Source: an uncultured Fibrobacteraceae bacterium (GTDB lineage: Bacteria; Krumholzibacteriota; Krumholzibacteriia; LZORAL124-64-63). Taken from it: a stretch of 64,000 nt of DNA. The DNA is taken from contig CAYMCR010000001.1 of the NCBI GenBank assembly GCA_964389015.1, forward strand, positions 4,561-68,560, in the 5' to 3' direction. Below are positions 1 through 64,000 of this stretch, piece by piece; within the stretch, counting starts at the first letter, position 1, and each line of letters begins with the position of its first letter. The translations under genes and the position numbers were made by a program. Below the pieces are notes generated by a model. That model had not been told where the DNA came from. It saw only the letters and a list, made by a program, of their open reading frames with translations, and ran no database searches.

Positions 1-1539
1 GATCCCGTCCACGGGATTCGTGAGGAACATCACATCCCGGGCGCCGGTGACCCTGCGCAGGATCTTCTCGAGCGCGCCACGACGCGCTGTCAGAGAGGCG
101 GCGGGGCGACGCGATTCCTCGCCCAGAAAGGCGGTCAAAACGCGTAGACGCTCGCGATGGTCGTGTTCCTCGTGTCGATGCAGGAGGTCAGCCAGGCGCG
201 GCTCCAGAAAACCCGCCACCGAATCGGCACGAGCCTGGAAACGATGTGAGTCGTCGGCAGCCCCGAAACGTATTGCCAACACCGCGCGCACCGGGGCGGG
301 ACCGATGGGCAGGAAGAAGATGGCCAGTCCGTCGCCGTTCTCGTCGCCATCTGTTTGTCGGACCAGGATCGGCTTGGCCGTTTGGAGCACGTCGTCCCAG
401 GCGGGATGCTGTTGCGCGATGGCGCCGGCGCGGGTTTCGCCGGCGGCGGTGCCCTCGGCGAGCAGCAACGCGCCGTCGTCCAGCACGAGTCCCAGCGACA
501 CGTGGTCCGCGCCCAGGGCCATGGCGAGGGCCGCGGACCAGCCGGCCAGGACCGTTTCCAGTTGCTCCTCTCCCCCAGCCAGCTCGCGGAATTCACGGCT
601 CAAGCGCTTGCGCAGGTGGCCGGCCCGCATGTGCCGGTCTCCGGTCGTGGTGTACAGCAGACCGGCGATGCTGTCGCCGACTGTGCAAAGGTCGGTGAGA
701 TGCGAAGTGTCGAACACCGGCTCACCCGGACCGACGTTCACGTTCAACACGCCCAGCAGGTCGCCGTCGTGCACGAGTGGTATGCAGAGCGCAGCGGCAA
801 GCTCACCCCTCTCGGTCTTCAGGTCGCCGGGCTGAGGCTCGATCACCAACTCGGGGCTTTGCGTCCGGCCCACGCGACCAGCCACGCCCGTGTCCAGGGG
901 CTGCCGCGTGTAGTGCAGGGTCCGCGCGCTCAACCCCTTGGCCGCTGCGATGAACAGGGCTTCCGCTTGCGGATCATAGAGCATGATGGAGCCGGAAGCG
1001 CCGCCCACGGCGGCCATGGCGATCGCCAGCAACCAGGGCAGCAACGTCTCCCGGTCGTGCGCGTCCTCGATACGGCCCAGGGTTCTCAGGGCAGCCTCGA
1101 TATCGCCCTTCGCGATTACGGACCCGGGGGGGACGGGACCGGGCTCGATTTTCCGGGGTGTGCCCGGCGCCGCGGCCGTATCCGCTGCCGCGTTCGGATC
1201 TGCGGTCGACAGCGTGGCGCCGCTGGTGGCGAGCAGCATCTCGAATTCCTGGGCCCCAACCACGCGCAGGGCTCCGTACGCGACCGCCCGCAGGAGGATC
1301 TCGTCTTGGCGCGCCACTGGTGGCGTCACGATATGTGTCACGATATTCGTCTGGGACGGCGGCGAGAGTTCGTGGAAATCACTAAGGACCGGGAGCCCCA
1401 TGATCTCGGCCAGAGAGGAACCGGGCGCCGTGACGATTGGATCGACAACGCCAAGCAGGCGCACGTCCGCGCGCCGCTGGCATTCCGCCAAAAGCGGTAT
1501 CTCGCTTTCGCCCGGCAGATAGAAGATCACGTGCCACAT
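1..1539 (-). CDS. GAF-domain sensor/regulatory protein, 3' end runs off window start (two tandem GAF domains after a ~110-aa N-terminal domain)
   Basis: I translated the minus strand by hand. An in-frame ATG (plus 1537-1539) gives MWHVIFYLPGESEIPLLAECQRR... followed by two GAF-like domains (e.g. ...GSIMLYDPQAEALFIAAAKGL...IPLVHDGDLLGVLNVN...). There is no stop before position 1. The plus-strand ORF 355..1650 in the track is its antisense shadow. The start codon is uncertain: no in-frame stop upstream until inside mutS. Confidence 0.5.
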   Translation of the reverse strand, partial: MWHVIFYLPGESEIPLLAECQRRADVRLLGVVDPIVTAPGSSLAEIMGLPVLSDFHELSPPSQTNIVTHIVTPPVARQDEILLRAVAYGALRVVGAQEFEMLLATSGATLSTADPNAAADTAAAPGTPRKIEPGPVPPGSVIAKGDIEAALRTLGRIEDAHDRETLLPWLLAIAMAAVGGASGSIMLYDPQAEALFIAAAKGLSARTLHYTRQPLDTGVAGRVGRTQSPELVIEPQPGDLKTERGELAAALCIPLVHDGDLLGVLNVNVGPGEPVFDTSHLTDLCTVGDSIAGLLYTTTGDRHMRAGHLRKRLSREFRELAGGEEQLETVLAGWSAALAMALGADHVSLGLVLDDGALLLAEGTAAGETRAGAIAQQHPAWDDVLQTAKPILVRQTDGDENGDGLAIFFLPIGPAPVRAVLAIRFGAADDSHRFQARADSVAGFLEPRLADLLHRHEEHDHRERLRVLTAFLGEESRRPAASLTARRGALEKILRRVTGARDVMFLTNPVDGI

Positions 1540-1633
1540 GGCGTACCATTCCGCGCCAAGGTTCAATCCTCGCGTATCCAGTATAGCATCGGCCGTCGGG
1601 AAGATACCTGTAGATTCGAGGGTCCTGACCGTA

Positions 1634-4281
<2,648 letters not shown>

Positions 4282-4285
<4 letters not shown>

Positions 4286-5355
4286 GGGGAATCGGCCGCC
4301 TTGACCGGCAACGGGGCGAGATCATAACGGGCGCGCAGGTCGGACGCCTGTTCGCGCGCCTGGGACATGCCGGCGTACGAGCCGGCGCGCAGCTTGTAGA
4401 GCGCCAGACCGCGCTCGTCAGCCATTTCGCAGATCCGCAGTCCGGGGAGTCGCTCGCGCCAATCGTCCAGGAATTTCAAGGCGCGGGCCCGGTCGGCGAA
4501 CGCGGCGAACTGGAGCGTGTAGCGTCCTGGGGCAGGAGCCGCTTCCGGAATCTGTTCTTCGCTCCCGTCGACAGCGGGCGCGGGCATTGACGGTGTGTCG
4601 AGGCTCCGCTGCAGCTCCTCTTGTCGCTGCTCCTGCTCGACGACGAGCGCAGCGGGCAGGGAGTGCGGGAAGCGGTGTTCGAGCTCGCGGCGCAGGCGGG
4701 TCGCCTTCTGGGCATCCGTCTTGCTCGCCAACATCCAGTCCAGGAGCAGGATCTCGGCGCGACAGGGTGTGTCCTCGGTTCTCCCGGCCATCTCGAGGTA
4801 GCGCCGTGCCAAGGCGGGGTCCCCGTCGGTGAGGGCGAGACGGGCCAGCCGGTAACGGGCCCAGTCGTAATCCGGATCGCCTGGCGGTACGGCGGCCAGA
4901 GCGTCCCGACTGCCCGAGATGTCTCCCTGGGCGCGACAGGCCAAGCCACCCAGCAGGGTAGCGGAGGCCGCGGTTTCATCGTTACGCAGGGGAATCTCCT
5001 CGAGCAAGGCGATGGTGGTCTCGTAGTCGCCGGCGCCGAAGGCTTGCCAGGCGGCATCGGTGAGGAGCAAGGCTCGCGCGTCGTCTCCGAGATCGGGCGC
5101 GTCGAGGAGTTCGCGTCGCAGCCCGGCGGCTGCGGCGGGCGATTCCGCGAGGCGGTAGCGCCAATAGAGCGACTGCAGGTTGGTCCCGTCCGTGGCCGCG
5201 AGGGTGGTGGTGAGCTCCCGAGCGGCCGCGAAACGGCCCACGGCGAAGAGCGACCGCACGTCGTTCCAGTCGCCGGCTGGCGGGTCGGCGCCGTAAGCAC
5301 CGGGGGACATAGTCACGGCGATGAGCAGGACAACCCGGCCTACCGTGCGTCTCAT
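4282..5355 (-). CDS. Periplasmic SPOR-domain protein with TPR-like repeats (signal peptide; septal-peptidoglycan-binding SPOR at the C-terminus)
   Basis: I moved the start to the internal ATG at 5353-5355 (MRRTVGRVVLLIAVTMSPGAYGA looks like a signal peptide). The track ORF extends further 5' through an implausible Arg/Pro-rich stretch. C-terminal YTLQFAAFADRARALKFLDDW...YKLRAGSYAGMSQAREQASDL is a SPOR fold. The ATG overlaps the lapB stop (ATGA). Confidence 0.6.
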
Positions 5356-6524
5356 GCCGGTTCTCCGTGGGTCGCGGGGGGAGCGAAAGAGGCGAAGCTG
5401 CCGCAGCTGCGGCAATACCAGCGCACGCCCTCGGACTCCGCACTGCAGACGCGACAGGTCCAGCTCCGGGGACCCTCCGGTATGTGCAGGGCGGACCAGA
5501 CACGGGTGAAATCGCTGTCGGGCAGGTCGTTGACCAGGATGCGCAGATACCCCGCCGCCACGCCAGGTGTAAGTCGCGGGTCGCCGTGCTTGCCCTCGAG
5601 CATGCACACGGCCTGCTCGCGGTCGCCGATTTTCTCCTGCAGCAGGGCCAGGGCCAGCCACAGGGAGGGCGGGGCGTCCGCGTTCTGGCAGGCGGATTCG
5701 AGGATCGGGATGGAGCGCTCGAAGCGGCTGGCCGCCAGGAGAGCCTTTTGCAGGATCGGCAACAGCAGATCTGCGGCGGCGGGAGACATGAGCAAACCTT
5801 CGGTGGCCAGCTCGGCCGCGCGCTCGTGGTCCTGCTCGCCGAGGCGAGAGAAGGCGCGTACGTAAAGCGCCAGGTGACCGTGGCGGCCCGCTTTGTCCAC
5901 GGATCCGGACAAGCGGCGCGCCTCGCCGTGACGTCCGGCCTGTGCGGCGCTCACGGCACGGTCCAGCTGGAACAGTTCGTACTGGACACCGAACTCGGCG
6001 GCAGCCTCCGCCGGTGCCCGTTTCGCGCCCTCCCGGAGGGCGCGCGCGGCGCCATCCGCCAAGCCCTGGCCCAGGAACTGCCGGAAGCGTGCCCGCCAAA
6101 AACGGGGCGCGGCCAGATTGTGGCGCAGGAGGGAATCCAGCAGCTCACCGGCTTCGTCCCACAGCTCCAGAGCCAGGAGATCCTCGGTGAGCGCCAGGGT
6201 CACGGAGATTCGCTTGTGCGGCGGCAGCCCGGGGCGGGCGCTCAAACCGCGATGCAGCGCGGCGGCCCGGCGGGGATCACCGGTCAGGCGCAGCAGGTTG
6301 CCGAGCTGCAGATAGGGATCCACGGCGTGCGGTTCCTTGTCGATGGCGTCGCGCAGGGCCTCTAGCGCGCCGGTGGTGTCACCGGCCAGCCACAACTCGA
6401 GACCGCGCGTGTAGGCGTCCTCGGTCACGCCTTGGCCGACGCGCCGGCGCAGCAGCAGGAACAGGGCCGCGACCGCCAACAATACGGCCAGGGCGATGAA
6501 CCATGCGGAAGAGAGTACCGCCAT
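5352..6524 (-). CDS. lapB: Lipopolysaccharide assembly protein B (LapB/YciM): N-terminal TM helix, TPR repeats, C-terminal rubredoxin-like zinc ribbon
   Basis: N-terminal TM MAVLSSAWFIALAVLLAVAALFLLL. TPR-like helical repeats follow. The C-terminus has WTCRVCSAESEGVRWYCRSCGSF (CxxC...CxxC), typical of LapB. It sits directly downstream of lapA. Confidence 0.8.
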   Translation of the reverse strand: MAVLSSAWFIALAVLLAVAALFLLLRRRVGQGVTEDAYTRGLELWLAGDTTGALEALRDAIDKEPHAVDPYLQLGNLLRLTGDPRRAAALHRGLSARPGLPPHKRISVTLALTEDLLALELWDEAGELLDSLLRHNLAAPRFWRARFRQFLGQGLADGAARALREGAKRAPAEAAAEFGVQYELFQLDRAVSAAQAGRHGEARRLSGSVDKAGRHGHLALYVRAFSRLGEQDHERAAELATEGLLMSPAAADLLLPILQKALLAASRFERSIPILESACQNADAPPSLWLALALLQEKIGDREQAVCMLEGKHGDPRLTPGVAAGYLRILVNDLPDSDFTRVWSALHIPEGPRSWTCRVCSAESEGVRWYCRSCGSFASFAPPATHGEPA

Positions 6525-6527
6525 GAT

Positions 6528-6839
6528 CTAGTCCTCCGTGGCTTCGTCCAGTTCGCGAAGGGGCAGCGAACGCAGCTCGGTGATCTCGTTGTCGCGGTCC
6601 TTCAGATCGCGAGCCAGGGTGCGGAGCCGGTTGCGCAGCTTGATCTCGCGGATGCCGCCCACGATCAGGCTGACCAGGATGCCGGCGAGGAATCCACCCA
6701 GCATCACGTAGTAGAGGGGAATGTCCAGGTACTCCCACTTCAGCAAGCGCAGATCAACGGACTGGCCGCTGTTCTGGGTGAAGAACACGGCCATGGTGAG
6801 CAAGACGAGCAGGTAGATGATTCCCTTGAAGATCCACAC
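6528..6839 (-). CDS. lapA: Lipopolysaccharide assembly protein A (LapA/YciS, DUF1049) small inner-membrane protein
   Basis: 103 aa with two TM segments (IIYLLVLLTMAVFF; LYYVMLGGFLAGILVSLIVGGI) then a charged coiled tail. GTG start at 6839. Conserved lapA-lapB gene order. Confidence 0.65.
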   Translation of the reverse strand: MWIFKGIIYLLVLLTMAVFFTQNSGQSVDLRLLKWEYLDIPLYYVMLGGFLAGILVSLIVGGIREIKLRNRLRTLARDLKDRDNEITELRSLPLRELDEATED

Positions 6840-6869
6840 GGTTTCACCTCTCGGCTGGTTCGAGTCGAT

Positions 6870-8204
6870 TCAAGTCATTTCGGCGAGAAAGGTCGTCGCC
6901 TCGCAATCAGTGATGCGGACCTCGAGCACGTCGCCGACGGCGGCGTCGCAATCCTTCAGGAGCACCTTGCGATTGTTCGGCGTGCGCGCCTTTACCGCCC
7001 CTTCCGGACGGCGGGCCTCCCCCTCCACGGCCACTCTTCTGCGACGCCCGATCTCCTCCGTGGCGAGTTCCTGCCAGATCTCGTCCTGGAGGGCCATCAA
7101 CTCGGCCAGTCGCTCCTTCTTGACCAGGAGGTCGACATCGTCGTCCAGACGGACGGCGGGAGTCCCCGGTCGCGCCGAGTACTTGAAATTGAAGGTCTGA
7201 TCGTAGCGGACCTCCCGCACCAACTCAAGCGTCTGTCGGAAATCATCGTCGGTCTCCCCCGGGAAGCCAACGATGAAATCGCCCGAGAAGGTCACGTCCC
7301 GGACATGCCGGCGCGCCAACTCGACCAGGGCCAAGTAGCGATCGCGGGTGTAGAACCGCTTCATGCGCTTCAGGATGCGATCGCTGCCGCTTTGCGCCGG
7401 TATGTGCAGCCAGGGGCAGACCTTCTCGAGTTCGCCGATGGCGCGGAGCAACGGCTCGTCCATGTCGCAGGGATGACTGGTCAGGAAGCGGATGCGGGCC
7501 AGTCCGGTGACCTCGGCCACCTGGCGCAGCAGGCCGGCGAAGTCGAGGTCGGGTGCCCTGTAGGCCGTGACGTTCTGGCCGAGCAGGGTGACCTCCCGTC
7601 CCCCCATGGCGACGATATCGCGGATCTCTTCCAGAATGGCGGACGGAGACTTCTCGCGCTGGGGACCGCGCGTCGCTGGAACGATGCAATAGGTGCAGCG
7701 GTAGTCACAGCCCTTGTGGATGGTCACCAGGTGCGAGTTGTTGGTGGGATAGGCCTCCGGCGGCGCCACGTAATGCATCTCCGCGAGATGGCCCGTGGCG
7801 ACCGGTGGTTTGCGTTCGCGGCCCGTCAGGAGTCGCACGAGCAGTTCCGGCAACCGATCATACTGGTCGACACCCGCCACGAGGTCTACCCGGCCGGTAC
7901 CTTTGGCCAGGGCGTGGGCAAGTCGCTCGGCCATGCAACCGCAGACGCCGATGACATCGGCCCGGATCAAGCCGCGGCGACGCTGGCTGCGCAGTTCACC
8001 GATACGGCTGAAGATCTTGTGCTCGGCCAGTTCCCGGACCGAGCAGGTGTTCAGGAGGATGACGTCGGCCGTGACCGGGTCGTGAGCCAGGGTATAGCCG
8101 TTGCGCGTCAGGATACCGCCGATGGCGGACGAGTCGTAGGTGTTCATCTGACAGCCGTAGGTCTCGATGTAGACCCTGTGGCTCGCGGTTTCCCCTGACG
8201 ACAT
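6870..8204 (-). CDS. miaB: tRNA-2-methylthio-N6-dimethylallyladenosine synthase (radical-SAM methylthiotransferase MiaB)
   Basis: MTTase N-domain motif IETYGCQMN. Radical-SAM cysteine triad CDYRCTYC. C-terminal TRAM-like region. I placed the start at the ATG at 8202-8204 (MSSGETASHRVYIETYGC), which has a GGAGGAAGC RBS. Confidence 0.9.
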   Translation of the reverse strand: MSSGETASHRVYIETYGCQMNTYDSSAIGGILTRNGYTLAHDPVTADVILLNTCSVRELAEHKIFSRIGELRSQRRRGLIRADVIGVCGCMAERLAHALAKGTGRVDLVAGVDQYDRLPELLVRLLTGRERKPPVATGHLAEMHYVAPPEAYPTNNSHLVTIHKGCDYRCTYCIVPATRGPQREKSPSAILEEIRDIVAMGGREVTLLGQNVTAYRAPDLDFAGLLRQVAEVTGLARIRFLTSHPCDMDEPLLRAIGELEKVCPWLHIPAQSGSDRILKRMKRFYTRDRYLALVELARRHVRDVTFSGDFIVGFPGETDDDFRQTLELVREVRYDQTFNFKYSARPGTPAVRLDDDVDLLVKKERLAELMALQDEIWQELATEEIGRRRRVAVEGEARRPEGAVKARTPNNRKVLLKDCDAAVGDVLEVRITDCEATTFLAEMT

Positions 8205-8220
8205 GCTTCCTCCGTGGCGA

Positions 8221-9558
8221 TCAGATGCCGGGTGCCGGCGCCACCTCATCGGCGTAGAGTGTGTCGGCGCGGAAACCGGCAGGTTTCAGGATGACCATGG
8301 CGCCCGGCTCCCAGGTGTCGGGCACCGACACCACAGCGTAGTTACCGGTGGTGGCCTGCAGCCGGTCAGGCGCCGGTCGCTCGGTCTCCACCGTGGCCTC
8401 GTGCCAGTGACCGATCAGTCGCTGCTCGAATTCGTGGCGCTTGCGTCGGCTCAGGTCCCGCAGGATGCGCGAGCGCTCGGTGACTGTTTCCGTGTGGACG
8501 GGCCGCATTCCGGCCGCCGGCGTGCCCGGTCTGGGTGAGAAACGGAACACGTGCAGATATGATAGGGCCGACAGCTCGAGAAAGCTGCGCGTGGCGTCGA
8601 ATTCGGCGTCAGACTCGTCTGGGAAGCCCACGATCACGTCGGCACCTATACCAAAGTGGAGGCCCAAACCCGCTGCGGCCTCGATTGCCTGGCCGGCGCT
8701 GTCCACATCGTAGGGCCTGCGCATTCGACGTAATACATCATCAGAGCCACTTTGCAGTGAGATATGGAGATAGGGCCTCAGGTTCGTGTAGTTCTCGAAG
8801 AGTTCCAGCAAGGGTGGGCGCACCTCGTTGGGGTGTATGCTGCTCAGGCGGAAGCGCATGTCCGGGAACCTGCCCAGGACCTCCGCCAGCAGCGGGACGA
8901 GAGCCTTGCCCAGTCCCAGATCCCGGCCGTAGCTCCCGAGGTGCACGCCGGCCAGGACGATCTCCCCGAAACCGTTCTCGCGCAGCACCTCTATCTGGCG
9001 TGAGACGTCGGCGACGGGTCGGGATCGGTTCGGCCCGCGCGCCTGCCAGATCAGGCAATAGGTGCACCGCAGATCGCAACCGTCCTGGACCTTCACATAG
9101 GCGCGAGTGCGACCGTCGAAGTCGGTGATGTCGTGGGAGCGGAAGGCGGCGTGCCGTTCGAATGCCGAGACCTCGACCAGAGGCGAGTCTGCCGCCAGCA
9201 GTCGCGGCAGCCACTCGGCGATATCCTCGCGCTCGTTGAGGCCGAAAACACCGTCGAGTTCGGTTATGGCGGCGAGGGCGTCTTGCTGGGTCTGGGCGTA
9301 GCAGCCGGTCACGACGACCTTGGCGTCGGGACGGCGCCGCTTCACGGCGCGCGCGAGCTGACGGCACTTCTGATCGGCCTTGAGGGTCACCGTGCAGCTG
9401 TTAAGTACGTAGACGTCCGCGTCCGCGGTCCAGGGCACCGTCACGCAATGCAAGCCGTCGGGCAAGCGCGCTTTCATGACCTCGGTGTCGTATTGATTCA
9501 GGCGACAGCCGAGGGTCTGGAATGCTATACGCACCGTGCGTGTGGGCTCGTTAGTCAT
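8221..9558 (-). CDS. Second radical-SAM methylthiotransferase, MtaB-like (tRNA t6A37 methylthiotransferase) or RimO-like paralog
   Basis: FQTLGCRLNQYD (MTTase N-domain). CDLRCTYC radical-SAM motif. Same family as miaB but divergent. Sits directly upstream of miaB. Confidence 0.8.
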   Translation of the reverse strand: MTNEPTRTVRIAFQTLGCRLNQYDTEVMKARLPDGLHCVTVPWTADADVYVLNSCTVTLKADQKCRQLARAVKRRRPDAKVVVTGCYAQTQQDALAAITELDGVFGLNEREDIAEWLPRLLAADSPLVEVSAFERHAAFRSHDITDFDGRTRAYVKVQDGCDLRCTYCLIWQARGPNRSRPVADVSRQIEVLRENGFGEIVLAGVHLGSYGRDLGLGKALVPLLAEVLGRFPDMRFRLSSIHPNEVRPPLLELFENYTNLRPYLHISLQSGSDDVLRRMRRPYDVDSAGQAIEAAAGLGLHFGIGADVIVGFPDESDAEFDATRSFLELSALSYLHVFRFSPRPGTPAAGMRPVHTETVTERSRILRDLSRRKRHEFEQRLIGHWHEATVETERPAPDRLQATTGNYAVVSVPDTWEPGAMVILKPAGFRADTLYADEVAPAPGI

Positions 9559-9572
9559 CTCATCCGGTCTTT

Positions 9573-9609
9573 AAGAAACAGCGGGGGTGGAATCGGCTTC
9601 CACCCCCGC
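9573..9609 (-). terminator. Rho-independent terminator downstream of rpsA
   Basis: Perfect 10-bp GC stem GCGGGGGTGG (9581-9590) / CCACCCCCGC (9600-9609) with a 9-nt loop. On the minus strand it is followed by UGUUUCUUAA. Located 32 nt after the rpsA stop. Confidence 0.6.
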
Positions 9610-9640
9610 GACACATGGACGACCCGGTTCCGCGAGAGAA

Positions 9641-11956
9641 CTAGGAGTCCTGTTTCTCGTCCTCGACGACCGCATTCTCCTCGGCCGTCTTTTCGTCGGA
9701 CGTTTCCGCCTCGGTCGACTCCTCGTCCGCCGCTTCGTCTGACGCCGCTTCCGGGGCCGGTTCTTCGACGGCAGCTTCTGCCGCGGCCGGCTCTTCGTCA
9801 GCAGCGGCTTCCGCGGCCGGCTCTTCGTCAGCAGCTTCTGCCGTGACCGGCTCCTCGTCGGACACCTTGTCATCAGTCGTCACTTCGTCAGCCGTGCTTT
9901 CCTCGGCCGGCTCCGCGACGGGTTGATCGGTCGGTGTAGCGGAGACTTCTGCAGTGGTCTCATCACCGTCGCTCGCCGCGTCGGTCGCTACATCCTCAGG
10001 AGTGTCCTCAGGAGCGTCCTTAGGAGTGTCCTCCGGAGCATAGTCGCTTCCGGAATCGGCAGGATAGTCGTCGTTGGCGCGGGCGGTGTCATCGCCTCCC
10101 GCTTCGGCCTCACGTTCGGCCGCCACGACAGCTTCGAGCAGAGGATGCTCGGAGACGAACGTATCCAATTCCTCGCGGGACTGATCCTTGAAGTACTCGG
10201 CCACGGACAACACGATGCGACGGTTCTCCGCGTCCATCTTGATCACGTGCAGGGGCAGGGACTCCTCCTCCTGGAAGTGATACTGGGGCTTCTGGATCTT
10301 GGGGATCGCCAGATGGCCGACCGGCACGAAGCCCTCCAGCGCGTCGGAGATCTCCACGACCATGCCGTGGTCCAGCATGCGGATGACCTGGCCTTCGACC
10401 TGTCGTCCCACGGGATAGTCCTCGGCGAGCGTCGGCCAGGGGTTCTCCTGGAGCTGCTTGATGCCGAGGCTGATGCGACGTTTGTCGGCGTCGATGTCCA
10501 GGATCTGGACCTGCACCGAATCGCCCTTGCGCACGATCTCCTTGGGATGGCGGACGCGCTTGGTCCACGACATGTCCGAGATATGCACCAGACCGTCGAT
10601 ACCCTCCTCCACCTCGACGAAGGCGCCGAAGTCCGTGAGGTTGCGCACACGACCCTCGATGATGGTGCCGACGGGGAAGCGGTCGTCGAGGGACAGCCAG
10701 GGATCCGACTCGGTCTGCTTGAGACCGAGCGAGATCTTCTCGTTGTCCTTGTCTATCTTCAGGACCATGACCTCGACGAGATCGCCGATGGACAGGATCT
10801 TGCTGGGATGCTTGATGTGACGCGTCCAGGACATCTCACTGATGTGGATGAGCCCCTCGATGCCCTCCTCCAGCTCCACGAAGGCGCCGTAGTTGGTGAT
10901 CGAGACGACCTTGCCCTGCACGATGGTCTTCTCCGGGTACTTCGCCTCGACGTTCTCCCAGGGGTAGGACTGAAGCTGCTTCAGGCCCAGGGAGATCCGT
11001 TCGCGGTCGCGGTCGAAGTCCAGGATCTTGACCTCGATCTCGTCGCCGATGTTGACGACCTCGCTCGGATGCTTCACGCGGCCCCAGGAGAGGTCCGTGA
11101 TGTGCAGCAAGCCGTCGATGCCGCCCAGGTCCACGAAGGCGCCGAAGTCGGTGATGTTCTTCACGACGCCGGTGCGCACCTGGTTCTTGTCCAGCTCCGC
11201 CATCAACGTCTTCTTCTTCTCCTCGCGCTCACGCTCGAGCACGATGCGGCGGCTGACCACCACGTTGCGGCGGCGCTTGTTCTTCTTGATGATCTGGCAC
11301 TCGATCTCCTGGCCGATCATCTGGTCCAGGTCGGGGACCTGGCGTAGCGCGACCTGCGAGCCGGGCAGGAAGGTGTCGACATCCCAGAGCTTGACGACCA
11401 GGCCGCCCTTGATGCGGCGATCGACGGTGCCGGTGACCACGTCGCCGGACTCGTGGGCGATCTTGATCCTGTTCCAGACCTTCAGGAAGTCGGCGCGTTC
11501 CTTGGACAGGACCACCAGGCCGTCCTGGTCTTCGAGATGCTCCAGGAAGACGTCGAACTCGTCGCCCTCCGTGATCTCCGTCGCGCCGAACTCGTCGAGG
11601 GAGATGATGCCCTCGCTCTTGAAGCCGATGTTCAGCAGGACCTCGTTCTCGCGGACCTCGACCACCGTTCCCTTGAGGATCTGACCCTCCTGGATCTCGT
11701 TGAGGGTTTCCTCGTACTGGTTCAGCAACGCCAGCATGGCGTCGTCGTCCAGCTCCTCGCCCTCGGTATAGTCGCGGTTGACTATCGCGGACTCGTCGAA
11801 GGTGGTGGTCAGCTTGGGCGCGGCAGGCACAACTGCGGCTAAGCCGCCGTCGCGATTCTCTTTCTGCGCGGCTTCGGCGTGGACTGGTCGGTTCTCGGGG
11901 ACCGAAGGAGTCTGCTCCTGCGGAGCTTCCTCCCCCGTGTTGGGGTTGGGATTCAT
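9641..11956 (-). CDS. rpsA: 30S ribosomal protein S1 with a ~50-aa N-terminal extension and a ~170-aa acidic repetitive C-terminal tail
   Basis: Six S1 domains (ILKGTVVEV; VVTGTVDRRIKGG; VRTGVVKNITDFGAFVDLGG; TIVQGKVVSITNYGAFVEL; GTIIEGRVRNLTDFGAFVEV; GRQVEGQVIRML). 771 aa, versus about 557 for E. coli S1. The tail is rich in D/E/A/P/T. AGGAGGAACC RBS upstream. Confidence 0.95.
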   Translation of the reverse strand: MNPNPNTGEEAPQEQTPSVPENRPVHAEAAQKENRDGGLAAVVPAAPKLTTTFDESAIVNRDYTEGEELDDDAMLALLNQYEETLNEIQEGQILKGTVVEVRENEVLLNIGFKSEGIISLDEFGATEITEGDEFDVFLEHLEDQDGLVVLSKERADFLKVWNRIKIAHESGDVVTGTVDRRIKGGLVVKLWDVDTFLPGSQVALRQVPDLDQMIGQEIECQIIKKNKRRRNVVVSRRIVLEREREEKKKTLMAELDKNQVRTGVVKNITDFGAFVDLGGIDGLLHITDLSWGRVKHPSEVVNIGDEIEVKILDFDRDRERISLGLKQLQSYPWENVEAKYPEKTIVQGKVVSITNYGAFVELEEGIEGLIHISEMSWTRHIKHPSKILSIGDLVEVMVLKIDKDNEKISLGLKQTESDPWLSLDDRFPVGTIIEGRVRNLTDFGAFVEVEEGIDGLVHISDMSWTKRVRHPKEIVRKGDSVQVQILDIDADKRRISLGIKQLQENPWPTLAEDYPVGRQVEGQVIRMLDHGMVVEISDALEGFVPVGHLAIPKIQKPQYHFQEEESLPLHVIKMDAENRRIVLSVAEYFKDQSREELDTFVSEHPLLEAVVAAEREAEAGGDDTARANDDYPADSGSDYAPEDTPKDAPEDTPEDVATDAASDGDETTAEVSATPTDQPVAEPAEESTADEVTTDDKVSDEEPVTAEAADEEPAAEAAADEEPAAAEAAVEEPAPEAASDEAADEESTEAETSDEKTAEENAVVEDEKQDS
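9751..9860. repeat. In-frame tandem repeat, ~30-bp unit x ~3.7, inside the rpsA tail; a second 15-bp x 3 repeat lies at 9986-10030
   Basis: Units ccgcggccggctcttcgtcagcagcggctt / ccgcggccggctcttcgtcagcagcttctg and flanking degenerate copies. They encode (E/A)EPAAEAAAD repeats. The 15-bp unit aggagtgtcctc(n) encodes EDTPKDAPEDTPED. Confidence 0.6.
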
Positions 11957-12072
11957 TTGTGGTTCCTCCTAAAAGACATATTTACCCGACTGGGCAGTCG
12001 GGCATCGGCAGAATATACACCAGTCTCCCTGTGTTTGCAAGTATTTAGGGGGTGGATCGAGAGGTCCCGCCA

Positions 12073-13575
12073 TCACTTCCGGGACCGCGGCGCGGATTTG
12101 CCGAAAACGCGCTTTTCCTTGCGTCTAACGGCCTTTTCCCGCCGGTGAGCGGCCTCATATTCCCAGTCCGAGATGGGGATGCGGGCACTGGAGCGGGCCA
12201 GCATCTCCCGGTAGATGTTCTCGAAGAGGCTGGCCACGGCGCGGTTGACATCCTTCTCGGTTTTGCGCGCCAGCAGGGCCGGCAGGGCGTACAGCCGCAC
12301 CGGCGGTGCGATCCACAGCTCCAGGGGCGACCGGGGCGAACCGCCGGGCTCAGGGGACATGGTGCCGCGGCATAAGATCGGCAAGGCGGGTGCCTTGGTT
12401 CTCTGCATGAGCATGCCCAGCCCGTTGCGTACCGGGCCCGGCTGGCCGAAGACGCGCCGCGTACCCTCGGGATAGAACAGGATGTTCGCGCCCTGGTCGA
12501 GGAAAGACGCCGCCATGTCGAAAGCCGTGCTGTCGTAGATAGACCGCTTGATGGGCACGGCGTCGAGGAAGCGGTACAGGAAGCGCGAGGGCCAGTACCG
12601 GAAGAGTTCCGCCTTGGCCACGGCGCGCAGGGGATAGACGTCCCGTACTCCCGCGCCCAGGAACGGCGGATCCCAATTGCTGATATGGTTGGGAGCCAGG
12701 ATGTGGCCCTGCACCCCGTCCACGAATTCGCGGCCGTAGGTACGCAAGCCGAAGAACTTGCCCAGCGCGCCCATGACGGTGTAGGCAATCCGGTAATTCC
12801 AGGTCATCGATCGCCGTGGCGGCTGCGCGTCTTTTGCAGGGGGTTGCTTGTCCGTGAGTATGCGCAGGACGGCCTCGGTGGTTACCTCCAGCTGCTCGTG
12901 GAGCACCATGTCACTGTTGTCGATCAGGATGGCATCCGGCGAAATGGTCAGCGGACTCTCTTCCCGCTGGCTGTCGCGGCGATCGCGCGCCGTCAATTCC
13001 TGTATAACCTCTTCGCGATCGATCGAGACGCCCCGTCGTTGATGCTGTCGCAGGCGTCGCTCGGCGCGCGCTTCGAGCGTCGCATCCAGATAGATCTTGG
13101 CCGACGCCAGGGGGAAGACGACCGAGCCGATGTCGCGCCCTTCCATCACGACGCCCCGCGCGCGGCCCAGCGTGCGCTGGCGCTCGACCATGCAACTTCT
13201 CACCTCGGCATGTGCGGAGACGGCGGAGACGAGGGATTCCACCGCGGGCGTGCGGATCGCCGCGGAGATGTCGCGACCGTTCCAGGTGACCTGCACTTCG
13301 CCGCGCGTGGTCTCCAGGTGCAGATCCGCTCCTGCGAGCAGCGCGGCGAGCCCGATCGCGTCGTCGACCGCAACGCCCTGCTCGGCGGCGGCCCAAGTCA
13401 GCGCCCGGTACATGGCGCCGCTGTCGACGTAGAGCAGATCGAGATAGTCGGCGAGCGAGCGCGCAGTCGTGGATTTACCCGACCCGGCCGGACCGTCGAT
13501 GGCAATAACCGTATCCGGCGGCACCAGGCGGTTCGACGCGACGTGAGCAGGCGGCCTGGACGGTCCGCCGCTCAA
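12073..13575 (-). CDS. cmk: Fusion protein: cytidylate (CMP) kinase N-terminal domain + 1-acyl-sn-glycerol-3-phosphate acyltransferase (PlsC/LPLAT) C-terminal domain
   Basis: N-terminus IAIDGPAGSGKSTTARSLA...YVDSGAMYRA is the Cmk P-loop and CMP-binding signature (residues ~20-225). After a hydrophobic segment (MTWNYRIAYTVMGALGKFF) come the LPLAT motifs NHISNWD (HX4D) and YPEGTR. The track start is a TTG overlapping the hisC stop. The true start may be a few codons downstream. Confidence 0.8.
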   Translation of the reverse strand: MSGGPSRPPAHVASNRLVPPDTVIAIDGPAGSGKSTTARSLADYLDLLYVDSGAMYRALTWAAAEQGVAVDDAIGLAALLAGADLHLETTRGEVQVTWNGRDISAAIRTPAVESLVSAVSAHAEVRSCMVERQRTLGRARGVVMEGRDIGSVVFPLASAKIYLDATLEARAERRLRQHQRRGVSIDREEVIQELTARDRRDSQREESPLTISPDAILIDNSDMVLHEQLEVTTEAVLRILTDKQPPAKDAQPPRRSMTWNYRIAYTVMGALGKFFGLRTYGREFVDGVQGHILAPNHISNWDPPFLGAGVRDVYPLRAVAKAELFRYWPSRFLYRFLDAVPIKRSIYDSTAFDMAASFLDQGANILFYPEGTRRVFGQPGPVRNGLGMLMQRTKAPALPILCRGTMSPEPGGSPRSPLELWIAPPVRLYALPALLARKTEKDVNRAVASLFENIYREMLARSSARIPISDWEYEAAHRREKAVRRKEKRVFGKSAPRSRK

Positions 13576-14672
13576 GCCAGTATCTCCCGCATGGCTGCAA
13601 TGCAGCGCTGATTCTCTGCCGGTAGTCCGACACTGATGCGAATGGCTCCGTCGCCCAGTCCGAAGGCGCTCATGGGTCGCACGATAACCCCCCGGGTCAG
13701 AAGCTCGCGCGTGAGTTCATTGGCGTTGCCGGGACAGCGCACGAGGATGAAGTTGGTCTGGGAGGGTGTGATCTCCAGCCCCAGGGCTGTCAGTTCCCGC
13801 GAGAGATCCTCCAGCCACTCGCGGTTGCGTGCAGCGCGAGCCCCGGTCTCCTGCTTCTCCTGCAGGACCGCCAACGCGGCCGCCTGCGAGAGCGAGTTGA
13901 CGTTGAAAGGTTCACGCGTCTTATGCAGCTCGGCGATGAGATCGCGATGGGCAACCGCGTAGCCGACCCTGAGTCCCGCCAACGAGTGGATCTTGGAGAA
14001 CGTGCGCGCGATCACCAGATTGGGATGCGCGTCCAGCAGCGGCAATGTCTGGGGGTAGTCCGCGGCGGCCACGTATTCGTAGTAGGCCTCGTCCACCAGG
14101 ACGATCACGTGCTCGGGCACGTCGCGCAGGAAGGCGTCGAATTCCGCGGCCGTGTTGTAGGTGCCGGTGGGGTTGTTGGGATTGCAGACGATCACCAGCT
14201 TGGTGGCGTCGTCCACGGCCGCCGCCATCGCGGGCAGGTCGTGGCGATCCTCCGCATCCAGGGGCACGGCACGGCCGCATTCGAAATGCACGCCACAGGT
14301 CAACGGGTAGACGATGAAACTGGGATGGCCGAACACCACGTTCTCCCCCGGCGAGACGAGCGCCCGGATGAACATGTCGATGACCTCGTTCGAGCCGTTC
14401 CCGAAGATGAGGTTTTCGGGAGCGACGCCCAGGTCGCCGGCGACGCCGCGCGTCAATTCGTAGCAAGACGCGTCGGGATAGCGGTTCAGGTCGAGGGCAG
14501 CACGCTGCACGGCTTCGATCACGGACGGCAACGGCCCTTCCGGGTTCTCGTTGCTGGCCAGTTTCACGACGCTGTCCAGACCCAGTTCGCGTTGCACTTC
14601 ACTGATGGGCTTGCCCGGAGTGTAAGGATGAGTCGCGAGTATCCCCGGCCTGATGAGACTTTTGAAATCCAT
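13572..14672 (-). CDS. hisC: Histidinol-phosphate aminotransferase
   Basis: Start moved to ATG 14670-14672 (MDFKSLIRPGILATHPYTPGKP), which has an AGGAAGG RBS. Class-II aminotransferase motifs are present (NPNNPTG; TFSKIHSLAGLRVGY with the PLP lysine). About 366 aa, typical for HisC. Confidence 0.85.
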   Translation of the reverse strand: MDFKSLIRPGILATHPYTPGKPISEVQRELGLDSVVKLASNENPEGPLPSVIEAVQRAALDLNRYPDASCYELTRGVAGDLGVAPENLIFGNGSNEVIDMFIRALVSPGENVVFGHPSFIVYPLTCGVHFECGRAVPLDAEDRHDLPAMAAAVDDATKLVIVCNPNNPTGTYNTAAEFDAFLRDVPEHVIVLVDEAYYEYVAAADYPQTLPLLDAHPNLVIARTFSKIHSLAGLRVGYAVAHRDLIAELHKTREPFNVNSLSQAAALAVLQEKQETGARAARNREWLEDLSRELTALGLEITPSQTNFILVRCPGNANELTRELLTRGVIVRPMSAFGLGDGAIRISVGLPAENQRCIAAMREILA

Positions 14673-14703
14673 GACGCCTTCCTTGCTGTTCGATGGCCCC
14701 TGC

Positions 14704-15456
14704 TCAGTCCTGTAACCCGGCGCAACGCGCGATGGTTGCCGCTTCACCCGCCTCCAGTTCACGGAATTCTCCCACCTGTAGATCGCCCAGGTCGATTTCG
14801 CCGACGGTTGTACGATGCAGCGTCGCGACTCTGGCGCCCACGGCCCGGAACATACGCCGCACCTGGCGATTGCGACCCTCGCGCAGGGACATGCGCCAAC
14901 GACGTCCGTCGCGCCCCAGGAGCGACAATCTTGCCGGTAGACAGGGTCGCCCGTCCAGGGAGATTTCACCGTCGCGAAGCGGAGACAGCGCGGCCTCCCG
15001 GAGCGGCGCGGTCAGCACGACTTCGTAGGTCTTCCAGACCTCGCTGCGAGGACGGCAGAGCGCCTGGTGCAGGTCCCCGTCGTCAGTCCAAATGAGCAAC
15101 CCGCTGGTGTCCGCGTCAAGGCGCCCGACGGGCACCGCGCCGGGCGGCAGGTCGTAGCGATCGGCATAGATGTCGAGGCACGGTGTGCGCCCCTGCGGGC
15201 GCAGGGAGGAGATCACGCCGACGGGCTTGTGGAAGGCGAAGATCCGCCACCGCTCGGGCCAGGACACGCGTTGGTCGTCGACCGTGACCTCGTCGCGGAC
15301 CGGGTCGATGCGCCTGCCCAACTCGTCAGTCACTTTGCCATTTACGCCGACGCGTCCCGCGCGGATCAACGTCTCGACGGCGCGTCGGGAGCCGAGACCG
15401 GCACGCGCCAAGAAGCGGTTGAGACGAGGTAGGGCGGGCTCAGACCGCCGATTCAT
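14704..15456 (-). CDS. rluB: rRNA pseudouridine synthase, RsuA/RluB family (S4 domain + catalytic domain)
   Basis: S4 RNA-binding N-terminus LNRFLARAGLGSRRAVETLIRAGRVGVNGK. Catalytic aspartate motif VGRLDADTSGLLIWTDDG. Confidence 0.8.
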   Translation of the reverse strand: MNRRSEPALPRLNRFLARAGLGSRRAVETLIRAGRVGVNGKVTDELGRRIDPVRDEVTVDDQRVSWPERWRIFAFHKPVGVISSLRPQGRTPCLDIYADRYDLPPGAVPVGRLDADTSGLLIWTDDGDLHQALCRPRSEVWKTYEVVLTAPLREAALSPLRDGEISLDGRPCLPARLSLLGRDGRRWRMSLREGRNRQVRRMFRAVGARVATLHRTTVGEIDLGDLQVGEFRELEAGEAATIARCAGLQD

Positions 15457-16156
15457 CCGGCAGCTCTTCGTCGTGGGAGTTCAGGTCGGCATCCGGCGTC
15501 GCGTCCTCCTGCGGCTGGTCCGCGGCAGGTTCCTCGTGTTGCACGACCACGATCTCGTCGCCGTGGACGGCCACCGTCTCGAAATCCTCGTCGGAGACGT
15601 CCTCGCCCAGTTGCGCGGCGAACTTCTGGATCTCCTCGCGATTGTTGATGATGCCTTCCAGTTCGGGCAGCGCGGGCAGCTGGTGGAGCCCCTTCAGTCC
15701 CATGTAGTTGAGAAACTCGCGAGTGGTGCCGTAGAGGATGGGGTTGCCGATGGCCTCGGAGCGGCCGGCGACCGTGATCAGGCTGCGCTCCGTCAGGGTC
15801 GAGAGAACCCCGCTGACCTGCACGCCGCGGATGTCCTCGATATCCAGGCGCATAACCGGTTGCCGGTAGGCGATGATCGCCAGCACTTCGAGGGCGGCCT
15901 GGGAGAGGCGAATGTAGCGGCGGCCCCGGTAGAGCTTCTGGATCAGGGGTGCATACTCCGGGCGTGAGGCGAGTTGCCAGCCACCGCCGAACTCGACGAT
16001 GGTGAAGGCCCTGTGCTGCGCTTCGTAGTCGGCGTTGAGGGCGTCGATGGCCTCGCGAAGGATCTTGGTGTCACTGACGTCGAAGATGGCACGCAGACGG
16101 GCCGTGGTCAGTGGCGTGTCGGTGGCGAACAAGAGGGCTTCCAGATCCTGCTTCAA
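15440..16156 (-). CDS. scpB: Segregation and condensation protein B
   Basis: LEALLFATDTPLTTARL...QLASRPEYAPLI...SQAALEVLAIIAYRQPV..RLDIEDIRGV matches the ScpB winged-helix pattern. Acidic C-terminus. 4-nt overlap with scpA. Confidence 0.85.
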   Translation of the reverse strand: MKQDLEALLFATDTPLTTARLRAIFDVSDTKILREAIDALNADYEAQHRAFTIVEFGGGWQLASRPEYAPLIQKLYRGRRYIRLSQAALEVLAIIAYRQPVMRLDIEDIRGVQVSGVLSTLTERSLITVAGRSEAIGNPILYGTTREFLNYMGLKGLHQLPALPELEGIINNREEIQKFAAQLGEDVSDEDFETVAVHGDEIVVVQHEEPAADQPQEDATPDADLNSHDEELPDESAV

Positions 16157-17004
16157 GAGTCCATCCCTCCCCCGGCCGCGGCGGCGGCCAGCTTACCGGC
16201 GTTGCGTACCCAGATGGGTCCGTTGATCTCGGTCTGGAGGATCTGCAACGTGCCGCGCTTGGCCAGCTCCAGGATGGCCATGAAGGTGACGACGACTTCC
16301 ATCTTGATGTGATCGTCCTTGAAGAGTTCGTCGAAGCGGACCGTGTCCCCCGCGGCCAGGCGCGAACGGATGAGCTTGACCTTCTCGGTGACGGTGAAGA
16401 CCTCGCGCGTGACGCTGTGCACCGCCTCCTTAGTGACCCGGTCGAACACCTGCGAGAGTGCGGTCAACAGCTCGTACATGTTCAAGCGCAGCGGCAGCGG
16501 CTCGGTGCTCTCCTTGAGGAAGGGATACCGCTGCTCGCGCACATGGAGGCGGCTACGTGCGCGTTCCTGCTCCTGCAGGCACTGGGCCATCTCCTTGAAA
16601 CGCTTGTACTCGAGCAGGCGGCGCACCAGCTCGGCGCGCGGGTCCTCCTCGTCGATCTCGTCGTCGTGGAGATGGGTCGGCAGCAGCAGGCGCGACTTGA
16701 TGCGCAGGAGGGTGGCGGCCACGACGATGAAATCGCCGGCCATGTCCAGCGACAGCGCCTTGATGACCTCGAGATAACCGAGGTACTGCTTGGTTATGTC
16801 GGCGATCGGTATGTCGTAGATGTCGATCTCGTCCTTCTGGATCAGAAAGAGCAGCAGATCGAGCGGGCCCTGGTAATCGGGCAGGGCGATGTCGTAGGCC
16901 TCGCTGGTCTGGAAGTACTCCAGCTCGGGCGGCAGGTCCCAGGATATGATGCGTCCGCCGTTGGTGGCGGGCGTGGGTGTGATGTCAGACGTGGGCTCGC
17001 TCAA
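16153..17004 (-). CDS. scpA: Segregation and condensation protein A (kleisin)
   Basis: [36 protein letters not shown] is the ScpA N-terminal signature. The scpA-scpB pair is adjacent. Confidence 0.85.
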   Translation of the reverse strand: [283 protein letters not shown]

Positions 17005-17016
17005 GACAGCTCCTTG

Positions 17017-18001
17017 TCAACCGACCTGCATGACGTCGTGTATCCGTTCCAGGGTGTCGCGGGCTTTCGCGCGGGCGCGTTCGCAACCGGCGGCGATGAT
17101 CTCGTCGATCCGCGACTCGTCTTCGGCGTAGCCGGCGCGGCGTTCCCGCAGGGGCTCGAAATGGGCGATGGCGCCTTCGGCCAGACGCAGCTTGCAGTCC
17201 ACACAGCCGCGCGCGGCGCTGCGGCATTCCTGCGCCGTCACCTCGACCTCCTCGGGTATGAACTTCTGGAAATAGGTGTAGATGGCGCACACGTCGGGAT
17301 TGCCGGGATCGCTTCGGCGCAGCCGCTGGGGATCGGTGAAGGCCGTCTTGAGGGAGGCGTGGATCTCGTCCGCAGAGGCCGCCAGTTCCACCGTGTTGCC
17401 CAGGGATTTGCTCATGCGCTTGCCGTCGGTACCGGGGAAGCGCCCGAACTTGGTGACGAGGGCTTCGGGCTCGGGGAAGAACTCGCCGAAGTGATGGTTG
17501 AAGCGCCGGGCGATCTCGCGTGTCAGCTCCAGGTGCGGCAGCTGGTCCTCGCCCACCGGCACGGCGTCGGCCCGGTAGGCCAGGATATCCGCCGCCTGCA
17601 GCACCGGGTAGCCCAGATGTCCGAAGCTGATCTCCCCCGCGAGGTTCAGGTCGCGCACCTGTTCCTTGAAGGTGGGATTGCGTTCCAGGCGGCCCAGGGA
17701 GATGAGCATGCAGAACAGCAGGTAGAGCTCGGCGTGCTCCTTCACGGCGGATTGGACGAAGATGACCGAGCGGTCCGGATCAAGACCGGCGCCCAGCCAG
17801 TCCAACACCATCTCGCGTGTGTTCGAGCGGATCTCCCCCGCCTTGTCCAGGGCGGTGGTCAGCACGTGCCAGTCGGCGACCATGAAATGGCAATCGTAGT
17901 CGTCCTGGAGCTTGATCCAGTTTTCCAGCGCGCCGGTGTAGTTGCCCCAGTGCAGGCGACCGGTGGGTCGGTTGCCGCTGAGTATGATCTTCTTCGTCAA
18001 G
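17017..18001 (-). CDS. trpS: Tryptophan--tRNA ligase
   Basis: Class-I aaRS motifs: GNRPTGRLHWGNYTG (HIGH-like) and KMSKSLGN. I moved the start from the track's 18087 to a TTG at 17999-18001 (LTKKIILSG), which is preceded by AAGGAA. This gives ~328 aa, the typical TrpS length. Start site is uncertain. Confidence 0.9.
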
Positions 18002-18109
18002 GGACGTTCCTTTGCGTGTCGTGAGAGGCCTCGTGCCCGGTCTAGCGCGTGTGAGCCGATCGCCAACGTTACCATCGGTGCCGGCATCTGTCAAAGCTCA
18101 GCGACGAGT

Positions 18110-19015
18110 TCAGCGACGACGGGCACGCGGATGGGCATTGCGATAAGCCTCGGCCAGGAAGGACCGGTCCACGTGGGTGTATATCTCCGTGGTGGAAATG
18201 GCCGTGTGTCCCAGCAACTCCTGCACTACGCGCAGGTCGGCGCCTCCCTCGAGCAGGTGCGTGGCGTAGGTATGACGCAGCGTGTGCGGCGTCACCTCGG
18301 CGGCCACGTCCGCGGCGCGGGACGCCTTCTTGACGAGAGACCAGACCGAGACGCGGGAAAGACGGCCGCCGCGCCGGTTCACGAAAAGTGCCGGACAGCG
18401 GTGTTTGCCCAACAACAGCGACCGGCCCTCGGCGAGATAGTCCCGCACGGCACGGAGCGCCGGCGCGCCCACGGGCACGATGCGCTCCTTGGCGCCCTTG
18501 CCGCGCACCAGCAGCGAGGAGCCGCGTTGGTCGAGGTCCGGAGGATCCAGGCCGCACAGTTCGCTCACGCGCAGACCACATCCGTAGAGCACTTCCAGGA
18601 TCGCCCGGTCGCGTGCGCCAGCCGGCCGCGCGGAATCTGGCACGGCGAGCAGACGATCGATCTGCCCCGCGGACAGCACCACCGGGAGCTTGCGTCCGAC
18701 CCGAGGCGAGAGCAGGGTGAGGGTCGGGTCCTGTTGGGCCAGCCCCTCCACCGTGAGAAAGCGATGGAAGGAACGCAGTGTGGAAATGAGCCTGGCTCGC
18801 GAGCGTGGCCCCAGGCGGTCGGCGCTGGCGAGCAGATAGGCCCGCAATTCCTGCGGTCCCGCGGTCGCCGGATCCGACAGACCCTGCGCCTCCGCCCAGC
18901 CGCGCCAGCCCTGGAGGTCGCGGGCGTAGGCCTCCAGGCTGTTGGCGGCCAGGCCCTGTTCCGCGGCGGCGTGCGACAGATAGGCGCCGATGGCCGTATC
19001 CCAGCGCGCGCTCAT
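18110..19015 (-). CDS. xerD: Tyrosine recombinase XerD-like
   Basis: Phage-integrase/Xer catalytic residues present: R (ARDRAILEVLYGCGLRVSEL), HTLRHTYATHLLEGGADLRVVQELLGH, and Y (TEIYTH). 301 aa. Confidence 0.8.
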   Translation of the reverse strand: MSARWDTAIGAYLSHAAAEQGLAANSLEAYARDLQGWRGWAEAQGLSDPATAGPQELRAYLLASADRLGPRSRARLISTLRSFHRFLTVEGLAQQDPTLTLLSPRVGRKLPVVLSAGQIDRLLAVPDSARPAGARDRAILEVLYGCGLRVSELCGLDPPDLDQRGSSLLVRGKGAKERIVPVGAPALRAVRDYLAEGRSLLLGKHRCPALFVNRRGGRLSRVSVWSLVKKASRAADVAAEVTPHTLRHTYATHLLEGGADLRVVQELLGHTAISTTEIYTHVDRSFLAEAYRNAHPRARRR

Positions 19016-20874
19016 CGGTGCCGGTCCTGCTCGGCGGCGAAGAAGGCGATGATGCGCTCCACATCGCCGCCGTGGATACCCCTGACCTTGCCGAGCTCAT
19101 CGGCGCCGGCGGCGCGGATCGCGTCCAGCGAATCGAAATGGTGCAGGAGCGTTAGTTTCTTGACCCGGCCGATACCGGGGATGAGGTCCAGAACCGAATC
19201 CTGCACGCTGCGGGAACGCAGCAGACGGTGGTAGGTGATGGCGAAGCGATGCGCCTCGTCGCGAACCCGCTGCAGCAGTTGCAGGGCGGGACTGGAGTGC
19301 GGCAGGCGGACCGGCGGCAGACCCCGTTCCCGGTGGATGACCTCTTCCCGCTTCGCCAGTCCCACCAGTTCGACTTCGTGCAGGCCGAGCGCGGTCAACG
19401 ACTCGCGCGCGGCCGAGAGCTGCCCGACGCCGCCGTCGACCATGACCAGGTCCGCCGGCGGCGAAGCCTTGTCCAGTAATCGGCGATAATAACGTGTCAG
19501 GACCTCTCGCATGGAGGCGAAGTCGTCGCTGCCCTGGACCGTGCGGATGCGAAAGCGCCGGTAACGCGACTTGAGCGGGCGCCCGTTCTTGAAGAAAACG
19601 AGGGAAGCCACCGTTTCCCGACCCTGCAGGGTGGAAATGTCGAAACACTCGATGGTTTCCGGCACCTTGCGCAGGTCGAGGGCGTCCTGCAGGGCCAGGG
19701 CGCGGCCTGGCGCGACGCGACGGACCCTTGTCTGATCCCGGAGCCGGCGTTCGTTCAGCTTGTAGGCCGCATTGGCCAGTGCCATGTCCACGGACTCCTT
19801 GCGCGGCCCGCGACGCGGCTTCACGATCACCACCGGTCGCCCGCGCAGCTCGCTCAGGCGCTCGCACCATTGCTCCTTGTCGGGCAAGTCGTGCGAGACC
19901 AGCAGGATGGGCGGCAGATCGCCGGCGCGCGGGTAGTATTCCCGGCACAGCTGAGACAGGAAGGCGGGGGTATCGCTTTCGAGCCGGTCTTCGAGCAGGA
20001 AGTGATGGCTCGTCATGATCTTCCCCCCGCGGATTCGCAACACCACGCCGCACCCGGTGGCCCCGTCGCGGACGACTCCGCAGGCGTCCAGGTCCCCGGT
20101 CAGTCCGTAGACGCGACCCACGCCGTCGAGGGCGGTTTCCAGCAGGGCGAGGCGATCCCGGACCTTGGCCGCGTCCTCGTAGTGTCGCCCTGCGGACAGG
20201 GTGGACATCTCGGCGCGCAGTTCGTCGAGCAGGCCCTTCTCCCGGCCCGCGAGAAAGCGGACCAGCGCGCGGACCCTGCGGTCGTAGACGGCCTGCGTGT
20301 CGTAGTCGACGCAGGGAGCGCTGCAGCGCCCGATCTGCCAGTCCAGGCAGGGGCGCGGGACGGTCTGTTCGGGCAGGTCGAGGTGGCAGGTTCGTACCTG
20401 GAAGACGCGCAGGGCGTGCTTGAGCGTCTCGCGCATGGCCTTGACATTGGTGTAGGGGCCGAAGTAGCGGGCGCCGTCGTCGGCGATCCTCCGCACTACC
20501 TCCACGCGGGGCATGGGTTCCTGCAAGGTGATGCGCAGGTAGGGATAGCGCTTGTCGTCCTTGAGCCTGATGTTGTAGCGGGGACGATATTCCTTGATCA
20601 ACTGGTCCTCGAGAACCAGCGCCTCCGCCTCGTTGGCCGTCGTGATGTAGTCCACGTCGGCGATGCGCTTGACGAGTTGTTCGGTCTTGGGGTCGTGATC
20701 TCCGGCGCGCTGGAAATAGGAGGCGACACGCAGGTGCAGACGAGCAGCCTTACCCACGTATATGACCTTGCCGTGCTTGTCCTTGTGCAGGTAGACACCC
20801 GGTGCGTCCGGGAGCAAATGGAGCTTGCGGGCCAGGTCGGAGCCGCCGCTTTTTTGCCGGGGGTGACTTGACAT
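19012..20874 (-). CDS. uvrC: Excinuclease ABC subunit C
   Basis: N-terminal GIY-YIG motif (PGVYLHKDKHGKVIYVGKAARL). Central UvrC domain. C-terminal RNaseH-like and HhH region. 620 aa. Confidence 0.95.
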   Translation of the reverse strand: MSSHPRQKSGGSDLARKLHLLPDAPGVYLHKDKHGKVIYVGKAARLHLRVASYFQRAGDHDPKTEQLVKRIADVDYITTANEAEALVLEDQLIKEYRPRYNIRLKDDKRYPYLRITLQEPMPRVEVVRRIADDGARYFGPYTNVKAMRETLKHALRVFQVRTCHLDLPEQTVPRPCLDWQIGRCSAPCVDYDTQAVYDRRVRALVRFLAGREKGLLDELRAEMSTLSAGRHYEDAAKVRDRLALLETALDGVGRVYGLTGDLDACGVVRDGATGCGVVLRIRGGKIMTSHHFLLEDRLESDTPAFLSQLCREYYPRAGDLPPILLVSHDLPDKEQWCERLSELRGRPVVIVKPRRGPRKESVDMALANAAYKLNERRLRDQTRVRRVAPGRALALQDALDLRKVPETIECFDISTLQGRETVASLVFFKNGRPLKSRYRRFRIRTVQGSDDFASMREVLTRYYRRLLDKASPPADLVMVDGGVGQLSAARESLTALGLHEVELVGLAKREEVIHRERGLPPVRLPHSSPALQLLQRVRDEAHRFAITYHRLLRSRSVQDSVLDLIPGIGRVKKLTLLHHFDSLDAIRAAGADELGKVRGIHGGDVERIIAFFAAEQDRHR

Positions 20875-20896
20875 CTCGATGTACCCCTGCTAGTTT
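20868..20896 (+). promoter_or_regulatory. Candidate sigma70 promoter for rpsT (-35 TTGACA, 17-nt spacer, -10 TAGTTT), overlapping the divergent uvrC start
   Basis: Perfect TTGACA at 20868-20873. TAGTTT at 20891-20896 satisfies TAnnnT. The GAAGGAGG RBS and GTG start of rpsT follow about 30 nt downstream. Confidence 0.35.
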
Positions 20897-20925
20897 GCCT
20901 CGGTTGCACTGAAGGAGGTCACGAC

Positions 20926-21177
20926 GTGCCGCATAACAAGAGTTGTAAGAAGCGCATGAAGACCAGCGGCGAGCGTCGCCTGTCCAACCGCGATAACCGC
21001 ACCGAGATGAGAGGCGCCATCAAGCGCTTCAAGGCTCTCGCCGCAACCGAGGAAAAGACGCCCGAGGCGTTGAGCGCCATCTACAGCGTGCTCGATACCC
21101 AGGCGCGCAAGGGAGTCATTCCCAAGTCGCGCGCGTCCCGCCTCAAGTCCCGCTTGACCGCTCTCTACGCCAAGTAG
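20926..21177 (+). CDS. rpsT: 30S ribosomal protein S20
   Basis: 83 aa, basic: MPHNKSCKKRMKTSGERRLSNRDNRTEMRGAIKRFKA... GTG start with a GAAGGAGG RBS. Confidence 0.9.
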   Translation: MPHNKSCKKRMKTSGERRLSNRDNRTEMRGAIKRFKALAATEEKTPEALSAIYSVLDTQARKGVIPKSRASRLKSRLTALYAK

Positions 21178-21229
21178 GATTCCGCAGGACCCGGGTCGGC
21201 CGCGGCTATCGACATGTGCTCACGAATCA

Positions 21230-21263
21230 GGGGTCGCCACCGAGGCGGCCCCTTCTCGTTTTT
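21230..21263 (+). terminator. Rho-independent terminator after rpsT (also abuts the convergent dapB stop)
   Basis: Stem GGGGUCGCC / GGCGGCCCC (one G.U pair), 5-nt loop (ACCGA), then UUCUCGUUUUU. Confidence 0.55.
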
Positions 21264-21997
21264 CAGCCGCCGCTCGCCAGGATGTCAGCCAAGGCGTACA
21301 GACCGGATTTGCCCTGGGCCGCGAAACGTACCGCCGGCACGATGCCACGCAGGAAGGCCCGACGCGAATGTGCGCGGTGGGTCAACACCAGGGTCTCCTC
21401 GTCGTCGCTGAATGTCCAGCTGTGCTCGCCGGTCACGCCACCCACGCGCACGCTGTGCGTGGTGACCGGACCCTCGCCGCGTTTCGCCTCCCACGCCAGG
21501 GCGAGGCTCCGGGCCGTGCCGCTGGGTTTGTCGAGCTTGTGGCGATGATGAGTCTCGATCTGCTCCGGCATGAAACCCGCGGGCAGGATGGCGGCCAGCT
21601 GCTCCAGTACCAGTTTCAGGACGGGAATGCCGATGCTGAAGTTGCTGGCCAGCACGACCGGCCGCTCGGCGGCGTAACGGCGCAACAGCTCCATCTGTGC
21701 TTCGTCGTGGCCGGTGGTACCGATCACCAGCGGGGCCGCCGTGGCTGCACCTCCGCTCAACAGTCCCCCCAGAGCCGGTGACAGGGTAAAGTCGACGATC
21801 ACGCCGCCCCGGGGATGAACGTCGGACAGCCGGTCCTGCGGCGACAGGGGCAGGCGCGGATGGAAGTCGCCCGCGGGCCTGTCGCGGCCCACTTCCGTCA
21901 CCAGGGCGCTCAAGGCAAGATCGTCGGTCGATTCGATCAGATCTGTGACCAATCGCCCCATGCGTCCTTCGGCGCCGTGTACCGTGACCTGTATCAT
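21263..21997 (-). CDS. dapB: 4-hydroxy-tetrahydrodipicolinate reductase
   Basis: N-terminal Rossmann VTVHGAEGRMGRLV. DapB C-terminal domain motifs (HHRHKLDKPSGTA). Confidence 0.85.
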   Translation of the reverse strand: MIQVTVHGAEGRMGRLVTDLIESTDDLALSALVTEVGRDRPAGDFHPRLPLSPQDRLSDVHPRGGVIVDFTLSPALGGLLSGGAATAAPLVIGTTGHDEAQMELLRRYAAERPVVLASNFSIGIPVLKLVLEQLAAILPAGFMPEQIETHHRHKLDKPSGTARSLALAWEAKRGEGPVTTHSVRVGGVTGEHSWTFSDDEETLVLTHRAHSRRAFLRGIVPAVRFAAQGKSGLYALADILASGG

Positions 21998-21998
21998 C

Positions 21999-22904
21999 TC
22001 AAGCCTCCGCCTGCAGCAGATCGGCCAGGGGGCCGTCGTGGAAATCCCTCAGCCAGACGCGGGTCTCCGCGGTGGGTGTCACCAGCGGCAACCTGGGCTC
22101 GGCTCGGCAGAGCCCCATTAGGCTCAGCAGTTCCTTGGCGGGAACGGGATTGGTTTCGCGGAAGCAGGCGTCGACCGCCGGGGCCACCGCGGTGGAAATC
22201 GCCGTGGCCCGCGCTTCGTCTCCCGAGTGCCAGGCGTCCCACATGTCGACCAGGGTGCGCGGCAGCAGGTTGCTCAGCACCGAGACGGCGCCCTGGCCGC
22301 CGAGACGGAAGATCTCCAGGTTGAGCCCGTCGTCGCCGGAGAACACCTGCAGGCCGGACGTCCGGCAGATGGCGTCGATCTGGACGAGGTCGCCGCTGGC
22401 CTCCTTGACCGCCGCCACGTTGGGGTGCCCGGCGATGGCGCGCACGGTCTCGGGCAGGATGTTGACGGCGGTCCGTCCGGGCACGTTGTAGATCACCAGC
22501 GGAATATCCACGGCGTCGGCGACGCTGGTGTAGTGGGCGATCAGACCGTGCTGCTGCGGCTTGTTGTAGTACGGCGAGATGAGCATGGCCGCGTCGATGC
22601 CCCAGTCGACCGCCGCCCGCGTCAACTCCAGCGTGCCCGCGGTCACGTTGGTCCCCGTGCCGGCGATGACCGCACACCGGCCCGCGGCCAGCTCCACGCA
22701 CTTGCGCACCAGCCATTCCCGTTCCGGGAGGGACAACGCCGAGGCTTCACCGGTGCAGCCGACGGGTACCAGCCCGGCCACGCCGGCGTTGACCTGTCGG
22801 TCCACGAGACGTTCCCAGGCCTCCCGGTCCAGCGCGTCCTCCGCGAAGGGCGTAACGAGCGCCGTGTATACGCCGGTCGGCAAGGTGTGGCGTGAGTCAG
22901 TCAT
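21999..22904 (-). CDS. dapA: 4-hydroxy-tetrahydrodipicolinate synthase
   Basis: GVYTALVTPF...VPVGCTGEASALS...VKEASGD (Schiff-base lysine). 301 aa. Overlaps the dapF stop. Confidence 0.9.
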   Translation of the reverse strand: MTDSRHTLPTGVYTALVTPFAEDALDREAWERLVDRQVNAGVAGLVPVGCTGEASALSLPEREWLVRKCVELAAGRCAVIAGTGTNVTAGTLELTRAAVDWGIDAAMLISPYYNKPQQHGLIAHYTSVADAVDIPLVIYNVPGRTAVNILPETVRAIAGHPNVAAVKEASGDLVQIDAICRTSGLQVFSGDDGLNLEIFRLGGQGAVSVLSNLLPRTLVDMWDAWHSGDEARATAISTAVAPAVDACFRETNPVPAKELLSLMGLCRAEPRLPLVTPTAETRVWLRDFHDGPLADLLQAEA

Positions 22905-23724
22905 GGATGATCACTTCCCCGCTGAAGACGGTGTCTGCAGGTCCGGTCAGACGCAGTCGCGTCTCGCCCTGCACGCTCTCGATTTCGATCGTCAACCTAT
23001 CGCCGCCGCGTGTCAACAGGTCGACTGGTGATTCCGCCAGGTCGAGCGTGACGAGCACCATCGCGACGGCCGAGGCGCCCGTGCCGCAGGCGAGGGTCTC
23101 GGCTTCCACCCCGCGCTCGTAGGTCCGGAGCAGCCAGGCGTCCCCGTGGGCCTGCTTGGCGACCCAGTTGACGTTCGTCCCGGCCAGCGCGAAGGCCGGA
23201 TCCTCCCGCAGGAGACGTCCCCAGCGCGGCACCGCGACGGTTTCGAGGTCGTCGACCGGAATGACCAGGTGCGGCACGCCGGTGTTCACGCCGTGCAGCC
23301 GGGCGAAGGGATGGTCGGCCTCGACCGTGACGTCCAGGCTCAGGTCGCGCGGCGGCGTCAGATCCACGGAGATCGCTTCGCCGGTGAAGGCGCCGCCGAC
23401 GTTACCGGAGGCCGTGGCGCAGACGCCGCCACCCTCCCCCACCAGGCCCAGTCTTCGCGCGAACGCGAAGGCGCAGCGGGCGCCGTTGCCGCACATCTCG
23501 GCCTCGCCCCCGTCGCTGTTGCGGTAGGTCATGGCGAAGTCGGCGTTCGCGTGCGGGCCGACCACGATCAGGCCGTCGGCTCCCACACCCCGGCGCCGGT
23601 CGCAGAGTCGAGCCACCAGCGGCGCGTCCGCCTCGATTTCGGCACGGTCCAGATCCTCCCGCGCCAGCATCAGGAAATCGTTGCCGGCGCCGTGCATCTT
23701 AACGAAGGGCAAGGTGCGTTTCAT
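22897..23724 (-). CDS. dapF: Diaminopimelate epimerase
   Basis: FVKMHGAGNDFLML... with two catalytic cysteines (GNGARCAF; ACGTGASA). 275 aa. Confidence 0.9.
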   Translation of the reverse strand: MKRTLPFVKMHGAGNDFLMLAREDLDRAEIEADAPLVARLCDRRRGVGADGLIVVGPHANADFAMTYRNSDGGEAEMCGNGARCAFAFARRLGLVGEGGGVCATASGNVGGAFTGEAISVDLTPPRDLSLDVTVEADHPFARLHGVNTGVPHLVIPVDDLETVAVPRWGRLLREDPAFALAGTNVNWVAKQAHGDAWLLRTYERGVEAETLACGTGASAVAMVLVTLDLAESPVDLLTRGGDRLTIEIESVQGETRLRLTGPADTVFSGEVIIHD

Positions 23725-24953
23725 TCGTCGACCCCTTCCGCCGGACCGGACGTGTCGGGAGGCGCCGTCGCGGGTGCCAGGGTATCGACCGCTACGGGTT
23801 CGAGCGGCGGCGGCGCCCGGCAGGGCCGCAGCGAATCGGACACGGACGGCAACGTCTGGATGAGGTCCAGTCCGGGCTCGATCTCCAAAGGCTCGGCCGT
23901 GATATAGGGCTCCCAGCGCCAGAGCAGCGAGTCGGGCAGGGTGACTGAATCGGGCAGGGCGCTCAACAGGCTGTCGCCGTCCAGATCCGCAAAGAGGATC
24001 GCGCGCACCTGTCCCGGCCCCGCGGGCGCGAAGACCGTGGTGTCGCCGTGGAACACCATTGCCTGGCCAGCCGGCGGCGCCAGAAGATGGAAGGGCACGA
24101 AGCCCGTGTCGTTGTCGGCGATCTTTTGCGTCCAGCCGAAGAGGACCCGTTCGTCAACGTTGAGGCTGTCCAGGACGCCCAGTAGCCGACCCGGAGTATT
24201 CAGGTCGAAGAGCGTATGGACGCCCGCATCGGCCGTTGGTGTCGCGGCCAAGAGGTCGATCTCGACGGGCAGCAGACGCTGGGGTTCGTTGTCGGCGGGT
24301 CGCAGGTCGCCGTTGCGGTCCTGGAAAGCCCGCAGGAGGTAGGGACCGCCGGGCACGACCAGCCACGGCAGGACGAAGTGTCCGGAACTGTCGGCCTCGG
24401 TACGTCGCAAGATGTCCTGCTGGAAGTACTCGAGCGAGTCGGGCGGTACGGCATACAGCTCGACCACGGCGCCGGCCGCCGGCTCGTCCTCGAAATACAA
24501 GCGGCCGGTGATCGCACCCGGCGGCAGGCTGTCCGCGGTGGCCAGGGGGTAGCGACGGGAGTGTTCGCTCGCGACGCGGTGGACATCGGCATGCCCGCTC
24601 GGGATCTCGACGACGATCACCGTGTCGGGCGGCAGCGGGTCGCTGAACTCGACGGTGGCGCTGCGGCGCCCGTGCCACTTGGTGCTCTTGATCTCCAGGG
24701 GCGGATAGAAATGGACGAAGCGCAGCGCGGGCAGGGGATCCACCTTCTCGGAGAAGGTGATCTCGATCTTGTGCAGACCGACCAGTCCGACCGTTCCCGA
24801 ATCCGGCATCACCTGCACGACCACGGGCGGCGTCTCGTCGGCGGGCCCGCCGCGAGGCGATTCGATGGTCGCGCAGGCGGTCGCCAGGCAGATCACCAGG
24901 GCTAGGGCCGCCGCGGCGACCCGACTCCCGTTGCTGCTACGGCCGGCAGCCAC
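23721..24953 (-). CDS. Hypothetical lipoprotein (signal peptide + lipobox LATAC), Pro-rich; function unknown
   Basis: AAAALALVICLATACATIES is a type-II signal peptide with a lipobox Cys. Beta-rich middle region. Low-complexity Pro/Leu-rich C-terminus. I recognise no family. Confidence 0.5.
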   Translation of the reverse strand: MAAGRSSNGSRVAAAALALVICLATACATIESPRGGPADETPPVVVQVMPDSGTVGLVGLHKIEITFSEKVDPLPALRFVHFYPPLEIKSTKWHGRRSATVEFSDPLPPDTVIVVEIPSGHADVHRVASEHSRRYPLATADSLPPGAITGRLYFEDEPAAGAVVELYAVPPDSLEYFQQDILRRTEADSSGHFVLPWLVVPGGPYLLRAFQDRNGDLRPADNEPQRLLPVEIDLLAATPTADAGVHTLFDLNTPGRLLGVLDSLNVDERVLFGWTQKIADNDTGFVPFHLLAPPAGQAMVFHGDTTVFAPAGPGQVRAILFADLDGDSLLSALPDSVTLPDSLLWRWEPYITAEPLEIEPGLDLIQTLPSVSDSLRPCRAPPPLEPVAVDTLAPATAPPDTSGPAEGVDE

Positions 24954-24956
24954 GGC

Positions 24957-25874
24957 CTATGACACCAGCAGGGCGATGATGGCCCGCTGGATGTGCAAGC
25001 GGTTCTCGGCTTCGTCGAAGACCGCCGAACGGGGACCGTCCATGATCTCGTCGGTGATCTCCTCGCCGCGGTGGGCTGGCAGGCAGTGCAGGACGATGTG
25101 CTCGTCCCGGGCCGACTTCAGCAGATCGGTGGTGATCTGGAAGGGCGCGAAATCCCGGCGTCGCTGCTTGGCTTCCTCCTCCTGTCCCATGCTGTAGAAA
25201 GCGTCGCTGTAGATGACGTCGGCGCCGTCCACGGCAGCCTGCGGATCGTGCATGATGCAGTAGGAGGCGCCGTCCCGTTCGGCCGCGGCCAGGATCGACT
25301 GCTCGGGCTCGTAGCCCTTGGGGCAGGCCAGTATGAAGTTGAAGGGAAAGCGGCGCGCGGCGTTGAGCCAGCTGTTGGCCAGGTTGTTGCCGTCGCCGAT
25401 CATGACCACGGTCTTGTTCTCGATGGTGCCCAGACGCTCCTCGACGGTCAGGATATCGCCCATGACCTGGCAGGGATGCAGCAGATCGGTCAGACCGTTG
25501 ATCACCGGCACGGTGGCGTGCGTTGCCAGCTCATCGACTTCGCCCTGATCGAACCAGCGGATCATGATGCCGTCGACGAAGCGGCTGAGCACCTTGGCCA
25601 CGTCGTAGACCGACTCGCGCGTGCCCATGCCGATCTCCTTGTCCGTGATGAACAGGGAGTTGCCGCCCAGCTGCTGCATGGCGGTCTCGAAGCTGACGCG
25701 CGTCCGCAGACTCGGCTTGGCGAAGACGCAGGCCAGGGTCCGGTTGGGATGGGTGTGCGGCAGTTCGTGACGGCGGGCCAGCGGCTTCTGTTCCTTGGCC
25801 AGTTCGAGTATGCCGCGCAACTCCTCCGGCGAGAACCTGTCGATCGACAGGAAGTCCTTCTGTCCGAGCTTCAT
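24957..25874 (-). CDS. argF: Ornithine carbamoyltransferase
   Basis: SLRTRVSFE (the STRTR carbamoyl-phosphate motif). HCLPAHRGEE (HCLP ornithine-binding motif). 305 aa. GAGGAGG RBS. Confidence 0.85.
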   Translation of the reverse strand: MKLGQKDFLSIDRFSPEELRGILELAKEQKPLARRHELPHTHPNRTLACVFAKPSLRTRVSFETAMQQLGGNSLFITDKEIGMGTRESVYDVAKVLSRFVDGIMIRWFDQGEVDELATHATVPVINGLTDLLHPCQVMGDILTVEERLGTIENKTVVMIGDGNNLANSWLNAARRFPFNFILACPKGYEPEQSILAAAERDGASYCIMHDPQAAVDGADVIYSDAFYSMGQEEEAKQRRRDFAPFQITTDLLKSARDEHIVLHCLPAHRGEEITDEIMDGPRSAVFDEAENRLHIQRAIIALLVS

Positions 25875-25919
25875 CTTGCCTCCTCGCGGGATCCCGTCCC
25901 GCCGCCGCCCCGTGGCGGA

Positions 25920-27268
<1,349 letters not shown>

Positions 27269-27272
<4 letters not shown>

Positions 27273-27823
27273 CTTGAGGTCTCCTCGCCGTCCAGCGTCA
27301 ACAAAGTGACGTGGTCGTTGGTGTAGATGCAGATCTCGCCGGCCAGCCTCATGGCCTCGCGACAGACGACGTCGGCCGCGAAGTCCGTATGGCGCAGCAG
27401 CGCCCGCGCGGCCGCGAGGGCGTAGGGCGCGCCCGAACCGACGCCCGCGGAGCCCTCCTCACCTTCGATGACGTCGCCGTTGCCCGAAACGGTGAAGATC
27501 GTGTCGCTGTCCATTACCAGCAGCATGGCTTCGAGTCGGCGCAGGATGCGGTCGTTGCGCCACTCGCGCGCCAGCTCCACCGTGGCCCGTCGCAGGTTGC
27601 CGCGGTAGCGCTCCAGGTGTCCCTCGAATTTCTCGAAGAGGGTCAACGCATCGGCGCCGCCGCCCGCGAAGCCTACCAGCACCTGCCCCTCGAAGAGGGG
27701 GCGCACCTTGACCGCGCCTTGCTTGGCCACGGTCTCGCCCATGGTCACCTGGCCGTCGCTGGCCATGGCCCCCTTGCCGTCCCGCAGGATGGCCAGGACC
27801 GTCGTCGATCTCAGTCTCTTCAT
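27269..27823 (-). CDS. hslV: ATP-dependent protease subunit HslV
   Basis: Start moved to ATG 27821-27823 (MKRLRSTTVLAILRDG) with an AAGGAG RBS. Has the Thr-Thr N-terminal nucleophile region and GSGAPYALAAARAL. The track ORF's 5' extension is spurious. Confidence 0.9.
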
Positions 27824-27851
27824 CTCACTCCTTCTTCCGGTCCGCGCACCT

Positions 27852-28808
27852 TCACTCCGAGCGGGGATGGGCCTTGCGGTATTCCTCCCGCAGCCTGGCC
27901 CGGGAGAGATGCGTGTAGATCTGGGTGGTGGCCAGGTGCTCGTGCCCGAGCAATTCCTGCACGACCCTGATGCCCGCGCCGCCGTCGAGCAGATGCGTCG
28001 CGAAGCTGTGCCGCAGCGCATGGGGTGAGATGCCCCGCAGCCCCGCCAGCTGACCGGCGTAATGGGCGACCCGCTGTTGCACCGTGCGGGGGCTGATGCG
28101 ACGCCCGCGCCGACCCTCGAAGACCGGCCGCCGGGCCTCTGCGGCCGCCAGGTTGCCGTCCAGCAGGGACAGGTAGACGTCGGGGTCGAGCAGGCCCTCG
28201 AGATGTCCGCGCAGGTGGCGCGCCGTGATGCCGAGCAGCGGCAGGATGCGCTCCTTGTTGCCCTTGCCCAGCACGCGTACCCGCTCGGATGGAAAGTCGA
28301 GGCTCGCGAGATCGAGTCCCACGACCTCCGACAGGCGCAGGCCGAGCCCGTAAAGGACCTCCAGGATGGCGCGGTCGCGCCGTCCGCGGGCTTGCGAGGC
28401 GTCGGGCAGTTCGAGCAGGGCTTCGATCATCTCCTCCATCAGGTCGCGCGGGAGTCTACGCTCGCGACCAGCGGAGGTTCCCCGGGCGAGGCACTCGGGC
28501 ACGACCGCCAGGACGCCGGCCAGTTGGAGATAGCGAGCGAAGGCCCGGATCGTGGCGATCTGCCGGGCGATGGTGGCGTGAGCGCGACCGCGGCGACGCA
28601 GCAGGGCCAGGTGATCCCGCACGGCGGTCCGTTCGTTGAAGAGGCGGCGCCAAGCCTGGTCCCCGACCTTGGCGGGCAGGTGGCCGAGGTTGCGGCTCGT
28701 CTCAAGGAACTGGGACAGATCACGGGTATACGCCTCGACGGTGCGTGCGCTGGCGCCCTTCTCGATCTCGATGTGACGCGTAAATGCGGTGACGTGATCC
28801 ATGCGCAT
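27852..28808 (-). CDS. xerC: Tyrosine recombinase XerC-like
   Basis: Catalytic signature residues: RDRAILEVLYGLGLRLSE, HALRHSFATHLLDGGAGIRVVQELLGH, TQIYTH. 318 aa. Confidence 0.8.
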   Translation of the reverse strand: MRMDHVTAFTRHIEIEKGASARTVEAYTRDLSQFLETSRNLGHLPAKVGDQAWRRLFNERTAVRDHLALLRRRGRAHATIARQIATIRAFARYLQLAGVLAVVPECLARGTSAGRERRLPRDLMEEMIEALLELPDASQARGRRDRAILEVLYGLGLRLSEVVGLDLASLDFPSERVRVLGKGNKERILPLLGITARHLRGHLEGLLDPDVYLSLLDGNLAAAEARRPVFEGRRGRRISPRTVQQRVAHYAGQLAGLRGISPHALRHSFATHLLDGGAGIRVVQELLGHEHLATTQIYTHLSRARLREEYRKAHPRSE

Positions 28809-28826
28809 CCTCCCGGCGAGAATCTA

Positions 28827-30191
28827 TCATCGGGCTGTGCCGGCGGCAAGCAGACGCTGAGCCTCGGGCCCGCGTAGATGCCGTGTCAGGCTTGCCAGGC
28901 TGCGCTCGGCCATGGCCAGTCGGCGCCGGCGTCTCCCGCCGCGCCCCCGCGGGGGATACGCCAGCGACGGCAACAGCCCAAAGTTGACGTTCATGGGCGT
29001 CAGCCGGTCACCGGTTCCGTCGAAGAGAAAGCCGTGCAGCAGGGCGCCGAGCAACGTGTCATGAGGCCAGGGCGGGAGCTTCTCGCCGTGCAGCTCCGCG
29101 GCGAGGATCCAGGCGGTCGTCAAGCCGGAGGCGATGGACTCCACATAACCCTCGACGCCGGTGATCTGTCCCGCGAAACGAAGGCGGGGCTGGGCGGGCA
29201 AGGCGAAGGCGCGGTTCAGCACGCGCGGTGTATCCAGGTAGAAGTTGCGGTGCAGCTGGCCGTAGCGGACGAACTCCGCGTGCGCGAGGCCGGGAATCAG
29301 GCGGAAGACGCGCCGTTGCTCCGCACGCTTCAGCCGCGTCTGGAAGCCTACCAGCCCGTAAAGGTTGCCGGCCCGGTTCTCCTGACGCAGTTGCACCACG
29401 GCGTGTGGGCGCTCGCCGGTGCGGGGATCCGCAAGGCCGACCGGACGCAGGGGGCCGAAGGCCATGGTCTCGAGCCCGCTGTCCGCGATCTCCTCTATGG
29501 GCTGACAGCCGGCAAAGAGCTGCGCGCGATCGAAATCGTGGACCTCGGTACGCGCGGCGCCGGTCAGGACGGCGTGGAAAGCCGTGTACTCCTCCCGCGT
29601 GAAGGGTGCGTTCAGGTAGTCCGCCTCCCCCTTGTCGTAGCGGGCGGCGCGGAAGAGCGTGTCCAGGTCAAGGGATTCCAGGGTGACGGTGGGCGCGATG
29701 GCGTCGAAGAAATACAGACCCGTACCGCCGGTCAGCGCTTCGAGGCGCCGGTGCAAGTCCCCCGAAGTCAGCGGACCGGTGGCAATGATCCAGAACGCGT
29801 CCGCGGCCAGGTCGGGATCCGTCACCTCTTCGCGCACGATCTCGATCCGGGGATCGTCGGCGAGCAGGGCTTCGACACGCGACGAGAACAGCGCCTTGTC
29901 CACCGCCAAGGCGGCGCCGGCGGGCACCGCGCAGTCGCGCGCGATGGCGAGCAAGCGGCAGCCCGCCGCGGCCAGCTCCGCCTTGAACAGGCCGGAGGCG
30001 GTGGCGGGTTCGACGCTCTTGAGGGAGTTGCTGCAGACGATCTGGGCGAGCGCGTCGCCTTGGTGGGCCGGCGTCCCGCGGGCGGGGCGCATCTCGTGCA
30101 GGACGACCGGAATTCCGAAACGGGAGAGCTGCAACGCCGCCTCGCAACCGGCCAGACCGCCGCCGGCGACGTGCACGGCGCTCATCGGCAT
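28827..30191 (-). CDS. trmFO: Methylenetetrahydrofolate--tRNA-(uracil54-C5)-methyltransferase TrmFO (Gid)
   Basis: FAD-binding N-terminus VHVAGGGLAGCEAALQLS. The GidA-related fold continues through the protein. 454 aa. Confidence 0.9.
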   Translation of the reverse strand: MPMSAVHVAGGGLAGCEAALQLSRFGIPVVLHEMRPARGTPAHQGDALAQIVCSNSLKSVEPATASGLFKAELAAAGCRLLAIARDCAVPAGAALAVDKALFSSRVEALLADDPRIEIVREEVTDPDLAADAFWIIATGPLTSGDLHRRLEALTGGTGLYFFDAIAPTVTLESLDLDTLFRAARYDKGEADYLNAPFTREEYTAFHAVLTGAARTEVHDFDRAQLFAGCQPIEEIADSGLETMAFGPLRPVGLADPRTGERPHAVVQLRQENRAGNLYGLVGFQTRLKRAEQRRVFRLIPGLAHAEFVRYGQLHRNFYLDTPRVLNRAFALPAQPRLRFAGQITGVEGYVESIASGLTTAWILAAELHGEKLPPWPHDTLLGALLHGFLFDGTGDRLTPMNVNFGLLPSLAYPPRGRGGRRRRRLAMAERSLASLTRHLRGPEAQRLLAAGTAR

Positions 30192-32875
30192 CAGGTTTTC
30201 TTCTTCCGGGGGGCTGGCTTGGCGGTCTTCTTTTTCGTCTTCTTGGCGGTCTTCTTCTTCGTCTTGCGGACTGGCTTCTTGCGGGACGTCTTCTTGCGCT
30301 TGGCCGCGGCCGCCAGCAGCACCAGCGATTCTTCCACCGTCAGGTCTTCCGGATCGTCACCCTTCGGCAACGAGGCGTTGACCTTGCCGTCGGTCACGTA
30401 GGGACCGTAACGACCTTTGATGACCTGCAGGGCGACGCCGGTTTCCGGATGCGGACCGACTTCCTTGAGGATCGTGCGGCGGTTCTTGTTACGGATGCGC
30501 TCGAGAGCTTCTTCGAGGGTGATGGAAAAGAGCGTCTCCACGGACGAGACGCTGGCGAAGACGCGCTCGAGTTCCACGTAGGGCCCGTAGCGTCCGAGCC
30601 CCGCCCGGACTGGCTTGCCGGATTCCGGGTCGCTGCCGATCTCGCGGGGCAGGGACAGGAGGCGCAACGCGAATTCCAGATCGATACTGGACGGGTCGGT
30701 GCCGCGGCCGAGACTGACACGCTTGGGCTTGGGCCCGTCGTCGACGACCTCGCCGAGCTGCAGGTAGGGGCCGTAAGGACCGGTCAGCACGAAGATCGGC
30801 AGACCGGATTCCGGATCGTTGCCGATGGGCTCGCGGGCTTTGTCGCGGGCTTCCAGCAGCTGTGCCGCGCGCTCCGGCGTCAATTCGTCGATGAGCAGAT
30901 CCAGGGGCAGGGTAACGCGCCGTGCCTCTTCGCCCTTGCCGGACTGGACGTAGACGTAGTTTCGCCCGATGCGCACGCGCAGCTCCTCGCCGGTCCTGGG
31001 ATCATCGCCCAGCGGGATGTCGGGATACTCGATGCCCGGCAATTCGCGTTCGATGGCCCGGATGAGACCCTCTTCCCCCGCCTCGTCACCCTTGTAGAAA
31101 CTGTCCAGGAAAACGCGACGGTCCAGCTTGCCCGCGGCGATATCGTCGAGTCCTTCCTCCATGCGGGCAGTGAACTTCAGGTCGATGTAGTGGGAGAAAT
31201 GCCCGCGCAGGAGATTGATCACGGCCATGCCGACGTAGGTGGGCAGCAAGGCCCCCTTCTTCTTCACGGCGTACTCACGCTGCTGGATGGTGGAAATGGT
31301 CGGGGCGTACGTGGACGGGCGTCCGATCCCCTCCTCTTCCAACCGCTTGATCAGGGAAGCCTCGGTGAACCGCGCGGGCGGCGCGGTGACGTGACGCACG
31401 GGCAGCACACCCGCCAGGGAGATCTCGCTGGCGTCGTTGCCGATCTCCGCGCCTTCGCCGATCTCGGGGAGCAGCTTGTCCTGTGCGGATGAACCGGTGA
31501 CGCGATAGAAGCCGGGAAAGCGCACGACCGAACCGGTGGCGCGAAAGACCAGGTCTCGCCCTTCCGCGCGCGCCAACAAGTCGATCGTCGTGCGGTCGAG
31601 GATGGCGTCCGCCATCTGCGACGCGATGGCCCGTTCCCAGATGAGACGGTAGAGCGCTAGTTCTTGCTTGTCGAGATAGCGGGACAGCGAGTCGGGCGTG
31701 CGCATCAAATTGGTGGGCCTGATGGCCTCGTGGGCTTCCTGGGCCGACTTCGCCTTCGTGCGGTAGCGGCGAGGGCCGGCGGCATATTCGGTGCCGAACT
31801 CGGCCCGGATAAACGCGTCCGCCGCAGCGAGCGCCTCTTCGCTCATGTTCAGGGAGTCGGTCCGCATGTAGGTGATCAGACCCTCGCGGGAACCGCCCAG
31901 ATCGACGCCCTCGTAGAGACGCTGCGCCACCTGCATGGCCCGTCGCGGCGACATGCCCAGGCGCGAGCTCGCGGCCTGCTGCAGGGTGGAGGTGATGAAG
32001 GGCGGCGAGGGACGCTTGCGCGTCTCCTTGCGCGCGACGGGGCCCACGCGCCAGGGCAACGACGTCGCGCTGCCTTTCGCGAGGGCGGTGGCGGTCGTCT
32101 CGTCCAGCTGTGCCAGGGCGGCCTTCTTCAATATGCCGGTGTCGGGATCGAAGTCCTTGCCCGTGGCCAATCGTTCGCCGTCGATCTCGGTCAGGCGGGC
32201 GGTGAAGGGATTGCCGCCGGCGCTCAACGTCGCCTCCAGATCCCAGAACTCGGCCTCCTGGAAACGAAGCCGGGCCTCCTCCAGCTCCACGATAAGGCGG
32301 AGCGCCACGCTCTGGACTCGTCCGGCGCTGAGCTTGGTCCGCACCTTTTTCCAGAGCACGGGCGAGAGGGAGTAACCGAAGAGGCGGTCGAGGATGCGGC
32401 GACCCTCCTGGGCACGGACGACCGACAGGTCCACGTCGCGCGGCGAGGCCAGCGCCCGCTCGATGGCCGTACGCGTGATTTCGTGGAAGGTGATGCGCTT
32501 GACCGGGATCTTGGGCTTGAGGACTTCGAGCACATGCCAGCTGATGGCTTCGCCTTCGCGGTCCTCGTCTGTGGCCAGCAGGAGTTCGTCTGCACCCTTC
32601 ATCAGCTTGCGCAGATCCGTCACGTGCTGCTTGCTATCGCGGCCGATCACGTAGACGGGCGTGTAGTCGCCGTCGACGTCTACGCCGAGCCGCGCCCAAC
32701 TGCTCTTGCGCACCGCGGCGGGGATCTCCGCCGCCGAGCCGGGCAAGTCGCGGATATGACCGTAACTCGCGGCGACGCTGTACTCGTCTCCCAGGAATTT
32801 CTCGATGGTACGGGCTTTGGCCGGGGATTCGACGATTATCAGCTTCAAACCGACTCCTCTTTCCGCCGGATTCAA
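30191..32875 (-). CDS. topA: DNA topoisomerase I with a Lys-rich C-terminal tail
   Basis: TOPRIM N-terminus LIIVESPAKARTIEKFLGDEYSVAASYGHIRDLP. Catalytic Tyr region. C-terminal tail KRKKTSRKKPVRKTKKKTAKKTKKKTAKPAPRKKKT, encoded by a short nucleotide repeat at 30200-30300. Confidence 0.95.
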   Translation of the reverse strand: MNPAERGVGLKLIIVESPAKARTIEKFLGDEYSVAASYGHIRDLPGSAAEIPAAVRKSSWARLGVDVDGDYTPVYVIGRDSKQHVTDLRKLMKGADELLLATDEDREGEAISWHVLEVLKPKIPVKRITFHEITRTAIERALASPRDVDLSVVRAQEGRRILDRLFGYSLSPVLWKKVRTKLSAGRVQSVALRLIVELEEARLRFQEAEFWDLEATLSAGGNPFTARLTEIDGERLATGKDFDPDTGILKKAALAQLDETTATALAKGSATSLPWRVGPVARKETRKRPSPPFITSTLQQAASSRLGMSPRRAMQVAQRLYEGVDLGGSREGLITYMRTDSLNMSEEALAAADAFIRAEFGTEYAAGPRRYRTKAKSAQEAHEAIRPTNLMRTPDSLSRYLDKQELALYRLIWERAIASQMADAILDRTTIDLLARAEGRDLVFRATGSVVRFPGFYRVTGSSAQDKLLPEIGEGAEIGNDASEISLAGVLPVRHVTAPPARFTEASLIKRLEEEGIGRPSTYAPTISTIQQREYAVKKKGALLPTYVGMAVINLLRGHFSHYIDLKFTARMEEGLDDIAAGKLDRRVFLDSFYKGDEAGEEGLIRAIERELPGIEYPDIPLGDDPRTGEELRVRIGRNYVYVQSGKGEEARRVTLPLDLLIDELTPERAAQLLEARDKAREPIGNDPESGLPIFVLTGPYGPYLQLGEVVDDGPKPKRVSLGRGTDPSSIDLEFALRLLSLPREIGSDPESGKPVRAGLGRYGPYVELERVFASVSSVETLFSITLEEALERIRNKNRRTILKEVGPHPETGVALQVIKGRYGPYVTDGKVNASLPKGDDPEDLTVEESLVLLAAAAKRKKTSRKKPVRKTKKKTAKKTKKKTAKPAPRKKKT

Positions 32876-33210
32876 TGCGGACGTGTATCGTGGCGATGAC
32901 CCGAGGGCTCTTCCTCGTCGGGGAAGGCGAAGATGAGATGATCCAGGAGTTCCTCGACGTCTACCCGCTCCAGCGGAGCGCCCCCCAGTTGCGAAGCATA
33001 GTGGATGATCAATTCCCTCTGTTCATTGGGAATCTCGCCGCGGCGGCTCAATTCCAGCAGATACCCGCGTGCGTCGGGCGACAGCGCATGCTGCTCCATG
33101 GCATCGAAGTGGCGTATACCGCCGGCGACACCGCACAAACGCATGGACGGTTCGTCATCGTGGAGCATGTGGATCAACAGTTGTCGTACCTTGTCGCTGA
33201 ATCTGTTCAA
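32872..33210 (-). CDS. Small hypothetical protein; weak resemblance to the Smg (DUF494) family
   Basis: 112 aa. The start overlaps the topA stop (4 nt). The segment RGYLLELSRRGEIPNEQRELIIHYA loosely resembles the Smg block [25 protein letters not shown]. I cannot confirm this without a search. Confidence 0.4.
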   Translation of the reverse strand: MNRFSDKVRQLLIHMLHDDEPSMRLCGVAGGIRHFDAMEQHALSPDARGYLLELSRRGEIPNEQRELIIHYASQLGGAPLERVDVEELLDHLIFAFPDEEEPSGHRHDTRPH

Positions 33211-33294
33211 CGCATCCTCCAGACAGGGTCACCATCGTCGAGTCGGGCGCAAACGCTAGCACAGGGCGGGCCGCACCGCAAGTTTGGGCGGAAA

Positions 33295-36342
<3,048 letters not shown>

Positions 36343-36353
36343 TTTCTAGCCGA

Positions 36354-37034
36354 CTAGACGAACCAGGTGTTGCAGAACTGGATGACGGCGGCCGTCGCCA
36401 GGGGCATCGTCAGATTGTCCCAACGTCCCGGCGTCCAGCGCTCCATGGTGGCGGATGCGACGCCGCCGGCGACGGTCAGCAGCAGGGAAGCGTCGCTTAC
36501 CAGCGAAATGACGAGCATCGAGACCAGGAAACAGGCCGACGTGCCGACCCAGGTCTTGTTGCCGCGCTTGCTCACCACGGGTGCCCGGGTGCCGTCACCC
36601 TTCTCCAGGCCGAGCTGTTGCCGGCGGAAGGAGACTGCCTGTCCCACGATGGCCGCCGCCGAATCGCCCCAAGATAAGCACAGGATGCCCGCGGCCGCCG
36701 GTACGGCGGGGAACAGGAAAGACGTGATCGTGGCCCCGATCATCATCACCGAGGCACCGGAGAGCGTATAGCGCTCGTCGCGCCGGAAGATCAGCGGGAA
36801 GGTCCGGTATAACCAGAGCGCCCAGCGTTTGGTGGCCAGACGGGCCAGGTCGGTGGAGATGACGAAAACCGTCGCCGCCGCCAGGCCGGCCGTGCACAGC
36901 GGCTCGTCGATCAGCAGCACCCAGACGGCGAAGATCGTCGAGGATATATGAATGGCCTTGCGGCCCCATTCGACGCTCTCGCGCCAGGTACGGGGCTGCG
37001 GTCTGGTTGAGCTGCCGGTCTTCTGAGGTGTCAT
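36354..37034 (-). CDS. Polytopic membrane protein of the CTP-dependent transferase/kinase superfamily (CdsA / dolichol-phytol kinase-like)
   Basis: About 226 aa with 5-6 TM segments. Motifs WGDSAAAIVGQ and KRGNKTWVGT resemble the GDxxAxxxG / K..KTWxG signature of the CTP_transf_1-like family. Start set at the MTPQKT ATG, +/-3 nt. A 12-nt gap separates it from the secA start. Confidence 0.5.
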   Translation of the reverse strand: MTPQKTGSSTRPQPRTWRESVEWGRKAIHISSTIFAVWVLLIDEPLCTAGLAAATVFVISTDLARLATKRWALWLYRTFPLIFRRDERYTLSGASVMMIGATITSFLFPAVPAAAGILCLSWGDSAAAIVGQAVSFRRQQLGLEKGDGTRAPVVSKRGNKTWVGTSACFLVSMLVISLVSDASLLLTVAGGVASATMERWTPGRWDNLTMPLATAAVIQFCNTWFV

Positions 37035-37053
37035 AGTCCCTTTTCTCTGCCAC

Positions 37054-39234
37054 TTAGCGCGTCTCGGAAGCCGCTGGCTGCTCGCCCTCGGCACCACGCA
37101 GTATCCAGGCATATATCAGTCTGTCGATCAACACCTTTTCCACGTAGCGCCGGGTTTCGGGATAGCCGATCCAGGCCAGGAAGGTGGTCGGCGGTGCTCC
37201 CGCCCCCAGTTGGGCGTCCCAACGCTTGACGGCGGACGGACCGGCGTTGTAGGCCGCCAGCGTGCGGTAGGGATCGCCGTCGTAGCGGCGGCTGTTATTG
37301 GCGAGCAGGTCGAGACCGGCCGCCAGGGAGGCCGCGAGTTTGCGCCAGACCACTTCGCCTTCGTGGTAGCCGCGTCCCGGGTAGTGGAAGGGCATGATCT
37401 GCATCCAGCCCAGGGCGCCGGAACGGGAGCGCACGGCTGGATCGAAAAGCGACTCGTTGCGGGCGACGGCGAGGACCAGGGCGGGATCGACACCGCTTGC
37501 CCTCAGCTTGTCCATTACGAAGGGAGCCGCCGGCACCGGATAGAGCAGAAGCAGATACTCGTCCTGAGTGAGTCCCGGACGAGACATGGCTACGGTGGTC
37601 GCGAGCTGTCCGCGGGCATCGCCTAGCAGCAGGGATACGCCCAGCAGGAGGTGCTTCTCGAGATTCGATTTGGCGCGGGCGGTCAGGTCGGTGATCGGTG
37701 TCTCGGAGGCCGCGAGAGCACCGTCAGCACGTTCGACCATGGCGCAGGCCAAGGCCCAGTCCAGGGCCCTCTCCCGCCAGGGCATGAGGCGCAGGGCGTG
37801 GTCGATGGCTCGCCGGGCAGAGAATTCCGGTGAGGTGGGCGGTCCACCCGCCGCGAACTCCTGGTCCAGTATGTCGCCGTACTCACGCCAGCGCAGATCG
37901 GCATGATTACGGGCCAGACGTGCGCCGAGACGCGCCCAGGTGCGCCAGGCCCTTGCTCGGGCTTTGGTCGGATCCGCGTTGAACGGCGCCGTGACCAAGC
38001 GGTCGGCCTGGCCGGCCCGGACGAGGTCGGCGGCACTTGCAAGTCGACCGTTTTCAGTAGCCGTGCTCCGCGGGTCAAGCAGCTCGAGCAGCAGCTCCGA
38101 GGCGCGAGACATGCCCTGGTGCGCCGAAAGAGCCGCGACACGTTCGGTCTCGTGGCGAATCCGCTCGATAACACGGCGTTTGCCGCTTCTCTCCGCCGAC
38201 ATCTGCGCGGTCCTCAGATTCGGTACGACGCTACCCCAGTAACCGGCCGAGGCCTGCTTGTCGGCCGCCCGGCGCAGATATCCTGCCCGGTGTTCGTGAG
38301 TGATTCCGGGCAGAGACGCCAGCTTCTCGGCCACGGTGGCCGTGTGTCCGAGCAGTCGCCACCGCCCTCGCAGCCAATATTCCTGAAGTCGTGCGCCGAC
38401 AGGGAGATCCGGGTATAAGCCAAAGTGCCGCCTCAAGGCCGACTTGGGCAGGACGGCGGCCCCGAGCGCTGATTTCGCATCCCGCGCAAAGGGGCTCCGG
38501 TCGATATCGCGCGAAGTGAGACCGGTTGTACCCAGACTGGCCAGGAAGAGGACCGTTTTCAAGTCCCCGGGAGACGGGGGCAGCAATGGCCGTCCCAGAT
38601 GGCGTCTATGCACCGACCAGATGGCCCAGCCTGAATTTCGATCGTAGGGCCCGAGGTCGAGGAGTTCGGGCCAGAGAACATCCGGTGCGGGCGTCCGACC
38701 GAGCCCAGCACGCAAGGCGCGCTGGCGAAGCGACCAGACGAAGCGCTCCAGATCATCGATGGAACCGTCGGGCAGGGACGTCAATAGAGAGTCGATCCTG
38801 GCCAGGGCACCGCTGAGCTCACCGGCCTGAACCATGTCGAGGACGCTCATGGTCATCTCGCCCTTCCACTGGGCCGGACGCGTGAGCCGGTCACCGCAAC
38901 ACTCGAGATCATCACGGGTTTCCCAGAGACGAATCCGGTCGGTCAGCCAGGTGCGCGCCTCGGTGTCGGTCGTGAAGCAGGACCTCAGACCGATTGCTTG
39001 ATCGAGGAAGGCCGCAGGATCGTGCGACGCTACAGCCCAGGCCGCCTCCCACGCCGTAGACCGCTGGGCCGGTGCGAAGAGGCCGGCGGGCCAGCCGTCG
39101 ACCAACTCGAGGTCCTCGGCCGCGCGGTGGCGTCCTACGCGCAGGTCCTCGACGAAAGGATCCAGCGGCGGCGTCGCCGAGGCACACGTCGCGTACAGGA
39201 GGAGCGCAAAGACCAGGATCCGTCCGGTGCTCAT
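37054..39234 (-). CDS. slt: Soluble lytic murein transglycosylase (Slt70-like; superhelical N-domain + C-terminal SLT domain)
   Basis: Start moved to ATG 39232-39234 (MSTGRILVFALLLYATCASA signal peptide), which overlaps the protease stop (ATGA). C-terminal SLT motif ESLFDPAVRSRSGALGWMQIMP...AYNAGP. Confidence 0.8.
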   Translation of the reverse strand: MSTGRILVFALLLYATCASATPPLDPFVEDLRVGRHRAAEDLELVDGWPAGLFAPAQRSTAWEAAWAVASHDPAAFLDQAIGLRSCFTTDTEARTWLTDRIRLWETRDDLECCGDRLTRPAQWKGEMTMSVLDMVQAGELSGALARIDSLLTSLPDGSIDDLERFVWSLRQRALRAGLGRTPAPDVLWPELLDLGPYDRNSGWAIWSVHRRHLGRPLLPPSPGDLKTVLFLASLGTTGLTSRDIDRSPFARDAKSALGAAVLPKSALRRHFGLYPDLPVGARLQEYWLRGRWRLLGHTATVAEKLASLPGITHEHRAGYLRRAADKQASAGYWGSVVPNLRTAQMSAERSGKRRVIERIRHETERVAALSAHQGMSRASELLLELLDPRSTATENGRLASAADLVRAGQADRLVTAPFNADPTKARARAWRTWARLGARLARNHADLRWREYGDILDQEFAAGGPPTSPEFSARRAIDHALRLMPWRERALDWALACAMVERADGALAASETPITDLTARAKSNLEKHLLLGVSLLLGDARGQLATTVAMSRPGLTQDEYLLLLYPVPAAPFVMDKLRASGVDPALVLAVARNESLFDPAVRSRSGALGWMQIMPFHYPGRGYHEGEVVWRKLAASLAAGLDLLANNSRRYDGDPYRTLAAYNAGPSAVKRWDAQLGAGAPPTTFLAWIGYPETRRYVEKVLIDRLIYAWILRGAEGEQPAASETR

Positions 39235-42050
39235 CGGAGCAAGGTCACCTTTCGACTGAAGACGCGGCTGCCGTCGTGGGTAGAGAGTCTCAGCAGATAG
39301 AAGCCCGCCGGTACTGTCCGTCCCGCCTCGTCGCGACCGTCCCAGTTCAACTGATAGGTGCCGCGAGCGAGCCACCACTCGCGCACCTGGCGCCCGCGCA
39401 GGTCGTAGACGCCGAGCCGGCAGGCCAGCCCTTCGTACTGCACGAGGAAACGCGTGTCGCCGGAGAAGGGGTTCGGCCCCGGCTTGCCGAGGAAAAGCAC
39501 GGGCTCGACGGTCGGCGCGACGAGCACTCCGTGCCGCGAGACGACCTCGCCGATGTCGATGCGCACCCTGGCCCTGAGCAGCGTATGTTGCGACAGGGCG
39601 CCGGCCGGCAGGACCAGCTGGTTCGCGGGGAACAGCATGTCAGCGGGCGCATGGCCGAAGGGCACGCCGCCTTCCCAGATCGTCGTCCAGACGGTCCCGC
39701 CGTCGAGACTCGCCTCGAGGGTGATCCACTCCGGCGTCTCCCATGGCCAGGACAGGGCCACGCCGTCGCGGGTCTCGTCCCAGGCGGGCGCGAAGGGCGC
39801 CGCAGCCGACGCGGGGTTCACGAAATCCATCCTGGCGATGAGCCAGCCGCGCCCGCGCCACAGGGGATCGCTGGCGAAGTGCAGGCCGAGCCGCGTCAGA
39901 CCCGGCTCTGGCTCTGGCAGAGGGAAATAGTCGATCCGCCAGCGGGGGGAGTCTTCGGCGGTCAGGTCGCCCAGTCCGATGAAAGCCGGCTGCCCCAGCA
40001 GAGGGTTGGCGACGGAGCTGTCGATCGAGCCCGGGTACCCCCCCGCCGGCACGAGCAGGTTGACTGATCCCTCGTCATCGTGGGCCGAGACTTGTGCGCC
40101 GTCGGTGCCCATCAGGGGCTCGTAGGCGTGCGCGTCCAGGGCGTGGATCATGCGCAGGACGCGGCCGTCCGTGTGAAAGGGTGGCGACAGGATACGGGCC
40201 TCGGCGGCGTTCTGGTAGGTCACGTCGGGCCACGACGCGCCGTCCTCGAACGCGCCGCCGGTGCAAGCGAGCAGGGGGACAGCGGGCAGGCCGGGCGCCG
40301 CGTTCGCCGGCCACGCATGCCATCGCGTGTCGTCACCGCCGACCAGCATTTGCACCCAGCCGCCGGTCAAGGGAACGCTCAGGGCCAGAGGCGATTCCTC
40401 TTGGCGCCAAAGCCAGCTGCGTTGGTACACACCGAGGGTCTCGCCGTCCCTCACGAGTTCGATCGCGAACAGGGTGTACGCCCCCGCGGGCGGTTCACCT
40501 GCCGGCAACCAGACGATGGGTTCGCTCAGGGTCCATACACCGCCGCCCGCGTGCAGCAGATCGCGCGCGACAGACAAAACGCCGGGCGCGAAAGCGCCCC
40601 AGTTGTCGAGGGGGATGAACAGGCTCACGTTCACGGCGATAGTCTCGGCGGTCACGGAGGGATCGAGGATCTCGATCGCGATGAGGGAATCCTCCCCCGT
40701 CGTCGTAACACTCAGCTCCAGCTGCAAGGGGTGCCCGGGGAGCGAGTAGTCGACGGTGACGCCGTCGTCGACCAGCGAGAAGGCACAGGCGATGCCGCTG
40801 GGGCCGGTGTAGGCGTCGCTGTCGGGGATGGAAGTCTGGTCCCAGTTCGCCGGGCCGGCGCCGGGCGGAAACATGTCGCCCGGTCCGCCGGACGACTCCC
40901 CCGCGGCCAGGTCGTCGATCCCGTCGGCTTCCACCAGACGCACGCGGAGATGGGACTGCTCGCCGACGGAATAGGCCCCGTCCGGCACCGACTCGTCCAC
41001 ATGATAGACGACGAGACGTGGTTCGGGGAAGGCTGCATCGTAGGGCGCGTCGTCGAAACCGCCGCGTACCTGGAGCAGGAAGTACTCATCGTCGGTGATG
41101 CCGTCGACGGGAAACCTCAGCACCTCGCTTGTCAGCAGGGTGTCGGTCGCCACGGCGCCGCCGAGCGGTTGCCGGGAAACGACCCAGCCCAACTGGGCGG
41201 CGCTGTAGGCGTCGAGCAGGGCGGCGCCGGTGCCGTCGCCACGTCCCCAGGCGCCGGCCGCCATGAGGCTGAAGGCCCCGAGTCCGCCGAGGCTCACCGC
41301 GCTGTCGGCGTCCGGCGACAGGAAGGGGTCGTAACGGTCCTCGAGACCCAGCAGGTGGGCCGTCTCGTGGGCCCAGATCCCAGGTCCGCTGTGCAGGCTG
41401 GCCACCGCGTAGTGCTGGGCGGCGATCCCGTCCAGAAGGTAAGGCGTCTCCAGGTAGTATTGCAGGGGGACCACACGGCCGTTCACGGGATCGTTCTCCA
41501 GACCGGGGGCGGCGTGCAGGACGAGCACGCCGTCCACGACGCCGTCACCGTCGGCGTCCGCGGAGCCTAAGGGGACGCCTGCCGCGGCGGCGCCCGTGAT
41601 GCTTTGCCGGGCCAGGGCGCGGGTGCGCGTGAAACCGTTGAGATACAGGTCCGAGTAGTCGGCGGCTTCGCCGTCGAGGTGTACCAGCGGTGACAGGACG
41701 ATGCGCAGCCAGCCGGGGATTCCGCTGACCGCGCTGAAGTAGCGTTCCAGGGTCTCCCCGTCCAGACCGGCCAGGCGGGGGGACAGATCTGCGGCGGCGT
41801 TCCAGCCGTTGGGCAGTCGCTTGTCGGCGAAGTCGACGGGGACGACCAGCAGATTGAACGCAGACGTTCCCTTGGCGGGGTCGGCGCTCAGTTCACGGAC
41901 CGCGACGCGACGGGCGGCACGCCAAGCGGACAAGGTGGGATCGGGAGACGGGGCCGCGTGAGCGAGCGTGGCGCAGAAGCACGCGACCGTCCCCAGCAGG
42001 ACGGCCGCCACGTGCGATTTCGGAAGCCTGCTTGTCAAGGCGCTCATCAT
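39231..42050 (-). CDS. Secreted M6-family (immune inhibitor A-like) zinc metalloprotease with a T9SS-type C-terminal sorting domain
   Basis: Signal peptide MMSALTSRLPKSHVAAVLLGTVACFCATLAHA. Zn site WAHETAHLLGLEDRYD (HExxH..E..Y), typical of M6/InhA. The C-terminal ~85 aa (KPGPNPFSGDTRFLVQYEG...GVYDLRGRQVREW...GFYLLRLSTHDGSRVFSRKVTLLR) match the Por secretion tail / FlgD-Ig-like CTD pattern. Confidence 0.8.
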   Translation of the reverse strand: MMSALTSRLPKSHVAAVLLGTVACFCATLAHAAPSPDPTLSAWRAARRVAVRELSADPAKGTSAFNLLVVPVDFADKRLPNGWNAAADLSPRLAGLDGETLERYFSAVSGIPGWLRIVLSPLVHLDGEAADYSDLYLNGFTRTRALARQSITGAAAAGVPLGSADADGDGVVDGVLVLHAAPGLENDPVNGRVVPLQYYLETPYLLDGIAAQHYAVASLHSGPGIWAHETAHLLGLEDRYDPFLSPDADSAVSLGGLGAFSLMAAGAWGRGDGTGAALLDAYSAAQLGWVVSRQPLGGAVATDTLLTSEVLRFPVDGITDDEYFLLQVRGGFDDAPYDAAFPEPRLVVYHVDESVPDGAYSVGEQSHLRVRLVEADGIDDLAAGESSGGPGDMFPPGAGPANWDQTSIPDSDAYTGPSGIACAFSLVDDGVTVDYSLPGHPLQLELSVTTTGEDSLIAIEILDPSVTAETIAVNVSLFIPLDNWGAFAPGVLSVARDLLHAGGGVWTLSEPIVWLPAGEPPAGAYTLFAIELVRDGETLGVYQRSWLWRQEESPLALSVPLTGGWVQMLVGGDDTRWHAWPANAAPGLPAVPLLACTGGAFEDGASWPDVTYQNAAEARILSPPFHTDGRVLRMIHALDAHAYEPLMGTDGAQVSAHDDEGSVNLLVPAGGYPGSIDSSVANPLLGQPAFIGLGDLTAEDSPRWRIDYFPLPEPEPGLTRLGLHFASDPLWRGRGWLIARMDFVNPASAAAPFAPAWDETRDGVALSWPWETPEWITLEASLDGGTVWTTIWEGGVPFGHAPADMLFPANQLVLPAGALSQHTLLRARVRIDIGEVVSRHGVLVAPTVEPVLFLGKPGPNPFSGDTRFLVQYEGLACRLGVYDLRGRQVREWWLARGTYQLNWDGRDEAGRTVPAGFYLLRLSTHDGSRVFSRKVTLLR

Positions 42051-42062
42051 GAAGCGGGTGGC

Positions 42063-43613
42063 TCACTCCCATTCAATGGTGCTCGGCGGCTTGCTGCTGA
42101 CGTCGTAGACCACACGGTTGATGCCGGGCACCTCGTTGATGATGCGGTTGCTCACGCGCGCCAGCACTTCGTCGGGGATACGGGCCCAGTCCGCGGTCAT
42201 GCCGTCTTGGCTGGTGACGGCTCGCAGGGCCACCACCGCCTCGTAGGTGCGCTGGTCCCCCATGACGCCCACGGTCCGGATGGGCAACAGTACGGCGCCT
42301 GCCTGCCAGATCCTGTCGTACTCGCCGCTCTCGAGCAGCTCCTGGATGAATATATGGTCGGCCTGCTGCAGGAGTCTAACCCCGTCGCGGGTCACCTCCC
42401 CCAGAATCCGCACGCCCAGTCCCGGTCCCGGGAACGGATGGCGCATCAGCAACGTGTCGGGAATGCCCAGACTGCGCCCGACGCGCCGGACCTCGTCCTT
42501 GAAGAGCTCGCCGAGGGGTTCGAGCAACTCGAAGCCCAGCTCCTCCGGCAGGCCGCCCACGTTGTGGTGGGTCTTGATGATGTGCGAGGGGCCGTTCACC
42601 GAGACCGACTCGATGCGGTCCGGATAGAGGGTGCCCTGGGCCAGGAAGGCGAAGGGCCCCAGGTCCAAGGTCGCGGACTTGAAGACTTCGATGAAGGTGT
42701 TGCCGATGATCTTGCGCTTGAGCTCAGGCTCGGTCACGCCGCGCAAGCCGTTCAGGAAGGCGTTGCGGGCGTCGACGCGCAGGACCGGACGGTGCAGGAA
42801 GGCGTTGAGGTTGCGCTCGACCTCGCTGGCCTCGCCGAGCCGCAACAGACCGTTGTCGACGAACACGGTGTGCAGCTGCTCGCCGACCGCCTGGTCGATC
42901 AGCGTGGCAGCGACGGTGGAATCGACACCGCCCGAGACGCCGCACAGCACCTTGCGCTCGCCCACGCGCTCCCGGATCTCCACCACCGTGGATTCCACGA
43001 AGGTGGCGGCCGACCATTCGGTGTCGATGGCACAGATGTCGCGGCAGAAGTTGCGCAGGATCTGCAGGCCGTGCTCGGTGTGGACCACCTCGGGATGGAA
43101 CTGCACGCAATAGAAGCCGCGGCCCTCGTCGCCGGCGGCGGCGAAGGGGATCGAGCCGGAGCTGGCGAGAGGCGTGAACCCCGCGGGCAAGCTGCCGACC
43201 CGGTCGCCGTGACTCATCCAGACGTCCTGCCGGTCCGGCGTGTCGGCGAACAGACGGCTGCGCGTTCCGCAGTCGATGGTCGCGGGGCCGTATTCCCGCT
43301 GCGTCGAGGCCTCGATCGTGCCGCCCAGCTTGCGACACATGAGCTGCATGCCGTAGCAGATGCCGAGCAGCGGCTTGCCCTGCCCGAAGAGCTCGTTCCC
43401 GATGTCGGGTGCGCCCTCCTCGTAGACCGAGGACGGACCGCCGGAAAGGACGACGCCCCTGATCTCATCGCGTTCGAGCAGTTCCCGATACCGGTCATAG
43501 GGGTAGATCTCGGAGAAGACACCGACCTCGCGCAGACGGCGCGCGATGAGCTGGGTGTACTGGGATCCGAAATCTAGGACCGCCACCTCGGGCTGATGTC
43601 GCTGCTGGTTCAT
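42063..43613 (-). CDS. guaA: GMP synthase (glutamine-hydrolysing)
   Basis: GATase-1 N-terminus (VAVLDFGSQYTQLIARRLRE; GICYGMQL catalytic Cys). ATP-PPase SGGVDSTV. C-terminal ...IEWE. Confidence 0.95.
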   Translation of the reverse strand: MNQQRHQPEVAVLDFGSQYTQLIARRLREVGVFSEIYPYDRYRELLERDEIRGVVLSGGPSSVYEEGAPDIGNELFGQGKPLLGICYGMQLMCRKLGGTIEASTQREYGPATIDCGTRSRLFADTPDRQDVWMSHGDRVGSLPAGFTPLASSGSIPFAAAGDEGRGFYCVQFHPEVVHTEHGLQILRNFCRDICAIDTEWSAATFVESTVVEIRERVGERKVLCGVSGGVDSTVAATLIDQAVGEQLHTVFVDNGLLRLGEASEVERNLNAFLHRPVLRVDARNAFLNGLRGVTEPELKRKIIGNTFIEVFKSATLDLGPFAFLAQGTLYPDRIESVSVNGPSHIIKTHHNVGGLPEELGFELLEPLGELFKDEVRRVGRSLGIPDTLLMRHPFPGPGLGVRILGEVTRDGVRLLQQADHIFIQELLESGEYDRIWQAGAVLLPIRTVGVMGDQRTYEAVVALRAVTSQDGMTADWARIPDEVLARVSNRIINEVPGINRVVYDVSSKPPSTIEWE

Positions 43614-43632
43614 GTTCCTGGTCCTGACCCGG

Positions 43633-45177
43633 TCAATGCCGGAAATGTCTGCGGTTCGTATGGATCAGCGTGACGCCGAGACGTTCGGCGGCCGCGATGA
43701 CTTCCTCGTCCCGGATCGAGCCGCCCGGCGCGATGACACCGGTCACGCCGGCCGCGTGCAGGTGCTCGATGCTGTCGGCGAAGGGGAAAAAAGCGTCGGA
43801 GGCGCAAACACAGCCGTGCAGATCGAGTTCCTGGTCGCTCGCCTTGCGGATGGCGATGCGGGTGGAATCGACCCGGCTCATCTGTCCCGCGCCGATACCA
43901 AGCGTGTTCTCGTGATCGCCGAGTACGATGGCATTGCTCTTGACGTGCTTGCAGACGCGCCAGTTCAACGTCAGCGCGGCGTGCAGGCGCTCGTCCGGGG
44001 CGGGGCCGGCGACGTGCTGCCAGTCGTCCAGCTCCGGAAAGCCCTCATCCTCCTCCTGGTGGAGTTGCACCTGTCCGTAGGCGCGTCCCTGGCCGCGCGT
44101 CGCCGCCGCGAAGTTGTCGAGATCGCAGGTGAGCACGCGCAGGTTCTTCTTCTTCTGCAACGTGGCCAGCGCGCCGTCCGAGAAGGCCGGCGCCAGCACC
44201 ACTTCGCAGAAACGCTTGCGCAGGATCGCCACCGTGTCGTCGTCGACCTCGCAGGTGAAGGCGAAGATGCCGCCGAAGGCGGAGTCCGGGTCGCAGCGCA
44301 AGGCGCGTTCCAGGGCGGCGGCCGGCGTGGGGCCGGTCCCCACGCCACAGGGGTTGGTGTGCTTGATGGCGGCGCAGCAGATGCCTTCGAGATCGCCGAC
44401 GAGCTTGGCCGACGCGATCACGTCGATGAGATTGTTGTAGGAAAGCGTCTTGCCGTTCCACTGGCGCATGCCGAGCCCCGCCAGGGGATCGTCCGTATCG
44501 TCTCCCGGCAGGAAGAGTTCCGCCTGCTGATGGGGGTTCTCGCCGTAGCGCAGCTCCACACCCAGGTGACCGTCGTGGACGTCGCCCGCGAAGTAGTCGG
44601 CGATCTGGGCGTCGTAGTCCGTGACCAGGGCGAAGGTCTCCGTGGCCATGCGGCGCCGGAATTCCGCAGCGGGGAAACCAGCGCCGGTCCCGCAGGCCTG
44701 GACGAATTCGTCGTAGTGTTGCGGATCGCTGAGCACGCAGACCCGGTCGTGGTTCTTGGCGGCGGCGCGCAGCAGGGAGGGACCACCGATGTCGATCTTC
44801 TCGATGACGGCCGCATGTTCGGCTTTCGACGCCACCGCCGCCGCGAAGTCGTAGAGATTGCACACCACCACGTCGAAGGGGCTCACGCCCAGTTCGGCCA
44901 CGTCCGCGAAGTCCGTTTCCCGCGCTCCCAGAATGCCGCCGAAGATCCGCGGGTGCAACGTCTTGACCCGCCCGCCGAAGATCTCCGGGAAGTCGGTCAC
45001 GTCGTCGACCTCGGTCACGGAAAACCCCTCGTCGCGCAGATGCGCCGCGGTCCCCCCGCTGGCCACGAATTCATAGCCGTGACCCTGTAGAGCGGTAGCC
45101 ACGTCGGCCAGGCCGGATTTGTCCGTCACGCTGAACAGAGCCCGCCGTGGGCGCTTCAGTTCAGGATCTTGTGCCAT
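43633..45177 (-). CDS. purH: Bifunctional AICAR transformylase / IMP cyclohydrolase
   Basis: MGS-like N-terminus [15 protein letters not shown]...GGTAAHL...[17 protein letters not shown]-terminal domain. 514 aa. Confidence 0.95.
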
Positions 45178-46061
45178 CTGCGGGCCTCCTCGGCGAAGAG
45201 AATGTGGAGCACTTCGAGGTAACGTTGTGAGGTGCGTGCGAGGATCTCATCCGGCAGCACCGGGGGTGGGGGCGTCTGGTTCCAGTCGCGGGTGTCCAGG
45301 TGGTTACGCAGGATCTGCTTGTCCCAGCTGGGCGGCTCCTCCCCCGGCACGTGCTCGCTGGCTGGCCAGAAACGGCTGGAGTCCGGCGTGAGCACCTCGT
45401 CGATGAGCGCGAGCTGTCCGTCGATGGTGCCGAACTCGAACTTGGTGTCGGCGATCAACACCCCCCCCGCCTTACCGTAGGCTGCGGCGCGCGTGTAGAG
45501 GTTCAGCGTCAGGGACTCGAGTTCGGACGCGGGCTCGTCACCGATCAACGAGCGCATTTGATCAAGGTCGATATTCTCATCGTGCCCGGTCTCGGCCTTG
45601 GTCGACGGCGTGAACAACGGTCGGGACAATTGTTGCGACTTGAGCAGGCCCTGCGGCAGGGTGTGGCCGCAGATGGTTCCGTCGGCCAGGTAGGAGCGCC
45701 AGCCCGAACCGGTGATGTAGCCACGGGCGATGCATTCCACCGGAAAGGGCGTCGCCTTGCGCACCAGCATTGCGCGTCCCGCCAGTTCCGCGCGCAGATC
45801 GCGGAAGGGTGGCGGGAAGAGATCCGCCTCGGCCGTGATCAGATGGTTGGGAACTTCGTTGAAGTAATTCAGCCATGCCAGTGTCATCACTGTAAGTACG
45901 CATCCTCGACCGGGGACATTCTGATCCATCACGACATCGTAGGCCGAGATGCGGTCGGTGGCGACGATCATCAACTCCTCGCCGAGATCGAATATCTCGC
46001 GGACCTTGCCCGTGCGGTCCGGCCGCAAGCCGAGATCGACCGTGCTGCGCAATGACTGCAT
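45156..46061 (-). CDS. purC: Phosphoribosylaminoimidazole-succinocarboxamide synthase
   Basis: Start moved to the internal ATG (MQSLRSTVDLGLRPDRTGKVREIFDLGEELMIVATDRISAYD). About 301 aa, eukaryote-like long PurC form. The coordinate comes from track-frame arithmetic, +/-3 nt. Confidence 0.9.
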   Translation of the reverse strand: MQSLRSTVDLGLRPDRTGKVREIFDLGEELMIVATDRISAYDVVMDQNVPGRGCVLTVMTLAWLNYFNEVPNHLITAEADLFPPPFRDLRAELAGRAMLVRKATPFPVECIARGYITGSGWRSYLADGTICGHTLPQGLLKSQQLSRPLFTPSTKAETGHDENIDLDQMRSLIGDEPASELESLTLNLYTRAAAYGKAGGVLIADTKFEFGTIDGQLALIDEVLTPDSSRFWPASEHVPGEEPPSWDKQILRNHLDTRDWNQTPPPPVLPDEILARTSQRYLEVLHILFAEEARRWHKILN

Positions 46062-46123
46062 CTTTCTCCCGTTTCGCTGGTTTTTGGGTTCGTTCCGGGT
46101 CGTAAACCGGGTGGGACGCGGGC

Positions 46124-46152
46124 ATGTTACGCGCCTCATTGCCGGGTGTCAA
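46124..46152 (-). promoter_or_regulatory. Candidate sigma70 promoter for purC-purH-guaA (-35 TTGACA, 17-nt spacer, -10 TAACAT)
   Basis: On the minus strand: cTTGACAcccggcaatgaggcgcgTAACATgcc. Located between the comEC stop and the purC start. Confidence 0.4.
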
Positions 46153-46162
46153 GGCGATGGGG

Positions 46163-48661
46163 TCAGAGATCGTCTGCGGTCCGTATACGGGCCGGTCCAC
46201 CGTCGCGCCAGCGGATGAAGAGAGTACCGTCGAGATCCGTACGGAAGCAGCGCAGCGTGTCGCCACCACTGGTGAAGGGGCCATGGCTCGGGTGCTGGTG
46301 TCGATTCTCCAGTCCGCAGCTGATCAGCACCGTGCCGGGGCGGAAGGCAGCCAATAACTCGGGCGTACTGGAAGTGCGGCTGCCGTGGTGACCCGCCTTG
46401 TACACGTCGATTGCGCCTGGCAACGCCAAGGGCATGTCCACGAGCAGCGCCCGCTCGCCAGCCTGTTCAAGATCGCCGGTCCACAGACCCCTCATGTGGC
46501 CGCGCCAGTACAGCGCTGTGGCCAAGGAGCGATCGTTCTCGTGCAGGTTCGGCATATCCCGGCCCGCGGAGGCGATGCAGACCAGTGCCCAGTCTCCCAC
46601 ATGGTGCAGGGTGTCGCCGGGAACGGGACGCGAAACTCGTGTCGGTACGGTGTGCGCCGGTGCGTCCGTCCGCCCCCCGAGCCACCACGCCGCAACGTCC
46701 ATGGTGGCGTCAAGCTGTTCGCGCGCTCCGTCGTGATCGGCATGGTGATGCGTGAGCACGACGCCGGCGAGGCTGTCGAGGCCCTCACGCCTGAGCCAGG
46801 GACGCACGTCGCGGGCGAAAGGACCCGTGTCCTGCCACGCCTCCCCCGTGTCGACCAGGACAACGCTGCGGTCCGGGAAGACGAGCGCAGCACAATCCCC
46901 CTGTCCCACGTCGAACTGAATGGCCGTCATCTCGCCTGTGGGCAGGGTCCTGCCGCAGAAGGGGATCGCGAGCAGACACGAGGCGGCCAGCGCTCCCGCC
47001 AGGCGCGCTCTGCGCCGTCGACCCGCAACCAGCAGCCACAGGCCTGCGAGGCCCACGACGTACAGGCCCGCCGCCCGGTAATCCCAGACCGGCAGGCCGA
47101 GTCTGGCGGCGTCCAGGGACGACAGGGCGACCGTGCCCGCGGAGAGCAGGCGCAACATCAACCAGGCCACGGCGGCAAGGCCGTCTGCGAGCCAGACCGC
47201 CGGCGACAGCAGGATGGACCCGGCGGCGAGCCAAACGGCCCCCCCGAACAGCGGCACCGCGGCGAGATTGAACGCTGTGGCCAGAGGGTGCAGCCAGCCG
47301 AAGCTCCGCGCCGTCTCCGGCAGCGCGCCCAGCTGCGCCCCGATGCTGACGGCCAGTGCGTTGCCCAGCCACCGCCAGGCACGCGGTGCGTGGCCGAGCC
47401 TAGGCGTCACGACACGTAGCGTGACGACGATGCCAGCGGCGGCGCCGAGCGAGAGGCGCAAGCCAGCGTCCGCAAGGGATGGAGGCGAGAATACCGCCCA
47501 GGCCCAGACCAGCAGGCCCAACGTGCGCAGCCCGTCGTGCCGCCGTCCCGTCCAGGCAGCCAGGGAGGCCGTGGTGAGCAGGGCTGCCGCGCGCAACGAC
47601 GATCCGGGCATACCGACCAGGAGTGTATAACCGAGCAGAAAGAGGGCCAGCAGACCAAATCGTCCCAGGAAACCGATGCGCGCGATGCGGATCAACAGCA
47701 ACAGGATGCCGGCGACGAGTCCCACGTGCAAACCACTGACGGCGAAGAGATGTCCCAGTCCCAGCACGGCATACGAACTCCGTAACTGCCGCATCCCTTC
47801 GCTGCGCTCGCCCAGCAGCACCGACTGGAGCAGACTGGACTCGTTCTGTGGATACAGGCGGTCTAGACGTCCGATGACGGTGCGACGCAAGGGGTCGAGC
47901 ACAGTAGCGCTAGCGCTGCCGAGTGGATCGCCGTCGGTCACGATGGACGCGGCCCTGGTCAAGCGGCCCTCCCAAACGAGGCCCCGGCCCTGCAGGAACC
48001 GGAAAGGCGAGAAGGAACCGGGCACCGCGGCGCGGCGGGGAACCCGGCACGTGAGATCGCCGACAACGAGTTGCCACATGCGTGGCGGCGGTCCTTCGCC
48101 CGAGACCATCACGCCCTCGGCGACCCGGGGTCCGGGACCGCCGCCGTCGGACTCGAAATCCCCGACAGCGACAAGTATCGCCGGCGCGCGCCAATGCGCA
48201 CCCGACATGCGCGGCCAGGCCGTGACGCGCAAACAGGCTCCCGCACGCCACACGCGTCGCCGCGACGGCGACCAGCGATCCTCACACACGACGCCTCTGG
48301 ACATGGCGGGTGCGTCGCTCGCCTGACAACCGGCGCACCAGCCCAACGCCGCGGTGGCGGAGATTCCGGCGAGCAGGACGACGGGGTGTGCAGTCACAGC
48401 CGCGGCGAACGGCGCCAGGCACGCCAGACGGAGCGCTGTTGCGGCGGTAAGGCCCGTCCGGGAAGTCGCTTCGCGCAGCTCCCGGCTGCTCCACTCGCCG
48501 GCCGACAACGAGGCCAGCAGCACGGCGGCCCAGACCACGGTCCAGGGCAGGGTGCGGATGCCGGCCAGGATACGGAGGACCGGGCGGGTAGTCAGTCCGA
48601 GGGTGCGCTGTAACGCGGCAAGGTGAGGATGGGATCGCCGTCGGGGTTCCAGAAGTGGCAC
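46163..48661 (-). CDS. comEC: DNA internalisation-related competence protein ComEC/Rec2 (DUF4131 + competence channel + metallo-beta-lactamase domain)
   Basis: Multi-TM central region. C-terminal MBL motif VLTHHHADHDG and later GHHGS. 832 aa. The N-terminal 70 nt overlap the GGDEF gene's 3' end, so the true start is probably further downstream. Confidence 0.85.
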   Translation of the reverse strand: MPLLEPRRRSHPHLAALQRTLGLTTRPVLRILAGIRTLPWTVVWAAVLLASLSAGEWSSRELREATSRTGLTAATALRLACLAPFAAAVTAHPVVLLAGISATAALGWCAGCQASDAPAMSRGVVCEDRWSPSRRRVWRAGACLRVTAWPRMSGAHWRAPAILVAVGDFESDGGGPGPRVAEGVMVSGEGPPPRMWQLVVGDLTCRVPRRAAVPGSFSPFRFLQGRGLVWEGRLTRAASIVTDGDPLGSASATVLDPLRRTVIGRLDRLYPQNESSLLQSVLLGERSEGMRQLRSSYAVLGLGHLFAVSGLHVGLVAGILLLLIRIARIGFLGRFGLLALFLLGYTLLVGMPGSSLRAAALLTTASLAAWTGRRHDGLRTLGLLVWAWAVFSPPSLADAGLRLSLGAAAGIVVTLRVVTPRLGHAPRAWRWLGNALAVSIGAQLGALPETARSFGWLHPLATAFNLAAVPLFGGAVWLAAGSILLSPAVWLADGLAAVAWLMLRLLSAGTVALSSLDAARLGLPVWDYRAAGLYVVGLAGLWLLVAGRRRRARLAGALAASCLLAIPFCGRTLPTGEMTAIQFDVGQGDCAALVFPDRSVVLVDTGEAWQDTGPFARDVRPWLRREGLDSLAGVVLTHHHADHDGAREQLDATMDVAAWWLGGRTDAPAHTVPTRVSRPVPGDTLHHVGDWALVCIASAGRDMPNLHENDRSLATALYWRGHMRGLWTGDLEQAGERALLVDMPLALPGAIDVYKAGHHGSRTSSTPELLAAFRPGTVLISCGLENRHQHPSHGPFTSGGDTLRCFRTDLDGTLFIRWRDGGPARIRTADDL

Positions 48662-50118
48662 CTGTTGCGGCCTCTCTGCTTCGAGAGGTACAGCATCCTG
48701 TCCGCGTTACGGTAGAGCTCCTCCGGCGTCTCGCCGGCACCGGGGTATTCCACGCCCCCGAAGGAGATGGTGACGCGTAGCGGCTCTTCGGCACCGGGAT
48801 CCGTCAACCTGAGATTGGCGATCCGGACCTGGATACGGGTGACGATGTCGTGGGCGGCCTCGAGGTCCGTGTCGGGCAGGACCAGGGCGAACTCTTCGCC
48901 GCCGACACGACAGACGAGATCGATCCGCCGCAGACCCTGTAGCAGCTCGCGGGCCACGGCCTTGAGTACACGATCGCCGGCGGGATGGCCGTGGCGATCG
49001 TTGACGTCCTTGAAGTGGTCGATGTCCCCCAGCAACAAGACCAGCTGTGATTTGCGACGGTGCGCGCGTTCCATCTCGAGCACGAACTGCTCGTCGAAGA
49101 AAGCGCGGTTGTTGACACCCGTGAGATTGTCGGTGTGCACCAGACGACTCATCAGAAGGGTCTGACGCCACCCGTTGGTTACGAAGCGAGAGATGCGCAG
49201 CGCCAGGTTGATCAAGGTCTCGCGTTCGATCGGCTCGGTGTGGATCACGTAGAGCAGCCCCACCTCGCTACTCTCACCTGCGCCTTCGGACGCCGCCACT
49301 TCAGCCGGCGGGTAAAGCGGCACGGCGACGCCCGCCGTAAAACTAACCTTTTCGCCGCCTTCCCCGCTACGACGACGCAACTGCGACGGCAGTTCGTTGC
49401 GCGACGGAATCCAGACTACTTCGCCCGCGACCCTCGTCACGGCCCAGAAGGGCCGGTCCTCCCGCGGACTGGTGCCGATGTTCGGCAAGGGTTCGGGAAC
49501 GTCCGCCGGCTTGAAGAGTTCGATGTGGAGCTCGGCGTGCGGGAAGGTCGGCTTGAGAAGTTCCACCACGTCCTGGAGTATGCAGGCGACACCGCTGCCG
49601 GTCGTGCGGGTGACCGTCAGATCCTGCGCCCGCTCCATGGCGTTGAGAAGACGTTCGTGCAACTCGGGATCGTGTGTCGACAGTGGATCCGGGTCGGGGA
49701 GTCGCTCCTCCACAGGAGCGGTCTCTTGGACTGTTTCTGCGACGGCTGCTTCTTCCGTCGGTTGCGCAGCCGGGTAGAACGGCGACAGGTCGAGCAGGGC
49801 GCCGTGGTCCTGCAACGCGTAGGTGAGATCAGCGCCCGCTTCGTCGCCGCCGACCGTAACCCTGACCAGGTCGCCGCGGCGGATCATATTGGTGACCAAC
49901 GAGCGTCCGTACTTCAGCAGAGCCTCCGGGTCGTTCGCCGCCAGGGCCACGCGCAGAGCGCGGCGCAGTGGTGTGGCGACCTGCGCTACGGAAAGGAGAT
50001 GCTGTATGAGTGCTCTCAAGGCGATGTTCGTCTCCCCTGCAGATGTCACCTTGACGCGCTTGAGTTGCACGTATATTGGTACGGGACTGGCAAGTTCGCA
50101 CGTATATAATTGTGACAC
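48592..50118 (-). CDS. Diguanylate cyclase (GGDEF domain, active-site GGEEF) with a ~330-aa N-terminal sensory region (GAF-like)
   Basis: C-terminal NLTGVNNRAFFDEQ...LLGDIDHFKDVNDRHGHPAGDRVL...RVGGEEFALVLPDT is the canonical GGDEF domain with an intact GG(D/E)EF. GTG start at 50118. Confidence 0.85.
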   Translation of the reverse strand: MSQLYTCELASPVPIYVQLKRVKVTSAGETNIALRALIQHLLSVAQVATPLRRALRVALAANDPEALLKYGRSLVTNMIRRGDLVRVTVGGDEAGADLTYALQDHGALLDLSPFYPAAQPTEEAAVAETVQETAPVEERLPDPDPLSTHDPELHERLLNAMERAQDLTVTRTTGSGVACILQDVVELLKPTFPHAELHIELFKPADVPEPLPNIGTSPREDRPFWAVTRVAGEVVWIPSRNELPSQLRRRSGEGGEKVSFTAGVAVPLYPPAEVAASEGAGESSEVGLLYVIHTEPIERETLINLALRISRFVTNGWRQTLLMSRLVHTDNLTGVNNRAFFDEQFVLEMERAHRRKSQLVLLLGDIDHFKDVNDRHGHPAGDRVLKAVARELLQGLRRIDLVCRVGGEEFALVLPDTDLEAAHDIVTRIQVRIANLRLTDPGAEEPLRVTISFGGVEYPGAGETPEELYRNADRMLYLSKQRGRNRCHFWNPDGDPILTLPRYSAPSD

Positions 50119-50216
50119 ATTGTGCGCTCACTTGCAATATAGATAGTCTACTTCCTTTCAGCGAACTCGTTTTCAGACAGATGTCACGGTGCATTCAGAA
50201 GTACGGGAGAACAAGG

Positions 50217-51956
50217 ATGTCAAGCCTCATCGACCAGGGAAAGCACTCCCCCCGCGGCATAGCCGCGCTGGTCCTCGCCCTGATCTGCCTCGTAGGATGT
50301 TCGCCCCGACTGACTACGACCGGAGTGTCGGCGGACACGCCCCCGGCGCAAGTGGCGCCGGTCTCCGCGGTCGCCGCGGCCGACTCGCAACTCATCGCCG
50401 CACCGTTGCCCACGCAACCTCCCGAGGGCGCCGCCGCCGCCGCCTTGCGCAACGTGCTGGAAGACCGCCCCGACCTTGCCCAGCTCGACCGGATCTATCG
50501 CCAGGCCCTGGAACTCCTCTCCCGCACCCAGTACGAGACCGCCGAGGATCTGCTCTTCGTCCTCAAGGAGGAAGCCGTGGCGATGATGCCCGCCGATCGC
50601 GACAGCGTGGCGCGCAGCTTTCTCACCAGCCTGGACAGGCGGGTCACCTTGCTGGGGGGGGTGCTCGCCGAGGATCGCGTGTTGAGCCTGTCTGTCGCGG
50701 CGGACGATTCCCTTCTGGCTGCCGCCTACGACAACCTGCACGGCCTGTCCTTCCCGGATTCCCTGATTCCCGTCTCGGGCGCGCGGAGCAGCGGCATCCA
50801 GAGCGATCTGCTCGGCGTGGACAATGCAGCGGTGCGCCAGTGGTTGGATTATTTCACGGGGAGCGGACGCGCCAGCATTCAGATATGGCTGGACCGCAAG
50901 GCGGCCGTGGATTCCCTGATCTATCGCTACCTCGACGAGGCCGGCCTGCCGCGCGAACTGATCTACCTGGCCGCCATCGAGAGCGGTTTCAACACGCACG
51001 CTCGTTCCGGCGTGGGAGCCGTCGGCCCCTGGCAGTTCATGCCTGGTACCGCCCGTCATTATCATCTGCGTTGCGACTGGTGGGTCGACGAGCGACGCGA
51101 TCCCGAGTTGTCCACGCGCGCGGCCGTCACCTATCTCTCGCAACTCTATCACCATTTCCGGGACTGGGCCCTCGTGCTGGCCGCCTACAATACCGGCGAA
51201 CACCGCGTAGACCGGTCGATCCGACTCACGGGGCACGATAATTTCTGGGATCTGCACATGCCCTGGCAGACGCGCAATCACGTGCCCAAGTTCATCGCCG
51301 TGGCGCGCATCTGCGAGGATCCCCTCGCCCACGGCCTCGATCCGACGCTCGGGACCAAGCTGGGCTACGACGTCGTGGACGTGACCGACGCCACCGACCT
51401 GGGTTTGATCGCGGACTGCGCCGGTGTGCCCAAGGAGGAGGTCGTTGCCTTGAATCCCGGCTTGTTGCGGCAGGCCACCCCGCCGGGCGCCGGTGATTAT
51501 CCCGTCCGGGTTCCCACCGGCACGGGTGTCCGCTGCCTGAGCAAGCTGCGGGCGATACCGCGGGCCGAACGCCTCACCTGGCGCCGGCACACGGTGCTCA
51601 GGGGCGAGACGCTGGGCGCCGTCGCCACCCGCTACGGCACGTCGGTGGCAGACATCGCCGAGCTGAACGGCCTCCGCAACGTGGCGCTGATACATCCCGG
51701 GGACAAGCTGCTCATTCCCATGCCCGCCGTGCTGGCCGATCGGGCCGAACAACGGGTGGCCGCCAGCGGCCACTACGTTCCACCCAGCGGTTACGAGCGG
51801 GTCAGCTATCGAGTCAAGAGTGGAGACACCCTCACCGGCATCGCGCGCAAGCTGGGCGTCAGCCTGCGCCACCTGCGACGGGTGAACAACATGCACGGCA
51901 CCAGCCTGATCAAGCCGGGTCAGAGGGTCTTCGCCTACAGACCCCCAAACCCCTGA
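50217..51956 (+). CDS. mltD: Membrane-bound lytic murein transglycosylase D-like lipoprotein (SLT domain + 2 LysM)
   Basis: ATG at 50217 with a GGGAGA RBS. Lipoprotein signal ALVLALICLVGCSP. SLT catalytic region LAAIESGFNTHARSGVGAVGPWQFMPGTA...AYNTGE. Two C-terminal LysM domains (HTVLRGETLGAVATRYGTSVADIAELNGL; YRVKSGDTLTGIARKLGVSLRHLRRVN). Confidence 0.85.
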   Translation: MSSLIDQGKHSPRGIAALVLALICLVGCSPRLTTTGVSADTPPAQVAPVSAVAAADSQLIAAPLPTQPPEGAAAAALRNVLEDRPDLAQLDRIYRQALELLSRTQYETAEDLLFVLKEEAVAMMPADRDSVARSFLTSLDRRVTLLGGVLAEDRVLSLSVAADDSLLAAAYDNLHGLSFPDSLIPVSGARSSGIQSDLLGVDNAAVRQWLDYFTGSGRASIQIWLDRKAAVDSLIYRYLDEAGLPRELIYLAAIESGFNTHARSGVGAVGPWQFMPGTARHYHLRCDWWVDERRDPELSTRAAVTYLSQLYHHFRDWALVLAAYNTGEHRVDRSIRLTGHDNFWDLHMPWQTRNHVPKFIAVARICEDPLAHGLDPTLGTKLGYDVVDVTDATDLGLIADCAGVPKEEVVALNPGLLRQATPPGAGDYPVRVPTGTGVRCLSKLRAIPRAERLTWRRHTVLRGETLGAVATRYGTSVADIAELNGLRNVALIHPGDKLLIPMPAVLADRAEQRVAASGHYVPPSGYERVSYRVKSGDTLTGIARKLGVSLRHLRRVNNMHGTSLIKPGQRVFAYRPPNP

Positions 51957-51965
51957 CCAGCGCGC

Positions 51966-53048
51966 CTAGAAATGGGCGGTGATGCTGACGCGGTGGGTTT
52001 CCTCGTCGATCTCGAGCACGTCCCCTGCATAAGCATAGTCGATGGTCAGCATGGCGAGGCGGAAACCGGCGCCCATGGTGATGTCGTCGAGGGACCAGCC
52101 CGAATCGAAGCCTCCCCGCAGGAAGACCTTCTCGTGCAGGGCGAGTTCCCCGCCGCAGTGCACGTTCGTGCTGAGAGAGCCGGTGTGGTACTGATCGGCG
52201 GCCCGGCGGTTCTCGAAGCGCGTTTCGGCGCTGGTGGCCAGTGTGATGCGCGCGTCCCACGACGGCAGGTGCAGATTGTAGGCGAGAGCGGGCACGATCG
52301 TGGGTGCGATCTTTTCGTTCTTGGCATAGCCGTCCGGTCCCGACCAGGAGAGATAGGTCCTGGTGGCGTCCTGCAGTTTCAAACCGAAATCCAGGTCGCG
52401 CCAGATCCCGCGGCGCAGGGCGCCCAGGTCCAGGCCGATACCCACGCTCGAGTATTCGCCGACGCTCTGGCGGATGAACTTCACGGTCCCGCCCAGTTGC
52501 CAGTCGCCCTTGCGTTCGGCGTAGCTGGCGAAGAGCGCCAGCTCGGAATCGCTGGCGAACTTGATCTGGTCCTGGATGGCGAACAGGCCCTGGAGTTCGT
52601 CGTCGGTCACGGTACCGTCGCCGTTGGCATCCAGCTGATCGAAGAGATGATCGGTGAGCGGAATATCATCGATGCCGAGGCGAATAGCCGAGATGGCGAA
52701 AGCGCCGTCCTGGCCGCCGAGCAGGGACCAGCCCACGGGCTGGGCGTAGGCCACGTAGTCGCGGTCGATCAGATCGCCGAAGCGTTCGGCGTGCATCAGC
52801 AACAGGTTGCGACCGTCGGTACCTACGAGGCCGGCGGGATTCCAGAAGGCGGCGGAAGGGTCGTCGGCCACCGCCGTGAAGGCACCCCCCATGGCGAGTG
52901 CGCGCGCGCCGCCACCGTCCTCCATGAAAGCGCCGGCGTACTTGTCGGCCAAGGCTTCCGTGGGCGAGGAAGCGATGACGACGAAAAGACTGATAGCGCA
53001 GACGGAGAGGGCGCTGATATGCGTCCGGTTGGTGCCGGTGAACAGCAT
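51966..53048 (-). CDS. Outer-membrane beta-barrel protein of the FadL/OmpP1-like family (possible T9SS PorV/LptO-type)
   Basis: Start at MLFTG (ATG 53046-53048), with a GAGGAT RBS and signal peptide ...VVIASSPTEALA. The N-terminal motif GARALAMGGAFTAVADDPSAAFWNPAGL resembles the FadL-family N-terminal hatch motif (E. coli [23 protein letters not shown]). Alternating beta-strand pattern, ending in an aromatic residue (F). Confidence 0.5.
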   Translation of the reverse strand: MLFTGTNRTHISALSVCAISLFVVIASSPTEALADKYAGAFMEDGGGARALAMGGAFTAVADDPSAAFWNPAGLVGTDGRNLLLMHAERFGDLIDRDYVAYAQPVGWSLLGGQDGAFAISAIRLGIDDIPLTDHLFDQLDANGDGTVTDDELQGLFAIQDQIKFASDSELALFASYAERKGDWQLGGTVKFIRQSVGEYSSVGIGLDLGALRRGIWRDLDFGLKLQDATRTYLSWSGPDGYAKNEKIAPTIVPALAYNLHLPSWDARITLATSAETRFENRRAADQYHTGSLSTNVHCGGELALHEKVFLRGGFDSGWSLDDITMGAGFRLAMLTIDYAYAGDVLEIDEETHRVSITAHF

Positions 53049-53073
53049 GTAGGATCCTCGCATTCTCAGGGGT

Positions 53074-53100
53074 GAGAAAAGCCGCTCCGGTACGGACGGC
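53074..53100 (-). terminator. Possible Rho-independent terminator downstream of the sigma54 activator gene
   Basis: Imperfect GC hairpin GCCGUCCGUACCGGAGCGGC, followed on the minus strand by UUUUCUC. 66 nt after the activator stop. Confidence 0.4.
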
Positions 53101-53165
53101 TCATCACACATGATACGCCAATGATGCGGCCGGAGCCAAGCCCCCAGTACAGGGCCAAGTGCATC

Positions 53166-54656
<1,491 letters not shown>

Positions 54657-54673
54657 GTGAGTTCCTCCTGCTA

Positions 54674-54695
54674 TCCTGTCAGGCTTCCTGTCAGG
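54674..54695. promoter_or_regulatory. Tandem palindromic operator-like element (2 x TCCTGTCAGG; CCTG-N-CAGG inverted repeats) between the promoter and the RBS of the FleQ-like gene
   Basis: tcctgtcagg (54674-54683), ct, tcctgtcagg (54686-54695). Each unit is itself palindromic. It lies in a locally AT-rich leader (54700-54760) that contains TATTAT/TATAAT-like hexamers and a TTGGCG -35-like element. Confidence 0.4.
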
Positions 54696-54800
54696 CGCAA
54701 AATATCTCTGAATCTCTGCAATCGATGGATATAATAGCACATATGATGCACGGACGCCAACCTTGCAGTCGTGCGTGCAGGGGGCATGTCAGTTCGGCGA

Positions 54801-55292
54801 TCAGTTCTGCCGGTGCAGGTACTCCACATCCATGCCGTTGATGAAGGACTCGTAGGCCACGTTGGCGCCGGTTGCACGACCGCTCTTGAGCGCGATCTCA
54901 TCCAGCGTTTCCGCAGCTCTGCGCAGGCGCCGCAGCATCGCATCCAGGGCCTCCAACCCTAGCTCCCCCGTCTCCCCACGGCCGGGCTGTGCGGGTACGG
55001 CAGCCTGGACCGCGCGATAGGCGGCCAGACCCGCGGCGGCAGGTGCGGCTTTTATTTCGGATCGTGCCTGGACTTCGCTTTGACGTGGGCGCGTCGCATG
55101 AGCCGGCAGCGCGGGTTTCCAGTTCGTCAGGAGCACCGGCCAGGTCAGGCCGGGCAAGCGCCGGCGCAGGCGCTGGATCTGGATGTAGACCACCACGACG
55201 ATGGCCGTGCCGCCGGCTGCCAGAGCTACCGCGCCCAGCCAGGCCATGGTCTTGTTGCCGCTCTCGAGTAGATTGAGTATGTCCAGACCCAT
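54801..55292 (-). CDS. Hypothetical single-pass membrane protein (163 aa) in the flagellar regulatory segment
   Basis: N-terminal TM helix AWLGAVALAAGGTAIVVVVYIQI. Ala/Pro-rich linker. C-terminal helical region. No family recognised. Located downstream of fliA and upstream of the fleQ-like gene. Confidence 0.4.
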   Translation of the reverse strand: MGLDILNLLESGNKTMAWLGAVALAAGGTAIVVVVYIQIQRLRRRLPGLTWPVLLTNWKPALPAHATRPRQSEVQARSEIKAAPAAAGLAAYRAVQAAVPAQPGRGETGELGLEALDAMLRRLRRAAETLDEIALKSGRATGANVAYESFINGMDVEYLHRQN

Positions 55293-55345
55293 AGCCGATA
55301 CCTCGCACTGCTGTTAATCGGGAAGTGCCATGTCGGCGCGCGCCC

Positions 55346-55675
55346 TCAGGCTTTCGTGTCCAACATGACGCCCTTGCCACCGTCCTCGGGCTCGTCCGCC
55401 GAGCCCGCCGTTTCCTTCGCGCCGGAGGGTGTGTCTTGCACCTCGTCCTGCGGCTCCTTGTTTGCGGTTCCGCCCCGATCGCGTTTGCGGTCGGGATCGA
55501 TCTTCTGCTTCTGCACCTCTTCGTTGTGTTTGACCCGGTCCACGCGCTTGTCGTTCTTCAACAGCTTGTCGGTCGCCGGATTCACGGGCTGCGTGGCTTG
55601 TCCCTTGACCTGGGTGCGGGCCAGATTGGCGATCTGGCTGATGGTGGTCTTGACGGAGAAGCCATCACTCGTCAT
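55346..55675 (-). CDS. Hypothetical 109-aa highly charged, low-complexity protein (likely disordered) immediately downstream of fliA
   Basis: Strong RBS GGGAGGTG 4 nt before the ATG. Composition K/D/E/Q-rich (..KHNEEVQKQKIDPDRKRDRGGTANKEPQDEVQD..). No TM helix. Confidence 0.45.
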   Translation of the reverse strand: MTSDGFSVKTTISQIANLARTQVKGQATQPVNPATDKLLKNDKRVDRVKHNEEVQKQKIDPDRKRDRGGTANKEPQDEVQDTPSGAKETAGSADEPEDGGKGVMLDTKA

Positions 55676-55725
55676 GTCACACCTCCCGCACTGCTCTGCG
55701 TCCGCGCCCGGCTGTTAGACAACCG

Positions 55726-56670
55726 CTAGGTCCTGAGCGGCACATCCAACTCCATCAGGATCGCCGCCAGCTTGATCATCGGCGGCAGGGCCAGCCCCGC
55801 CATGATGTTGATCTTCTCGTAGAGCGCCTGCTTGTCGACGGCGCTGTCCGCCGTGTCTTCCCGCTGCTCACGGATCTCCTTGCTCAAGCGGTCGATCGAT
55901 TTCCGGCCGTCGCTCCGCTGGATCTTGCCGCGCAGGCGCAGGATCGCCTTGGTGTGGATCTGGCACACGCGGGATTCGGTGACGTCCAGGATCTCGCCGA
56001 TCTCCTTCAGGGTGAGCTCCTCGTAATAGTAGAGGACCAGCACCAGTTGTTCCTTGTCCGCGAGCTCGCCCAGGCTGCTGGCGATCAGGCACCGCATTTC
56101 CTCCTCGGAGACACAGGTCTCGGCGTCGGGCGTGCGGGTATCGGGCAGGTAGTCGCCCAGGCTCGAACTGTCGTCGTCGTCGGAACCGTCGGCGTCCAGC
56201 GAGACGATCGTCGCCACGGCCACCTCGTCCATCATGATCGCCAACTCGCGTCGTGTGACGCCCAGATCGCACGCCAGTTCCTCGTCCGTCGGCGTGCGGC
56301 CGAAGCGGGACTCGAGACGGTTGTGGGCGTCCTCCAGTTGGCGTGCCTTGCGGCGCAACGAGCGCGGGAACCAGTCCTGCGTGCGCAGCTCGTCGAGGAT
56401 GGCGCCGCGTATCCTGGGGATCGCGTAGGTTTCGAACTTGTTGCCGCGGTGGTAGTCGTAGTTGTCCACGGCCTGGATAAGTCCCAGCAGCCCGGCCGAG
56501 ACCAGATCGTTGTGATCCACGTAGTGGGGCAGGCCGATGGCCATGCGACCCGCTACGTACTTGACCACGCGCGCATAGAGCTCGACCAGCTCCCGGCGGG
56601 CCTCCTCATCTTCGCCTACTTCCAGACGCTCCCAGAGCTCCAGATGAGCGATCGTATTGGTCTTAAGCAT
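55726..56670 (-). CDS. fliA: Flagellar sigma factor sigma28 (FliA) with an unusual ~64-aa C-terminal extension
   Basis: Region 2 (YVDHNDLVSAGLLGLIQAVDNYDYHRGNKFETYAIPRIRGAILDELR) and region 4 HTH (LTLKEIGEILDVTESRVCQIHTKAILRLR) are clear up to residue ~250. The ORF continues through 314 aa, ending ...KINIMAGLALPPMIKLAAILMELDVPLRT. Confidence 0.85.
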   Translation of the reverse strand: MLKTNTIAHLELWERLEVGEDEEARRELVELYARVVKYVAGRMAIGLPHYVDHNDLVSAGLLGLIQAVDNYDYHRGNKFETYAIPRIRGAILDELRTQDWFPRSLRRKARQLEDAHNRLESRFGRTPTDEELACDLGVTRRELAIMMDEVAVATIVSLDADGSDDDDSSSLGDYLPDTRTPDAETCVSEEEMRCLIASSLGELADKEQLVLVLYYYEELTLKEIGEILDVTESRVCQIHTKAILRLRGKIQRSDGRKSIDRLSKEIREQREDTADSAVDKQALYEKINIMAGLALPPMIKLAAILMELDVPLRT

Positions 56671-56710
56671 GCATAGCCTCGTTGTTTCGCAGTCGGGTTT
56701 CCCCGCTGGT

Positions 56711-56726
56711 TGCAGTTTCTGTGCCC
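56711..56726 (-). promoter_or_regulatory. Candidate sigma54 (-24/-12) promoter upstream of fliA
   Basis: Minus strand gGGCACaGAAAcTGCA, compared with the consensus TGGCACG-N4-TTGCA. GG-N10-GC spacing is correct. About 40 nt upstream of the fliA ATG. Confidence 0.4.
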
Positions 56727-56743
56727 GCTCGGGTCAACAGCGA

Positions 56744-57064
56744 TTACTTCTCTTCACCGATGAGTTGCTGCTTTCGCTCGGTCTTGCGCCGTTTCTTCTC
56801 CTCCACACGCTTCGCCTCGGCTTCGGCGCGCTTGGTCGCCTCGACCTCCAGGTGGGCCCGTTGCTTCGACCAGTCCTCGCGTATCCAGTCGTCCTGGATG
56901 CCTGCTCTGAAGATCATGACCAGGACCGCGCCTAGAGCGTAGAAGACGAAGTAGGCGATGGCTGCACGCTTGAGCGTGGCCAGGATTCCGTAGTCGCGAA
57001 CCAGCGCGAAACACACGGCCGCGAAAGCCGCCGTCAGAGCCGTGGTGTTGACGAGTTTCTTCAT
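56744..57064 (-). CDS. Hypothetical 106-aa protein with two TM helices and a charged coiled C-terminal tail, translationally coupled downstream of flhF
   Basis: GGAGGA RBS. 20 nt after the flhF stop. TM1 TTALTAAFAAVCFALV. TM2 AAIAYFVFYALGAVLVMIF. Tail ...EVEATKRAEAEAKRVEEKKRRKTERKQQ. It occupies the position where flhG/fleN usually sits. Confidence 0.45.
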   Translation of the reverse strand: MKKLVNTTALTAAFAAVCFALVRDYGILATLKRAAIAYFVFYALGAVLVMIFRAGIQDDWIREDWSKQRAHLEVEATKRAEAEAKRVEEKKRRKTERKQQLIGEEK

Positions 57065-57083
57065 GCCTCAATCCTCCGCGCCC

Positions 57084-58223
57084 TCACTCGGCGCTCGCTT
57101 CCTCGAAAACAGCGGCTTTGTCTTCATCCATTGCGGTGTCCAGGATCCGCTCCAGCAAGCGTGCGGGCGTGGCGATCTCGGCGCCGGGGCCGGGCCAGGC
57201 GCCGCCGCTGAGCAACGAAAGCGGCAAGGGCGCCGCGAGCAGGATGTCGATCAGCTTGCCCGCGCGTGCCGTCAAGTCCAGCCGCGTGAGCGCCAGCCAG
57301 TCGCAGTTCCAGGTCCGCGCCACGGCCCAGGCCCGTTCACGTTCGGCCAGATCGGCATCCACCGGCAGCAGCAGGTGCCGATGCACTTCTTCGTGATCGG
57401 CGAACAGTCGATGCAATTCATCGTCCGCGAGGGCCCGGCCATCCAGCGAAGGCGTGTCGATGAGGACCACGTCGTATTGCTCGAAGTACTCCAGGCCGCC
57501 TGAGAGCTGCGCGGCGTCGCGCAGAATCGCCGCGTCGTAACCTCGCGCGGACGCCTCCTCCTGCAGACGACGAATCTCGCCCCCGTGACGCGGCGCGTAG
57601 GACAGGACCAGGATACGGCGCCTCATTTCCTTGAGCCGGGCGGCGACGGAAAGAACGAGGTCGGTCTTGCCGGCGCCGGGGCCACCGAGGAAGAGATGAC
57701 AGCCGGCCAGATCGCGCCACCCGCCGCCGCTGGTGCGCAGCAGACCCGCCAGGTGGTTCCGCGCGGCCCCTGGAGTATCGTCGCCCCCGGCCTCGGCCCG
57801 GAACAGGCGCTGCAGATGGCGGACGGCGGGCAGGGTCGCACCGACGGTGAGCAACTGCCGCCCGAGGGGGTAGTCCCCGATGGCCGCCTTGTCCGCGCCG
57901 GCACGTTGGTTACGCGGGGCGCGCAGGGTCTCGATGAGGTCCTCGATACGCTCGACCTCTGCGGCGATCGCCCGCGTGTAGTCCGGTCGGGAGCGGTCGG
58001 ATGCGACGGCGGGCGGGGTCGCGGCGCCGGTCTCCGGCAGGGTTATCGTGACCTCGATGAGCCGTGCGCTGCCCAGACCGGTCTCGTCTCGTCGGGTCAC
58101 GCTCTTGGTGTCGACGATGCAGGCGCGTTCGCCGTACTGCCGCCTCGCATTATGCAGAGCCTCACGGAGCGTGTGGCCGGTGACCTTGTGCCTGGGCGTC
58201 TCAGGCTGTCGCTTGCTGCGCAT
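57084..58223 (-). CDS. flhF: Flagellar biosynthesis SRP-like GTPase FlhF
   Basis: Basic N-terminal region. GTPase G1 motif LFLGGPGAGKTDLV. G3 VVLIDTPSL. G4 TRLDLTARAGKL. Overlaps the flhA 3' end by 22 nt. Confidence 0.85.
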   Translation of the reverse strand: MRSKRQPETPRHKVTGHTLREALHNARRQYGERACIVDTKSVTRRDETGLGSARLIEVTITLPETGAATPPAVASDRSRPDYTRAIAAEVERIEDLIETLRAPRNQRAGADKAAIGDYPLGRQLLTVGATLPAVRHLQRLFRAEAGGDDTPGAARNHLAGLLRTSGGGWRDLAGCHLFLGGPGAGKTDLVLSVAARLKEMRRRILVLSYAPRHGGEIRRLQEEASARGYDAAILRDAAQLSGGLEYFEQYDVVLIDTPSLDGRALADDELHRLFADHEEVHRHLLLPVDADLAERERAWAVARTWNCDWLALTRLDLTARAGKLIDILLAAPLPLSLLSGGAWPGPGAEIATPARLLERILDTAMDEDKAAVFEEASAE

Positions 58224-60324
58224 CTTGCACTCCCTGCGTGGAAACGGTTCCTGCCGATTGGACGCTCGTGTTGGCTGTCACTTCCGTGTAACCCATCACG
58301 GGCAGGCTGGGAAACGTGGGTTCGATCAATCTCTTCACGAAGAGCCGCATGGGCGTCGGCACCAGCAGCACCGGCGGCTTGCCCTGGCTGTATACCTTCT
58401 GCAGGGTGCGCTCCAGTCGCTCCAGGAGCGTCTGGGCCAGCAGGGGATCCAGCACGACCGCGCCGACCCGGTCCGATTCCTTCGCGGCCTGGCCGAGGTT
58501 GTATTCCGTCTCCGGATGCAGCGTGACCGCGTAGACGTTGCCGTCGGGCTCCACGTAGAGACTGCTGATGTTGCGGCGCAGTGATTCGCGCACCTTCTCC
58601 AGCAGCAGGTCTACACCCGCTTTGGCGTTCATGTAGTTGGCGAGCGTTTCGAGGATGGTGACGATGTCCTTGATGGGGATCCGCTCGTGCAGCAACCCCC
58701 GCAGGACGTTGTGCAGCGTGTTCACCGGCACCTTGTCGGGAATGAGATCCTCGATCAGGGCCGGGGCGAACTCGCGCACCGTCTCGCACATGTCCTTCAC
58801 GTCCTGCCTGGACAGCAGCTCGTCGGCGTGGTTGCGAATGGTCTCGGACAGGTGGGTGGCGAGCACGGCCGTCGGCTCGACGACGGTGTAGCCCTCCATC
58901 TCCGCGGCCGCCTTGCGCCCCGGGTCGATCCAGATCGCGGGCAGTTTGAAGGCCGGTTCCACCGTCTCGATACCCTCGAGCTTTTCACCGCTCGCGCCGC
59001 CGGTGCTCATGGCGAGCAGCCGGTCGGGCCGCAACTCGGCGCGGGATATCTCGACGCCCTTGAGCTTCAGCACGTAATCGTTCGCGCCCAGCTGGAGATT
59101 GTCCCTGACACGCACCGGCTGGATGACCATGCCCAGCTCGGTGCTGATCTGCTTGCGGATGTTGGTGATGCGGACCAGCAGATCGCCGCCGCGGGATTCG
59201 TCGACCAGGGGCAGTAGGCCGTAGCCGAGTTCCAACTCCAGGGCGTCGGTCACGTACAGCTCGCGGATGGTGTCCCGCTCCTGGGCTCCGGCTTCCTGCT
59301 CGGCTGCCTGTCCGGAGAGCTCCTCCGCCTGGCTATTTTCAATGCTTTGGACGCGTCCCGAGACGATGCGACCGGCCATCGCGAACGCCGCGGCCAGCCC
59401 CACGAACGGCAGCGTCGGCAGCCCGGGTATCAACCCGAACACGGCCAGCGCGCCCGAGGCCAGATAGATCGCCTTGGGTTGCCTGAAGATCTGCATCGTG
59501 AGCGCTTGACCCAGGTTCATGCTGCCGCTGGAACGCGTCACCACCATGCCCGCCGCCGTGGAAATGAGCAGGGCCGGGATCTGGGTAACGAGGCCGTCAC
59601 CCACGGTCAGAAGCATGAACTGGCGCATGGATTCGCCGGCGCTCATACCCATCTGCAGCATGCCGACGACGAAACCGCCGACGATGTTGATCAGGGTGAT
59701 GATGATGCCGGCGATGGCGTCGCCGCGTACGAACTTGCTGGCACCGTCCATAGCACCGAAGAATTCGGCCTCGGACGACACCTTGGCGCGTCTCTCCCGC
59801 GCCTGCGCTTCGTTGATGAGTCCGGCGTTCAGGTCGGCGTCGATGGCCATCTGCTTGCCGGGCATGGCATCGAGGGTGAATCGGGCGGCCACCTCGGCGA
59901 TACGGCCCGAGCCCTTGGTGATCACCACGAACTGGACGATCACCAGGATGGCAAAGACTATGACACCGATGACATAATTCCCGCCAATCACGAAATCGCC
60001 GAAACTGGCGATGACCTTGCCGGCGGCCGCCTTGCTGAGGATCAGACGGGTCGACGCCACGTTCAGCGCCAGCCGGTAGAGGGTGACCATGAGCAGCAGG
60101 GACGGGAAGCTCGAGAAGTGCAACGGCTCCTTCAAATACAGCGCAACCAGCAGGATGACGACGGCGAAGGCGATGTTGAATGTGATCAAAAGGTCCAGGG
60201 CGATGGGGTTTACGGGCATGATCATCAAACCGATGACCGCCACGACGGCCAAGGCGCTCAACACGTTGCTGTTGGCCAGGATCAAGTCCCTGTCGATCTC
60301 CTTTGTGCCGTCCAAGCCGTTCAC
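58201..60324 (-). CDS. flhA: Flagellar export apparatus protein FlhA
   Basis: 707 aa. N-terminal TM region with the FHIPEP motif (VVITKGSGRIAEVAARFTLDAMPGKQMAIDADL). Large cytoplasmic C-domain. Confidence 0.95.
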   Translation of the reverse strand: MNGLDGTKEIDRDLILANSNVLSALAVVAVIGLMIMPVNPIALDLLITFNIAFAVVILLVALYLKEPLHFSSFPSLLLMVTLYRLALNVASTRLILSKAAAGKVIASFGDFVIGGNYVIGVIVFAILVIVQFVVITKGSGRIAEVAARFTLDAMPGKQMAIDADLNAGLINEAQARERRAKVSSEAEFFGAMDGASKFVRGDAIAGIIITLINIVGGFVVGMLQMGMSAGESMRQFMLLTVGDGLVTQIPALLISTAAGMVVTRSSGSMNLGQALTMQIFRQPKAIYLASGALAVFGLIPGLPTLPFVGLAAAFAMAGRIVSGRVQSIENSQAEELSGQAAEQEAGAQERDTIRELYVTDALELELGYGLLPLVDESRGGDLLVRITNIRKQISTELGMVIQPVRVRDNLQLGANDYVLKLKGVEISRAELRPDRLLAMSTGGASGEKLEGIETVEPAFKLPAIWIDPGRKAAAEMEGYTVVEPTAVLATHLSETIRNHADELLSRQDVKDMCETVREFAPALIEDLIPDKVPVNTLHNVLRGLLHERIPIKDIVTILETLANYMNAKAGVDLLLEKVRESLRRNISSLYVEPDGNVYAVTLHPETEYNLGQAAKESDRVGAVVLDPLLAQTLLERLERTLQKVYSQGKPPVLLVPTPMRLFVKRLIEPTFPSLPVMGYTEVTANTSVQSAGTVSTQGVQDAQQATA

Positions 60325-60330
60325 CTCCTA

Positions 60331-61392
60331 TCAGGACCGTTTCAGCCGGTAGACATAGGCCAGCACCTCGGCCACTGCCTGGTAGAGTTCATCTGGAATG
60401 AAAGCACCCACTTCCGCGACCTTATGCAGAGCCCGTGCCAGGGGCTTGTTTTCGAGGACGGGGACCCTGTTTTCCCGCGCGATGCGCTTGATGATCTCGG
60501 CGAGGCTGTCCTGCCCCTTGGCCACGACCCGGGGCGCCATCTCGCCCGCGGTGTACCGCAGAGCCACCGCGAAGTGGGTCGGGTTGGTGACGACCACGTC
60601 GGCGCGTGGAACTTCCGCGAGCATCCGCTTGCGCATGGCCTCCAGCTGGATGGCACGCATACGCGCCTTGACCTGTGGATCGCCCTCGATATCCTTCTGC
60701 TCCTCGATGACCTCTTGCTTGGTCATCTTGATCTGCTCCTCGTGCTGCCATTTCTGGAAGACCCAGTCGAGCAGAGCCAGCACCGTCAGGAAGGCCACCA
60801 ACCGGTAGACCAGCTTGGCCACGGTCTTGATGCCCAGGGCCAGGATCCCCTCCACGGGGAGTTCCGCGGTGCCCGGCAGCTCGGCGCCCAGCCGGGAAAC
60901 CGTGTACCAGGAGAGCAGGGCGATCAGGAAGATCTTCACGACGTTCTTGGCCAGGTCGAAGCCGGCGCGCTTGCTGAAGACGTTCTTGATGCCGTTGATG
61001 GGATTGATGTTGTCCCAGCGGAAGGCCATGGCGCTGACGTTGACCTTCCAGCCCACCTGGAGCACGTTGGCCAGGAACGCGACCACGATGATGCCGAGCA
61101 TCAGCGGCGCGAGCGTCGCCACGATGACGCTCAGATTGGCCGTGGCCATCTCCACCAGGGCGAACGGATTCTCGAGCAGGAAGATGTGGGGCTGGCCGAA
61201 GAGGTAGCGGGCGTTCTCGCCGAGCACCTGCTGCATGTGGCGGCCGGCCACGAAGAGCAGCGAGAAACCGGCCAGCAGCACCAGCGCGCTGTTCACTTCC
61301 TGGCTGAGCGCGACCTGCCCCTTTTCCAGGGCCTTCTCGCGCCGTTTAGGTGTCGCGCGCTCTGACCGCTCTCCACCGGGAGCATCCGCCAT
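60331..61392 (-). CDS. flhB: Flagellar export apparatus protein FlhB
   Basis: N-terminal TM segments. Autocleavage motif NPTHFAVAL. 353 aa. GGGAGGTGAGG RBS. Confidence 0.95.
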   Translation of the reverse strand: MADAPGGERSERATPKRREKALEKGQVALSQEVNSALVLLAGFSLLFVAGRHMQQVLGENARYLFGQPHIFLLENPFALVEMATANLSVIVATLAPLMLGIIVVAFLANVLQVGWKVNVSAMAFRWDNINPINGIKNVFSKRAGFDLAKNVVKIFLIALLSWYTVSRLGAELPGTAELPVEGILALGIKTVAKLVYRLVAFLTVLALLDWVFQKWQHEEQIKMTKQEVIEEQKDIEGDPQVKARMRAIQLEAMRKRMLAEVPRADVVVTNPTHFAVALRYTAGEMAPRVVAKGQDSLAEIIKRIARENRVPVLENKPLARALHKVAEVGAFIPDELYQAVAEVLAYVYRLKRS

Positions 61393-61470
61393 GGTTCCTC
61401 ACCTCCCTTCCTGCGGCGCCGGCTCGGCCGGCGTTAGGCCCGGAACGTTCTTGTCCGGTCCTGGTTGTGG

Positions 61471-62256
61471 TCAGCCCTGCAACGCACCCAGCAGGGACAC
61501 GAGCTCCTGCTCCATGCCGCCTATCAACGTCTGGAACACCTGGTTGAAGAAGGTCAGCGAGACGCCGAGGGCTGCCAGGCCCACGGCGATCTTGATCGGA
61601 AATCCGACCACCAGGATGTTGAACTGGGGCACCGTCTTGACGATGAAGCCCATGGCCACGCTCACCAGCAGCAGCACCAGGATGACCGGCGCCGCCACCC
61701 GCAGACCGATGGCGAAGAAGGCGGCGAAATTCTCCATGGTGAGCCAAGCTCCCGCCCCCACCGACAACGGCGAAAAGGGCGGCACGAGTCGGCAGGAGTG
61801 AACCATGGCGCCGATCAGGGTGTGGTGACCGTCCAGGGCGAAGAACAGCAGCACGGCCAGCAGGTAGTAGAGGTTTGCCAGCACCGAGAGCTGCCCGCCG
61901 CTCTGGGGGTCCAGGGTGTTGACCATGCCGAAGCCGATCTGCACGCCGATCATGGTGCCCGCGAAACGCACGGCCGCGAAGGGTATGCCGACCACGAAGG
62001 TCAGCAGCGCCCCCACGACGAGGGAGCGCAGACCCTCGGCCACGAGTCCGTGCCAGGTGAGGTCGAAGGCTTCGGGCGGCAGCTCGGAAGCCACCGCCGG
62101 CGCGGTGGTGGCGGCCAGACAGGCCGCAAGCGCCAGGCGCCAGACCGGCGGCACCGACATGCCAGAGAGCAGAGGCAGCAACGCGGCCAGGACGGAGAGA
62201 CGCAGGGTCAGGATCAATCCCACGATCAGCCAGGTCAGATCCAGTTCTACCTGCAC
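61471..62256 (-). CDS. fliR: Flagellar export apparatus protein FliR
   Basis: 261 aa polytopic membrane protein, sited between fliQ and flhB. FliR-like pattern (..GFGMVNTLDPQSG..). Confidence 0.9.
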   Translation of the reverse strand: MQVELDLTWLIVGLILTLRLSVLAALLPLLSGMSVPPVWRLALAACLAATTAPAVASELPPEAFDLTWHGLVAEGLRSLVVGALLTFVVGIPFAAVRFAGTMIGVQIGFGMVNTLDPQSGGQLSVLANLYYLLAVLLFFALDGHHTLIGAMVHSCRLVPPFSPLSVGAGAWLTMENFAAFFAIGLRVAAPVILVLLLVSVAMGFIVKTVPQFNILVVGFPIKIAVGLAALGVSLTFFNQVFQTLIGGMEQELVSLLGALQG

Positions 62257-62265
62257 GTGCTGCTC

Positions 62266-62529
62266 CTACATGGCGCCGATGCGCTCGAAGATACCCAGGG
62301 TGAACGTGGTGAGTTGGTGGATGATCCAGGGCAAGGCGAGGATCAGCACCACGAAGACGGCGATGATCTTGGGCACGAAGGTCATGGTCATCTCGTTGAT
62401 GTGCGTAGCCGCCTGGAAGATGCTGATCGTCAGACCGACCAGCATGCCGGCGGCCAGCATGGGGCCGGCGACCAGCAATGTCGTACGCAGGGCCAGCTGT
62501 CCCAGCTCGACCACGGTTTCGGGATTCAT
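62266..62529 (-). CDS. fliQ: Flagellar export apparatus protein FliQ
   Basis: 87 aa, two TM segments. ...LLVAGPMLAAGMLVGLTISIFQAATHINEMTMTFVPKI... is the FliQ signature region. Confidence 0.9.
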   Translation of the reverse strand: MNPETVVELGQLALRTTLLVAGPMLAAGMLVGLTISIFQAATHINEMTMTFVPKIIAVFVVLILALPWIIHQLTTFTLGIFERIGAM

Positions 62530-62542
62530 GGCGTCCTTTCGC

Positions 62543-63316
62543 TCAACCGTTCTGGAAAGCCATCACCAGGGAGCGGACGATCAGGTACCAACCGTCCACC
62601 AGCACGAATAACAGGACCTTGAAGGGCAAACTGATCAGCACCGGCGGCAACATCATCATGCCCATGGACATCAGGACCGAGGCGACGACCATGTCGATGA
62701 TCAGAAACGGCAGGAACAGTACGAAGCCGATCTGGAAGGCCATCTTGAGTTCGCCCAGGACGAAACTCGGCACCACGATGAGCAGGGGTAGATCCTCTGG
62801 CTCCGCGGGGGCCTCCTGGTTCGTCAAATCCAGGAACAGCGCAACGTCCTTCTCCCGCACCTGGCCGAGCATGAAGTTCTTCAGGGGCGCCTTGGCTAGC
62901 TCCAGCGCCTCCTGTTGGCTCAGTTCCTCGGCCAGGTATGGCTGGAGGGCCTCGGTGTTTATCTGCTGGAAGACCGGCCCCATGATGACGAAGGTCAGGA
63001 ACAGGGCCAGTCCGATCAGGATCTGGTTCGAGGGCATCTGGTGCGTGCCCATGGCCTGACGCAGGAAGCCCAGCACGATGATGATGCGCGTAAAGCTGGT
63101 CAGCAGGATCAACAGGGCCGGCGCCAGCGAGAGCAGCGTCATCAGCAGGACGATCTCGACCGCCACGTCCAGGCGGGCCGGTCCGTCCATATCGCCCAGC
63201 GATAGGTTGATGCTGCCGGGAGCCGCAGCCGCCGGATCCTGGGCGTAACCGGACGAAGCCAGCAGCAACACGGCCAGGAACAATCCGCTTGTGATGTATC
63301 TGCAACGATGCTTCAA
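62543..63316 (-). CDS. fliP: Flagellar export apparatus protein FliP
   Basis: Signal peptide, then [40 protein letters not shown]... (canonical FliP). TTG start with a GGGGAGGG RBS. Confidence 0.9.
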   Translation of the reverse strand: [257 protein letters not shown]

Positions 63317-63358
63317 GGCGTGGCCCTCCCCTGGGCAGGCTGTAACCCATACTGTTAC

Positions 63359-63373
63359 GCAATGGGCGTGCCA
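63359..63373 (-). promoter_or_regulatory. Sigma54 (RpoN) -24/-12 promoter upstream of fliP, in the 166-nt fliO-fliP gap
   Basis: Minus strand TGGCACGcccaTTGCg. This matches TGGCACG-N4-TTGC exactly, with GG-N10-GC spacing. Located 43-57 nt upstream of the fliP start. Confidence 0.55.
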
Positions 63374-63482
63374 GTCTCGAGTGGCGTAGATTCGTCTGGA
63401 CGAGCGTTTTACGGGGTTGGGTCGGGGCTGCTACGGCCGTCGCGGCCGACTTCCGGCCAGGGCTGGTTAGGATCTCGACAGC

Positions 63483-63854
63483 TCAGCCGCGGTCGGGGCG
63501 GTCGTTGCCGCGCAGGCGGTCCAGCCAGCCGGCGAGGGACGGTGCCGGCGTCGTCGCGTCGTGACGCTGGGGATCGAAGGGCTCCTGGTCCAGCAGCACC
63601 ATGGCCTGGTCGCTGCGGTACAGGGTGTAGACCGTTTCACCGCAGCGCAGCACCTCGACGCCGCGGCGCGGTCCCAGGGAATGCACGCGCAGCAGCGAGG
63701 CCTCGGCCCCGCCGCCGCCGCGCTGCTGGCGGCCCAGGATCTTCAGAAATACGATCAGCAGGGCGAAGACGAGCAGGAAGGCGCCGGCCAGCTTCCACCA
63801 GGAGGGATCGCCGGGCTGCGCCGCAGCCGCCAGGATGAAACGTGGAGCGAGCAT
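63483..63854 (-). CDS. fliO: Flagellar biosynthesis protein FliO (probable)
   Basis: 123 aa. Single TM (WWKLAGAFLLVFALLIVFLKIL) near the N-terminus. Gene lies between fliN and fliP, the conserved position of fliO. Its sequence is poorly conserved in general. Confidence 0.6.
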   Translation of the reverse strand: MLAPRFILAAAAQPGDPSWWKLAGAFLLVFALLIVFLKILGRQQRGGGGAEASLLRVHSLGPRRGVEVLRCGETVYTLYRSDQAMVLLDQEPFDPQRHDATTPAPSLAGWLDRLRGNDRPDRG

Positions 63855-63855
63855 C

Positions 63856-64000
63856 TCAGATGAGCTTCCGGATGCGCTCGCCCCTGCTCAACAGCTTGTT
63901 GATCCGGACCGCGAACTGTTCGTCCACGACGACCACCTCGCCCCGGGCGAGCAGGACACCGTTGACGAGGATGTCGACCGGCTCGGACGGCGATTTTCCG
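63856..64000 (-). CDS. fliN: Flagellar motor switch protein FliN, C-terminal fragment (5' end beyond window)
   Basis: My hand translation gives ...PVDILVNGVLLARGEVVVVDEQFAVRINKLLSRGERIRKLI*. This matches the FliN/SpoA C-terminal consensus (LDILINGYLIAQGEVVVV..KYGVRITDII). Stop at 63856-63858, 1 nt before the fliO start. Confidence 0.75.
   Translation of the reverse strand, partial: GKSPSEPVDILVNGVLLARGEVVVVDEQFAVRINKLLSRGERIRKLI

Follow-up and report, generated by a model that had tools for sequence, protein, structure and literature searches.

A single uninterrupted reading frame in the stretch of DNA analysed here (the window, 64,000 nucleotides) encodes what is in all probability a genuine, predicted bifunctional protein, a cytidylate kinase (Cmk) joined to a PlsC-type acyltransferase, which is fixed in its lineage and derives from an in-frame fusion within a widely conserved cmk-plsC-rpsA operon. 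Judged from its sequence, it is most likely a bifunctional enzyme at the membrane surface that would provide 1:1 co-expression together with co-localised CMP recycling and phosphatidate synthesis. The fusion is undescribed in the literature we found: a full-text search returned no report of a Cmk-PlsC fusion or of a cmk-plsC operon, papers that were read giving no more than lists of the genes, and databases name the fused proteins "(d)CMP kinase" only.

The cmk::plsC gene lies at 12073..13575 on the minus strand and runs for 500 aa from a TTG at 13575 to a stop codon at 12073-12075. The earlier note had described one 500-aa ORF and had asked for read-through around 12900-13000 to be confirmed; the assembled sequence shows neither stop nor frameshift there, the frame being free of internal stops over its full length and carrying both Pfam domains. 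An alternative GTG start at codon 18 (13522..13524, minus strand) would give a 483-aa product. Independent annotations chose this start: a database protein of 483 aa is 100% identical, the gene is called from this codon on 3 contigs, and the N-terminal 18 aa are only 22% conserved among homologues. The TTG start overlaps the TGA stop (TTGA) of a hisC-like class I/II aminotransferase gene (13572..14969, minus strand), which is kept immediately upstream in nearly all fused relatives. Immediately downstream is rpsA (ribosomal protein S1, 771 aa; 9641..11956, minus strand), and the synteny of cmk and rpsA is thus kept, as the note had it. The AT-rich spacer between cmk::plsC and rpsA (11983..12040, minus strand) holds a sigma-70-like promoter match (12040 to 12012) and a hairpin (12004 to 11983), both consensus matches only. 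An Rfam scan of the 64-kb window gave zero matches. A Pfam scan found no cdsA, pgsA, pssA or ndk in the 64-kb window and, in the rest of it, no lipid or nucleotide-recycling genes beyond cmk::plsC, so the genomic context adds no lipid link beyond plsC.

Motifs, profile and fold show a complete bacterial CMP/dCMP kinase of type 1 in the N-terminal half, with its activity predicted. The Cytidylate_kin domain (12874..13506, minus strand; aa 24-234) matches PF02224 with an E-value of 1.3e-64 and scores 218.3 bits against a cut-off of 26, and the same half scores 224.5 bits with TIGR00017 against a cut-off of 135.55. A solved Cmk sequence matches it with an E-value of 1.8e-43, and the kinase half of the AF2 model superimposes on E. 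coli Cmk (2CMK) with a TM-score of 0.93 and an rmsd of 1.6 A over 217 columns, including the NMP-binding insert of the Cmk fold. The P-loop AIDGPAGSGKST (13468-13503, minus strand; aa 25-36) and the segment YVDSGAMYRA (aa 49-58) are both present as first reported. Across 22 homologues, in which the Cmk half has a mean pairwise identity of 63%, the P-loop GxxGxGK[ST] and the CMP-binding motifs DSGAxYR, GRD and RDxxDxxR are all invariant (G28-S35; D51, G53, Y56 and R57; G146-D148; R197, D198, D201 and R204).

The C-terminal half belongs to the PlsC-type (LPLAT/AGPAT) acyltransferases; it carries all four of their catalytic motifs and, by prediction, has the corresponding activity. Its core (12370..12738, minus strand; aa 280-402) matches PF01553 with an E-value of 1.9e-17 and 63.8 bits, against a Pfam gathering threshold of 23. 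A codon-by-codon check placed the motifs named earlier, NHISNWD at aa 296-302, which contains the HX4D motif HISNWD (12670-12687, minus strand), and YPEGTR at aa 368-373 (12457-12474, minus strand). Motifs I-IV (H297 and D302; R344; E370, G371 and R373; P399) are invariant in the 22 sequences, where the mean pairwise identity of the PlsC core is 55%, and they align to the corresponding motifs of Thermotoga maritima PlsC (TmPlsC, 5KYM). The window contains no second PF01553-like ORF.

How narrowly this half can be assigned bears on one alternative, which we consider unlikely, namely that it is another LPLAT enzyme (for lysophospholipid re-acylation, OlsA-type aminolipid O-acylation or similar), or that Cmk is mainly its nucleotide-sensing regulator. 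The TIGR00530 score of 54.8 bits is below the curated cut-off of 102.95, so membership is secure at the level of the family and lysophosphatidate specificity is putative. The Foldseek match to 5KYM (E 6.7e-6) has a TM-score of 0.58 at ~20% identity, and a clade-specific C-terminal extension is present, the C-terminal helices (12076..12264, minus strand; aa 438-500) including a conserved basic tail specific to the clade, RS..P.T.WE.E...RKE.RVF; the PlsC-half HMM aligned to positions 226-229 solely in the fused clade L001-L021. The pTM of the two-domain model, 0.86, points to a defined arrangement of the domains and would fit a tight coupling between them. Against this alternative, TmPlsC is the sole PDB sequence match (profile E-value of 2e-15) and the best acyltransferase fold match, ahead of PatA, and the invariance of all Cmk catalytic residues argues against a degenerate sensor.

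Metagenome-assembled sequence does contain errors in this gene neighbourhood. For instance, indel damage at other loci has left rpsA in three pieces (L054) and cmk split (L029, L070 and L077). Nevertheless, the chance that the join of two neighbouring genes here results from faulty assembly or sequencing is negligible. One and the same protein sequence recurs on 8 contigs, which come from at least 3 separate metagenome samples. In each of the 22 species-level relatives, Krumholzibacteriia-like MAGs that are independent genomes, the cmk and plsC domains share one frame between hisC and rpsA, with the same architecture and a conserved linker length. PF02224 and PF01553 occur together in every one of the best 120 homologue clusters (49-100% identity); in all, more than 120 protein clusters in that identity range show both domains. 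For practical purposes these observations rule out an assembly or frameshift artefact, including the merging of adjacent genes that the earlier note had raised against its own claim. The in-frame fusion, in which both catalytic sites are intact, is genuine. Of 102 junction-matching representatives at 50% identity, 79 carry both domains in one protein. The suggested survey of phylogenetic distribution thus finds the fusion universal in this lineage and frequent elsewhere. The concern that it might prove common and already annotated in the lineage is half right: common it is, but under the kinase name alone. Conservation among the homologues shows both halves to be under purifying selection and the linker sequence free to vary.

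The interdomain linker (12808..12870, minus strand; aa 236-256) is Pro-rich, has a pLDDT of 76-82 and, across the 22 homologues, is variable in sequence (25% identity) while its length is held at 17-22 aa; in all 22 full-length loci the catalytic His follows the end of Cmk after 57-61 residues. Between linker and acyltransferase core is the segment MTWNYRIAYTVMGALGKFFGLR (12742..12807, minus strand; aa 257-278), helical in the model at aa 259-274. It starts with Met257, which may survive from the start codon of the ancestral plsC; no clear Shine-Dalgarno sequence was seen upstream of this codon, which is not decisive. According to a passage in PMC10146087, which cites Robertson 2017, PlsC is monotopic and anchored by an N-terminal hydrophobic/aromatic two-helix motif.

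A transmembrane helix had been proposed to separate the two domains, and we reject this candidate on hydropathy and topology. No 19-residue window of the protein reaches the classical Kyte-Doolittle threshold of 1.6, and the interdomain helix WNYRIAYTVMGALGKFFGLRTYG is outside the ten most hydrophobic windows, with an Eisenberg mean hydrophobicity of 0.35 and a hydrophobic moment of 0.30. Model and hydropathy together identify aa 259-274 as the sole helix before the core, aromatic and weakly hydrophobic, and the segment includes Arg and Lys. We read it as an aromatic/amphipathic interfacial helix that probably does not span the membrane. A single span would also separate two domains that both face the cytoplasm, leaving Cmk (ATP, CMP) on one side of the membrane and the PlsC site (acyl-ACP/CoA) on the other. 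In unfused relatives, by comparison, the N-terminal helix is often strongly hydrophobic (up to 2.4 on the Kyte-Doolittle scale). The median of the maximal 19-residue pre-core hydropathy is 0.60 in fused Krumholzibacteria-like loci, 0.85 in fused Eisenbacteria and 1.44 in separate genes, and values of at least 1.6 occur in 0 of 27 fused against 19 of 49 separate loci. Behind this contrast stand no more than two or three independent fusions, and the Mann-Whitney p-value therefore overstates its support; within Eisenbacteria alone, p = 0.07.

With a transmembrane helix went the proposal that Cmk, being tethered, feeds nucleotides by direct channelling into the synthesis of CDP-diacylglycerol. A helix does sit between the domains, and the hydrophobic N-terminal helices of unfused relatives are in keeping with this idea, but the low hydropathy of the helix here and in all 27 fused loci, its charged residues and its topology make it very improbable, as does the textbook pathway. 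CdsA releases PPi, not CMP, and CMP is freed in the following step, which the CDP-alcohol phosphotransferases PgsA and PssA catalyse. The product of Cmk is CDP, and a nucleoside-diphosphate kinase is required to convert it to CTP. The earlier note had CdsA consuming CTP and releasing CMP, and CTP regenerated via CMP kinase; both steps were mis-stated. The PlsC and Cmk reactions are not consecutive, which gives no reason to suggest tunnelling between the active sites, and with at least three other enzymes between them "channelling" can only mean co-localisation. Direct substrate channelling is therefore unlikely.

The gene order of relatives indicates how the fusion arose. Fermentibacteria, most Eisenbacteria, Clostridia, Negativicutes, Brevibacillus and WOR-3 have separate adjacent genes in the order cmk-plsC-rpsA, which points to a merger of operon neighbours. 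Among 59 more distant PlsC loci found by PlsC motifs alone, cmk is immediately upstream in 50, rpsA is downstream in many, and the cmk and plsC ORFs often overlap or abut. Cmk and PlsC trees recover matching major groups. The fusion has arisen at least one further time: a second fused clade, a subclade of Eisenbacteria, adjoins unfused Eisenbacteria. A neighbour-joining tree that combines fused with unfused representatives is star-like, with poor resolution outside the main clades, so we limit the claim to at least two independent fusions.

Such a merger may have been neutral, the cmk stop having been lost between overlapping, translationally coupled genes to leave two independent activities and a tethering of Cmk without physiological meaning. 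As separate cmk and plsC often abut or overlap, one indel would suffice; the linker sequence is unconstrained, and fused forms, many of them singleton clusters, lie scattered among relatives from Clostridia and WOR-3 that are unfused. Curated NCBIfam models moreover cover Cmk fusions with the unrelated PanC, AroA and Der, and none covers Cmk/PlsC. PanC, AroA and Der are chromosomal neighbours of cmk, and with Cmk known to fuse to functionally unrelated neighbours no selective pay-off is required to explain the Cmk-PlsC fusion. A purely neutral origin sits less easily with the retention of the fusion without exception through a deep clade (to 49% identity), the confinement of the linker to 17-22 aa, the interdomain arrangement suggested by the pTM, the systematic change in the anchor helix and the adjacency of cmk and plsC across distant phyla, which is usually a sign of co-regulation. 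We regard neutrality as possible but not probable. Fixed throughout its lineage and formed from common neighbours, the fusion is genuine but only modestly surprising.

As a bifunctional enzyme at the membrane surface, our preferred reading, the protein would be monotopic or peripheral on the cytoplasmic face, anchored there by the aromatic/amphipathic helix that precedes the acyltransferase core, with the basic C-terminal helices perhaps contributing. Compared with the N-terminal anchor found in unfused relatives, this helix would have lost hydrophobicity; its N-terminus is no longer free, and crossing the bilayer would misplace the kinase. The pay-off would be obligatory 1:1 co-expression of the two enzymes, with the conversion of CMP and ATP to CDP placed at the membrane, where CDP-diacylglycerol-consuming enzymes free CMP and CdsA needs CTP. 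A more elaborate arrangement, in which the kinase is rigidly docked on the acyltransferase so that CMP, CDP or ATP occupancy tunes phosphatidate synthesis, or in which the membrane-bound kinase forms a local CMP-to-CDP recycling station for PgsA, PssA and CdsA, strikes us as improbable.

Each phospholipid built through CDP-diacylglycerol frees one CMP. If the fusion does more than co-express its halves, it would be natural evidence that CMP recycling is linked to membrane phospholipid assembly and a ready-made construct for testing that link. If the docking or recycling-station reading were true, the cmk-plsC neighbourhood in Firmicutes, Fibrobacterota-Chlorobiota-Bacteroidota (FCB) and WOR-3 would be an unrecognised general partnership between nucleotide recycling and membrane lipids, with the natural fusions as "Rosetta stone" evidence for a pyrimidine-nucleotide/lipid partnership. 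The fusion may also illustrate a membrane-anchor helix turning less hydrophobic once internal to a protein. In addition, hundreds of public "(d)CMP kinase" entries conceal what is likely the housekeeping PlsC in genomes of Krumholzibacteriota-like bacteria and of some Eisenbacteria, and as a result metabolic reconstructions for these uncultured lineages may wrongly call phosphatidate synthesis missing.

We compared the fusion with known systems. The E. coli (2CMK and 1KDO) and Yersinia (4E22) Cmk structures have a like fold and ~37% identity to the N-terminal 235 aa. Bacterial type-1 Cmk has the P-loop, DSGAxYR, GRD and RDxxDxxR motifs in common with the kinase half, and its gene is likewise directly upstream of rpsA. 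Solved and curated Cmk proteins, however, are stand-alone enzymes of ~210-250 aa, whereas in the fusion the reading frame continues, with no stop in between, into an acyltransferase half of 265 aa. The PanC/Cmk (PRK13477), AroA/Cmk (PRK11860) and Cmk/Der (PRK09518) proteins are also in-frame Cmk fusions, with other partners; only their Cmk segment aligns to ours, at 228, 179 and 165 bits against cut-offs of 524, 943 and 953, respectively. Unfused cmk-plsC-rpsA clusters share the gene order, the PlsC signature NH[IV]SxWDPP ... PEG[TM]R and a single N-terminal helix. They differ in having two ORFs, a shorter PlsC of ~200 aa and a more hydrophobic helix. TmPlsC shares with the fusion the HX4D motif, AKxEL, the motif-II Arg, FPEGTR and motif IV, and the alpha/beta cores align. 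In contrast, TmPlsC has ~64 residues before the aligned core, forming its two-helix membrane anchor, where the fusion has one weakly hydrophobic helix, and relative to TmPlsC the fusion has gained the conserved basic C-terminal tail.

The cytidylate kinase (Cmk) and PlsC-type acyltransferase domains that the earlier note had placed in one reading frame are indeed encoded by a single uninterrupted ORF of 500 codons on the minus strand, running from a TTG at 13575 to a stop codon at 12073-12075. In Pfam searches, aa 24-234 of the window protein match a complete cytidylate kinase domain (E 1.3e-64) and aa 280-402 a PF01553 acyltransferase domain (E 1.9e-17); the protein scores 224.5 bits against the NCBIfam cmk equivalog (cut-off 135.55) and 54.8 bits against the AGP_acyltrn model, below the cut-off of 102.95. 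All four motifs previously quoted were found in place, with HISNWD (12670-12687) and YPEGTR (12457-12474), both on the minus strand, verified codon by codon. A hisC-like aminotransferase gene (13572-14969) lies directly upstream and rpsA (9641-11956) directly downstream, so the cmk-rpsA synteny is kept. Independent gene calls give a 483-aa product from a GTG at codon 18, and residues 1-18 of the 500-aa form show no conservation; either the TTG or the codon-18 GTG is possible as the real start, and the other results are independent of this choice. The exact beginning of the acyltransferase half (MTWNYR...) is a methionine at codon 257 (ATG, 12805-12807, minus strand), which is also Met in close relatives and is L, I or V in distant ones. 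This methionine could be what is left of the ancestral plsC start, or translation could also begin here and give a free 244-aa PlsC; no clear Shine-Dalgarno sequence was seen upstream of it on inspection of the ORF sequence.

A merger of two adjacent genes by assembly error was rejected: 8 contigs, which come from at least three JGI samples, encode an identical protein (P0001, 100% identity), on each as a single gene flanked by the aminotransferase gene and rpsA, and 22 surveyed loci carry both domains in one frame. These loci come from a survey of one genome per GTDB species, scanned with motifs of the acyltransferase half only; in 80 loci, every stop-to-stop ORF was then searched with HMMs of the Cmk half, the PlsC half, rpsA and hisC. 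The 22 one-frame loci (L001-L021 and L052) form one clade, to which the window also belongs, in both the Cmk and the PlsC tree, have hisC upstream and rpsA downstream in nearly all cases, and in 22/22 place the catalytic His 57-61 residues after the end of the Cmk match. They are labelled as Candidatus Krumholzibacteriia or loosely or incorrectly ("Fibrobacteraceae", "Gemmatimonas sp.", "bacterium"). For nine of the surveyed loci (L001, L002, L003, L007, L010, L011, L026, L072 and L076), the NCBI organism labels of the MAGs (Fibrobacteraceae, Gemmatimonas sp., Limnocylindria, Hyphomicrobiales) are at odds with the Krumholzibacteria-like or Eisenbacteria-like tree positions of cmk, plsC, rpsA and hisC, which points to loose labelling or mis-binning.

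The possibility that the fusion is already common was borne out, but not that it is informatively annotated: both Pfam domains occur in all of the best 120 homologue clusters (49-100% identity, ~475-518 aa where complete), which their sources name only "(d)CMP kinase" or "cytidylate kinase". When a 141-aa sequence spanning the junction was searched against 1.84 billion representatives (50% identity), 102 matched, 79 of which have both domains in one polypeptide, mostly of 410-500 aa. In a poorly resolved tree these 79 are scattered among unfused Clostridia and WOR-3 sequences, and as many are unnamed singletons, some may be errors. In the cluster of P0146, two contigs are of near-equal size (49,178 and 49,142 bp), reflecting either differing gene calls or an indel between the two assemblies. 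P0185, a metagenomic representative of 454 aa from the junction search, carries a tandem pair of complete Cmk domains (aa 2-216 and 224-442) and lacks an acyltransferase domain.

The remaining 59 surveyed loci encode more divergent PlsC proteins of the same subfamily (30-40% identity) and come from Fermentibacteraceae, Eisenbacteria, Clostridia, Selenomonadales/Sporomusaceae, Brevibacillus, WOR-3 and others. In 50 of them a separate cmk ORF lies immediately upstream of plsC, often abutting or overlapping it, and many have rpsA downstream. Because the loci were chosen on PlsC motifs alone, this adjacency is no selection artefact, and it follows that the fusion joined two operon neighbours. An in-frame fusion arose again in an Eisenbacteria subclade (L071, L072, L073, L076 and L077), whose form is shorter in both linker and PlsC and adjoins unfused Eisenbacteria in both trees. 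A further fused locus, L054 (Sabulitectum), was left uncounted because rpsA is in three pieces in that assembly.

Across an alignment of 22 fused proteins, down to 48% identity, the catalytic-motif residues of both halves are invariant in 22/22: the P-loop, D51/G53/Y56/R57, G146-R147-D148 and R197/D198/D201/R204 in Cmk, and H297/D302, K321/E323, R344, E370/G371/R373 and P399 in the acyltransferase. Mean pairwise identity is 63% in the Cmk half, 55% in the acyltransferase core and 25% in the linker, although the linker keeps to a length of 17-22 residues. The analysis shows one polypeptide with two intact catalytic domains, derived from operon neighbours and maintained by selection.

The earlier note had also proposed a transmembrane helix between the domains, for which we found no support. 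An AlphaFold2 model built from the 22-sequence alignment (mean pLDDT 85.6, pTM 0.86) places a single helix (aa 259-274) after the Pro-rich linker and ahead of the first strand of the acyltransferase core. It is aromatic and mildly amphipathic rather than transmembrane-like (Eisenberg <H> 0.35, moment 0.30); no 19-residue window of the protein reaches a Kyte-Doolittle value of 1.6, and this segment is outside the ten most hydrophobic. A true single span would moreover leave the kinase on one face of the membrane and the acyltransferase active site on the other, incompatible with their cytoplasmic substrates. When the most hydrophobic 19-mer within 60 residues before HX4D was compared per locus, the median was 0.60 for the 22 Krumholzibacteria-like fusions, 0.85 for the 5 from Eisenbacteria and 1.44 for 49 separate plsC genes, with 1.6 reached in 0/27 fused versus 19/49 separate loci (Mann-Whitney p = 5e-9, which overstates the support because the fused loci represent only two or three independent events; p = 0.07 within Eisenbacteria alone). 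In the literature, PlsC is described as monotopic, with a hydrophobic/aromatic two-helix motif at the N-terminus as its anchor (PMC10146087, citing Robertson et al. 2017). Our alignment to T. maritima PlsC (TmPlsC) begins at its residue 65 and at position 22 of the PlsC half, so only one TmPlsC anchor helix appears to have a counterpart here. We read helix 259-274 in the model as a probable interfacial anchor, softened since becoming internal. Separately, the fused clade L001-L021 has a conserved basic C-terminal extension (aa 438-500, 12076-12264; motif RS..P.T.WE.E....RKE.RVF; predicted helix 470-491), absent from unfused and Eisenbacteria-type PlsC, whose HMM matches stop at ~150-200 of 229; the extension may touch the membrane or the kinase domain.

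PlsC produces phosphatidate, from which CdsA makes CDP-diacylglycerol using CTP and releasing PPi; CMP is released a step later, by PgsA and PssA, and not by CdsA as had been suggested. Cmk converts CMP to CDP, and nucleoside-diphosphate kinase yields CTP. The fused activities therefore share a cycle and are not consecutive. Of the proposed channelling of nucleotide recycling to phospholipid synthesis, a tunnel between the two active sites is accordingly not to be expected; the realistic gains would be a kinase located at the membrane surface, the site where CMP appears, and a 1:1 expression ratio of kinase and acyltransferase. A neutral fusion without selective benefit is a serious rival: NCBIfam has curated models of Cmk joined to PanC, AroA and Der, partners with no evident metabolic logic with Cmk. 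A Pfam scan detected no further lipid context in the 64-kb window.

The window otherwise holds housekeeping genes (mutS, two MiaB/RimO-like methylthiotransferase genes, scpAB, trpS, xerC/D-like, uvrC, dapAB, topA, secA, purine genes) and a flagellar export cluster, with ~44 of 49 GC3-supported ORFs on the minus strand, an extreme coding-strand bias. The spacer before rpsA (11957-12072) is AT-rich, although the genome has 66% GC, and shows a sigma-70-like promoter match (12040->12012, TTGCAA-17-TATATT) and a 9-bp hairpin (12004->11983), which may serve rpsA as promoter and leader structure; an Rfam scan of the window gave no hits. Ribosomal protein S1 (771 aa) has a long acidic, Ala/Glu/Pro-rich repetitive tail beyond its S1 domains (C-terminal ~150 aa, 9641-10100) containing ADEEPAAEAAADEEPAAAEAAVEEPAPEAASDEAADEE, and a strong terminator-like hairpin follows (9609->9581). 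Directly downstream are the two adjacent radical-SAM methylthiotransferase genes (6873-8285 and 8221-9558, minus strand; UPF0004 and Radical_SAM; MiaB/RimO/MtaB-like, one with a TRAM domain), and at 5355-6869 (minus strand) a LapA-domain protein (113 aa), with a TPR protein (391 aa) coming after it, resembles the LapA/LapB lipopolysaccharide-assembly pair. The flagellar cluster (55729-63430, minus strand) encodes FliP, FliQ, FliR, FlhB and FlhA, an SRP54-type GTPase (FlhF-like) and a sigma-70-family factor (FliA-like), and implies motility in the lineage. The window also has two XerC/D-type tyrosine recombinase genes (18113-19096 and 27855-28823) and four sizeable ORFs, coding-like in GC3 and one of 943 aa, without a Pfam match at E <= 1e-5 (36357-37115, 39234-42062, 51969-53165 and 54804-55714).

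Both domains, and the habit of Cmk of fusing to its neighbours, were known already, and hundreds of public sequences show the Cmk-PlsC architecture in their precomputed Pfam annotations. For this combination, we found no curated model in NCBIfam, no informative name in the source annotations and no mention in full-text literature searches. The fusion is of use to annotation and offers a Rosetta-stone hint. A Foldseek search with the model retrieved no solved chain spanning both halves, and the pTM of 0.86 suggests that the two predicted domains hold a defined mutual orientation. Each half has a solved counterpart. The Cmk half matches solved Cmk structures by sequence (E 1e-43), and E. coli Cmk superposes on the model's N-terminal half with a TM-score of 0.93 and an rmsd of 1.6 A. 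TmPlsC (5KYM) is the single PDB sequence match of the acyltransferase-half profile (E 2e-15, motifs aligned) and also the best Foldseek match of the model's C-terminal half (E 6.7e-6, TM 0.58), ahead of PatA.

Follow-up and report, generated by a model that had tools for sequence, protein, structure and literature searches.

Does the segment directly upstream of secA, where genes for an M6 metalloprotease, a Slt-type lytic transglycosylase and a small polytopic membrane protein lie end to end on one strand, encode a dedicated functional module, or are these genes ordinary members of a longer conserved series? The initial annotation favoured the former, considering the trio not to be a standard housekeeping arrangement and proposing a role in cell-envelope remodelling or prey lysis. 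We examined the segment in the context of a 64-kb window (the whole stretch of DNA analysed here) and of related genomes, and consider it likely that the segment is a part of a conserved one-strand housekeeping array, containing a coupled protease–transglycosylase pair and an accessory dolichol-kinase-like (DolK-like) gene.

Gene layout and transcription signals

All genes of the segment are located on the minus strand. The gene of the M6 metalloprotease with a T9SS-like C-terminal domain (39231–42050, 939 aa; M6 in what follows) is followed by the Slt-type lytic transglycosylase gene (SLT; 37054–39234, 726 aa), the gene of the polytopic membrane protein with a CdsA/dolichol-kinase fold (36354–37034, 226 aa), and secA (33295–36342, 1015 aa), whose product contains all SecA Pfam domains and scores 1027 bits with the PRK12904 model (cut-off 814). 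The M6 stop codon and the SLT start codon overlap by 4 nt (ATGA); the spacer between SLT and the membrane-protein gene is 19 nt, the one between the latter and secA is 11 nt, and an 84-nt gap lies downstream of secA. Thus, the initial description of the trio as real, tightly packed, co-directional genes upstream of secA, with an overlap visible in the sequence, is correct.

The same packing is seen on both sides of the trio. Upstream, purC (45156–46139), purH (43633–45177) and guaA (42063–43613), all three assigned by Pfam and on the minus strand, are joined by short or overlapping junctions, and the guaA stop is 12 nt from the M6 start; downstream, such junctions continue through secA-smg-topA-trmFO-xerC-hslVU. 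Overlapping gene pairs elsewhere in the array are purC/purH, topA/trmFO and hslV/hslU. Overall, the minus strand carries approximately 46 of the 50 predicted genes of the window, among them the run comEC-purC-purH-guaA-M6-SLT-DolK-like-secA-smg-topA-trmFO-xerC-hslVU, and the gene content is housekeeping throughout, together with flagellar export genes (fliO-P-Q-R, flhB, flhA, flhF and fliA, at 55.7–63.9 kb). As equally short junctions join purC-purH-guaA to M6, an argument from spacing would make purine synthesis "coupled" as well; where unrelated housekeeping genes are densely packed along one strand for tens of kilobases, short spacers and overlaps cannot be taken to indicate functional coupling.

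The combination of co-directional genes, short spacers and no signal between them, expected for an operon, is observed for the trio and likewise for the genes back to purC, and we infer that these genes are co-transcribed. No terminator- or promoter-like sites were found in the 11–19-nt spacers, which would have no room for one (the sigma-70-type consensus used may not be that of the phylum), and to this extent the spacing claim of the initial annotation holds. The scans themselves are uninformative, the counts of sigma-70-type promoters and intrinsic terminators being close to the shuffle expectation: seven terminator-like sites were found against 5.9 expected, every one within coding sequence, and near the membrane-protein gene just one promoter-like site was found, with a weak match (9/12). 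The window has a single copy of the Bacteroidota-type -7 motif TANNTTTG, where 2.8 would be expected, and hence this motif is of no use for locating promoters here. Promoters may be internal to coding sequence. Scanning the window for Rfam families and tRNA genes yielded no matches.

The GC content of the 36–42 kb region (0.66–0.70) falls within the range of the entire window (0.62–0.70). We rejected the possibility of a mobile or horizontally acquired island, given this composition, the position fixed across the lineage, and flanks free of mobile-element genes.

Conservation of the gene order

We compared 36 distinct related MAG loci, of which 29 were seeded on the membrane protein and 7 on the protease. 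It is the array as a whole, not the trio alone, that is syntenic across these loci, the conserved stretch spanning at least 23 kb. Of 32 related genome loci, 22 show the order M6-SLT-membrane protein-secA. In every sampled locus covering the junction, the gene directly after M6 is SLT or, if SLT is missing, the membrane-protein gene. In most loci secA follows one to two genes downstream of M6, although four loci have an approximately 1.8-kb TPR/DnaJ insertion before secA.

Two of the three genes can be missing. The SLT gene is absent from three loci (L006, L031 and L035) with the rest intact, and there M6 overlaps the membrane-protein gene. The latter is absent from six of the seven protease-seeded loci (L087, L088, L089, L091, L092 and L093), again with the rest intact; these six read purH-M6-SLT-secA, without guaA, and the remaining one has the full set. 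The membrane-protein gene is accessory to the array and present in a part of the lineage only. Its homologues outside the lineage (21–33% identity), found in Chlorobi, Eisenbacteria, Gemmatimonadota and archaea, have no M6, SLT or secA gene beside them.

The sole specifically conserved coupling is the 4-nt overlap of M6 and SLT. It is seen in approximately 20 of 25 distinct loci and persists across orthologue pairs that are just 31–40% identical.

The M6 protease and its C-terminal domain

The protease comprises an N-terminal signal peptide, a catalytic domain (residues ~65–330), beta-sandwich middle domains and a C-terminal domain of approximately 85 aa (855–939). PF05547 matches it at 25.3 bits (cut-off 22, E = 1.1e-5), the aligned residues being just 208–281, and is also found in most orthologues; TIGR03296 remains below its cut-off (59.8 vs 110.8 bits), though residues 71–328 cover nearly the entire model. 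In the zinc site HETAH (228–232), H228, E229 and H232 are invariant among 33 orthologues, as are G235, R239 and Y240, and D238, the downstream acidic ligand, is conserved in at least 90%. In a Foldseek search with the AF2 model (pLDDT 81), the top four matches were to InhA2 (4yu5/4yu6, E = 4.8e-14, probability 1.00), followed by PorZ and PorU. The global TM-score against InhA2 is low (0.2–0.3), as the domain arrangement differs. The assignment to InhA-like M6 proteases is supported by the PF05547 match, the invariant HExxH and the best fold match.

With InhA/InhA2 of Bacillus (MEROPS M6) and PrtV of Vibrio, the protein shares the M6 domain, the HExxHxxGxxD-type zinc site and a multi-domain beta-sandwich C-terminal extension, and its best PDB fold match is the InhA2 zymogen (4yu5/4yu6). 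It differs from InhA2 in sequence (~12% identity in the structural alignment), and from InhA in having a putative T9SS-type C-terminal sorting domain, as opposed to a Gram-positive secretion context, and in being encoded by a single-copy gene that keeps one place among housekeeping genes throughout a lineage of phylum level.

The C-terminal domain scores equally on FlgD_ig and Por_Secre_tail, unlike that of established cargo: FlgD_ig gives 24.4 bits (cut-off 27), and TIGR04183, applied to the domain by itself, gives 20.8 bits, under the cut-off of 23. PF18962 was not reported for this protein and is carried by 16 of 120 orthologues; the NCBI title of one orthologue is "T9SS type A sorting domain-containing protein". 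As in T9SS type A cargo of Bacteroidota (gingipains, with PorV/PorU/PorZ attachment), an N-terminal Sec signal is combined with a C-terminal beta-sandwich of approximately 85 aa, and the likeness extends to the motifs PNP...G...W-DG...G-Y...K-V, weak matches to the PorU and PorZ C-terminal domains, and the near-threshold TIGR04183 score. The host lineage, in contrast, is not Bacteroidota, and we found no literature linking Krumholzibacteriota to T9SS.

A gene of the PorV/PorQ-family outer-membrane beta-barrel proteins is also located nearby (51966–53111, minus strand). Its product scores 100.7 bits with NF033709 PorV_fam (cut-off 90) and 147 bits with PorV2 (below 325), and a PorV-family gene keeps the same array position in two of the protease-seeded loci, L087 and L088. 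This gene is indirect evidence that the organism may possess a T9SS-type sorting apparatus. Core T9SS genes (SprA/Sov, PorK-N, PorU) were not found within the 64-kb window, nor did an HMM of the M6 C-terminal domain identify a second carrier in it. The same HMM matched unrelated proteins in Eisenbacteria and Thermochlorobacter loci.

The lytic transglycosylase

SLT consists of a signal peptide, an N-terminal region of approximately 560 aa and a C-terminal catalytic domain (578–712; PF01464, E = 5.6e-21). The residues E594, S595, Q612, N663, A664 and G665, forming the E-S, GxxQ and AYNAG motifs, are invariant among 21 orthologues, and each orthologue, read from the overlapping start, begins with a signal peptide. 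Among PDB sequences, the best matches (LtgA, P. aeruginosa Slt and E. coli Slt70) involve the catalytic domain only, and in a profile search against PDB just profile positions 550–741 align. The N-terminal region has no family match, and a PDB sequence search yielded only weak matches to designed helical repeats, a helical-repeat fold being possible.

The protein thus resembles family 1A enzymes (Slt70, LtgA, Slt) and Borrelia BB0259 in the C-terminal SLT domain with E-S, GLMQ-like and AYNAG motifs, in the signal peptide and in the length of the N-terminal region before the catalytic domain; it differs in that this region shows no sequence similarity to the U and L domains of Slt70. Hence the label "Slt70-type" stands for the catalytic domain with its Glu-Ser and AYNAG motifs, but not for the whole protein, which reaches 47.9 bits with the PRK11619 Slt70 model (cut-off 536) in the catalytic part only. 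The best family for all 21 orthologues, ahead of PRK11619 and below the threshold in each, is NF047373 (BB0259; 87.5 vs 234 bits for the SLT of the window).

The small membrane protein

The best solved-structure match of the membrane protein is TmCdsA (4q2e), with fold similarity to CdsA, and the JGI label of its homologues is dolichol kinase. The alignment contains the conserved motifs GD...G, K-T...G and E-R...D-N...P, which we take to resemble the CTP/Mg-site motifs of the CTP_transf_1 clan. With the members of this clan (CdsA, dolichol kinase Sec59/DOLK, phytol kinase VTE5, COG0170) the protein shares a polytopic all-helical membrane architecture, but the Pfam and NCBIfam models miss it: neither PF01148 nor a related curated model matches even at E<=10, and the alignment profile retrieves nothing from PDB sequences at E<=10. 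Among ten distant relatives, two match PF01148 at 20–22 bits (cut-off 24), with no other Pfam or NCBIfam match. A loop of approximately 25 residues is inserted between its GD and KT motifs; the distant relatives P0066–P0068 and the L090 homologue lack it. Thus, the earlier description as CTP-transferase-like agrees with the fold and not with the sequence models. The protein is probably a CTP-dependent polyprenol kinase. To our knowledge, this bacterial branch has no characterised member, and we found no literature on the bacterial COG0170 branch.

Interpretation of the locus

The array order is conserved throughout a Krumholzibacteriota-like lineage (FCB superphylum) of uncultured bacteria, and under the favoured interpretation M6 and SLT, both with predicted Sec signal peptides, would be translationally coupled by the conserved 4-nt stop/start overlap. 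The protease, having an additional putative T9SS-type C-terminal sorting domain, would most likely reach the cell surface or be released into the medium, and act there as a degradative zinc protease. SLT would most likely be a periplasmic, general Slt-type enzyme of murein turnover, and the membrane protein would most likely phosphorylate polyprenol with CTP, serving lipid-carrier salvage.

A dedicated envelope-remodelling or prey-lysis operon, with three mutually dependent activities, could explain the tight spacing with its ATGA overlap, the recurrence of the trio in the related loci and the signal-free spacers, all the more as the three products are envelope-directed. We nevertheless regard it as very improbable. 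As the array is conserved across the lineage and two of the three genes can be absent, the neighbours remaining unchanged where SLT or the membrane protein is lost, we see in the trio a conserved gene order of the ordinary kind and no module specialised for lysis; moreover, guaA and purH are joined to M6 by the same spacing, and the membrane-protein homologues outside the lineage lack such neighbours. The proposal of prey lysis in particular finds no footing in the window, where no predation-related genes were found and nothing else suggests predation. Another alternative is that SLT is an enzyme of peptidoglycan penetration by the flagellar rod (BB0259/SltF-like), its coupling to the protease being incidental. 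NF047373, the family of the "flagellar assembly lytic transglycosylase", is indeed the top one for the orthologues, the window contains flagellar genes, as reportedly do Krumholzibacteriota MAGs (PMC10936416), and BB0259 is described as required for flagellar assembly in Borrelia (PMC8517470). But the similarity is sub-threshold and limited to the catalytic domain, the gene lies approximately 16 kb from the flagellar genes amid purine genes and secA, and a second, MltD-like transglycosylase is also encoded; hence we consider this role unlikely.

The M6/SLT overlap, being strongly conserved, is more specific than simple adjacency, and a genuine functional link could lie behind it. The two proteins could be physical or functional partners, for example, if SLT locally opened peptidoglycan to let large T9SS cargo through or to allow the machine to be assembled, or if M6 acted on peptidoglycan-linked periplasmic proteins. 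The retention of the overlap between strongly diverged orthologues is consistent with this, as are the overlap of M6 with the next gene where SLT is lost and the PorV-family gene within the same conserved array. Such overlaps, however, are common along the array, and the SLT-less genomes imply that the protease does not depend on SLT at the locus, which makes a partnership of this kind unlikely. Its extension to all three proteins seems to us still more doubtful, indeed highly improbable: a lineage-specific secretion partnership, where SLT would open peptidoglycan for T9SS-type export, by analogy with VirB1, EtgA and FlgJ of other trans-envelope machines, and the polyprenol-kinase-like protein would supply a lipid carrier anchoring the cargo.

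With the conserved housekeeping array as the preferred explanation, the locus has little significance beyond annotation, its products being new members of known families. What is gained is the annotation of three poorly modelled Krumholzibacteriota-like proteins, namely, an M6 protease that appears to be T9SS-type cargo, an SLT whose N-terminal region is undescribed, and a branch of dolichol-kinase-like proteins missed by Pfam and NCBIfam. Should the M6/SLT coupling prove functional, it would give a first indication that an enzyme is dedicated to opening peptidoglycan for T9SS-like export.

Gene layout of the locus

The genes for the 939-aa M6 protease (39231–42050), the 726-aa Slt-type lytic transglycosylase (37054–39234) and the 226-aa membrane protein (36354–37034) are followed by secA (33295–36342), the four being successive ORFs on the minus strand. 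The protease stop and the transglycosylase start share ATGA (...CTC CGA TGA GCA...), and the next two spacers, before the membrane-protein gene and before secA, are 19 and 11 nt long; re-reading the ORFs and junctions confirmed the initial annotation of these positions, overlap and spacings within one base. It had left out guaA, which ends 12 nt upstream of the protease gene, and, further upstream, purH and purC, with a 19-nt gap between purH and guaA and a 22-nt purC/purH overlap (45156–45177). The latter overlap is kept in most related loci and can be taken as an internal control, since it shows that overlaps are conserved elsewhere in the array too. All junctions from purC to hslU are at most 28 nt or overlapping, except for an 84-nt gap after secA. 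Thus, the close packing of the three genes is the local norm.

Conservation in related genomes

Marine metagenome contigs (ENA ERZ23498658 scaffold_67; JGI 3300007510) carry sequence identical to the window. When genomes were scanned with the membrane protein as the seed, 29 close loci (49–85% identity) were obtained, in MAGs that bear the labels Krumholzibacteriia, Latescibacterota, "Fibrobacteraceae" and "Gemmatimonas sp.", and approximately 50 distant ones (21–33%), in Chlorobi, Eisenbacteria, Gemmatimonadota, Planctomycetota and archaea. In tblastn searches with ten window proteins, the close group showed the full comEC-purC-purH-guaA-M6-SLT-DolK-secA-topA-trmFO array (SLT, the transglycosylase; DolK, the membrane protein), and no array neighbours adjoined the distant homologues.

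Several variants were observed. The transglycosylase gene is absent from L006/L007/L034, L031 and L035, where the protease stop overlaps the membrane-protein start, and guaA is absent from L004/L005/L036 and L030. In L025, L026, L027 and L033, a TPR gene and a DnaJ-TPR gene (about 1.8 kb; 10697–12351 in L026) separate the membrane-protein gene from secA, hence the adjacency to secA is not fixed. Protease orthologues led to seven more loci (36–40% identity), six of which (L087, L088, L089, L091, L093 and L092, only the last labelled Candidatus Krumholzibacteriota) have the order purH-M6-SLT-secA, lacking both guaA and the membrane protein; in the seventh, L090, no gene of the set is missing, and the membrane-protein homologue is shorter (199 aa).

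We conclude that the conserved unit is a lineage-wide housekeeping array rather than the three genes, and that the gene order reflects synteny specific to this lineage. The gene for the membrane protein is accessory, and neither it nor the transglycosylase gene is obligatory at the locus. The operon proposed initially is not refuted: the array is conserved, and in a motif scan promoter- and terminator-like sites were as numerous as in shuffled sequences, with none within the spacers of the three genes.

Features of the three proteins

The protease passes Pfam Peptidase_M6 (25.3 bits, cut-off 22) and falls below TIGR03296 (59.8 bits, cut-off 110.8). Residues H228, E229, H232, G235, R239 and Y240 of HETAHLLGLEDRYD are invariant among 33 aligned orthologues. 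The four best PDB matches to its AlphaFold2 model (pLDDT 81) are the Bacillus anthracis InhA2 zymogen (E 4.8e-14), and the type IX secretion proteins PorZ and PorU rank 5 and 37. The C-termini of PorU and PorZ are matched by the last ~85 residues, which score 24.4 bits on FlgD_ig (cut-off 27) and, taken alone, 20.8 bits on TIGR04183 Por_Secre_tail (cut-off 23). PF18962 is present in 16 of 120 orthologues among the matches listed, and one orthologue is named "T9SS type A sorting domain-containing protein" by NCBI. A minus-strand gene of the same array (51966–53111), kept in position in the distant relatives L087 and L088, encodes a PorV/PorQ-family outer-membrane protein (NF033709, 100.7 bits, cut-off 90; "PorV2", 147 bits, under the cut-off). 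Given these family, fold, C-terminal-domain and PorV/PorQ results, describing the protein as a T9SS-tagged M6 protease was reasonable, although the tag itself is near threshold and unproven. The protease is a divergent new member of the M6/InhA family. Eisenbacteria and Thermochlorobacter loci encode unrelated proteins that share this C-terminal domain.

In the transglycosylase, the SLT domain is clear (E 5.6e-21), and the catalytic E-S motif and AYNAG are invariant in 21 orthologues. The likeness to the nearest solved relatives, LtgA, Pseudomonas Slt and E. coli Slt70, is confined to the catalytic domain. For all orthologues the best-scoring model is that of Borrelia BB0259, with scores below threshold, and the N-terminal ~560 residues have no detectable relatives. 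We place the protein among the family 1 Slt-type transglycosylases as a new, divergent representative with an undescribed N-terminal region.

The membrane protein was initially called CTP-transferase-like, which holds at the level of the fold. Pfam and NCBIfam give no match even at E ≤ 10. A profile of 22 homologues recovered 6072 relatives; PF01148 matched two of ten sampled ones below threshold, and JGI labels homologues "dolichol kinase". The invariant residues D124, K160, G164, E198, R199, D206, N207 and P211 fall in motifs that we take to resemble the CTP/Mg site of the CdsA/dolichol-kinase clan. A ~25-residue loop, VSFRRQQLGLEKGDGTRAPVVSKRGN (residues ~135–160, low model confidence), separates the GD...G and K-T motifs and is shorter or missing in the L090 homologue and distant relatives; it is probably the reason why curated models miss this branch. 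The protein is both new to the clan and divergent; it belongs to a bacterial branch invisible to Pfam and NCBIfam, and may be a polyprenol kinase. One relative (P0177, 402 aa) is a dephospho-CoA kinase (CoaE) fused to a C-terminal domain of this family.

Possible roles of the three genes

The initial annotation suggested an unusual envelope-remodelling or prey-lysis module. This found no support; the loci without the transglycosylase or the membrane protein argue against interdependence, and a dedicated module is very unlikely. The specifically conserved coupling is limited to the protease and transglycosylase genes, which overlap by 4 nt in about 20 of 25 distinct loci; exactly at this junction, the orthologous transglycosylases start with a signal peptide. 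Across loci, these two proteins retain 31–63% identity to the window, and the flanking housekeeping proteins 56–89%. That the two are true partners is highly improbable. A flagellar transglycosylase would have a flagellar export cluster in the same window (fliO, fliP, fliQ, fliR, flhB, flhA, flhF-like and a fliA-type sigma factor; 55726–63854, minus strand; putative fliQ, 62266–62529), and we give this assignment a slim chance at best.

As a whole, the locus likely combines an exported protease, an Slt-type enzyme and a part-lineage polyprenol-kinase-like enzyme within a housekeeping array. The protease would act at the surface or be secreted, and the Slt-type enzyme, co-translated with it, would serve murein turnover in the periplasm; the polyprenol-kinase-like enzyme would accompany them in part of the lineage, all three genes being embedded in, and probably co-transcribed with, the neighbouring housekeeping genes. 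The modest points of interest are the DolK-like branch with its loop insertion, the transglycosylase N-terminal region and the conserved protease/transglycosylase overlap.

The surrounding gene array

By crude, GC3-based gene calling, the minus strand holds about 46 of 50 predicted genes, with spacers mostly ≤30 nt; Pfam scans covered almost all of them. The order is mutS, SPOR/TPR proteins, lapA, two methylthiotransferases, rpsA, cmk-plsC fusion, aminotransferase, rluB, scpB, scpA, trpS, xerD, uvrC, dapB, dapA, dapF, Big_5 protein, pyrB, hslU, hslV, xerC, trmFO, topA, smg, secA, the three genes, guaA, purH, purC, comEC, GGDEF protein, MltD-like gene, PorV-family gene, sigma-54 activator, fliA, flhF, flhA, flhB, fliR, fliQ, fliP and fliO.

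The MltD-like lytic transglycosylase gene (50076–51956; SLT and two LysM domains) is the sole confidently coding plus-strand gene, and is inverted relative to its neighbours also in L087–L089, L091 and L093. The minus-strand ORF overlapping it (50220–51896) has no family match and is probably spurious. Small ORFs of the flagellar region (54801–55292, 55346–55675, 56744–57064) also have no family match. The PorV/PorQ-family protein carries an EF-hand-like calcium-binding motif (residues 155–177). Cmk is fused to a PlsC-type acyltransferase domain in a single 500-aa minus-strand ORF (12073–13575). The cumulative GC skew climbs steadily on the plus strand, the mostly minus coding strand being slightly C-rich. 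Between dapF and pyrB, a minus-strand gene (23721–24953) encodes a protein of 410 aa that includes a bacterial Ig-like domain (Big_5), and a similar protein follows the pyrB homologue in L006.

Follow-up and report, generated by a model that had tools for sequence, protein, structure and literature searches.

A conserved array of TGNCA sites, probably a DNA operator, flanks the sigma70-type promoter of a flagellar sigma-54 activator gene in Krumholzibacteriia

In the window (the whole 64,000-nucleotide stretch of DNA that was analysed), a long same-strand run of flagellar genes (fliI-fliJ-x-fliK-flgD-flgE-flbD-motAB-fliLMN-(fliO)-fliPQR-flhB-flhA-flhF-x-fliA-x-x) ends with the gene for a sigma-54 activator, its last flagellar gene, and the short leader of this gene carries a palindromic sequence twice in tandem, raising the question of whether the repeats are a regulatory site and, if so, whether they act as DNA or as RNA and what may bind them. 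The leader, 54657-54800, coincides exactly with the gap that separates a 163-aa ORF from the activator gene, both on the minus strand (Table 1). The activator gene is the only sigma-54 activator gene in the flagellar cluster and is followed by a same-strand PorV-like gene and then by an SLT/LysM gene in the opposite orientation. Homologues of its product are annotated as Krumholzibacteriota or Krumholzibacteriia, the synteny of the locus is kept across the class, and the identical protein is present on ENA metagenome scaffolds. Two sigma-54 promoter sequences were seen within the run, a perfect one before fliP, lying mid-way along it in a 166-nt gap, and a weaker, sigma-54-like one before fliA in a 73-nt gap.

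Several features of the neighbourhood were observed alongside. The PorV/PorQ-family (type IX secretion) outer-membrane protein gene directly 3' of the activator gene has a weak EF-hand match and is kept at this place in all relatives in which the downstream gene was seen. Three small ORFs of 106, 109 and 163 aa flank fliA and are syntenic across the class; domain searches gave no match for any of them even at E<=1 and no recognisable DNA-binding domain, the 163-aa ORF has a transmembrane segment, and the 106-aa ORF occupies the usual place of flhG/fleN, no FleN/FlhG-type gene having been found between flhF and fliA with Pfam or NCBIfam. Distal Krumholzibacteriia carry two tandem HDOD-domain genes between the small ORFs and the activator gene (L062 8152-9952, L063 8067-9884 and L064 8083-9903), which are not present in the window clade.

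On the plus strand the repeat was found to be an 11-mer, TCCTGTCAGGC, present in two perfect copies with a period of 12 bp. The first-pass annotation had described two tandem 10-bp palindromes, of which the two perfect copies and the 12-bp spacing hold; the palindrome itself is a 9-mer, CCTG-N-CAGG (4+1+4, with an unpaired centre), and the 10-mer TCCTGTCAGG has CCTGACAGGA as its reverse complement and hence is not self-complementary. Site D2 is spaced 12 bp from site D1 and lies 5 nt from the Shine-Dalgarno sequence, so that the repeats do stand between the putative -10 and the ribosome-binding site, just 5' of AGGAGG, as had been described. Compared with chance in the 64-kb window, single CCTGNCAGG sites are as frequent as expected (3 against 1.8 expected, with 28 of 100 shuffles reaching 3), while the pair is unique: CTGNCAG-N5-CTGNCAG occurs once with 0 mismatches, and every other match needs 2. 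The window has 5 perfect repeats of 10 bp or more whose period is 15 or less, where shuffles have 0.8, and the longest is the D1/D2 repeat; four further perfect repeats of at least 10 bp in the window have a 12-bp period. Pairs in front of other flagellar genes, which the first-pass annotation had proposed as a check, did not turn up, with no CCTGNCAGG or CTGNCAG pair before them in the 64-kb window and 10 kb more of the same scaffold. A second near-tandem repeat of period 12, TCAGTTCGGC / TCAGTTCTGC, runs across the stop codon that ends the 163-aa ORF and partly coincides with the upstream site, U. Inside flhA, three TGNCA units within 26 nt form the densest TGNCA cluster of the 20.8-kb locus, which is probably due to chance, because it was not found in flhA of L062-L064.

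The AT-rich island reported for this leader was confirmed (GC 0.40-0.43 in 54680-54759 against 0.66 for the window), and so were its sigma70-like hexamers, TTGGCG-18 nt-TG-c-TATTAT on the minus strand, the promoter scan giving 1 site against 0.2 in shuffles. The extended -10 forms the core of the island, and with its hexamers, a 16-18 nt spacer and conservation among orthologues the promoter is of sigma70 type, the start site being a predicted one. Relative to that start, the pair is at about +30 to +50 and site U at about -67, which places U ~27 nt 5' of the -35. The pair is thus outside the RNA polymerase footprint and therefore not at an initiation-blocking position, contrary to the earlier statement that it sits exactly where a repressor would block initiation; that position holds an equivalent palindrome in most related species, and not in the window species. 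The block TCGATTGCAG around the predicted start occupies the position of the second half-site, TGNCAG, of 35 distal loci, and L007 keeps TATCA-TGTCAG there, which suggests that TCGATTGCAG may be what is left, after decay, of the TGNCA-N3-TGNCAG palindrome that other species have next to the promoter. Other promoter readings of the gap were tried and rejected. A second promoter using U or D1/D2 as its -35 has no -10-like hexamer at the right distance, and conservation is lacking for the TATTTT that immediately precedes D1 in the window. The TGGCA/TGNCA sequences do not read as sigma-54 promoters, their GG-to-GC spacings being 7-8 or 18 nt and not 10, and the canonical TGGCACGCCCATTGC elsewhere in the window implies that sigma-54 specificity is normal in the source organism. 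No arrangement like TAAA-N15-GCCGATAA of a sigma-28 promoter was seen by eye in the alignments.

Table 1. Features of the activator leader and its surroundings, in minus-strand order from 5' to 3'
Feature	Sequence	Position	Strand	Remarks
Sigma-54 promoter before fliP	TGGCACGCCCATTGC	63359-63373	minus	perfect
TGNCA cluster inside flhA	TGTCATCGGTGTCATAGTCTTTGCCA	59949-59974		L065 13343-13368
106-aa ORF		56744-57064	minus	
Sigma-54-like site before fliA	GGGCACAGAAACTGC	56712-56726	minus	weaker
109-aa ORF		55346-55675	minus	
163-aa ORF		54801-55292	minus	stop codon 54803-54801
Second near-tandem repeat	TCAGTTCGGC / TCAGTTCTGC	54789-54810	plus	period 12
Upstream site U	CTGACAT	54786-54792	minus	core TGACA 54791-54787; CTG(A/C)CA invariant in 7/7 window-clade loci
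-35-like hexamer	TTGGCG	54755-54760	minus	promoter scan; TGGC invariant in 7/7 close relatives; 18-nt spacer follows
Extended -10	TG-c-TATTAT	54731-54739	minus	hexamer 54736-54731; promoter scan; TGCTA block invariant in close relatives
Block around predicted start (~54724)	TCGATTGCAG	54716-54725	minus	conserved in window clade
Site D1	CCTGACAGG	54687-54695	minus	core TGACA; ~+30 to +38; TG-N-CA invariant in 7/7 relatives, flanks vary; AAG follows
Site D2	CCTGACAGG	54675-54683	minus	core TGACA; ~+42 to +50; CTG-N-CA invariant in 7/7 relatives; ATAGC follows
11-mer, two copies	TCCTGTCAGGC	54674-54684 and 54686-54696	plus	
Shine-Dalgarno	AGGAGG	54664-54669	minus	7 nt from start codon; GCAGGAGG invariant in relatives
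Sigma-54 activator (bEBP) gene, 496 aa		53166-54656	minus	TTG start at 54656; Pfam domains
Activator residues 1-125		54282-54656	minus	
PorV/PorQ-family gene		51966-53111	minus	

The leader was compared with those of 57 orthologous loci (58 upstream regions with that of the window), close relatives having been found by exact-protein look-ups and 51 GTDB species representatives by an alignment scan with the family-specific N-domain; protein identity was 81-87% in the window clade and fell to ~40% in the N-domain across the class. In the window clade the start codon at the aligned position is TTG or GTG in all relatives, and the intergenic DNA has diverged around discrete blocks that are invariant (alignments A1 and A3), namely the upstream CTG(A/C)CA, the -35 TGGC, the extended -10 TGCTA, the TG-N-CA of both copies and GCAGGAGG. 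The conserved unit is a TGNCA core and not the 9- or 10-mer palindrome: the copies of relatives read CCTGACAGC, ACTGACAGG, CCTGTCAGC, ATGACAA, CTGTCAT and CTGCCAT, and only in the window genome do the two copies agree at 11 of 12 positions, those of relatives differing from each other. Within this clade it is the distance from the pair to the Shine-Dalgarno sequence that is constant, not that to the promoter, and the motif-to-Shine-Dalgarno spacing TGACAG-N5/6-CAGGAGG is kept in L013-L017, L024, L066 and L068 as well.

Across the class, at least two TGNCA within 150 nt were found in 51 of the 58 upstream regions (3.0% of control windows) and at least three in 43 of them (0.39% of control windows), counts which overstate the number of independent observations since the orthologues are phylogenetically related, an overcounting that is mitigated because intergenic sequence outside the blocks is poorly conserved. 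TGNCA had a density of 20.7 per kb in 54 upstream regions of 130 nt, where the 164 kb of flanking DNA gave 1.78 per kb on each strand, an enrichment of ~10-fold upstream of the orthologues, and TGNCA-N3-TGNCA occurred 35 times in these 54 regions and 0 times in the flanks; in two distal loci of 21.5 kb the palindrome lies solely upstream of the activator gene. As TGNCA-N3-TGNCAG it is present in 35 of 50 species representatives, its first T being the last T of the -10 TATnnT, with TTGnCn 17 nt upstream of that -10 in the distal-clade consensus, so placed that it spans about -7 to +7 and overlaps the -10 and +1. A further TGNCA, often CCTGACAGG, stands 51-57 nt upstream of the palindrome in 14 of these 35 loci, at a position equivalent to U. 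The spacing of the units varies by lineage, being N3 in 35 loci, N4 in 5 (L013-L017, CTGTCAGGTCTGACAG), N6 in 1 (L066), N7 in 8 (the window clade and L024) and N9 in 1 (L023), with three abutting pentamers in L068; repeat periods in relatives run from 8 to 14 bp, and the central base is variable. Seven loci have no motif; some of these have a GC-rich hairpin before the Shine-Dalgarno sequence, and one, L062, has its -10, TGTATGAT, ~10 nt from the ATG (9975-10020), which makes its mRNA nearly leaderless. In L033 and L035-L038 a CCTGNCAGG-like upstream unit (~55 nt upstream of the palindrome, ~1385-1440) was seen to lie in the loop of a GC-rich stem followed by a T-run, which is the intrinsic terminator of the preceding gene, for example GGCGGCGGAC-CTGACAGG-GGTCTGCCGCC-GTTTT.

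As is expected of an operator, the motif is conserved at orthologous promoters and rare elsewhere, and the proposal of the first-pass annotation that the repeats are a regulatory site at the activator promoter is strengthened by their belonging to a conserved cis-element enriched upstream of orthologues. We consider it fairly probable that D1 and D2, together with U, make up a multi-site DNA operator built on the TGNCA core and flanking a sigma70-type promoter; judged from sequence conservation, the TGNCA sites are most likely docking sites for a candidate regulatory protein. With this promoter the activator gene, at the end of a long flagellar export operon that depends on sigma-54, would have a transcription start of its own, and a sequence-specific protein, probably a dimer or higher oligomer, would bind the TGNCA units and turn this promoter down. 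Since the first T of the N3 palindrome is the last T of the -10, a protein bound there would occlude RNA polymerase in the distal species, where the upstream unit, ~five helical turns away, would be an auxiliary site. In the window clade the proximal site would have decayed, leaving the pair 12 bp apart at +30 to +50, and repression would have to rely on a roadblock, on cooperation or looping between the pair and site U ~100 bp upstream, or on both. The variable spacing of the units between lineages speaks against an operator, as a rigid dimer would not tolerate it, and so do the seven loci in which the motif is missing.

A possible binder is encoded next to the sites. Pfam assigned to the 496-aa activator a Sigma54_activat domain (PF00158, 6.3e-67), AAA_lid_14 (PF25601) and a Fis-type HTH (HTH_8, PF02954), and with GAFTGA present in its sigma-54-interacting AAA+ domain and the Fis-type HTH at its C-terminus the protein is a bEBP of the NtrC family. 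Its AAA+ domain is close to those of ZraR and FleQ among solved structures, and no NCBIfam equivalog reached its cut-off. Residues 1-125 gave no Pfam (E<=1e-3), NCBIfam or PDB sequence match; the AlphaFold model of this N-domain (pLDDT 89) is a (beta-alpha)5 receiver fold that matches REC domains with TM 0.6-0.73 at 12-18% identity. The acidic pair after beta1 is replaced by G-R-R, whereas D52, the Asp that ends beta3, does not vary, so the N-domain is a pseudo-receiver, which is specific to the family and carries the invariant motif SPSEALA.

The protein had earlier been called FleQ-like and its sites discussed in terms of c-di-GMP, and neither description fitted well. The FleQ N-domain PF06490 was not found (Pfam, E<=1e-3), and the N-domain profile finds no solved FleQ REC. 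Among the five c-di-GMP contact residues of FleQ, R144, R185, N186, E330 and R334 (PMC8335546), only R185 is kept in an alignment to FleQ chain 8p53_C, the others reading S, A, T and Q in the order R144, N186, E330 and R334. The FleQ box was also considered and set aside: its consensus GTCaNTAAAtTGAC (PMC6120874) is not in the leader, where the conserved motif is TGNCA-based. As far as its sequence can tell, the activator is FleQ-like only loosely and is not a FleQ-family member.

The encoded activator, binding through its Fis-type HTH and so regulating its own gene negatively, is our leading candidate for the protein at the TGNCA sites, put forward tentatively and by analogy with LuxO and NtrC, from which autorepression draws its support as a leading guess. 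It is plausible in that the N3 site shares the geometry of the LuxO site and the HTH is essentially invariant across the family. The HTH is the same in loci with and without the motif, which counts against autoregulation; a test for covariation of the HTH with the presence or spacing of the motif was dropped as uninformative, because the HTH is invariant in all groups. No TGNCA other than a promoter's own TGGCA was found within several hundred bp of the fliP and fliA sigma-54(-like) promoters (L065 9500-10400 and 16200-17000, the only two promoters in 20.8 kb of flagellar region), and autoregulation is therefore a guess; sites serving as a shared bEBP enhancer (UAS) ~80-200 bp from sigma-54 promoters were likewise not found, in what is a weak test with two promoters in view.

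The sites may instead bind a regulator that is not encoded by a neighbouring gene, for example one of CRP/FNR-like or response-regulator type, an alternative that we regard as rather unlikely and which is the best placed of the rivals. Such a global or motility/biofilm-switch factor would couple synthesis of the flagellar activator to an external signal, and may activate from the upstream site and repress from the proximal or downstream sites. The conservation of the DNA sites speaks for this protein as much as for the activator, the sigma-54 promoters expected to depend on the activator have no TGNCA nearby, and the upstream unit, ~55-67 bp upstream of the start, is at a typical auxiliary or activating position. 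Flagellar master regulator genes elsewhere are, moreover, commonly controlled by other factors, such as Vfr at fleQ in Pseudomonas aeruginosa. Set against this, no candidate was identified, the 106-, 109- and 163-aa neighbour ORFs being without a DNA-binding domain; the motif is absent from the 164 kb of flanks and so is not a frequent global motif there; and the geometry is neither that of a CRP site (5-N6-5) nor that of a Pho box. A Pho box consists of two CTGTCAT direct repeats with an 11-bp period that replace the -35, and was rejected for the sites here, which have a period of 12 bp at +30 to +50 in the window and periods of 8 to 14 bp with a variable centre in relatives.

Counting both kinds of binder, we consider a protein-bound DNA operator fairly probable. 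It is quite improbable, in our estimate, that in the window clade the pair is an RNA element of the 5'-UTR. Its CCUGACAGG copies would then pair to a hairpin 5 nt upstream of the Shine-Dalgarno sequence (CCUG.CAGG / CCUG.CAGG, 8 bp interrupted by an A-A mismatch, around an AAG loop), which would modulate the initiation of translation or the stability of the mRNA, or be bound by an RNA-binding protein. Both the minimum-energy and the centroid structure of the window leader do contain this D1-D2 hairpin, which is also predicted for L008 and L014; the distance from motif to Shine-Dalgarno sequence is constant in the window clade, L013-L017, L024, L066 and L068 while that to the -10 differs; and in L018, L020 and L021 (~1455-1490), which have no TGNCA sites, this place directly 5' of the Shine-Dalgarno sequence is taken by a GC-rich hairpin (for example GGCCCCG...CGGGGCC). 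The hairpin is not predicted in L004, L007 or L024, however, and leader folds are no better than shuffles (z-scores -1.0 to +1.6). Pairing is possible between any two TGNCA units, each being a palindrome in its own right, and a D1-D2 hairpin is thus trivially expected. Rfam gave no match at E<=10 on either strand of 54500-54950. The unit conserved upstream of the -35, in 7/7 loci of the window clade and 14/35 distal loci, cannot be in the transcript from the activator promoter, and the palindrome of 35 species straddles the predicted start site and so would not be fully transcribed.

The central bases of the N3 half-sites point the same way. They are Watson-Crick complementary in 15/35 cases against 11.5 expected (9/25 distinct sites), which is not covariation, and they show a two-fold symmetric preference, G never occurring in the left half and C never in the right, which is what symmetric protein-DNA contact predicts. 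With sites upstream of the promoter, no covariation and a two-fold symmetric base preference, the TGNCA sites are read here as probably a protein-bound DNA operator array rather than an RNA hairpin. A CsrA/RsmA site has a conserved GGA in hairpin loops, one of them overlapping the Shine-Dalgarno sequence; control by CsrA/RsmA or CsrA/FliW was rejected, as the GGA that follows both window copies is not conserved in relatives or the distal clade (after copy 1, relatives have CAGC, CATT or CAGC). The constant distance from motif to Shine-Dalgarno sequence may leave some room for an added role at the RNA level. One joint reading would use this room, though we give it little chance: a lineage-specific feedback in which a pseudo-receiver activator binds flexibly spaced TGNCA units and shuts its own sigma70 promoter, the operator of the window clade having shifted from the start site to the ribosome-binding site and so having two roles, one in the DNA as a roadblock or looping site and one in the 5'-UTR as a hairpin beside the Shine-Dalgarno sequence. 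That the perfect repeat is just a recent 12-bp tandem duplication or a chance similarity without function fits the near-identity of the copies in the window genome only, the four other perfect repeats of 12-bp period and the chance frequency of single CCTGNCAGG sites, and is very hard to credit given that both TGNCA cores are invariant at the same positions in 7/7 relatives whose leaders have diverged, that these are not near-identical strains (81-87% protein identity in the clade) and that related arrangements recur across the class.

A search of the literature on flagella of Krumholzibacteria found nothing relevant, and we know of no experimental work on gene regulation in Krumholzibacteriota, nor of any cultured representative. 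Neither the TGNCA motif nor any regulation is known to have been described before for this uncultured phylum; the arrangement is in kind an ordinary promoter-operator. A sharply defined, family-wide motif offers a testable entry into the decision to build a flagellum in Krumholzibacteriota, and can be used as a search pattern for the remaining regulon in their genomes.

Among known systems, the proposed operator with the activator as its binder resembles LuxO of Vibrio, likewise a sigma-54 activator whose N-domain is of receiver type and which carries a Fis-type HTH. The LuxO site, TTGCAW3TGCAA, is a palindrome of 13 bp in which an A/T-rich spacer separates the two halves (PMC11443567); TGNCA-N3-TGNCA, found in 35 related species, shares this 5-N3-5 geometry. 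LuxO, a bEBP, represses the sigma70-type transcription of its own gene (PMC3130561). The LuxO half-site is TTGCA, whereas it is TGNCA here; the units of the window are 12 bp apart (N7) and in the leader, not at the promoter; and matching sites were not found upstream of the two sigma-54 promoters in view.

A second parallel is NtrC of enteric bacteria, a bEBP that uses several enhancer-type sites to repress sigma70 promoters, acting on glnAp1/glnLp, the promoter of its own gene included, through sites that overlap them. Its site, a 17-bp TGCACC-N5-GGTGCA dyad, is unlike the TGNCA units, and NtrC is a phosphorylatable response regulator, whereas the activator here has a pseudo-receiver without the acidic pair. 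FleQ of Pseudomonas is also a bEBP of a flagellar cluster with a non-phosphorylatable receiver-like N-domain, and binds sites downstream of start sites and in pairs around the promoter (pel, flhA, fliE, fliL); it differs from the window protein in PF06490 and the FleQ box, neither of which is found here, and in the FleN/FlhG-type gene, for which the flhF-fliA interval has no counterpart. In layout, the sites compare with multi-operator repression using an auxiliary upstream site, as by GalR at OE/OI or LacI at O1/O3. The units here are much shorter (5-9 bp), their spacing varies by lineage and looping is a proposed step; the likeness lies in one site being upstream of the promoter with the others at or downstream of the start, and in the 51-57 bp separation of the distal clade, which at ~five helical turns is as in multi-operator layouts.

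Follow-up and report, generated by a model that had tools for sequence, protein, structure and literature searches.

The window analysed in this work is a stretch of 64,000 nucleotides of DNA from a member of the Krumholzibacteriota, and on its minus strand it contains an ORF (55726..56670) whose translation of 314 aa (314 codons and a stop) has the C-terminus ...TKAILRLRGKIQRSDGRKSIDRLSKEIREQREDTADSAVDKQALYEKINIMAGLALPPMIKLAAILMELDVPLRT, identical to that given in the first-pass annotation. Sigma-70 regions 2, 3 and 4 were all found in this protein, in that order, by the Pfam models (residues 28-100, E 1e-17; residues 108-183, E 7e-10; and residues 200-247, E 7e-19, respectively), and the protein is matched by the NCBIfam models TIGR02479 (FliA_WhiG; 262.3 bits, cut-off 189.6) and NF005413 (FliA; 230.5 bits against a cut-off of 201). 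Foldseek searches returned SigD, WhiG and sigma-28 chains, and the structures matched by the body of the protein include 1RP3/1SC5 (Aquifex sigma-28/FlgM). Directly upstream of this gene and on the same strand are fliP, fliQ, fliR, flhB, flhA and a flhF-like gene, and motAB, fliL, fliM and fliN are present farther upstream, which together provide the flagellar context of a sigma-28 gene. The predicted product is unambiguously a FliA/WhiG sigma-28, a group 3 member of the sigma-70 family, and the gene is referred to below as fliA. A scan of the window for promoters of the TAAA-N15-GCCGATAA type gave three weak and uninformative sites, late flagellar genes being absent from the window; no sigma-28 promoter was found within or after the 3' part of fliA discussed below, and there was no Rfam match to a structured RNA across the whole window.

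The genes adjoining fliA are arranged in the order flhF, a truncated FlgV-like 2-TM gene, fliA and a small conserved gene. The flhF-like gene (57084..58223, minus strand) encodes a divergent GTPase with an SRP54 domain, which scores 57 bits with TIGR03499, below the cut-off of this model. No flhG follows it, and a Walker A motif of the MinD/FlhG type was found in 0/16 loci of the clade. The gene at the -1 position relative to fliA (56744..57064, minus strand), assigned from its position and by hhalign, encodes a small 2-TM protein of 106 aa of the FlgV type. Such a gene is present immediately upstream of fliA in the loci that carry the extension described below, with no match returned for L010 and with the gene in L006 contained in a single ORF that includes the end of flhF. 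The features of the FlgV (BB0268) family were taken from a study which describes FlgV as a membrane-bound protein of the flagellar basal body that is co-conserved with sigma-28 (PMC11607428). The -1 gene shows two N-terminal TM helices, the basic residue of TM2 with the acidic residue that precedes it, and the position between flhF and fliA. Alignment of the FlgV-type family with spirochaete FlgV by hhalign gave a probability of 90.6% (E 1.3e-6) over 58 columns of the 2-TM region, in which the conserved WRDyG...LKR aligns with the ...LLRA region. The Krumholzibacteriota proteins are 70-120 aa in length, without the conserved C-terminus or the long polar cytoplasmic tail; spirochaete FlgV ends in P..(I/M)A.A(I/L)RT.L.RD.

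On the other side of fliA, the gene at the +1 position (55346..55675, minus strand) encodes a conserved small protein of 109 aa, which is found directly downstream of fliA in 14/14 loci that carry the extension described below. It begins 50 nt past the fliA stop and has a good Shine-Dalgarno sequence (GGGAGG), so that fliA and the +1 gene are probably co-transcribed. The protein combines an N-terminal DGxSxxTxxxQ, a charged middle and a C-terminal GxxIDxxx, and its remote homologues are located downstream of fliA-fapA in Spirochaetota. It has 246 homologues, and among those listed none has a Pfam domain and all of the source names are "hypothetical protein". As 0/11 of the +1 proteins match Pfam FlgM even at E <= 10 and a profile search of the PDB returned nothing relevant, the possibility that the +1 gene is flgM is unsupported by Pfam, by the PDB or by homologue annotation. 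The gene at +2 (54801..55292, minus strand) encodes a single-TM protein of 163 aa with homologues in L005, L006, L004, L014 and L010. The spirochaete gene at this position matches DUF6115/DUF2802 (TM + DUF, FipA-like), and the +2 protein has no Pfam match, so the equivalence of the two genes is one of position only. Genes farther downstream are of housekeeping types (viz. purH, guaA, secA, topA, and xerC-like, hslU-like and argF-like genes), and fapA is absent locally. The first-pass annotation had remarked that no flgM was recognisable nearby, and this holds for the window and for the 10 kb on either side of four related loci with Pfam-annotated genes. Because flgM usually does not adjoin fliA, its absence from the neighbourhood is weak evidence. 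The published KO table of one Krumholzibacteriota MAG contains one fliA, four fliC and no flgM, with fliK, fliO and fliH at zero as well. The flagellar module around fliA is remodelled in this clade.

The most distinctive feature of the locus lies at the 3' end of fliA itself. The canonical sigma-28 body (regions 2, 3 and 4) occupies residues 1-250 (55921..56670, minus strand), with the family models ending at residues 247-252; in the TIGR02479 alignment, residues 28-250 correspond to model positions 1-223 of 224. Since the models stop at about residue 250, residues 251-314 are located beyond every sigma-28 model and constitute a C-terminal extension, or tail, of 64 aa (55729..55920, minus strand). 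The solved sigma-28, WhiG and SigD chains, which are 219-254 aa long, match the body only, with 33-42% identity where aligned. The tail is retained, with its frame and motifs intact, in 120/120 of the best database homologues (down to 58% identity), and it is also present in 10 GTDB species representatives. Its length past residue 250 is 40-75 aa in the 120 homologues (mean 65), the 40 aa case being a single truncated variant. The tail is missing from the closest FliAs outside this set (<=53% identity; Spirochaetota, Zixibacteria, Ignavibacteria, Fibrobacterales, Cloacimonadota and Acidimicrobiia), which end about 8-12 residues past region 4.2.

In principle, an indel introduced during sequencing or assembly, or the loss of a stop codon, could produce a spurious read-through past residue ~250, and hints of instability are seen in two frameshifted or chimeric database entries (P0128 and P0125) and in one read-through ORF in L008. 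This explanation is extremely improbable, however, as the identical 314 aa protein is present on 17 contigs of independent samples and all 120 homologues are in frame. In comparison with the closest relative, L005, the Ka/Ks is 0.14 for residues 251-270 and 0.22 for residues 285-314, both well under 1, against 0.13 for the body; the value of ~2.3 for the segment between them is computed from few sites. The GC3 of the tail is 0.94 versus 0.86 for the body. Frame conservation, the 17 contigs, Ka/Ks and GC3 together refute a frameshift or lost stop as the origin of the tail. The claim of the first-pass annotation that this FliA continues for about 64 aa beyond residue ~250 is thus borne out by TIGR02479, by Pfam and by all of the homologues, and neither of the two outcomes that it had named as refuting was seen: no frameshift or premature stop was found, the 120 orthologues from independent assemblies being in frame, and in the ortholog alignment the tail is present throughout the clade with the exception of the P0091 lineage and absent from the outgroups. 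From the conserved frame, the selection and the limits of its distribution, it follows that the tail is a real, selected and clade-specific addition. It is confirmed to be conserved, under purifying selection in both of its helices and restricted to the FliA of the clade.

Only the P0091 lineage departs from the full tail within the clade. Its FliA ends 5 residues into the terminal helix (on at least 10 contigs), and its locus is also without the FlgV-like gene, the +1 small gene and fliOPQR-flhBA, a co-loss that may reflect a general decay of the flagellar locus. A search of 1.84 billion cluster representatives with the tail profile gave 14 matches, of which 13 are fragments or frameshift chimeras of the clade's FliA and the remaining one, P0129, is an unusual repeat ORF. 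A mobile module carried by other proteins is ruled out by this result. Descent of the tail from a fapA remnant was likewise rejected: the tail HMM (--max) finds no FapA or other ORF in 70 outgroup loci (best E 0.6), and the C-termini of FapA look unrelated to the tail.

The tail consists of three parts, the third of which ends in a short cap. The first of these, block 1 (residues 255-270, GRKSIDRLSKEIREQR; 55861..55908, minus strand), is an amphipathic helix with a hydrophobic moment of 0.7-0.85, recognised from its moment, consensus, Ka/Ks and AF2 model, and a turn with an invariant G255 and a nearly invariant S258 precedes the helix. Its consensus among the homologues is GKIQRHEGKxSIGRLTxEI; it is basic and runs straight on from the region 4.2 recognition helix. 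The second part is a charged and polar linker (residues 271-284; 55819..55860, minus strand), which differs in both length and sequence among the homologues, has a pLDDT of 56-65, and is predicted to be flexible and freely evolving. The third, helix B (residues 287-306, INIMAGLALPPMIKLAAILM; 55753..55812, minus strand), is a hydrophobic 20-mer identified from hydropathy, periodicity, Ka/Ks and pLDDT, and it is the only segment of the tail with a Kyte-Doolittle 19-mer mean above 1.6 (1.75 in the window's protein; 1.74 on average for the 120 sequences of the clade, and up to 2.4). It is followed by the C-terminal cap, ELDVPLRT (residues 307-314; 55729..55752, minus strand), with a recurrent Gly/Asp-x-Pro motif. 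The homologues end 0-15 residues past the helix in forms such as ...DVPLRT, ...GLPGA, ...GGWPG.. and ...GPPA, and many of them finish in small non-polar residues (...PGA, ...PPA, ...VA). A charged linker followed by a hydrophobic helix is therefore present as first annotated. The terminal helix had also been called amphipathic, and this part of the description did not stand: its hydrophobic moment is 0.1-0.3, and the strongly amphipathic helix of the tail is that at residues 255-270.

Helix B comprises about 19-21 hydrophobic residues ending 0-15 residues before the C-terminus, and it is rich in Ala, Leu and Val in many members. Its sequence drifts while its hydrophobicity persists, as in INIMAGLALPPMIKLAAIL, VTACLAVAPLAATLLAATV and VMACLTLCQLSAYLAWLAS. 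The residues that are retained, namely I287, N288, A291, L295, M298, A302 and L305, form a conserved face, and the power of the conservation signal is maximal at 100-110 degrees, a helical periodicity from which it follows that one face is likely kept for a specific partner. Conserved positions 2, 5, 9, 12, 16 and 19 correspond to an a/d heptad pattern with Asn at "a", and helix-destabilising residues occur as Asn at position 2, Gly/Cys at 6 and Pro/Gln at 10-11. The opposite, variable face carries K/E/R in some subclades and mostly small residues (A/S/T) in others.

The position of helix B in the protein is that of a tail anchor, for which one hydrophobic segment of about 18-22 residues within the last ~30-50 is typical, here residues 287-306 followed by 8 residues; the same geometry is seen in 119/120 homologues, with no signal peptide and no other TM segment. 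Its suitability for membrane insertion was gauged by a simple sum of Hessa-scale values. The sum is +5.6 for the window's helix B, with a clade mean of +3.5 and a range of -0.2 to +9.0; it is <=2.5 in 37/117 tails and above +4 in 39/117. The tails at <=2.5 match ElaB and YqjD, two tail anchors of E. coli (+1.5 to +2.1), and are far from the amphipathic membrane-targeting helices of MinD and FtsA (~16). Two prolines and K300 are located inside the window's helix B, and a positive-inside bias is absent, the mean net charge being -0.29 before and -0.19 after the helix. For the FliA of the window, the predicted hydrophobicity is borderline for membrane insertion. The residues of the variable face are not the bulky lipid-facing ones expected for a TM helix, and this pattern also fits a helix that docks on a soluble protein.

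These last properties lend some weight to a reading in which the tail acts in cis: block 1 would lie on region 4, helix B would swing back by way of the linker and cover the hydrophobic core-binding surface of region 2 or region 4, and the factor would be held shut for as long as neither a partner nor a protease has taken the tail away. The tail, with two helices joined by a flexible and freely evolving linker, resembles FlgM, whose separate helices are wrapped around sigma-28 (Aquifex sigma-28/FlgM, 1RP3/1SC5). Block 1 and helix B are each one-sided, in conservation or in amphipathicity, and helix B accepts K/E/R or small residues on its outer face as a solvent-exposed face would. For the subclade of the window, the borderline hydrophobicity disfavours a genuine TM segment; in addition, flgM is not recognisable in the window or the related loci. 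Extensions of the ECF41 and ECF42 types furnish a precedent, since they touch the core sigma domains and regulate them (PMC7826278). Autoinhibition of this kind is nevertheless unlikely in our estimation. Similarity in sequence to FlgM (PF04316) or to any anti-sigma or other Pfam domain was found in 0/40 tails even at E <= 10, the profile of these tails against the PDB gave noise alone (E > 1), and on the basis of these searches a FlgM-like or other known domain is ruled out. The AF2 model, based on the alignment of 120 sequences, has a break at residues 253-254 and then a single straight helix of 53 residues (255-307) with a pLDDT of ~80 in helix B; its confidence is low (pTM 0.36) and only its pLDDT and secondary structure were read. 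The first-pass annotation had asked whether the tail docks onto region 4 or region 2, and at this low confidence the model shows no fold-back on either. Moreover, an uninterrupted hydrophobic stretch of 20 residues exceeds what a docking helix usually needs. Among the functions that the first-pass annotation had offered, the tether or partner helix is tentatively favoured by the hydrophobic segment, its one-sided conservation and the FlgV-type gene upstream, and the anti-sigma-like element finds no FlgM match.

A different interpretation is that the tail is not a switch at all and serves some other purpose without sequestering sigma-28. Block 1, which is basic and continuous with the region 4.2 recognition helix, could contact DNA upstream of -35 or RNAP; helix B, with its heptad pattern and Asn at "a", could mediate homodimerisation through its N-A-L-L-A-L face; the small non-polar ends of many tails could form part of a hydrophobic C-terminal degron that sets the half-life of the protein; and the tail could be a site for a chaperone or for the +1 protein, whose gene is always co-encoded. 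We regard this interpretation as improbable, as a 20-residue helix with a conserved face and a linker of variable length would be needless for a degron or for DNA contact, helix B has hydrophobic or small residues at its e/g-type positions where soluble coiled coils have charged ones, and the results give no specific support to any one of these roles.

The tail probably tethers or restrains sigma-28. The form of this proposal that we put forward tentatively, as a possibility somewhat short of an even chance, is that the tail is a lineage-specific regulatory appendage in which helix B tethers sigma-28 to the membrane or to a membrane partner. What we infer in this proposal is that helix B associates with the membrane, which partner it has, and that sigma-28 is sequestered and later released. 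Helix B would insert into the cytoplasmic membrane or lie on it, and its conserved face (N288-A291-L295-M298-A302-L305) would pack against a partner in the membrane, for which the truncated FlgV-type 2-TM protein encoded immediately upstream of fliA is the foremost candidate. Such a tether could confine sigma-28 to the place of flagellar assembly, out of reach of core RNA polymerase, with release brought about by a signal, a proteolytic cut or a rearrangement of the partner, and it would in this way take over or supplement the role of the diffusible anti-sigma factor FlgM. The points in favour of tethering are the hydrophobic stretch of helix B, its drifting sequence with retained hydrophobicity and one-sided conservation, the FlgV-type 2-TM gene beside fliA, the co-loss in P0091, the straight tail of the AF2 model that does not fold back, the 37/117 tails that match the sums of ElaB/YqjD, the precedents of ECF263 and ECF220 described below, and the lack of a recognisable flgM in the scanned loci. 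Against it are the borderline hydrophobicity, the missing positive-inside bias and the tolerant variable face, and the link to FlgV is one of gene adjacency, with FlgV adjoining fliA in phyla without the tail as well. A more specific version, in which sigma-28 is tail-anchored and packed against FlgV at the flagellar base and an assembly step or intramembrane cleavage frees the sigma factor in place of FlgM export, appears doubtful; the Asn/Gly/Pro residues of the helix would mark a possible site of cleavage.

In the textbook checkpoint, export of FlgM couples late flagellar gene expression to assembly. The sigma-28 of this candidate phylum may represent a different solution, consisting of a conserved appendage of its own in an altered module. 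If the tail tethers or autoinhibits sigma-28, group 3 sigmas would join the ECF factors as examples of the "one-component sigma" principle, and the locus would provide a direct handle on the function of FlgV and on the +1 small protein family that is shared with spirochaetes; if it only stabilises or dimerises the protein, it would represent a modest clade-specific curiosity. The tail is short and modular, and the idea is hence testable in a heterologous host.

With the canonical systems of FliA/SigD/WhiG and secreted FlgM, the clade shares the sigma body and a flagellar operon in which fliA follows fliPQR-flhBA-flhF. The characterised and solved sigma-28 proteins stop about 5-12 residues past region 4.2, whereas the FliA of the clade adds 64 residues, and neither the tail nor the +1 gene shows similarity to FlgM. 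Judged from the sequences compared, a tail of this kind is not found on any characterised sigma-28. The literature searched gave no relevant report of a C-terminal extension of FliA or of tail- or membrane-anchored sigma factors, and to our knowledge no group 3 sigma factor anchored in the membrane has been described. The anti-sigma factors RseA and RsiW, as well as SREBP, are membrane-tethered regulators that are freed by regulated intramembrane proteolysis, and site-2 proteases prefer helix-destabilising residues. Their logic would be shared by the clade's FliA only if helix B is a membrane anchor. In bacteria, the component that is anchored and cleaved is the anti-sigma factor and not the sigma, and no site-2 or other protease gene is linked to fliA here among the 26 window proteins scanned, which lie beyond the first ~23 kb.

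The tail also resembles, in its ~20-residue hydrophobic segment within the last 30 residues and its large cytoplasmic N-domain, the C-tail-anchored membrane proteins (PMC6389858), but it differs from them in being borderline hydrophobic, in the lack of flanking positive charges and in the presence of Pro/Gln/Lys inside the segment. Regulators fused after region 4 are well represented among ECF sigmas, where C-terminal extensions are SnoaL-like in ECF41/56, TPR in ECF42 and Cys-rich in ECF238, consist of 5-7 TM helices in ECF263, and in ECF220 are accompanied by TM proteins at +1/-1; these extensions correlate with the absence of a separate anti-sigma factor and some of them span the membrane (PMC7826278). 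The likeness lies in a sigma factor with a putative regulator of its own fused after region 4, and the tail may act in the manner of an ECF extension. The ECF sigmas (group 4) have regions 2 and 4 only, whereas the FliA of the clade has region 3 and belongs to group 3, so that it is not a member of the ECF family, and its tail contains none of the SnoaL, TPR or Cys-rich domains and is not detectably homologous to these extensions, being distinguished by a single terminal hydrophobic helix in place of a folded domain or a multi-pass segment. The closest parallel in gene order is the sub-module FlhF-FlhG-FlgV-sigma28-FapA-YjfB-(TM+HTH), whose passages in PMC11607428 do not describe a sigma-28 extension. 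The order of flhF, the FlgV-type gene, fliA, the small protein gene and the single-TM gene in the clade matches this sub-module as given there, from which the clade differs in having neither flhG nor fapA at the locus, in a FlgV pared down to its two TM helices and in the tail of its sigma-28.

The fliA gene (55726-56670, reverse strand), which lies at the end of the flagellar operon fliP-fliQ-fliR-flhB-flhA-flhF-like, encodes a 314 aa sigma-28 protein in which the sigma-70 regions 2, 3, and 4 are placed by Pfam at residues 28-100, 108-183, and 200-247; motAB, fliL, fliM, and fliN are found farther upstream on the parent contig. The NCBIfam model TIGR02479 (FliA_WhiG) matches this protein with 262 bits (cut-off 190) and is exhausted at residue 250. 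Since the matches to these models stop by residue 250, residues 251-314 (nt 55729-55920, reverse strand), which lie past the end of all sigma-28 models, represent a genuine 64-residue extension, and the C-terminus of the ORF is exactly that given in the first-pass annotation, where an extension of about 64 aa had been described. The PDB chains matched by the AlphaFold model in Foldseek (viz. B. subtilis SigD, Streptomyces WhiG, and sigma-28 from Aquifex, Pseudomonas, and E. coli) are 219-254 residues long, and in all of them the alignment is restricted to the body of the protein.

An identical FliA protein is present in 17 contigs from independent samples, and the best 120 database homologues (291-336 aa, 58-100% identity) extend beyond region 4.2 in 120 of 120 cases. 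When one genome per GTDB species was scanned, the tail was identified in 10 species (loci L005-L014); most of these carry the public label Candidatus Krumholzibacteria or Krumholzibacteriia, and a few are MAGs under the names Fibrobacteraceae, Gemmatimonadales, or "bacterium". Beyond these species FliA identity falls sharply to ≤53%, and the outgroup FliAs that were inspected (viz. Treponema, Zixibacteria, Ignavibacteria, true Fibrobacterales, Cloacimonadota, and two actinobacterial lineages) end 8-12 residues past region 4.2 and carry no tail. Ka/Ks values computed against the closest relative (87% identity) are 0.13 for the body (residues 1-250), 0.14 for the first part of the tail, block 1 (251-270), about 2.3, from few sites, for the linker (271-284), and 0.22 for the terminal helix, helix B, together with its cap (285-314); GC3 is 0.94 in the tail versus 0.86 in the body. 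The identical protein in 17 contigs, the uniform retention of the tail among the best homologues, and the low Ka/Ks of both helices exclude a sequencing or assembly artefact, and neither of the two outcomes that had been set against the tail (an indel; orthologs uniformly lacking it) was found.

The anatomy of the tail was drawn from alignments of 31, 120, and 40 sequences. Block 1 (consensus GKIQRHEGKxSIGRLTxEI), which is preceded by a conserved turn where G255 is invariant and S258 almost invariant, is a basic helix of very high hydrophobic moment (0.7-0.85), and it is followed by a charged/polar linker that varies in length and sequence across homologues, by helix B (INIMAGLALPPMIKLAAILM, residues 287-306), and by a short cap in which a Gly/Asp-x-Pro motif recurs (DVPLRT, GLPGA, GGWPG, GPPA). 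Helix B, which ends 0-15 residues from the C-terminus in all homologues compared, had been described as amphipathic/hydrophobic; the hydrophobic part of this description holds (Kyte-Doolittle 19-mer mean 1.75), but the amphipathic part does not (moment 0.1-0.3). Its hydrophobicity is conserved clade-wide (mean 1.74, up to 2.4) despite residue changes. Column entropies for 114 distinct tails, anchored on a V-N-x-x-A motif, indicate that positions 1, 2, 5, 9, 12, 16, and 19 (I287, N288, A291, L295, M298, A302, and L305 in the window) are conserved, and the power spectrum of this conservation peaks at 100-110 degrees, hence an alpha-helix is conserved along a single side. On the other side, K, E, or R occurs in some subclades (K300 in the window) and mainly A, S, T, or C in the rest; Pro or Gln is the usual residue at positions 10-11. 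These data show a selected, bipartite helical appendage, the terminal helix of which combines one conserved, putatively partner-binding face with the geometry of a tail anchor. It is improbable that its role is other than that of a switch, viz. contact of block 1 with DNA or RNAP, dimerisation via the heptad-like N-A-L-L-A-L face, chaperone binding, or a degron.

No consistent match to FlgM or another Pfam family was found in 40 tails, even at E ≤ 10, and a profile of the tail gave no meaningful PDB match. Run on 1.84 billion cluster representatives, this profile retrieved 14 proteins only, of which 13 are fragments or frameshift chimeras of FliA from the tail-bearing clade. The 14th, P0129 (210 aa), is an odd repeat ORF in which ...QQVNIMAGLALC(R/Q)AES..., reproducing the start of helix B, occurs four to five times in tandem; it is probably a spurious ORF across repeated DNA. 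Descent of the tail from a remnant of fapA, the gene after fliA in other phyla, was rejected, the profile comparison with outgroup loci being negative. With no match in Pfam, the PDB, or fapA, and none among the cluster representatives apart from these 14, the tail is thus a clade-specific invention that lacks detectable relatives.

A simple, position-independent Hessa-scale sum is +5.6 for helix B of the window, +3.5 on average (range -0.2 to +9.0), and ≤2.5 in 37 of 117 tails. The ElaB and YqjD tail anchors fall at +1.5 to +2.1, similar to these 37 tails, and the amphipathic membrane-targeting helices of MinD and FtsA at about +16, far from all tails. A charge count over the tails of the clade found no positive-inside bias around helix B. 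Helix B is thus TM-like by length and position but only marginally so by hydrophobicity, particularly in the window's own subclade. The AlphaFold2 model of FliA (120-sequence alignment; mean pLDDT 75.7, pTM 0.36) contains a helix spanning 232-252 and, after a break at 253-254, a continuous helix at 255-307; pLDDT is 56-65 in block 1 and in the linker, rising to about 80 in helix B. As 255-307 is a straight 53-residue helix in which no fold-back on region 4 is possible, the model, in which confidence in the linker is low, lends no support to docking of the tail on the sigma domains, for which this check had been proposed. Autoinhibition in cis, in which block 1 would pack on region 4 and helix B on a core-binding surface, is the main rival of the tether proposed below. 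It is favoured by the charges tolerated on the outer face of helix B and by its marginal hydrophobicity; however, this helix is long and hydrophobic without interruption, the tail shows no similarity to FlgM, and the model draws it straight, all of which argues against autoinhibition, and we consider it rather unlikely.

The gene order flhF-like, small 2-TM protein, fliA with tail, and 105-122 aa protein is common to 14 of the 14 tail-bearing loci examined, and is often followed by a single-TM protein and then a sigma-54 activator. The 2-TM protein of the window (56744-57064, reverse strand), located between the flhF-like gene and fliA, matches spirochaete FlgV in hhalign with 90.6% probability (E 1.3e-6) across its two TM helices, a conserved basic residue included. 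Spirochaete FlgV has a long polar tail and a conserved C-terminal peptide, P..(I/M)A.A(I/L)RT.L.RD; both are missing from the FlgV-like proteins of the tail-bearing clade, which are FlgV-type proteins reduced to a TM hairpin. The flhF-like gene (57084-58223, reverse strand) is highly divergent (TIGR03499 57 bits versus a cut-off of 174). In tail-clade loci flhG is absent after it and fapA is absent from its usual site after fliA; a MinD/FlhG-type Walker A motif is found in 0 of 16 loci, including the 64-kb window, and in 40 of 70 outgroup loci.

The 109 aa protein encoded directly downstream of fliA (55346-55675, reverse strand) carries a DGxSxxTxxxQ motif in its N-terminal part and a GxxIDxxx motif in its C-terminal part, separated by a charged stretch of low complexity, and gave no match to FlgM in Pfam and PDB profile searches. 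Its family has 246 members, none listed with a Pfam domain and all named "hypothetical protein" where a source name is given; remote homologues (local HMM E 1e-6 to 4e-3) occur among Spirochaetota, in Leptospira-like and Treponema-like loci, downstream of fliA-fapA and upstream of a TM+DUF6115/DUF2802 gene. In one Krumholzibacteria MAG (locus L008, 10001-11131) the fliA frame has 376 codons, running past the usual stop and overlapping the start of this downstream gene, perhaps because the stop codon was lost or the locus misassembled. A 163 aa single-TM protein (54801-55292, reverse strand) occupies the position of the spirochaete TM+DUF6115/DUF2802 (FipA-like) gene; as it has no Pfam match, this equivalence is one of position only. 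Also conserved in related loci are three genes that follow directly downstream of the sigma-28 module, all on the reverse strand: a sigma-54 activator (53166-54740) whose N-terminal region has no match (no receiver domain found), a GGDEF diguanylate cyclase (48592-50118), and a UPF0164/EF-hand protein (51966-53111); other clade members, as at locus L004, have HDOD/HD and response-regulator genes inserted at this place. A 939 aa ORF (39231-42050, reverse strand) among the housekeeping genes guaA, purH, and secA has a coding-like GC3 of 0.85 and no Pfam family at E ≤ 1e-5.

A flagellar sub-module FlhF-FlhG-FlgV-sigma28-FapA-YjfB-(TM+HTH) has been described by Zamba-Campero et al. (PMC11607428), who showed that FlgV is bound to the membrane, resides in the flagellar basal body, and is conserved together with sigma-28. 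The flhF-FlgV-like-fliA-small-protein module of the window is this sub-module, and the small protein probably corresponds to the "YjfB" box of the gene-neighbourhood figure in that paper; the Krumholzibacteriota version differs in that flhG and fapA are missing from the module, FlgV is a TM hairpin, and sigma-28 bears a tail. The immediate neighbour of the tail-bearing fliA hence encodes a FlgV-like membrane hairpin protein of the flagellar base. Our preferred reading, which we tentatively put at somewhat less than an even chance, is that helix B acts as a tether holding sigma-28 at the membrane or on a membrane partner, the first candidate being the FlgV-like protein, and that sigma-28 so held would be kept from core RNAP until released. 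Such a tether may conceivably also replace the flagellar checkpoint based on FlgM export.

A natural variant is seen in the P0091 lineage (loci L085, positions 1-12876 from contig NODE_9_length_233725 of ERZ781239, and L086), where FliA, found in at least 10 contigs, ends ...KVNVTV, five residues into helix B. In L085 fliN is followed directly by flhF, and fliO/P/Q/R, flhB, flhA, the FlgV-like gene, and the small gene downstream of fliA are all missing from the locus, which retains motAB, fliLMN, flhF, and the HDOD and sigma-54 genes. Such a co-loss would fit a joint action of helix B, FlgV, and the small protein with the export gate, and may equally represent general decay of the locus or a relocation of the genes.

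The earlier remark that no recognisable flgM lies nearby was borne out in the window proteins scanned and in the annotated ±10 kb related loci. A BlastKOALA table for one Krumholzibacteriota MAG with an otherwise rich flagellar set (fliA 1, fliC 4, fliD, fliS, flgK, and flgL 1 each) lists flgM and flgN as 0, and fliK, fliO, and fliH also as 0 (PMC10936416, supplementary file 2); short divergent proteins were therefore clearly missed, and the flgM count is no proof of genome-wide absence. A 123 aa ORF just upstream of fliP (63483-63854, reverse strand), conserved in all related loci with no Pfam match, is by its position probably a divergent FliO, and this divergence, if so, would account for the fliO count of 0 in the KO-based annotation of the phylum. 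An entry named "flagellum site-determining protein", the Prokka name for FlhG, is absent from transporter table S2d for the same MAG (PMC10936416, supplementary file 2).

ECF (group 4) sigma factors are well known to carry C-terminal extensions with a regulatory role; these constitute the second commonest mode of control, tend to occur where an anti-sigma factor is lacking, and include membrane-spanning versions, e.g., ECF263 and ECF220 (PMC7826278). No such extension on a group 3 flagellar sigma factor, and no tail-anchored or membrane-anchored sigma factor, turned up in our literature searches. The ECF extensions sit on group 4 sigmas; the tail described here sits on a group 3 flagellar sigma.

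Follow-up and report, generated by a model that had tools for sequence, protein, structure and literature searches.

In Vibrio cholerae the flagellar genes are expressed in a hierarchy in which FlrA and sigma-54 turn on the structural and export genes together with fliA, and fliA in turn serves the sigma-28-dependent late genes. Pseudomonas and Geobacter are established examples in which fliPQR, flhBA, and fliA are controlled by sigma-54. Primer extension supports RpoN promoters of Geobacter sulfurreducens upstream of fliL-fliM-fliN-fliP-fliQ-fliR-flhB (GSU0420-0426), and among the predicted RpoN promoters the one with the highest score is found before the flhA-flhF-fliA operon (PMC2725144). 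In Pseudomonas putida, sigma-N and FleQ are required by PflhA and by PflhF, the latter being intragenic (PMC6424431).

The flagellar cluster that reaches the end of the 64-kb stretch of DNA analysed here (the window) resembles that of Geobacter in that the gate genes and sigma-28 are under sigma-54 in both, in the present case as predicted from sequence. The arrangement differs. In Geobacter the promoter is found upstream of fliL, and fliLMN and fliPQR-flhB form one unit, whereas in the window fliLMNO belong to an upstream block, the candidate promoter follows fliO and fliA has an element of its own. The likeness to the FleQ/sigma-N class II genes of Pseudomonas concerns promoters of the TGGCACG-N4-TTGCW type that precede genes of the export gate and of regulation (flhA, flhF, fliA), the position of PflhF inside the preceding coding region, which is mirrored by a tentative site inside flhB of the window, and FleQ itself, an unphosphorylated protein with receiver-like, AAA+, and HTH domains that is the best structural match to the activator encoded in the window. 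On the other hand P. putida PflhA and PflhF are off-consensus at several positions (TGGAAAG..., TGGAACA...), whereas the window element, referred to here as PfliP, is exact and is positioned between fliO and fliP; moreover the window cluster is without a FleN/FlhG gene and the N-terminal domain of its activator is not recognised by the Pfam FleQ model. With Vibrio the locus would share the hierarchy, i.e., a master enhancer-binding protein acting with sigma-54 first, but Vibrio has in addition a second, phosphorylated activator, FlrC, and FlhG, neither of which was seen in the window cluster. Distinctive features of the present locus are the placement after fliO and not before fliL, the exact consensus, the lack of FleN in the cluster, and the phylum.

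The current understanding of sigma-54 and of flagellar regulation is left unchanged by this analysis, the value of which lies in the annotation of an uncultured lineage. It offers a testable regulatory map of flagellum synthesis for a lineage without a cultured member, in which a sigma-70-driven activator and sigma-54 would serve the export gate, fliA, and possibly the hook genes, and sigma-28 the late genes. The sigma-54-centred flagellar hierarchy, known mainly from Proteobacteria, would thereby be extended to relatives of Krumholzibacteria.

The fliO-fliP gap and the genes around it

In this part of the window every gene is encoded on the minus strand. The fliO gene (63483..63854, 123 aa) ends the upstream fliI...fliN-fliO block, in which the 5' part of fliN lies beyond the window end. 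Its product gives a weak match to the FliO family TIGR03500 (E 3.6e-6), below the curated cut-off, and its place between fliN and fliP is conserved. The next gene, fliP (62543..63316, 257 aa; Pfam FliP, E 4.8e-81), has a TTG start and a ribosome-binding site, GGAGG, at 63329..63325. An earlier reading made from the sequence only had described an unusually long gap of 166 nt between these two genes, with an exact -24/-12 element on the coding strand about 45 nt before fliP, and this description is accurate. The gap extends over 63317..63482, and the plus strand at 63359-63373 reads GCAATGGGCGTGCCA, corresponding to TGGCACGCCCATTGC on the minus (coding) strand (63373..63359), that is, TGGCACG-N4-TTGC, with GG at -24 and GC at -12. 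The GG and the GC are exactly 10 nt apart within the consensus TGGCACG-N4-TTGCW, the next base being G and not W. The element is on the same strand as fliP, and the distance from the C of the -12 GC to the TTG start is 43 nt. Transcription from sigma-54 promoters starts about 12 nt after the -12 GC, and by this rule the start site of PfliP is predicted near 63347, which would give a 5' UTR of about 31 nt. Between 62400 and 64000 neither a sigma-70-like promoter nor a terminator was called. Rfam gave no match in the gap or in the window, and no tRNA was found in the window.

The exact pattern TGGCAC-N5-TTGC occurs a single time in the window when both strands are searched. By chance 0.18 occurrences are expected in these 128 kb, and at least one was seen in 17 of 100 shuffles; when this shuffle figure is scaled, by our own calculation, to one strand of the 166-nt gap, the chance rate becomes about 2e-4. 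With one mismatch allowed there are six sites in the window against 4.4 expected, so that on the letters of the window alone only the exact site stands out.

The first gene past PfliP is fliP, and the rest of its transcription unit is likely to consist of fliQ (62529..62266), fliR (62256..61471), flhB (61392..60331), flhA (60315..58201), and flhF (58223..57084), which were assigned by Pfam family and gene call and which would be co-transcribed over 57084..62529. The sequence-only reading had put the other junctions of the locus at 0-20 nt, which is roughly right; the junctions from fliQ to flhF are short except for fliR-flhB with 78 nt, and the gap before fliA measures 73 nt. The fliA gene (55726..56670) encodes a sigma-28 factor of the FliA/WhiG type, with Pfam Sigma70 r2, r3, and r4 and a TIGR02479 FliA_WhiG score of 262 bits, above the cut-off. 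Pfam scans of the main window ORFs gave no match to the sigma-54 family, i.e., no rpoN.

Some smaller features of these genes may be mentioned here. The TTG start of fliP (window 63314-63316) is kept in the nine loci examined (L083-L091, L001), a sign that weak initiation of translation may be selected for in this low-copy gate protein. The fliR-flhB gap (61393-61470, minus strand) contains a GC hairpin, GCCGGC-CGA-GCCGGC, and a conserved strong SD sequence, GGAGGTGAGG; no sigma-54 motif was found in it, and its length compares with 25-48 nt in other lineages. Three conserved small ORFs are found on the minus strand at 56744-57064 (106 aa), 55346-55675 (109 aa), and 54801-55292 (163 aa), none of them with a match to a Pfam or NCBIfam family. 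The 106-aa ORF sits after flhF, the usual position of FlhG/FleN.

Conservation in related loci and further sigma-54-type sites

The window was compared with 11 loci, namely (FliP identity to the window in brackets) L083 (88%), L084 (87%), L085 (83%), L088 (80%), L089 (80%), L090 (76%), L091 (72%), L001 (70%), L092 (~69%), L093 (~70%), and L094 (~71%); the 12 distinct loci span FliP identities from 100% down to about 66-70%. Only 4.4 kb of DNA was fetched for L001; for the other relatives the fetched DNA reached as far as 10 kb to either side of fliP. A profile search of genome contigs with the FliP alignment yielded L001 as the only useful locus, the matches listed being almost all from distant phyla, and a metagenome search with the FliO alignment yielded two loci that are near-duplicates of L084 and L085. 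The window FliP is identical to a protein on a metagenome scaffold (ENA ERZ23498658). Named relatives of FliP and of the activator come from MAGs labelled Candidatus Krumholzibacteria, Krumholzibacteriia, or Krumholzibacteriota, and one FliP relative carries the label Gemmatimonadales. The presence of flagellar genes in Krumholzibacteriota MAGs has been noted earlier (PMC10936416).

The gene order is the same in the ten larger loci, with fliI, fliJ, an MgtE_N-like gene, fliK, flgD, flgE, flbD, motA, motB, fliL, fliM, fliN, and fliO upstream, and, after the gap, fliP, fliQ, fliR, flhB, flhA, flhF, a small ORF, fliA, small ORFs, and the activator gene. Between fliO and fliP all relatives keep a gap of 137-330 nt, while the neighbouring junctions are tight. 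In all 12 distinct orthologous loci the gap contains TGGCA(C/T)-N5-TTGC on the coding strand; this is the sole exact match in the fetched DNA of nine loci (20 kb in eight, 4.4 kb in L001), and L092 and L094 have one further exact match each (see below). The sequence around the motif varies freely. The spacers are GCCCA, GGCCA, GACCA, GCGCC, GCGTG, GGGCG, and GCCCG, the gaps of L089, L090, L091, L001, and L092-L094 are otherwise unalignable, and when nine loci are anchored on the motif, their consensus across 75 nt shows nothing but TGGCAcG..c.TTGCg. The distance from the -12 C to the fliP start is 36-67 nt (nine orthologous loci). Two invariant boxes at a fixed spacing in free surrounding sequence are the footprint that is expected from selection on a sigma-54 promoter. 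The promoter reading first put forward from the window alone is thus strongly supported, the motif being kept in 12 of 12 loci while spacer and flanks vary, and we consider it highly probable that TGGCACGCCCATTGC is a functional sigma-54 (RpoN) promoter. The 12 aligned promoter instances could seed a genome-wide search for the sigma-54 regulon of the lineage.

The stretch downstream of fliP seems to carry further promoters of the sigma-54 type, one before fliA and possibly one inside flhB. It had been suggested to scan for other such sites in front of flagellar operons, and no further exact site is present in the window, but a relaxed element was found before fliA. Allowing up to two mismatches with GG and GC fixed, the pattern has 17 matches on the window coding strand, of which two are intergenic: PfliP and the element GGGCACAGAAACTGC (PfliA; 56712..56726, minus strand), which lies 42 nt before the fliA ATG and was not reported in the sequence-only reading. 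A GG-N10-GC site with at most two mismatches is present 36-43 nt before fliA in every locus that includes this gene (11 of 11), and in distant loci it comes nearer to the consensus, e.g., TGGCACGAAACATGC, TGGCATGGAATCTGC, and TGGCACGTTTCGTGC. From these alignments PfliA is regarded as a second genuine sigma-54 promoter.

The flhB-internal element, TGGCACGGGCTCTGC(AT), also TGGCACGGGCTCTGCAT, is located at 60426..60440 (minus strand), where the codons of a conserved LARALH motif near the 3' end of flhB spell it out about 111 nt before flhA, and much of its conservation is therefore explained by protein constraint. However, the Ala codon within the site is GCA in seven of seven close loci while the wobble positions around it vary; only 5% of the Ala codons in the genes compared are GCA, and among 107 conserved Ala columns of seven genes the flhB-internal one alone is GCA throughout. 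Such a fixed rare codon is a point in favour of a genuine site. L091, however, has GCG at this codon and has lost the element, and none of L092-L094 gave a matching site, for which reasons the element is called tentative here, as a possible promoter written into coding sequence. Relaxed sigma-54-like matches in motB (TGGAACAGTTCCTGC) and in the transmembrane region of flhB were set aside as coding conservation.

The additional exact matches of L092 (127-141) and L094 (609-623) are perfect TGGCACC-N4-TTGC elements in a gap of 200 nt that follows fliJ; they precede the genes leading into fliK, flgD, and flgE by 60-62 nt. On account of these sites the hook genes may also be under sigma-54 control in this Krumholzibacteria-related phylum. 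The lineage of the window has no post-fliJ gap, and a weaker element, AGGCACGAAAACTGC, is found inside fliJ at L081 674-689, beyond the window end.

The putative activator

The gene at 53166..54656 (minus strand) encodes an enhancer-binding protein of 496 aa with a receiver-like domain, an AAA+ domain with GAFTGA, and HTH_8, and it is the last gene of the cluster in all 11 loci for which the fetched DNA extends that far. Pfam recognises Sigma54_activat (E 7e-67), the AAA lid, and HTH_8, and the translation contains the Walker A sequence GESGTGKE and the GAFTGA loop. GAFTGA is invariant in eight syntenic orthologues, and in an alignment of 42 sequences, which reaches 55% identity, all of its positions are invariant except the first Ala. 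Enhancer-binding proteins with GAFTGA are known to act only with sigma-54, and the conservation of this one lends indirect support to the presence of rpoN in the genome.

Residues 1-125 gave no Pfam match even at E up to 10, FleQ and Response_reg included, and no PDB match by sequence, and a homologue search with the N-terminal domain alone returned two short proteins of 134 and 158 aa. In the AlphaFold model of the activator (mean pLDDT 83, N-terminal domain about 80-90), the N-terminal domain is a (beta-alpha)5 receiver-like fold that is followed by a long linker helix. Strand 3 is followed by an invariant Asp; Gly-Arg-Arg stands in place of the acidic pair after strand 1, and there is neither a Thr/Ser after strand 4 nor a Lys after strand 5. 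As these phosphorylation residues are absent, ordinary phosphorylation control appears unlikely from the model. The best Foldseek match in the PDB is full-length P. aeruginosa FleQ (8p53) over 382 columns, and the AAA+ domain matches that of P. aeruginosa FleQ with an E of 2.8e-75. The residues of FleQ that we take to bind c-di-GMP are the Arg of LFRS and the Arg-Asn after Walker A; in the alignment to 8p53, KEVVARNLH is matched by KELVARALH, i.e., the Arg is kept and the Asn replaced by Ala, and LFRS by NRSG.

The sequence-only reading had called this protein FleQ-like. Since full-length FleQ is the best Foldseek match the term is fair for the architecture, and it agrees with the Sigma54_activat, GAFTGA, and HTH_8 assignments. 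Membership of the FleQ family is not established, because the Pfam FleQ domain was undetected, the c-di-GMP Asn is not kept, and no FleN/FlhG gene follows flhF. FleQ and FlrA are usually paired with a MinD-like antagonist, FleN/FlhG, which is encoded after flhF, and in the window cluster no such (MinD/ParA-like) gene was found, flhF being followed by the 106-aa ORF and then by fliA. Nor was a binding site of the protein found (see below).

A conserved sigma-70-like promoter of the activator gene is predicted at 54731..54760 (minus strand), consisting of TTGGCG, an 18-nt spacer, and TATTAT with a TG extension, and this fits a place of the activator at the top of a hierarchy. The 144-nt gap in front of the gene (54657-54800, minus strand) also contains three CTGACA boxes (54792..54787, 54694..54689, and 54682..54677) that flank this promoter, two of them forming a tandem CCTGACAGG pair right before the SD sequence GCAGGAGG. 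In L081, L083, and L084, three of the 4-5 CTGACA copies per 20-kb locus are within the pre-activator gap. These boxes may be a site of repression or autoregulation, or CsrA-like ACAGGA sites.

Regulation of the export-gate genes

Exact sites can arise by chance, as seen somewhere in 17 of the 100 window shuffles, and PfliP might then be a match in GC-rich non-coding DNA with no function. This does not agree with a site whose place and orientation are unchanged across 12 loci, despite gaps that have diverged and, in the distant loci, are beyond alignment; the comparative data effectively refute a chance match and leave it a negligible probability. A reading that accepts the element and limits its role is that PfliP acts as a booster inside a long operon, where most of the fliPQR-flhBA transcription would arrive by read-through from the promoter of fliI...fliO and the sigma-54 element would merely tune the dosage of the gate genes. 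No terminator was called after fliO in the window, and upstream read-through into fliP is therefore possible. The local hairpin is short and without a T-run, and the post-fliO RNA fold in the window does not differ significantly from that of shuffles (z = -0.96). A comparable case is PflhF of P. putida, an internal sigma-N promoter that adds to read-through transcription (PMC6424431). However, L084 has, between fliO and the promoter, a GC stem of 10 bp with CTTTTCATCT behind it that was scored as a terminator, and by eye we recognised strong hairpins downstream of fliO in L089 and L091 as well, their tails rich in T or T/C; in L089 the tool made no such call. The preservation of the long gap in all relatives, amid tight junctions, also speaks against a mere booster, which is considered possible and on the doubtful side. 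The separate transcription unit of the sequence-only reading is accordingly backed in part, by the terminator-like hairpin of L084, but not by any terminator call in the window.

A similar weighing applies to the protein that acts on PfliP. The element may be real and yet be driven by a different enhancer-binding protein encoded elsewhere in the genome, e.g., a phosphorylated response regulator of the FlgR/FlrC type that reports basal-body assembly, in which case the cluster activator would have other targets. Vibrio and Pseudomonas are known to have sigma-54 cascades of two tiers, with two activators. In favour of another protein, no binding site common to PfliP, PfliA, and the upstream region of the activator gene itself was found, and the CTGACA boxes before the activator gene are absent from the fliO-fliP gap. 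By contrast, only one enhancer-binding protein is encoded in or beside the cluster, the position of its gene is kept in the 11 loci fetched that far, over FliP identities of ~66-100%, and there is no histidine kinase gene next to it in the window. Control by a distant activator is on balance improbable, and we lean, with modest confidence, towards the neighbouring protein (54656..53166) as the one that drives PfliP.

K-mer and pairwise comparisons of the DNA that precedes PfliP, PfliA, and the flhB-internal site found no common activator-binding motif, the shared matches being only GC-rich noise or coding-sequence similarity. The gap does contain a conserved block of 40 nt, GATCCTAACCAGCCCTGGCCGGAAGTCGGCCGCGACGGCC, at 63435..63474 (minus strand), directly after the fliO stop and 62-101 nt ahead of the -24 element; activator-binding sequences of sigma-54 promoters are expected upstream, about 80-150 bp from the promoter. 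The five closest lineages, L081, L083, L084, L085, and L088, have kept the block, and in L091 it can still be recognised, with another spacing to the promoter; it includes the short palindromes CTGRYCAG and GGCCG-N-CGGCC. In L083 and L084 it adjoins the 10-bp GC stem. The block is not common to PfliA or the flhB-internal site, and it may be a putative binding site of the activator, the remnant of a terminator hairpin, or both.

With PfliP taken as a sigma-54 promoter under the neighbouring activator, the following course of events can be proposed. The sigma-54 RNA polymerase would bind TGGCACG-N4-TTGC as a closed complex, which an ATP-hydrolysing enhancer-binding protein would remodel to an open complex. 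The most likely activator would be the FleQ-resembling protein of 54656..53166, which is without the phosphorylation residues and which, having its own sigma-70-like promoter, could be placed at the top of the hierarchy. A transcript beginning near 63347, with the short leader of about 31 nt, would then cover fliP-fliQ-fliR-flhB and probably continue into flhA-flhF. In parallel PfliA would drive fliA and so link the sigma-54 tier to the sigma-28 late genes, and the possible third promoter inside flhB may add to the expression of flhA, as FlhA is needed in more copies than FlhB. The motif with its place and conservation, and the domains and gene order of the activator, are directly seen in the sequences. 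We infer from the locus the presence of sigma-54 in this genome, the start site, the acting activator and the place where it binds, as well as the length of the transcript.

It is tempting to carry this further and to see the fliPQR-flhBA export gate as a module split from the basal-body operon to serve as a sigma-54 checkpoint, with a signal that the N-terminal domain of the activator may sense, but such a role is speculative and rather unlikely. If true, it would make the flhB LARALH site a case of codon choice constrained by promoter function. One possibility for the signal of the receiver-like domain is c-di-GMP, given a GGDEF gene 3 kb away and two HDOD genes beside the activator in distant relatives. 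The GGDEF gene is located in the window at 50118..48592, and the two HDOD/HD-domain genes lie between the small ORFs and the activator gene in L092 (18527-20351), L093 (16795-18616), and L094 (18553-20353). These neighbours hint at a link to cyclic-di-GMP signalling.

The gene right after the activator gene (51966-53111, minus strand) matches outer-membrane proteins of the PorV/PorQ family of type IX secretion, with an NF033709 score of 100.7 bits, above the cut-off, and its position is kept in close relatives.
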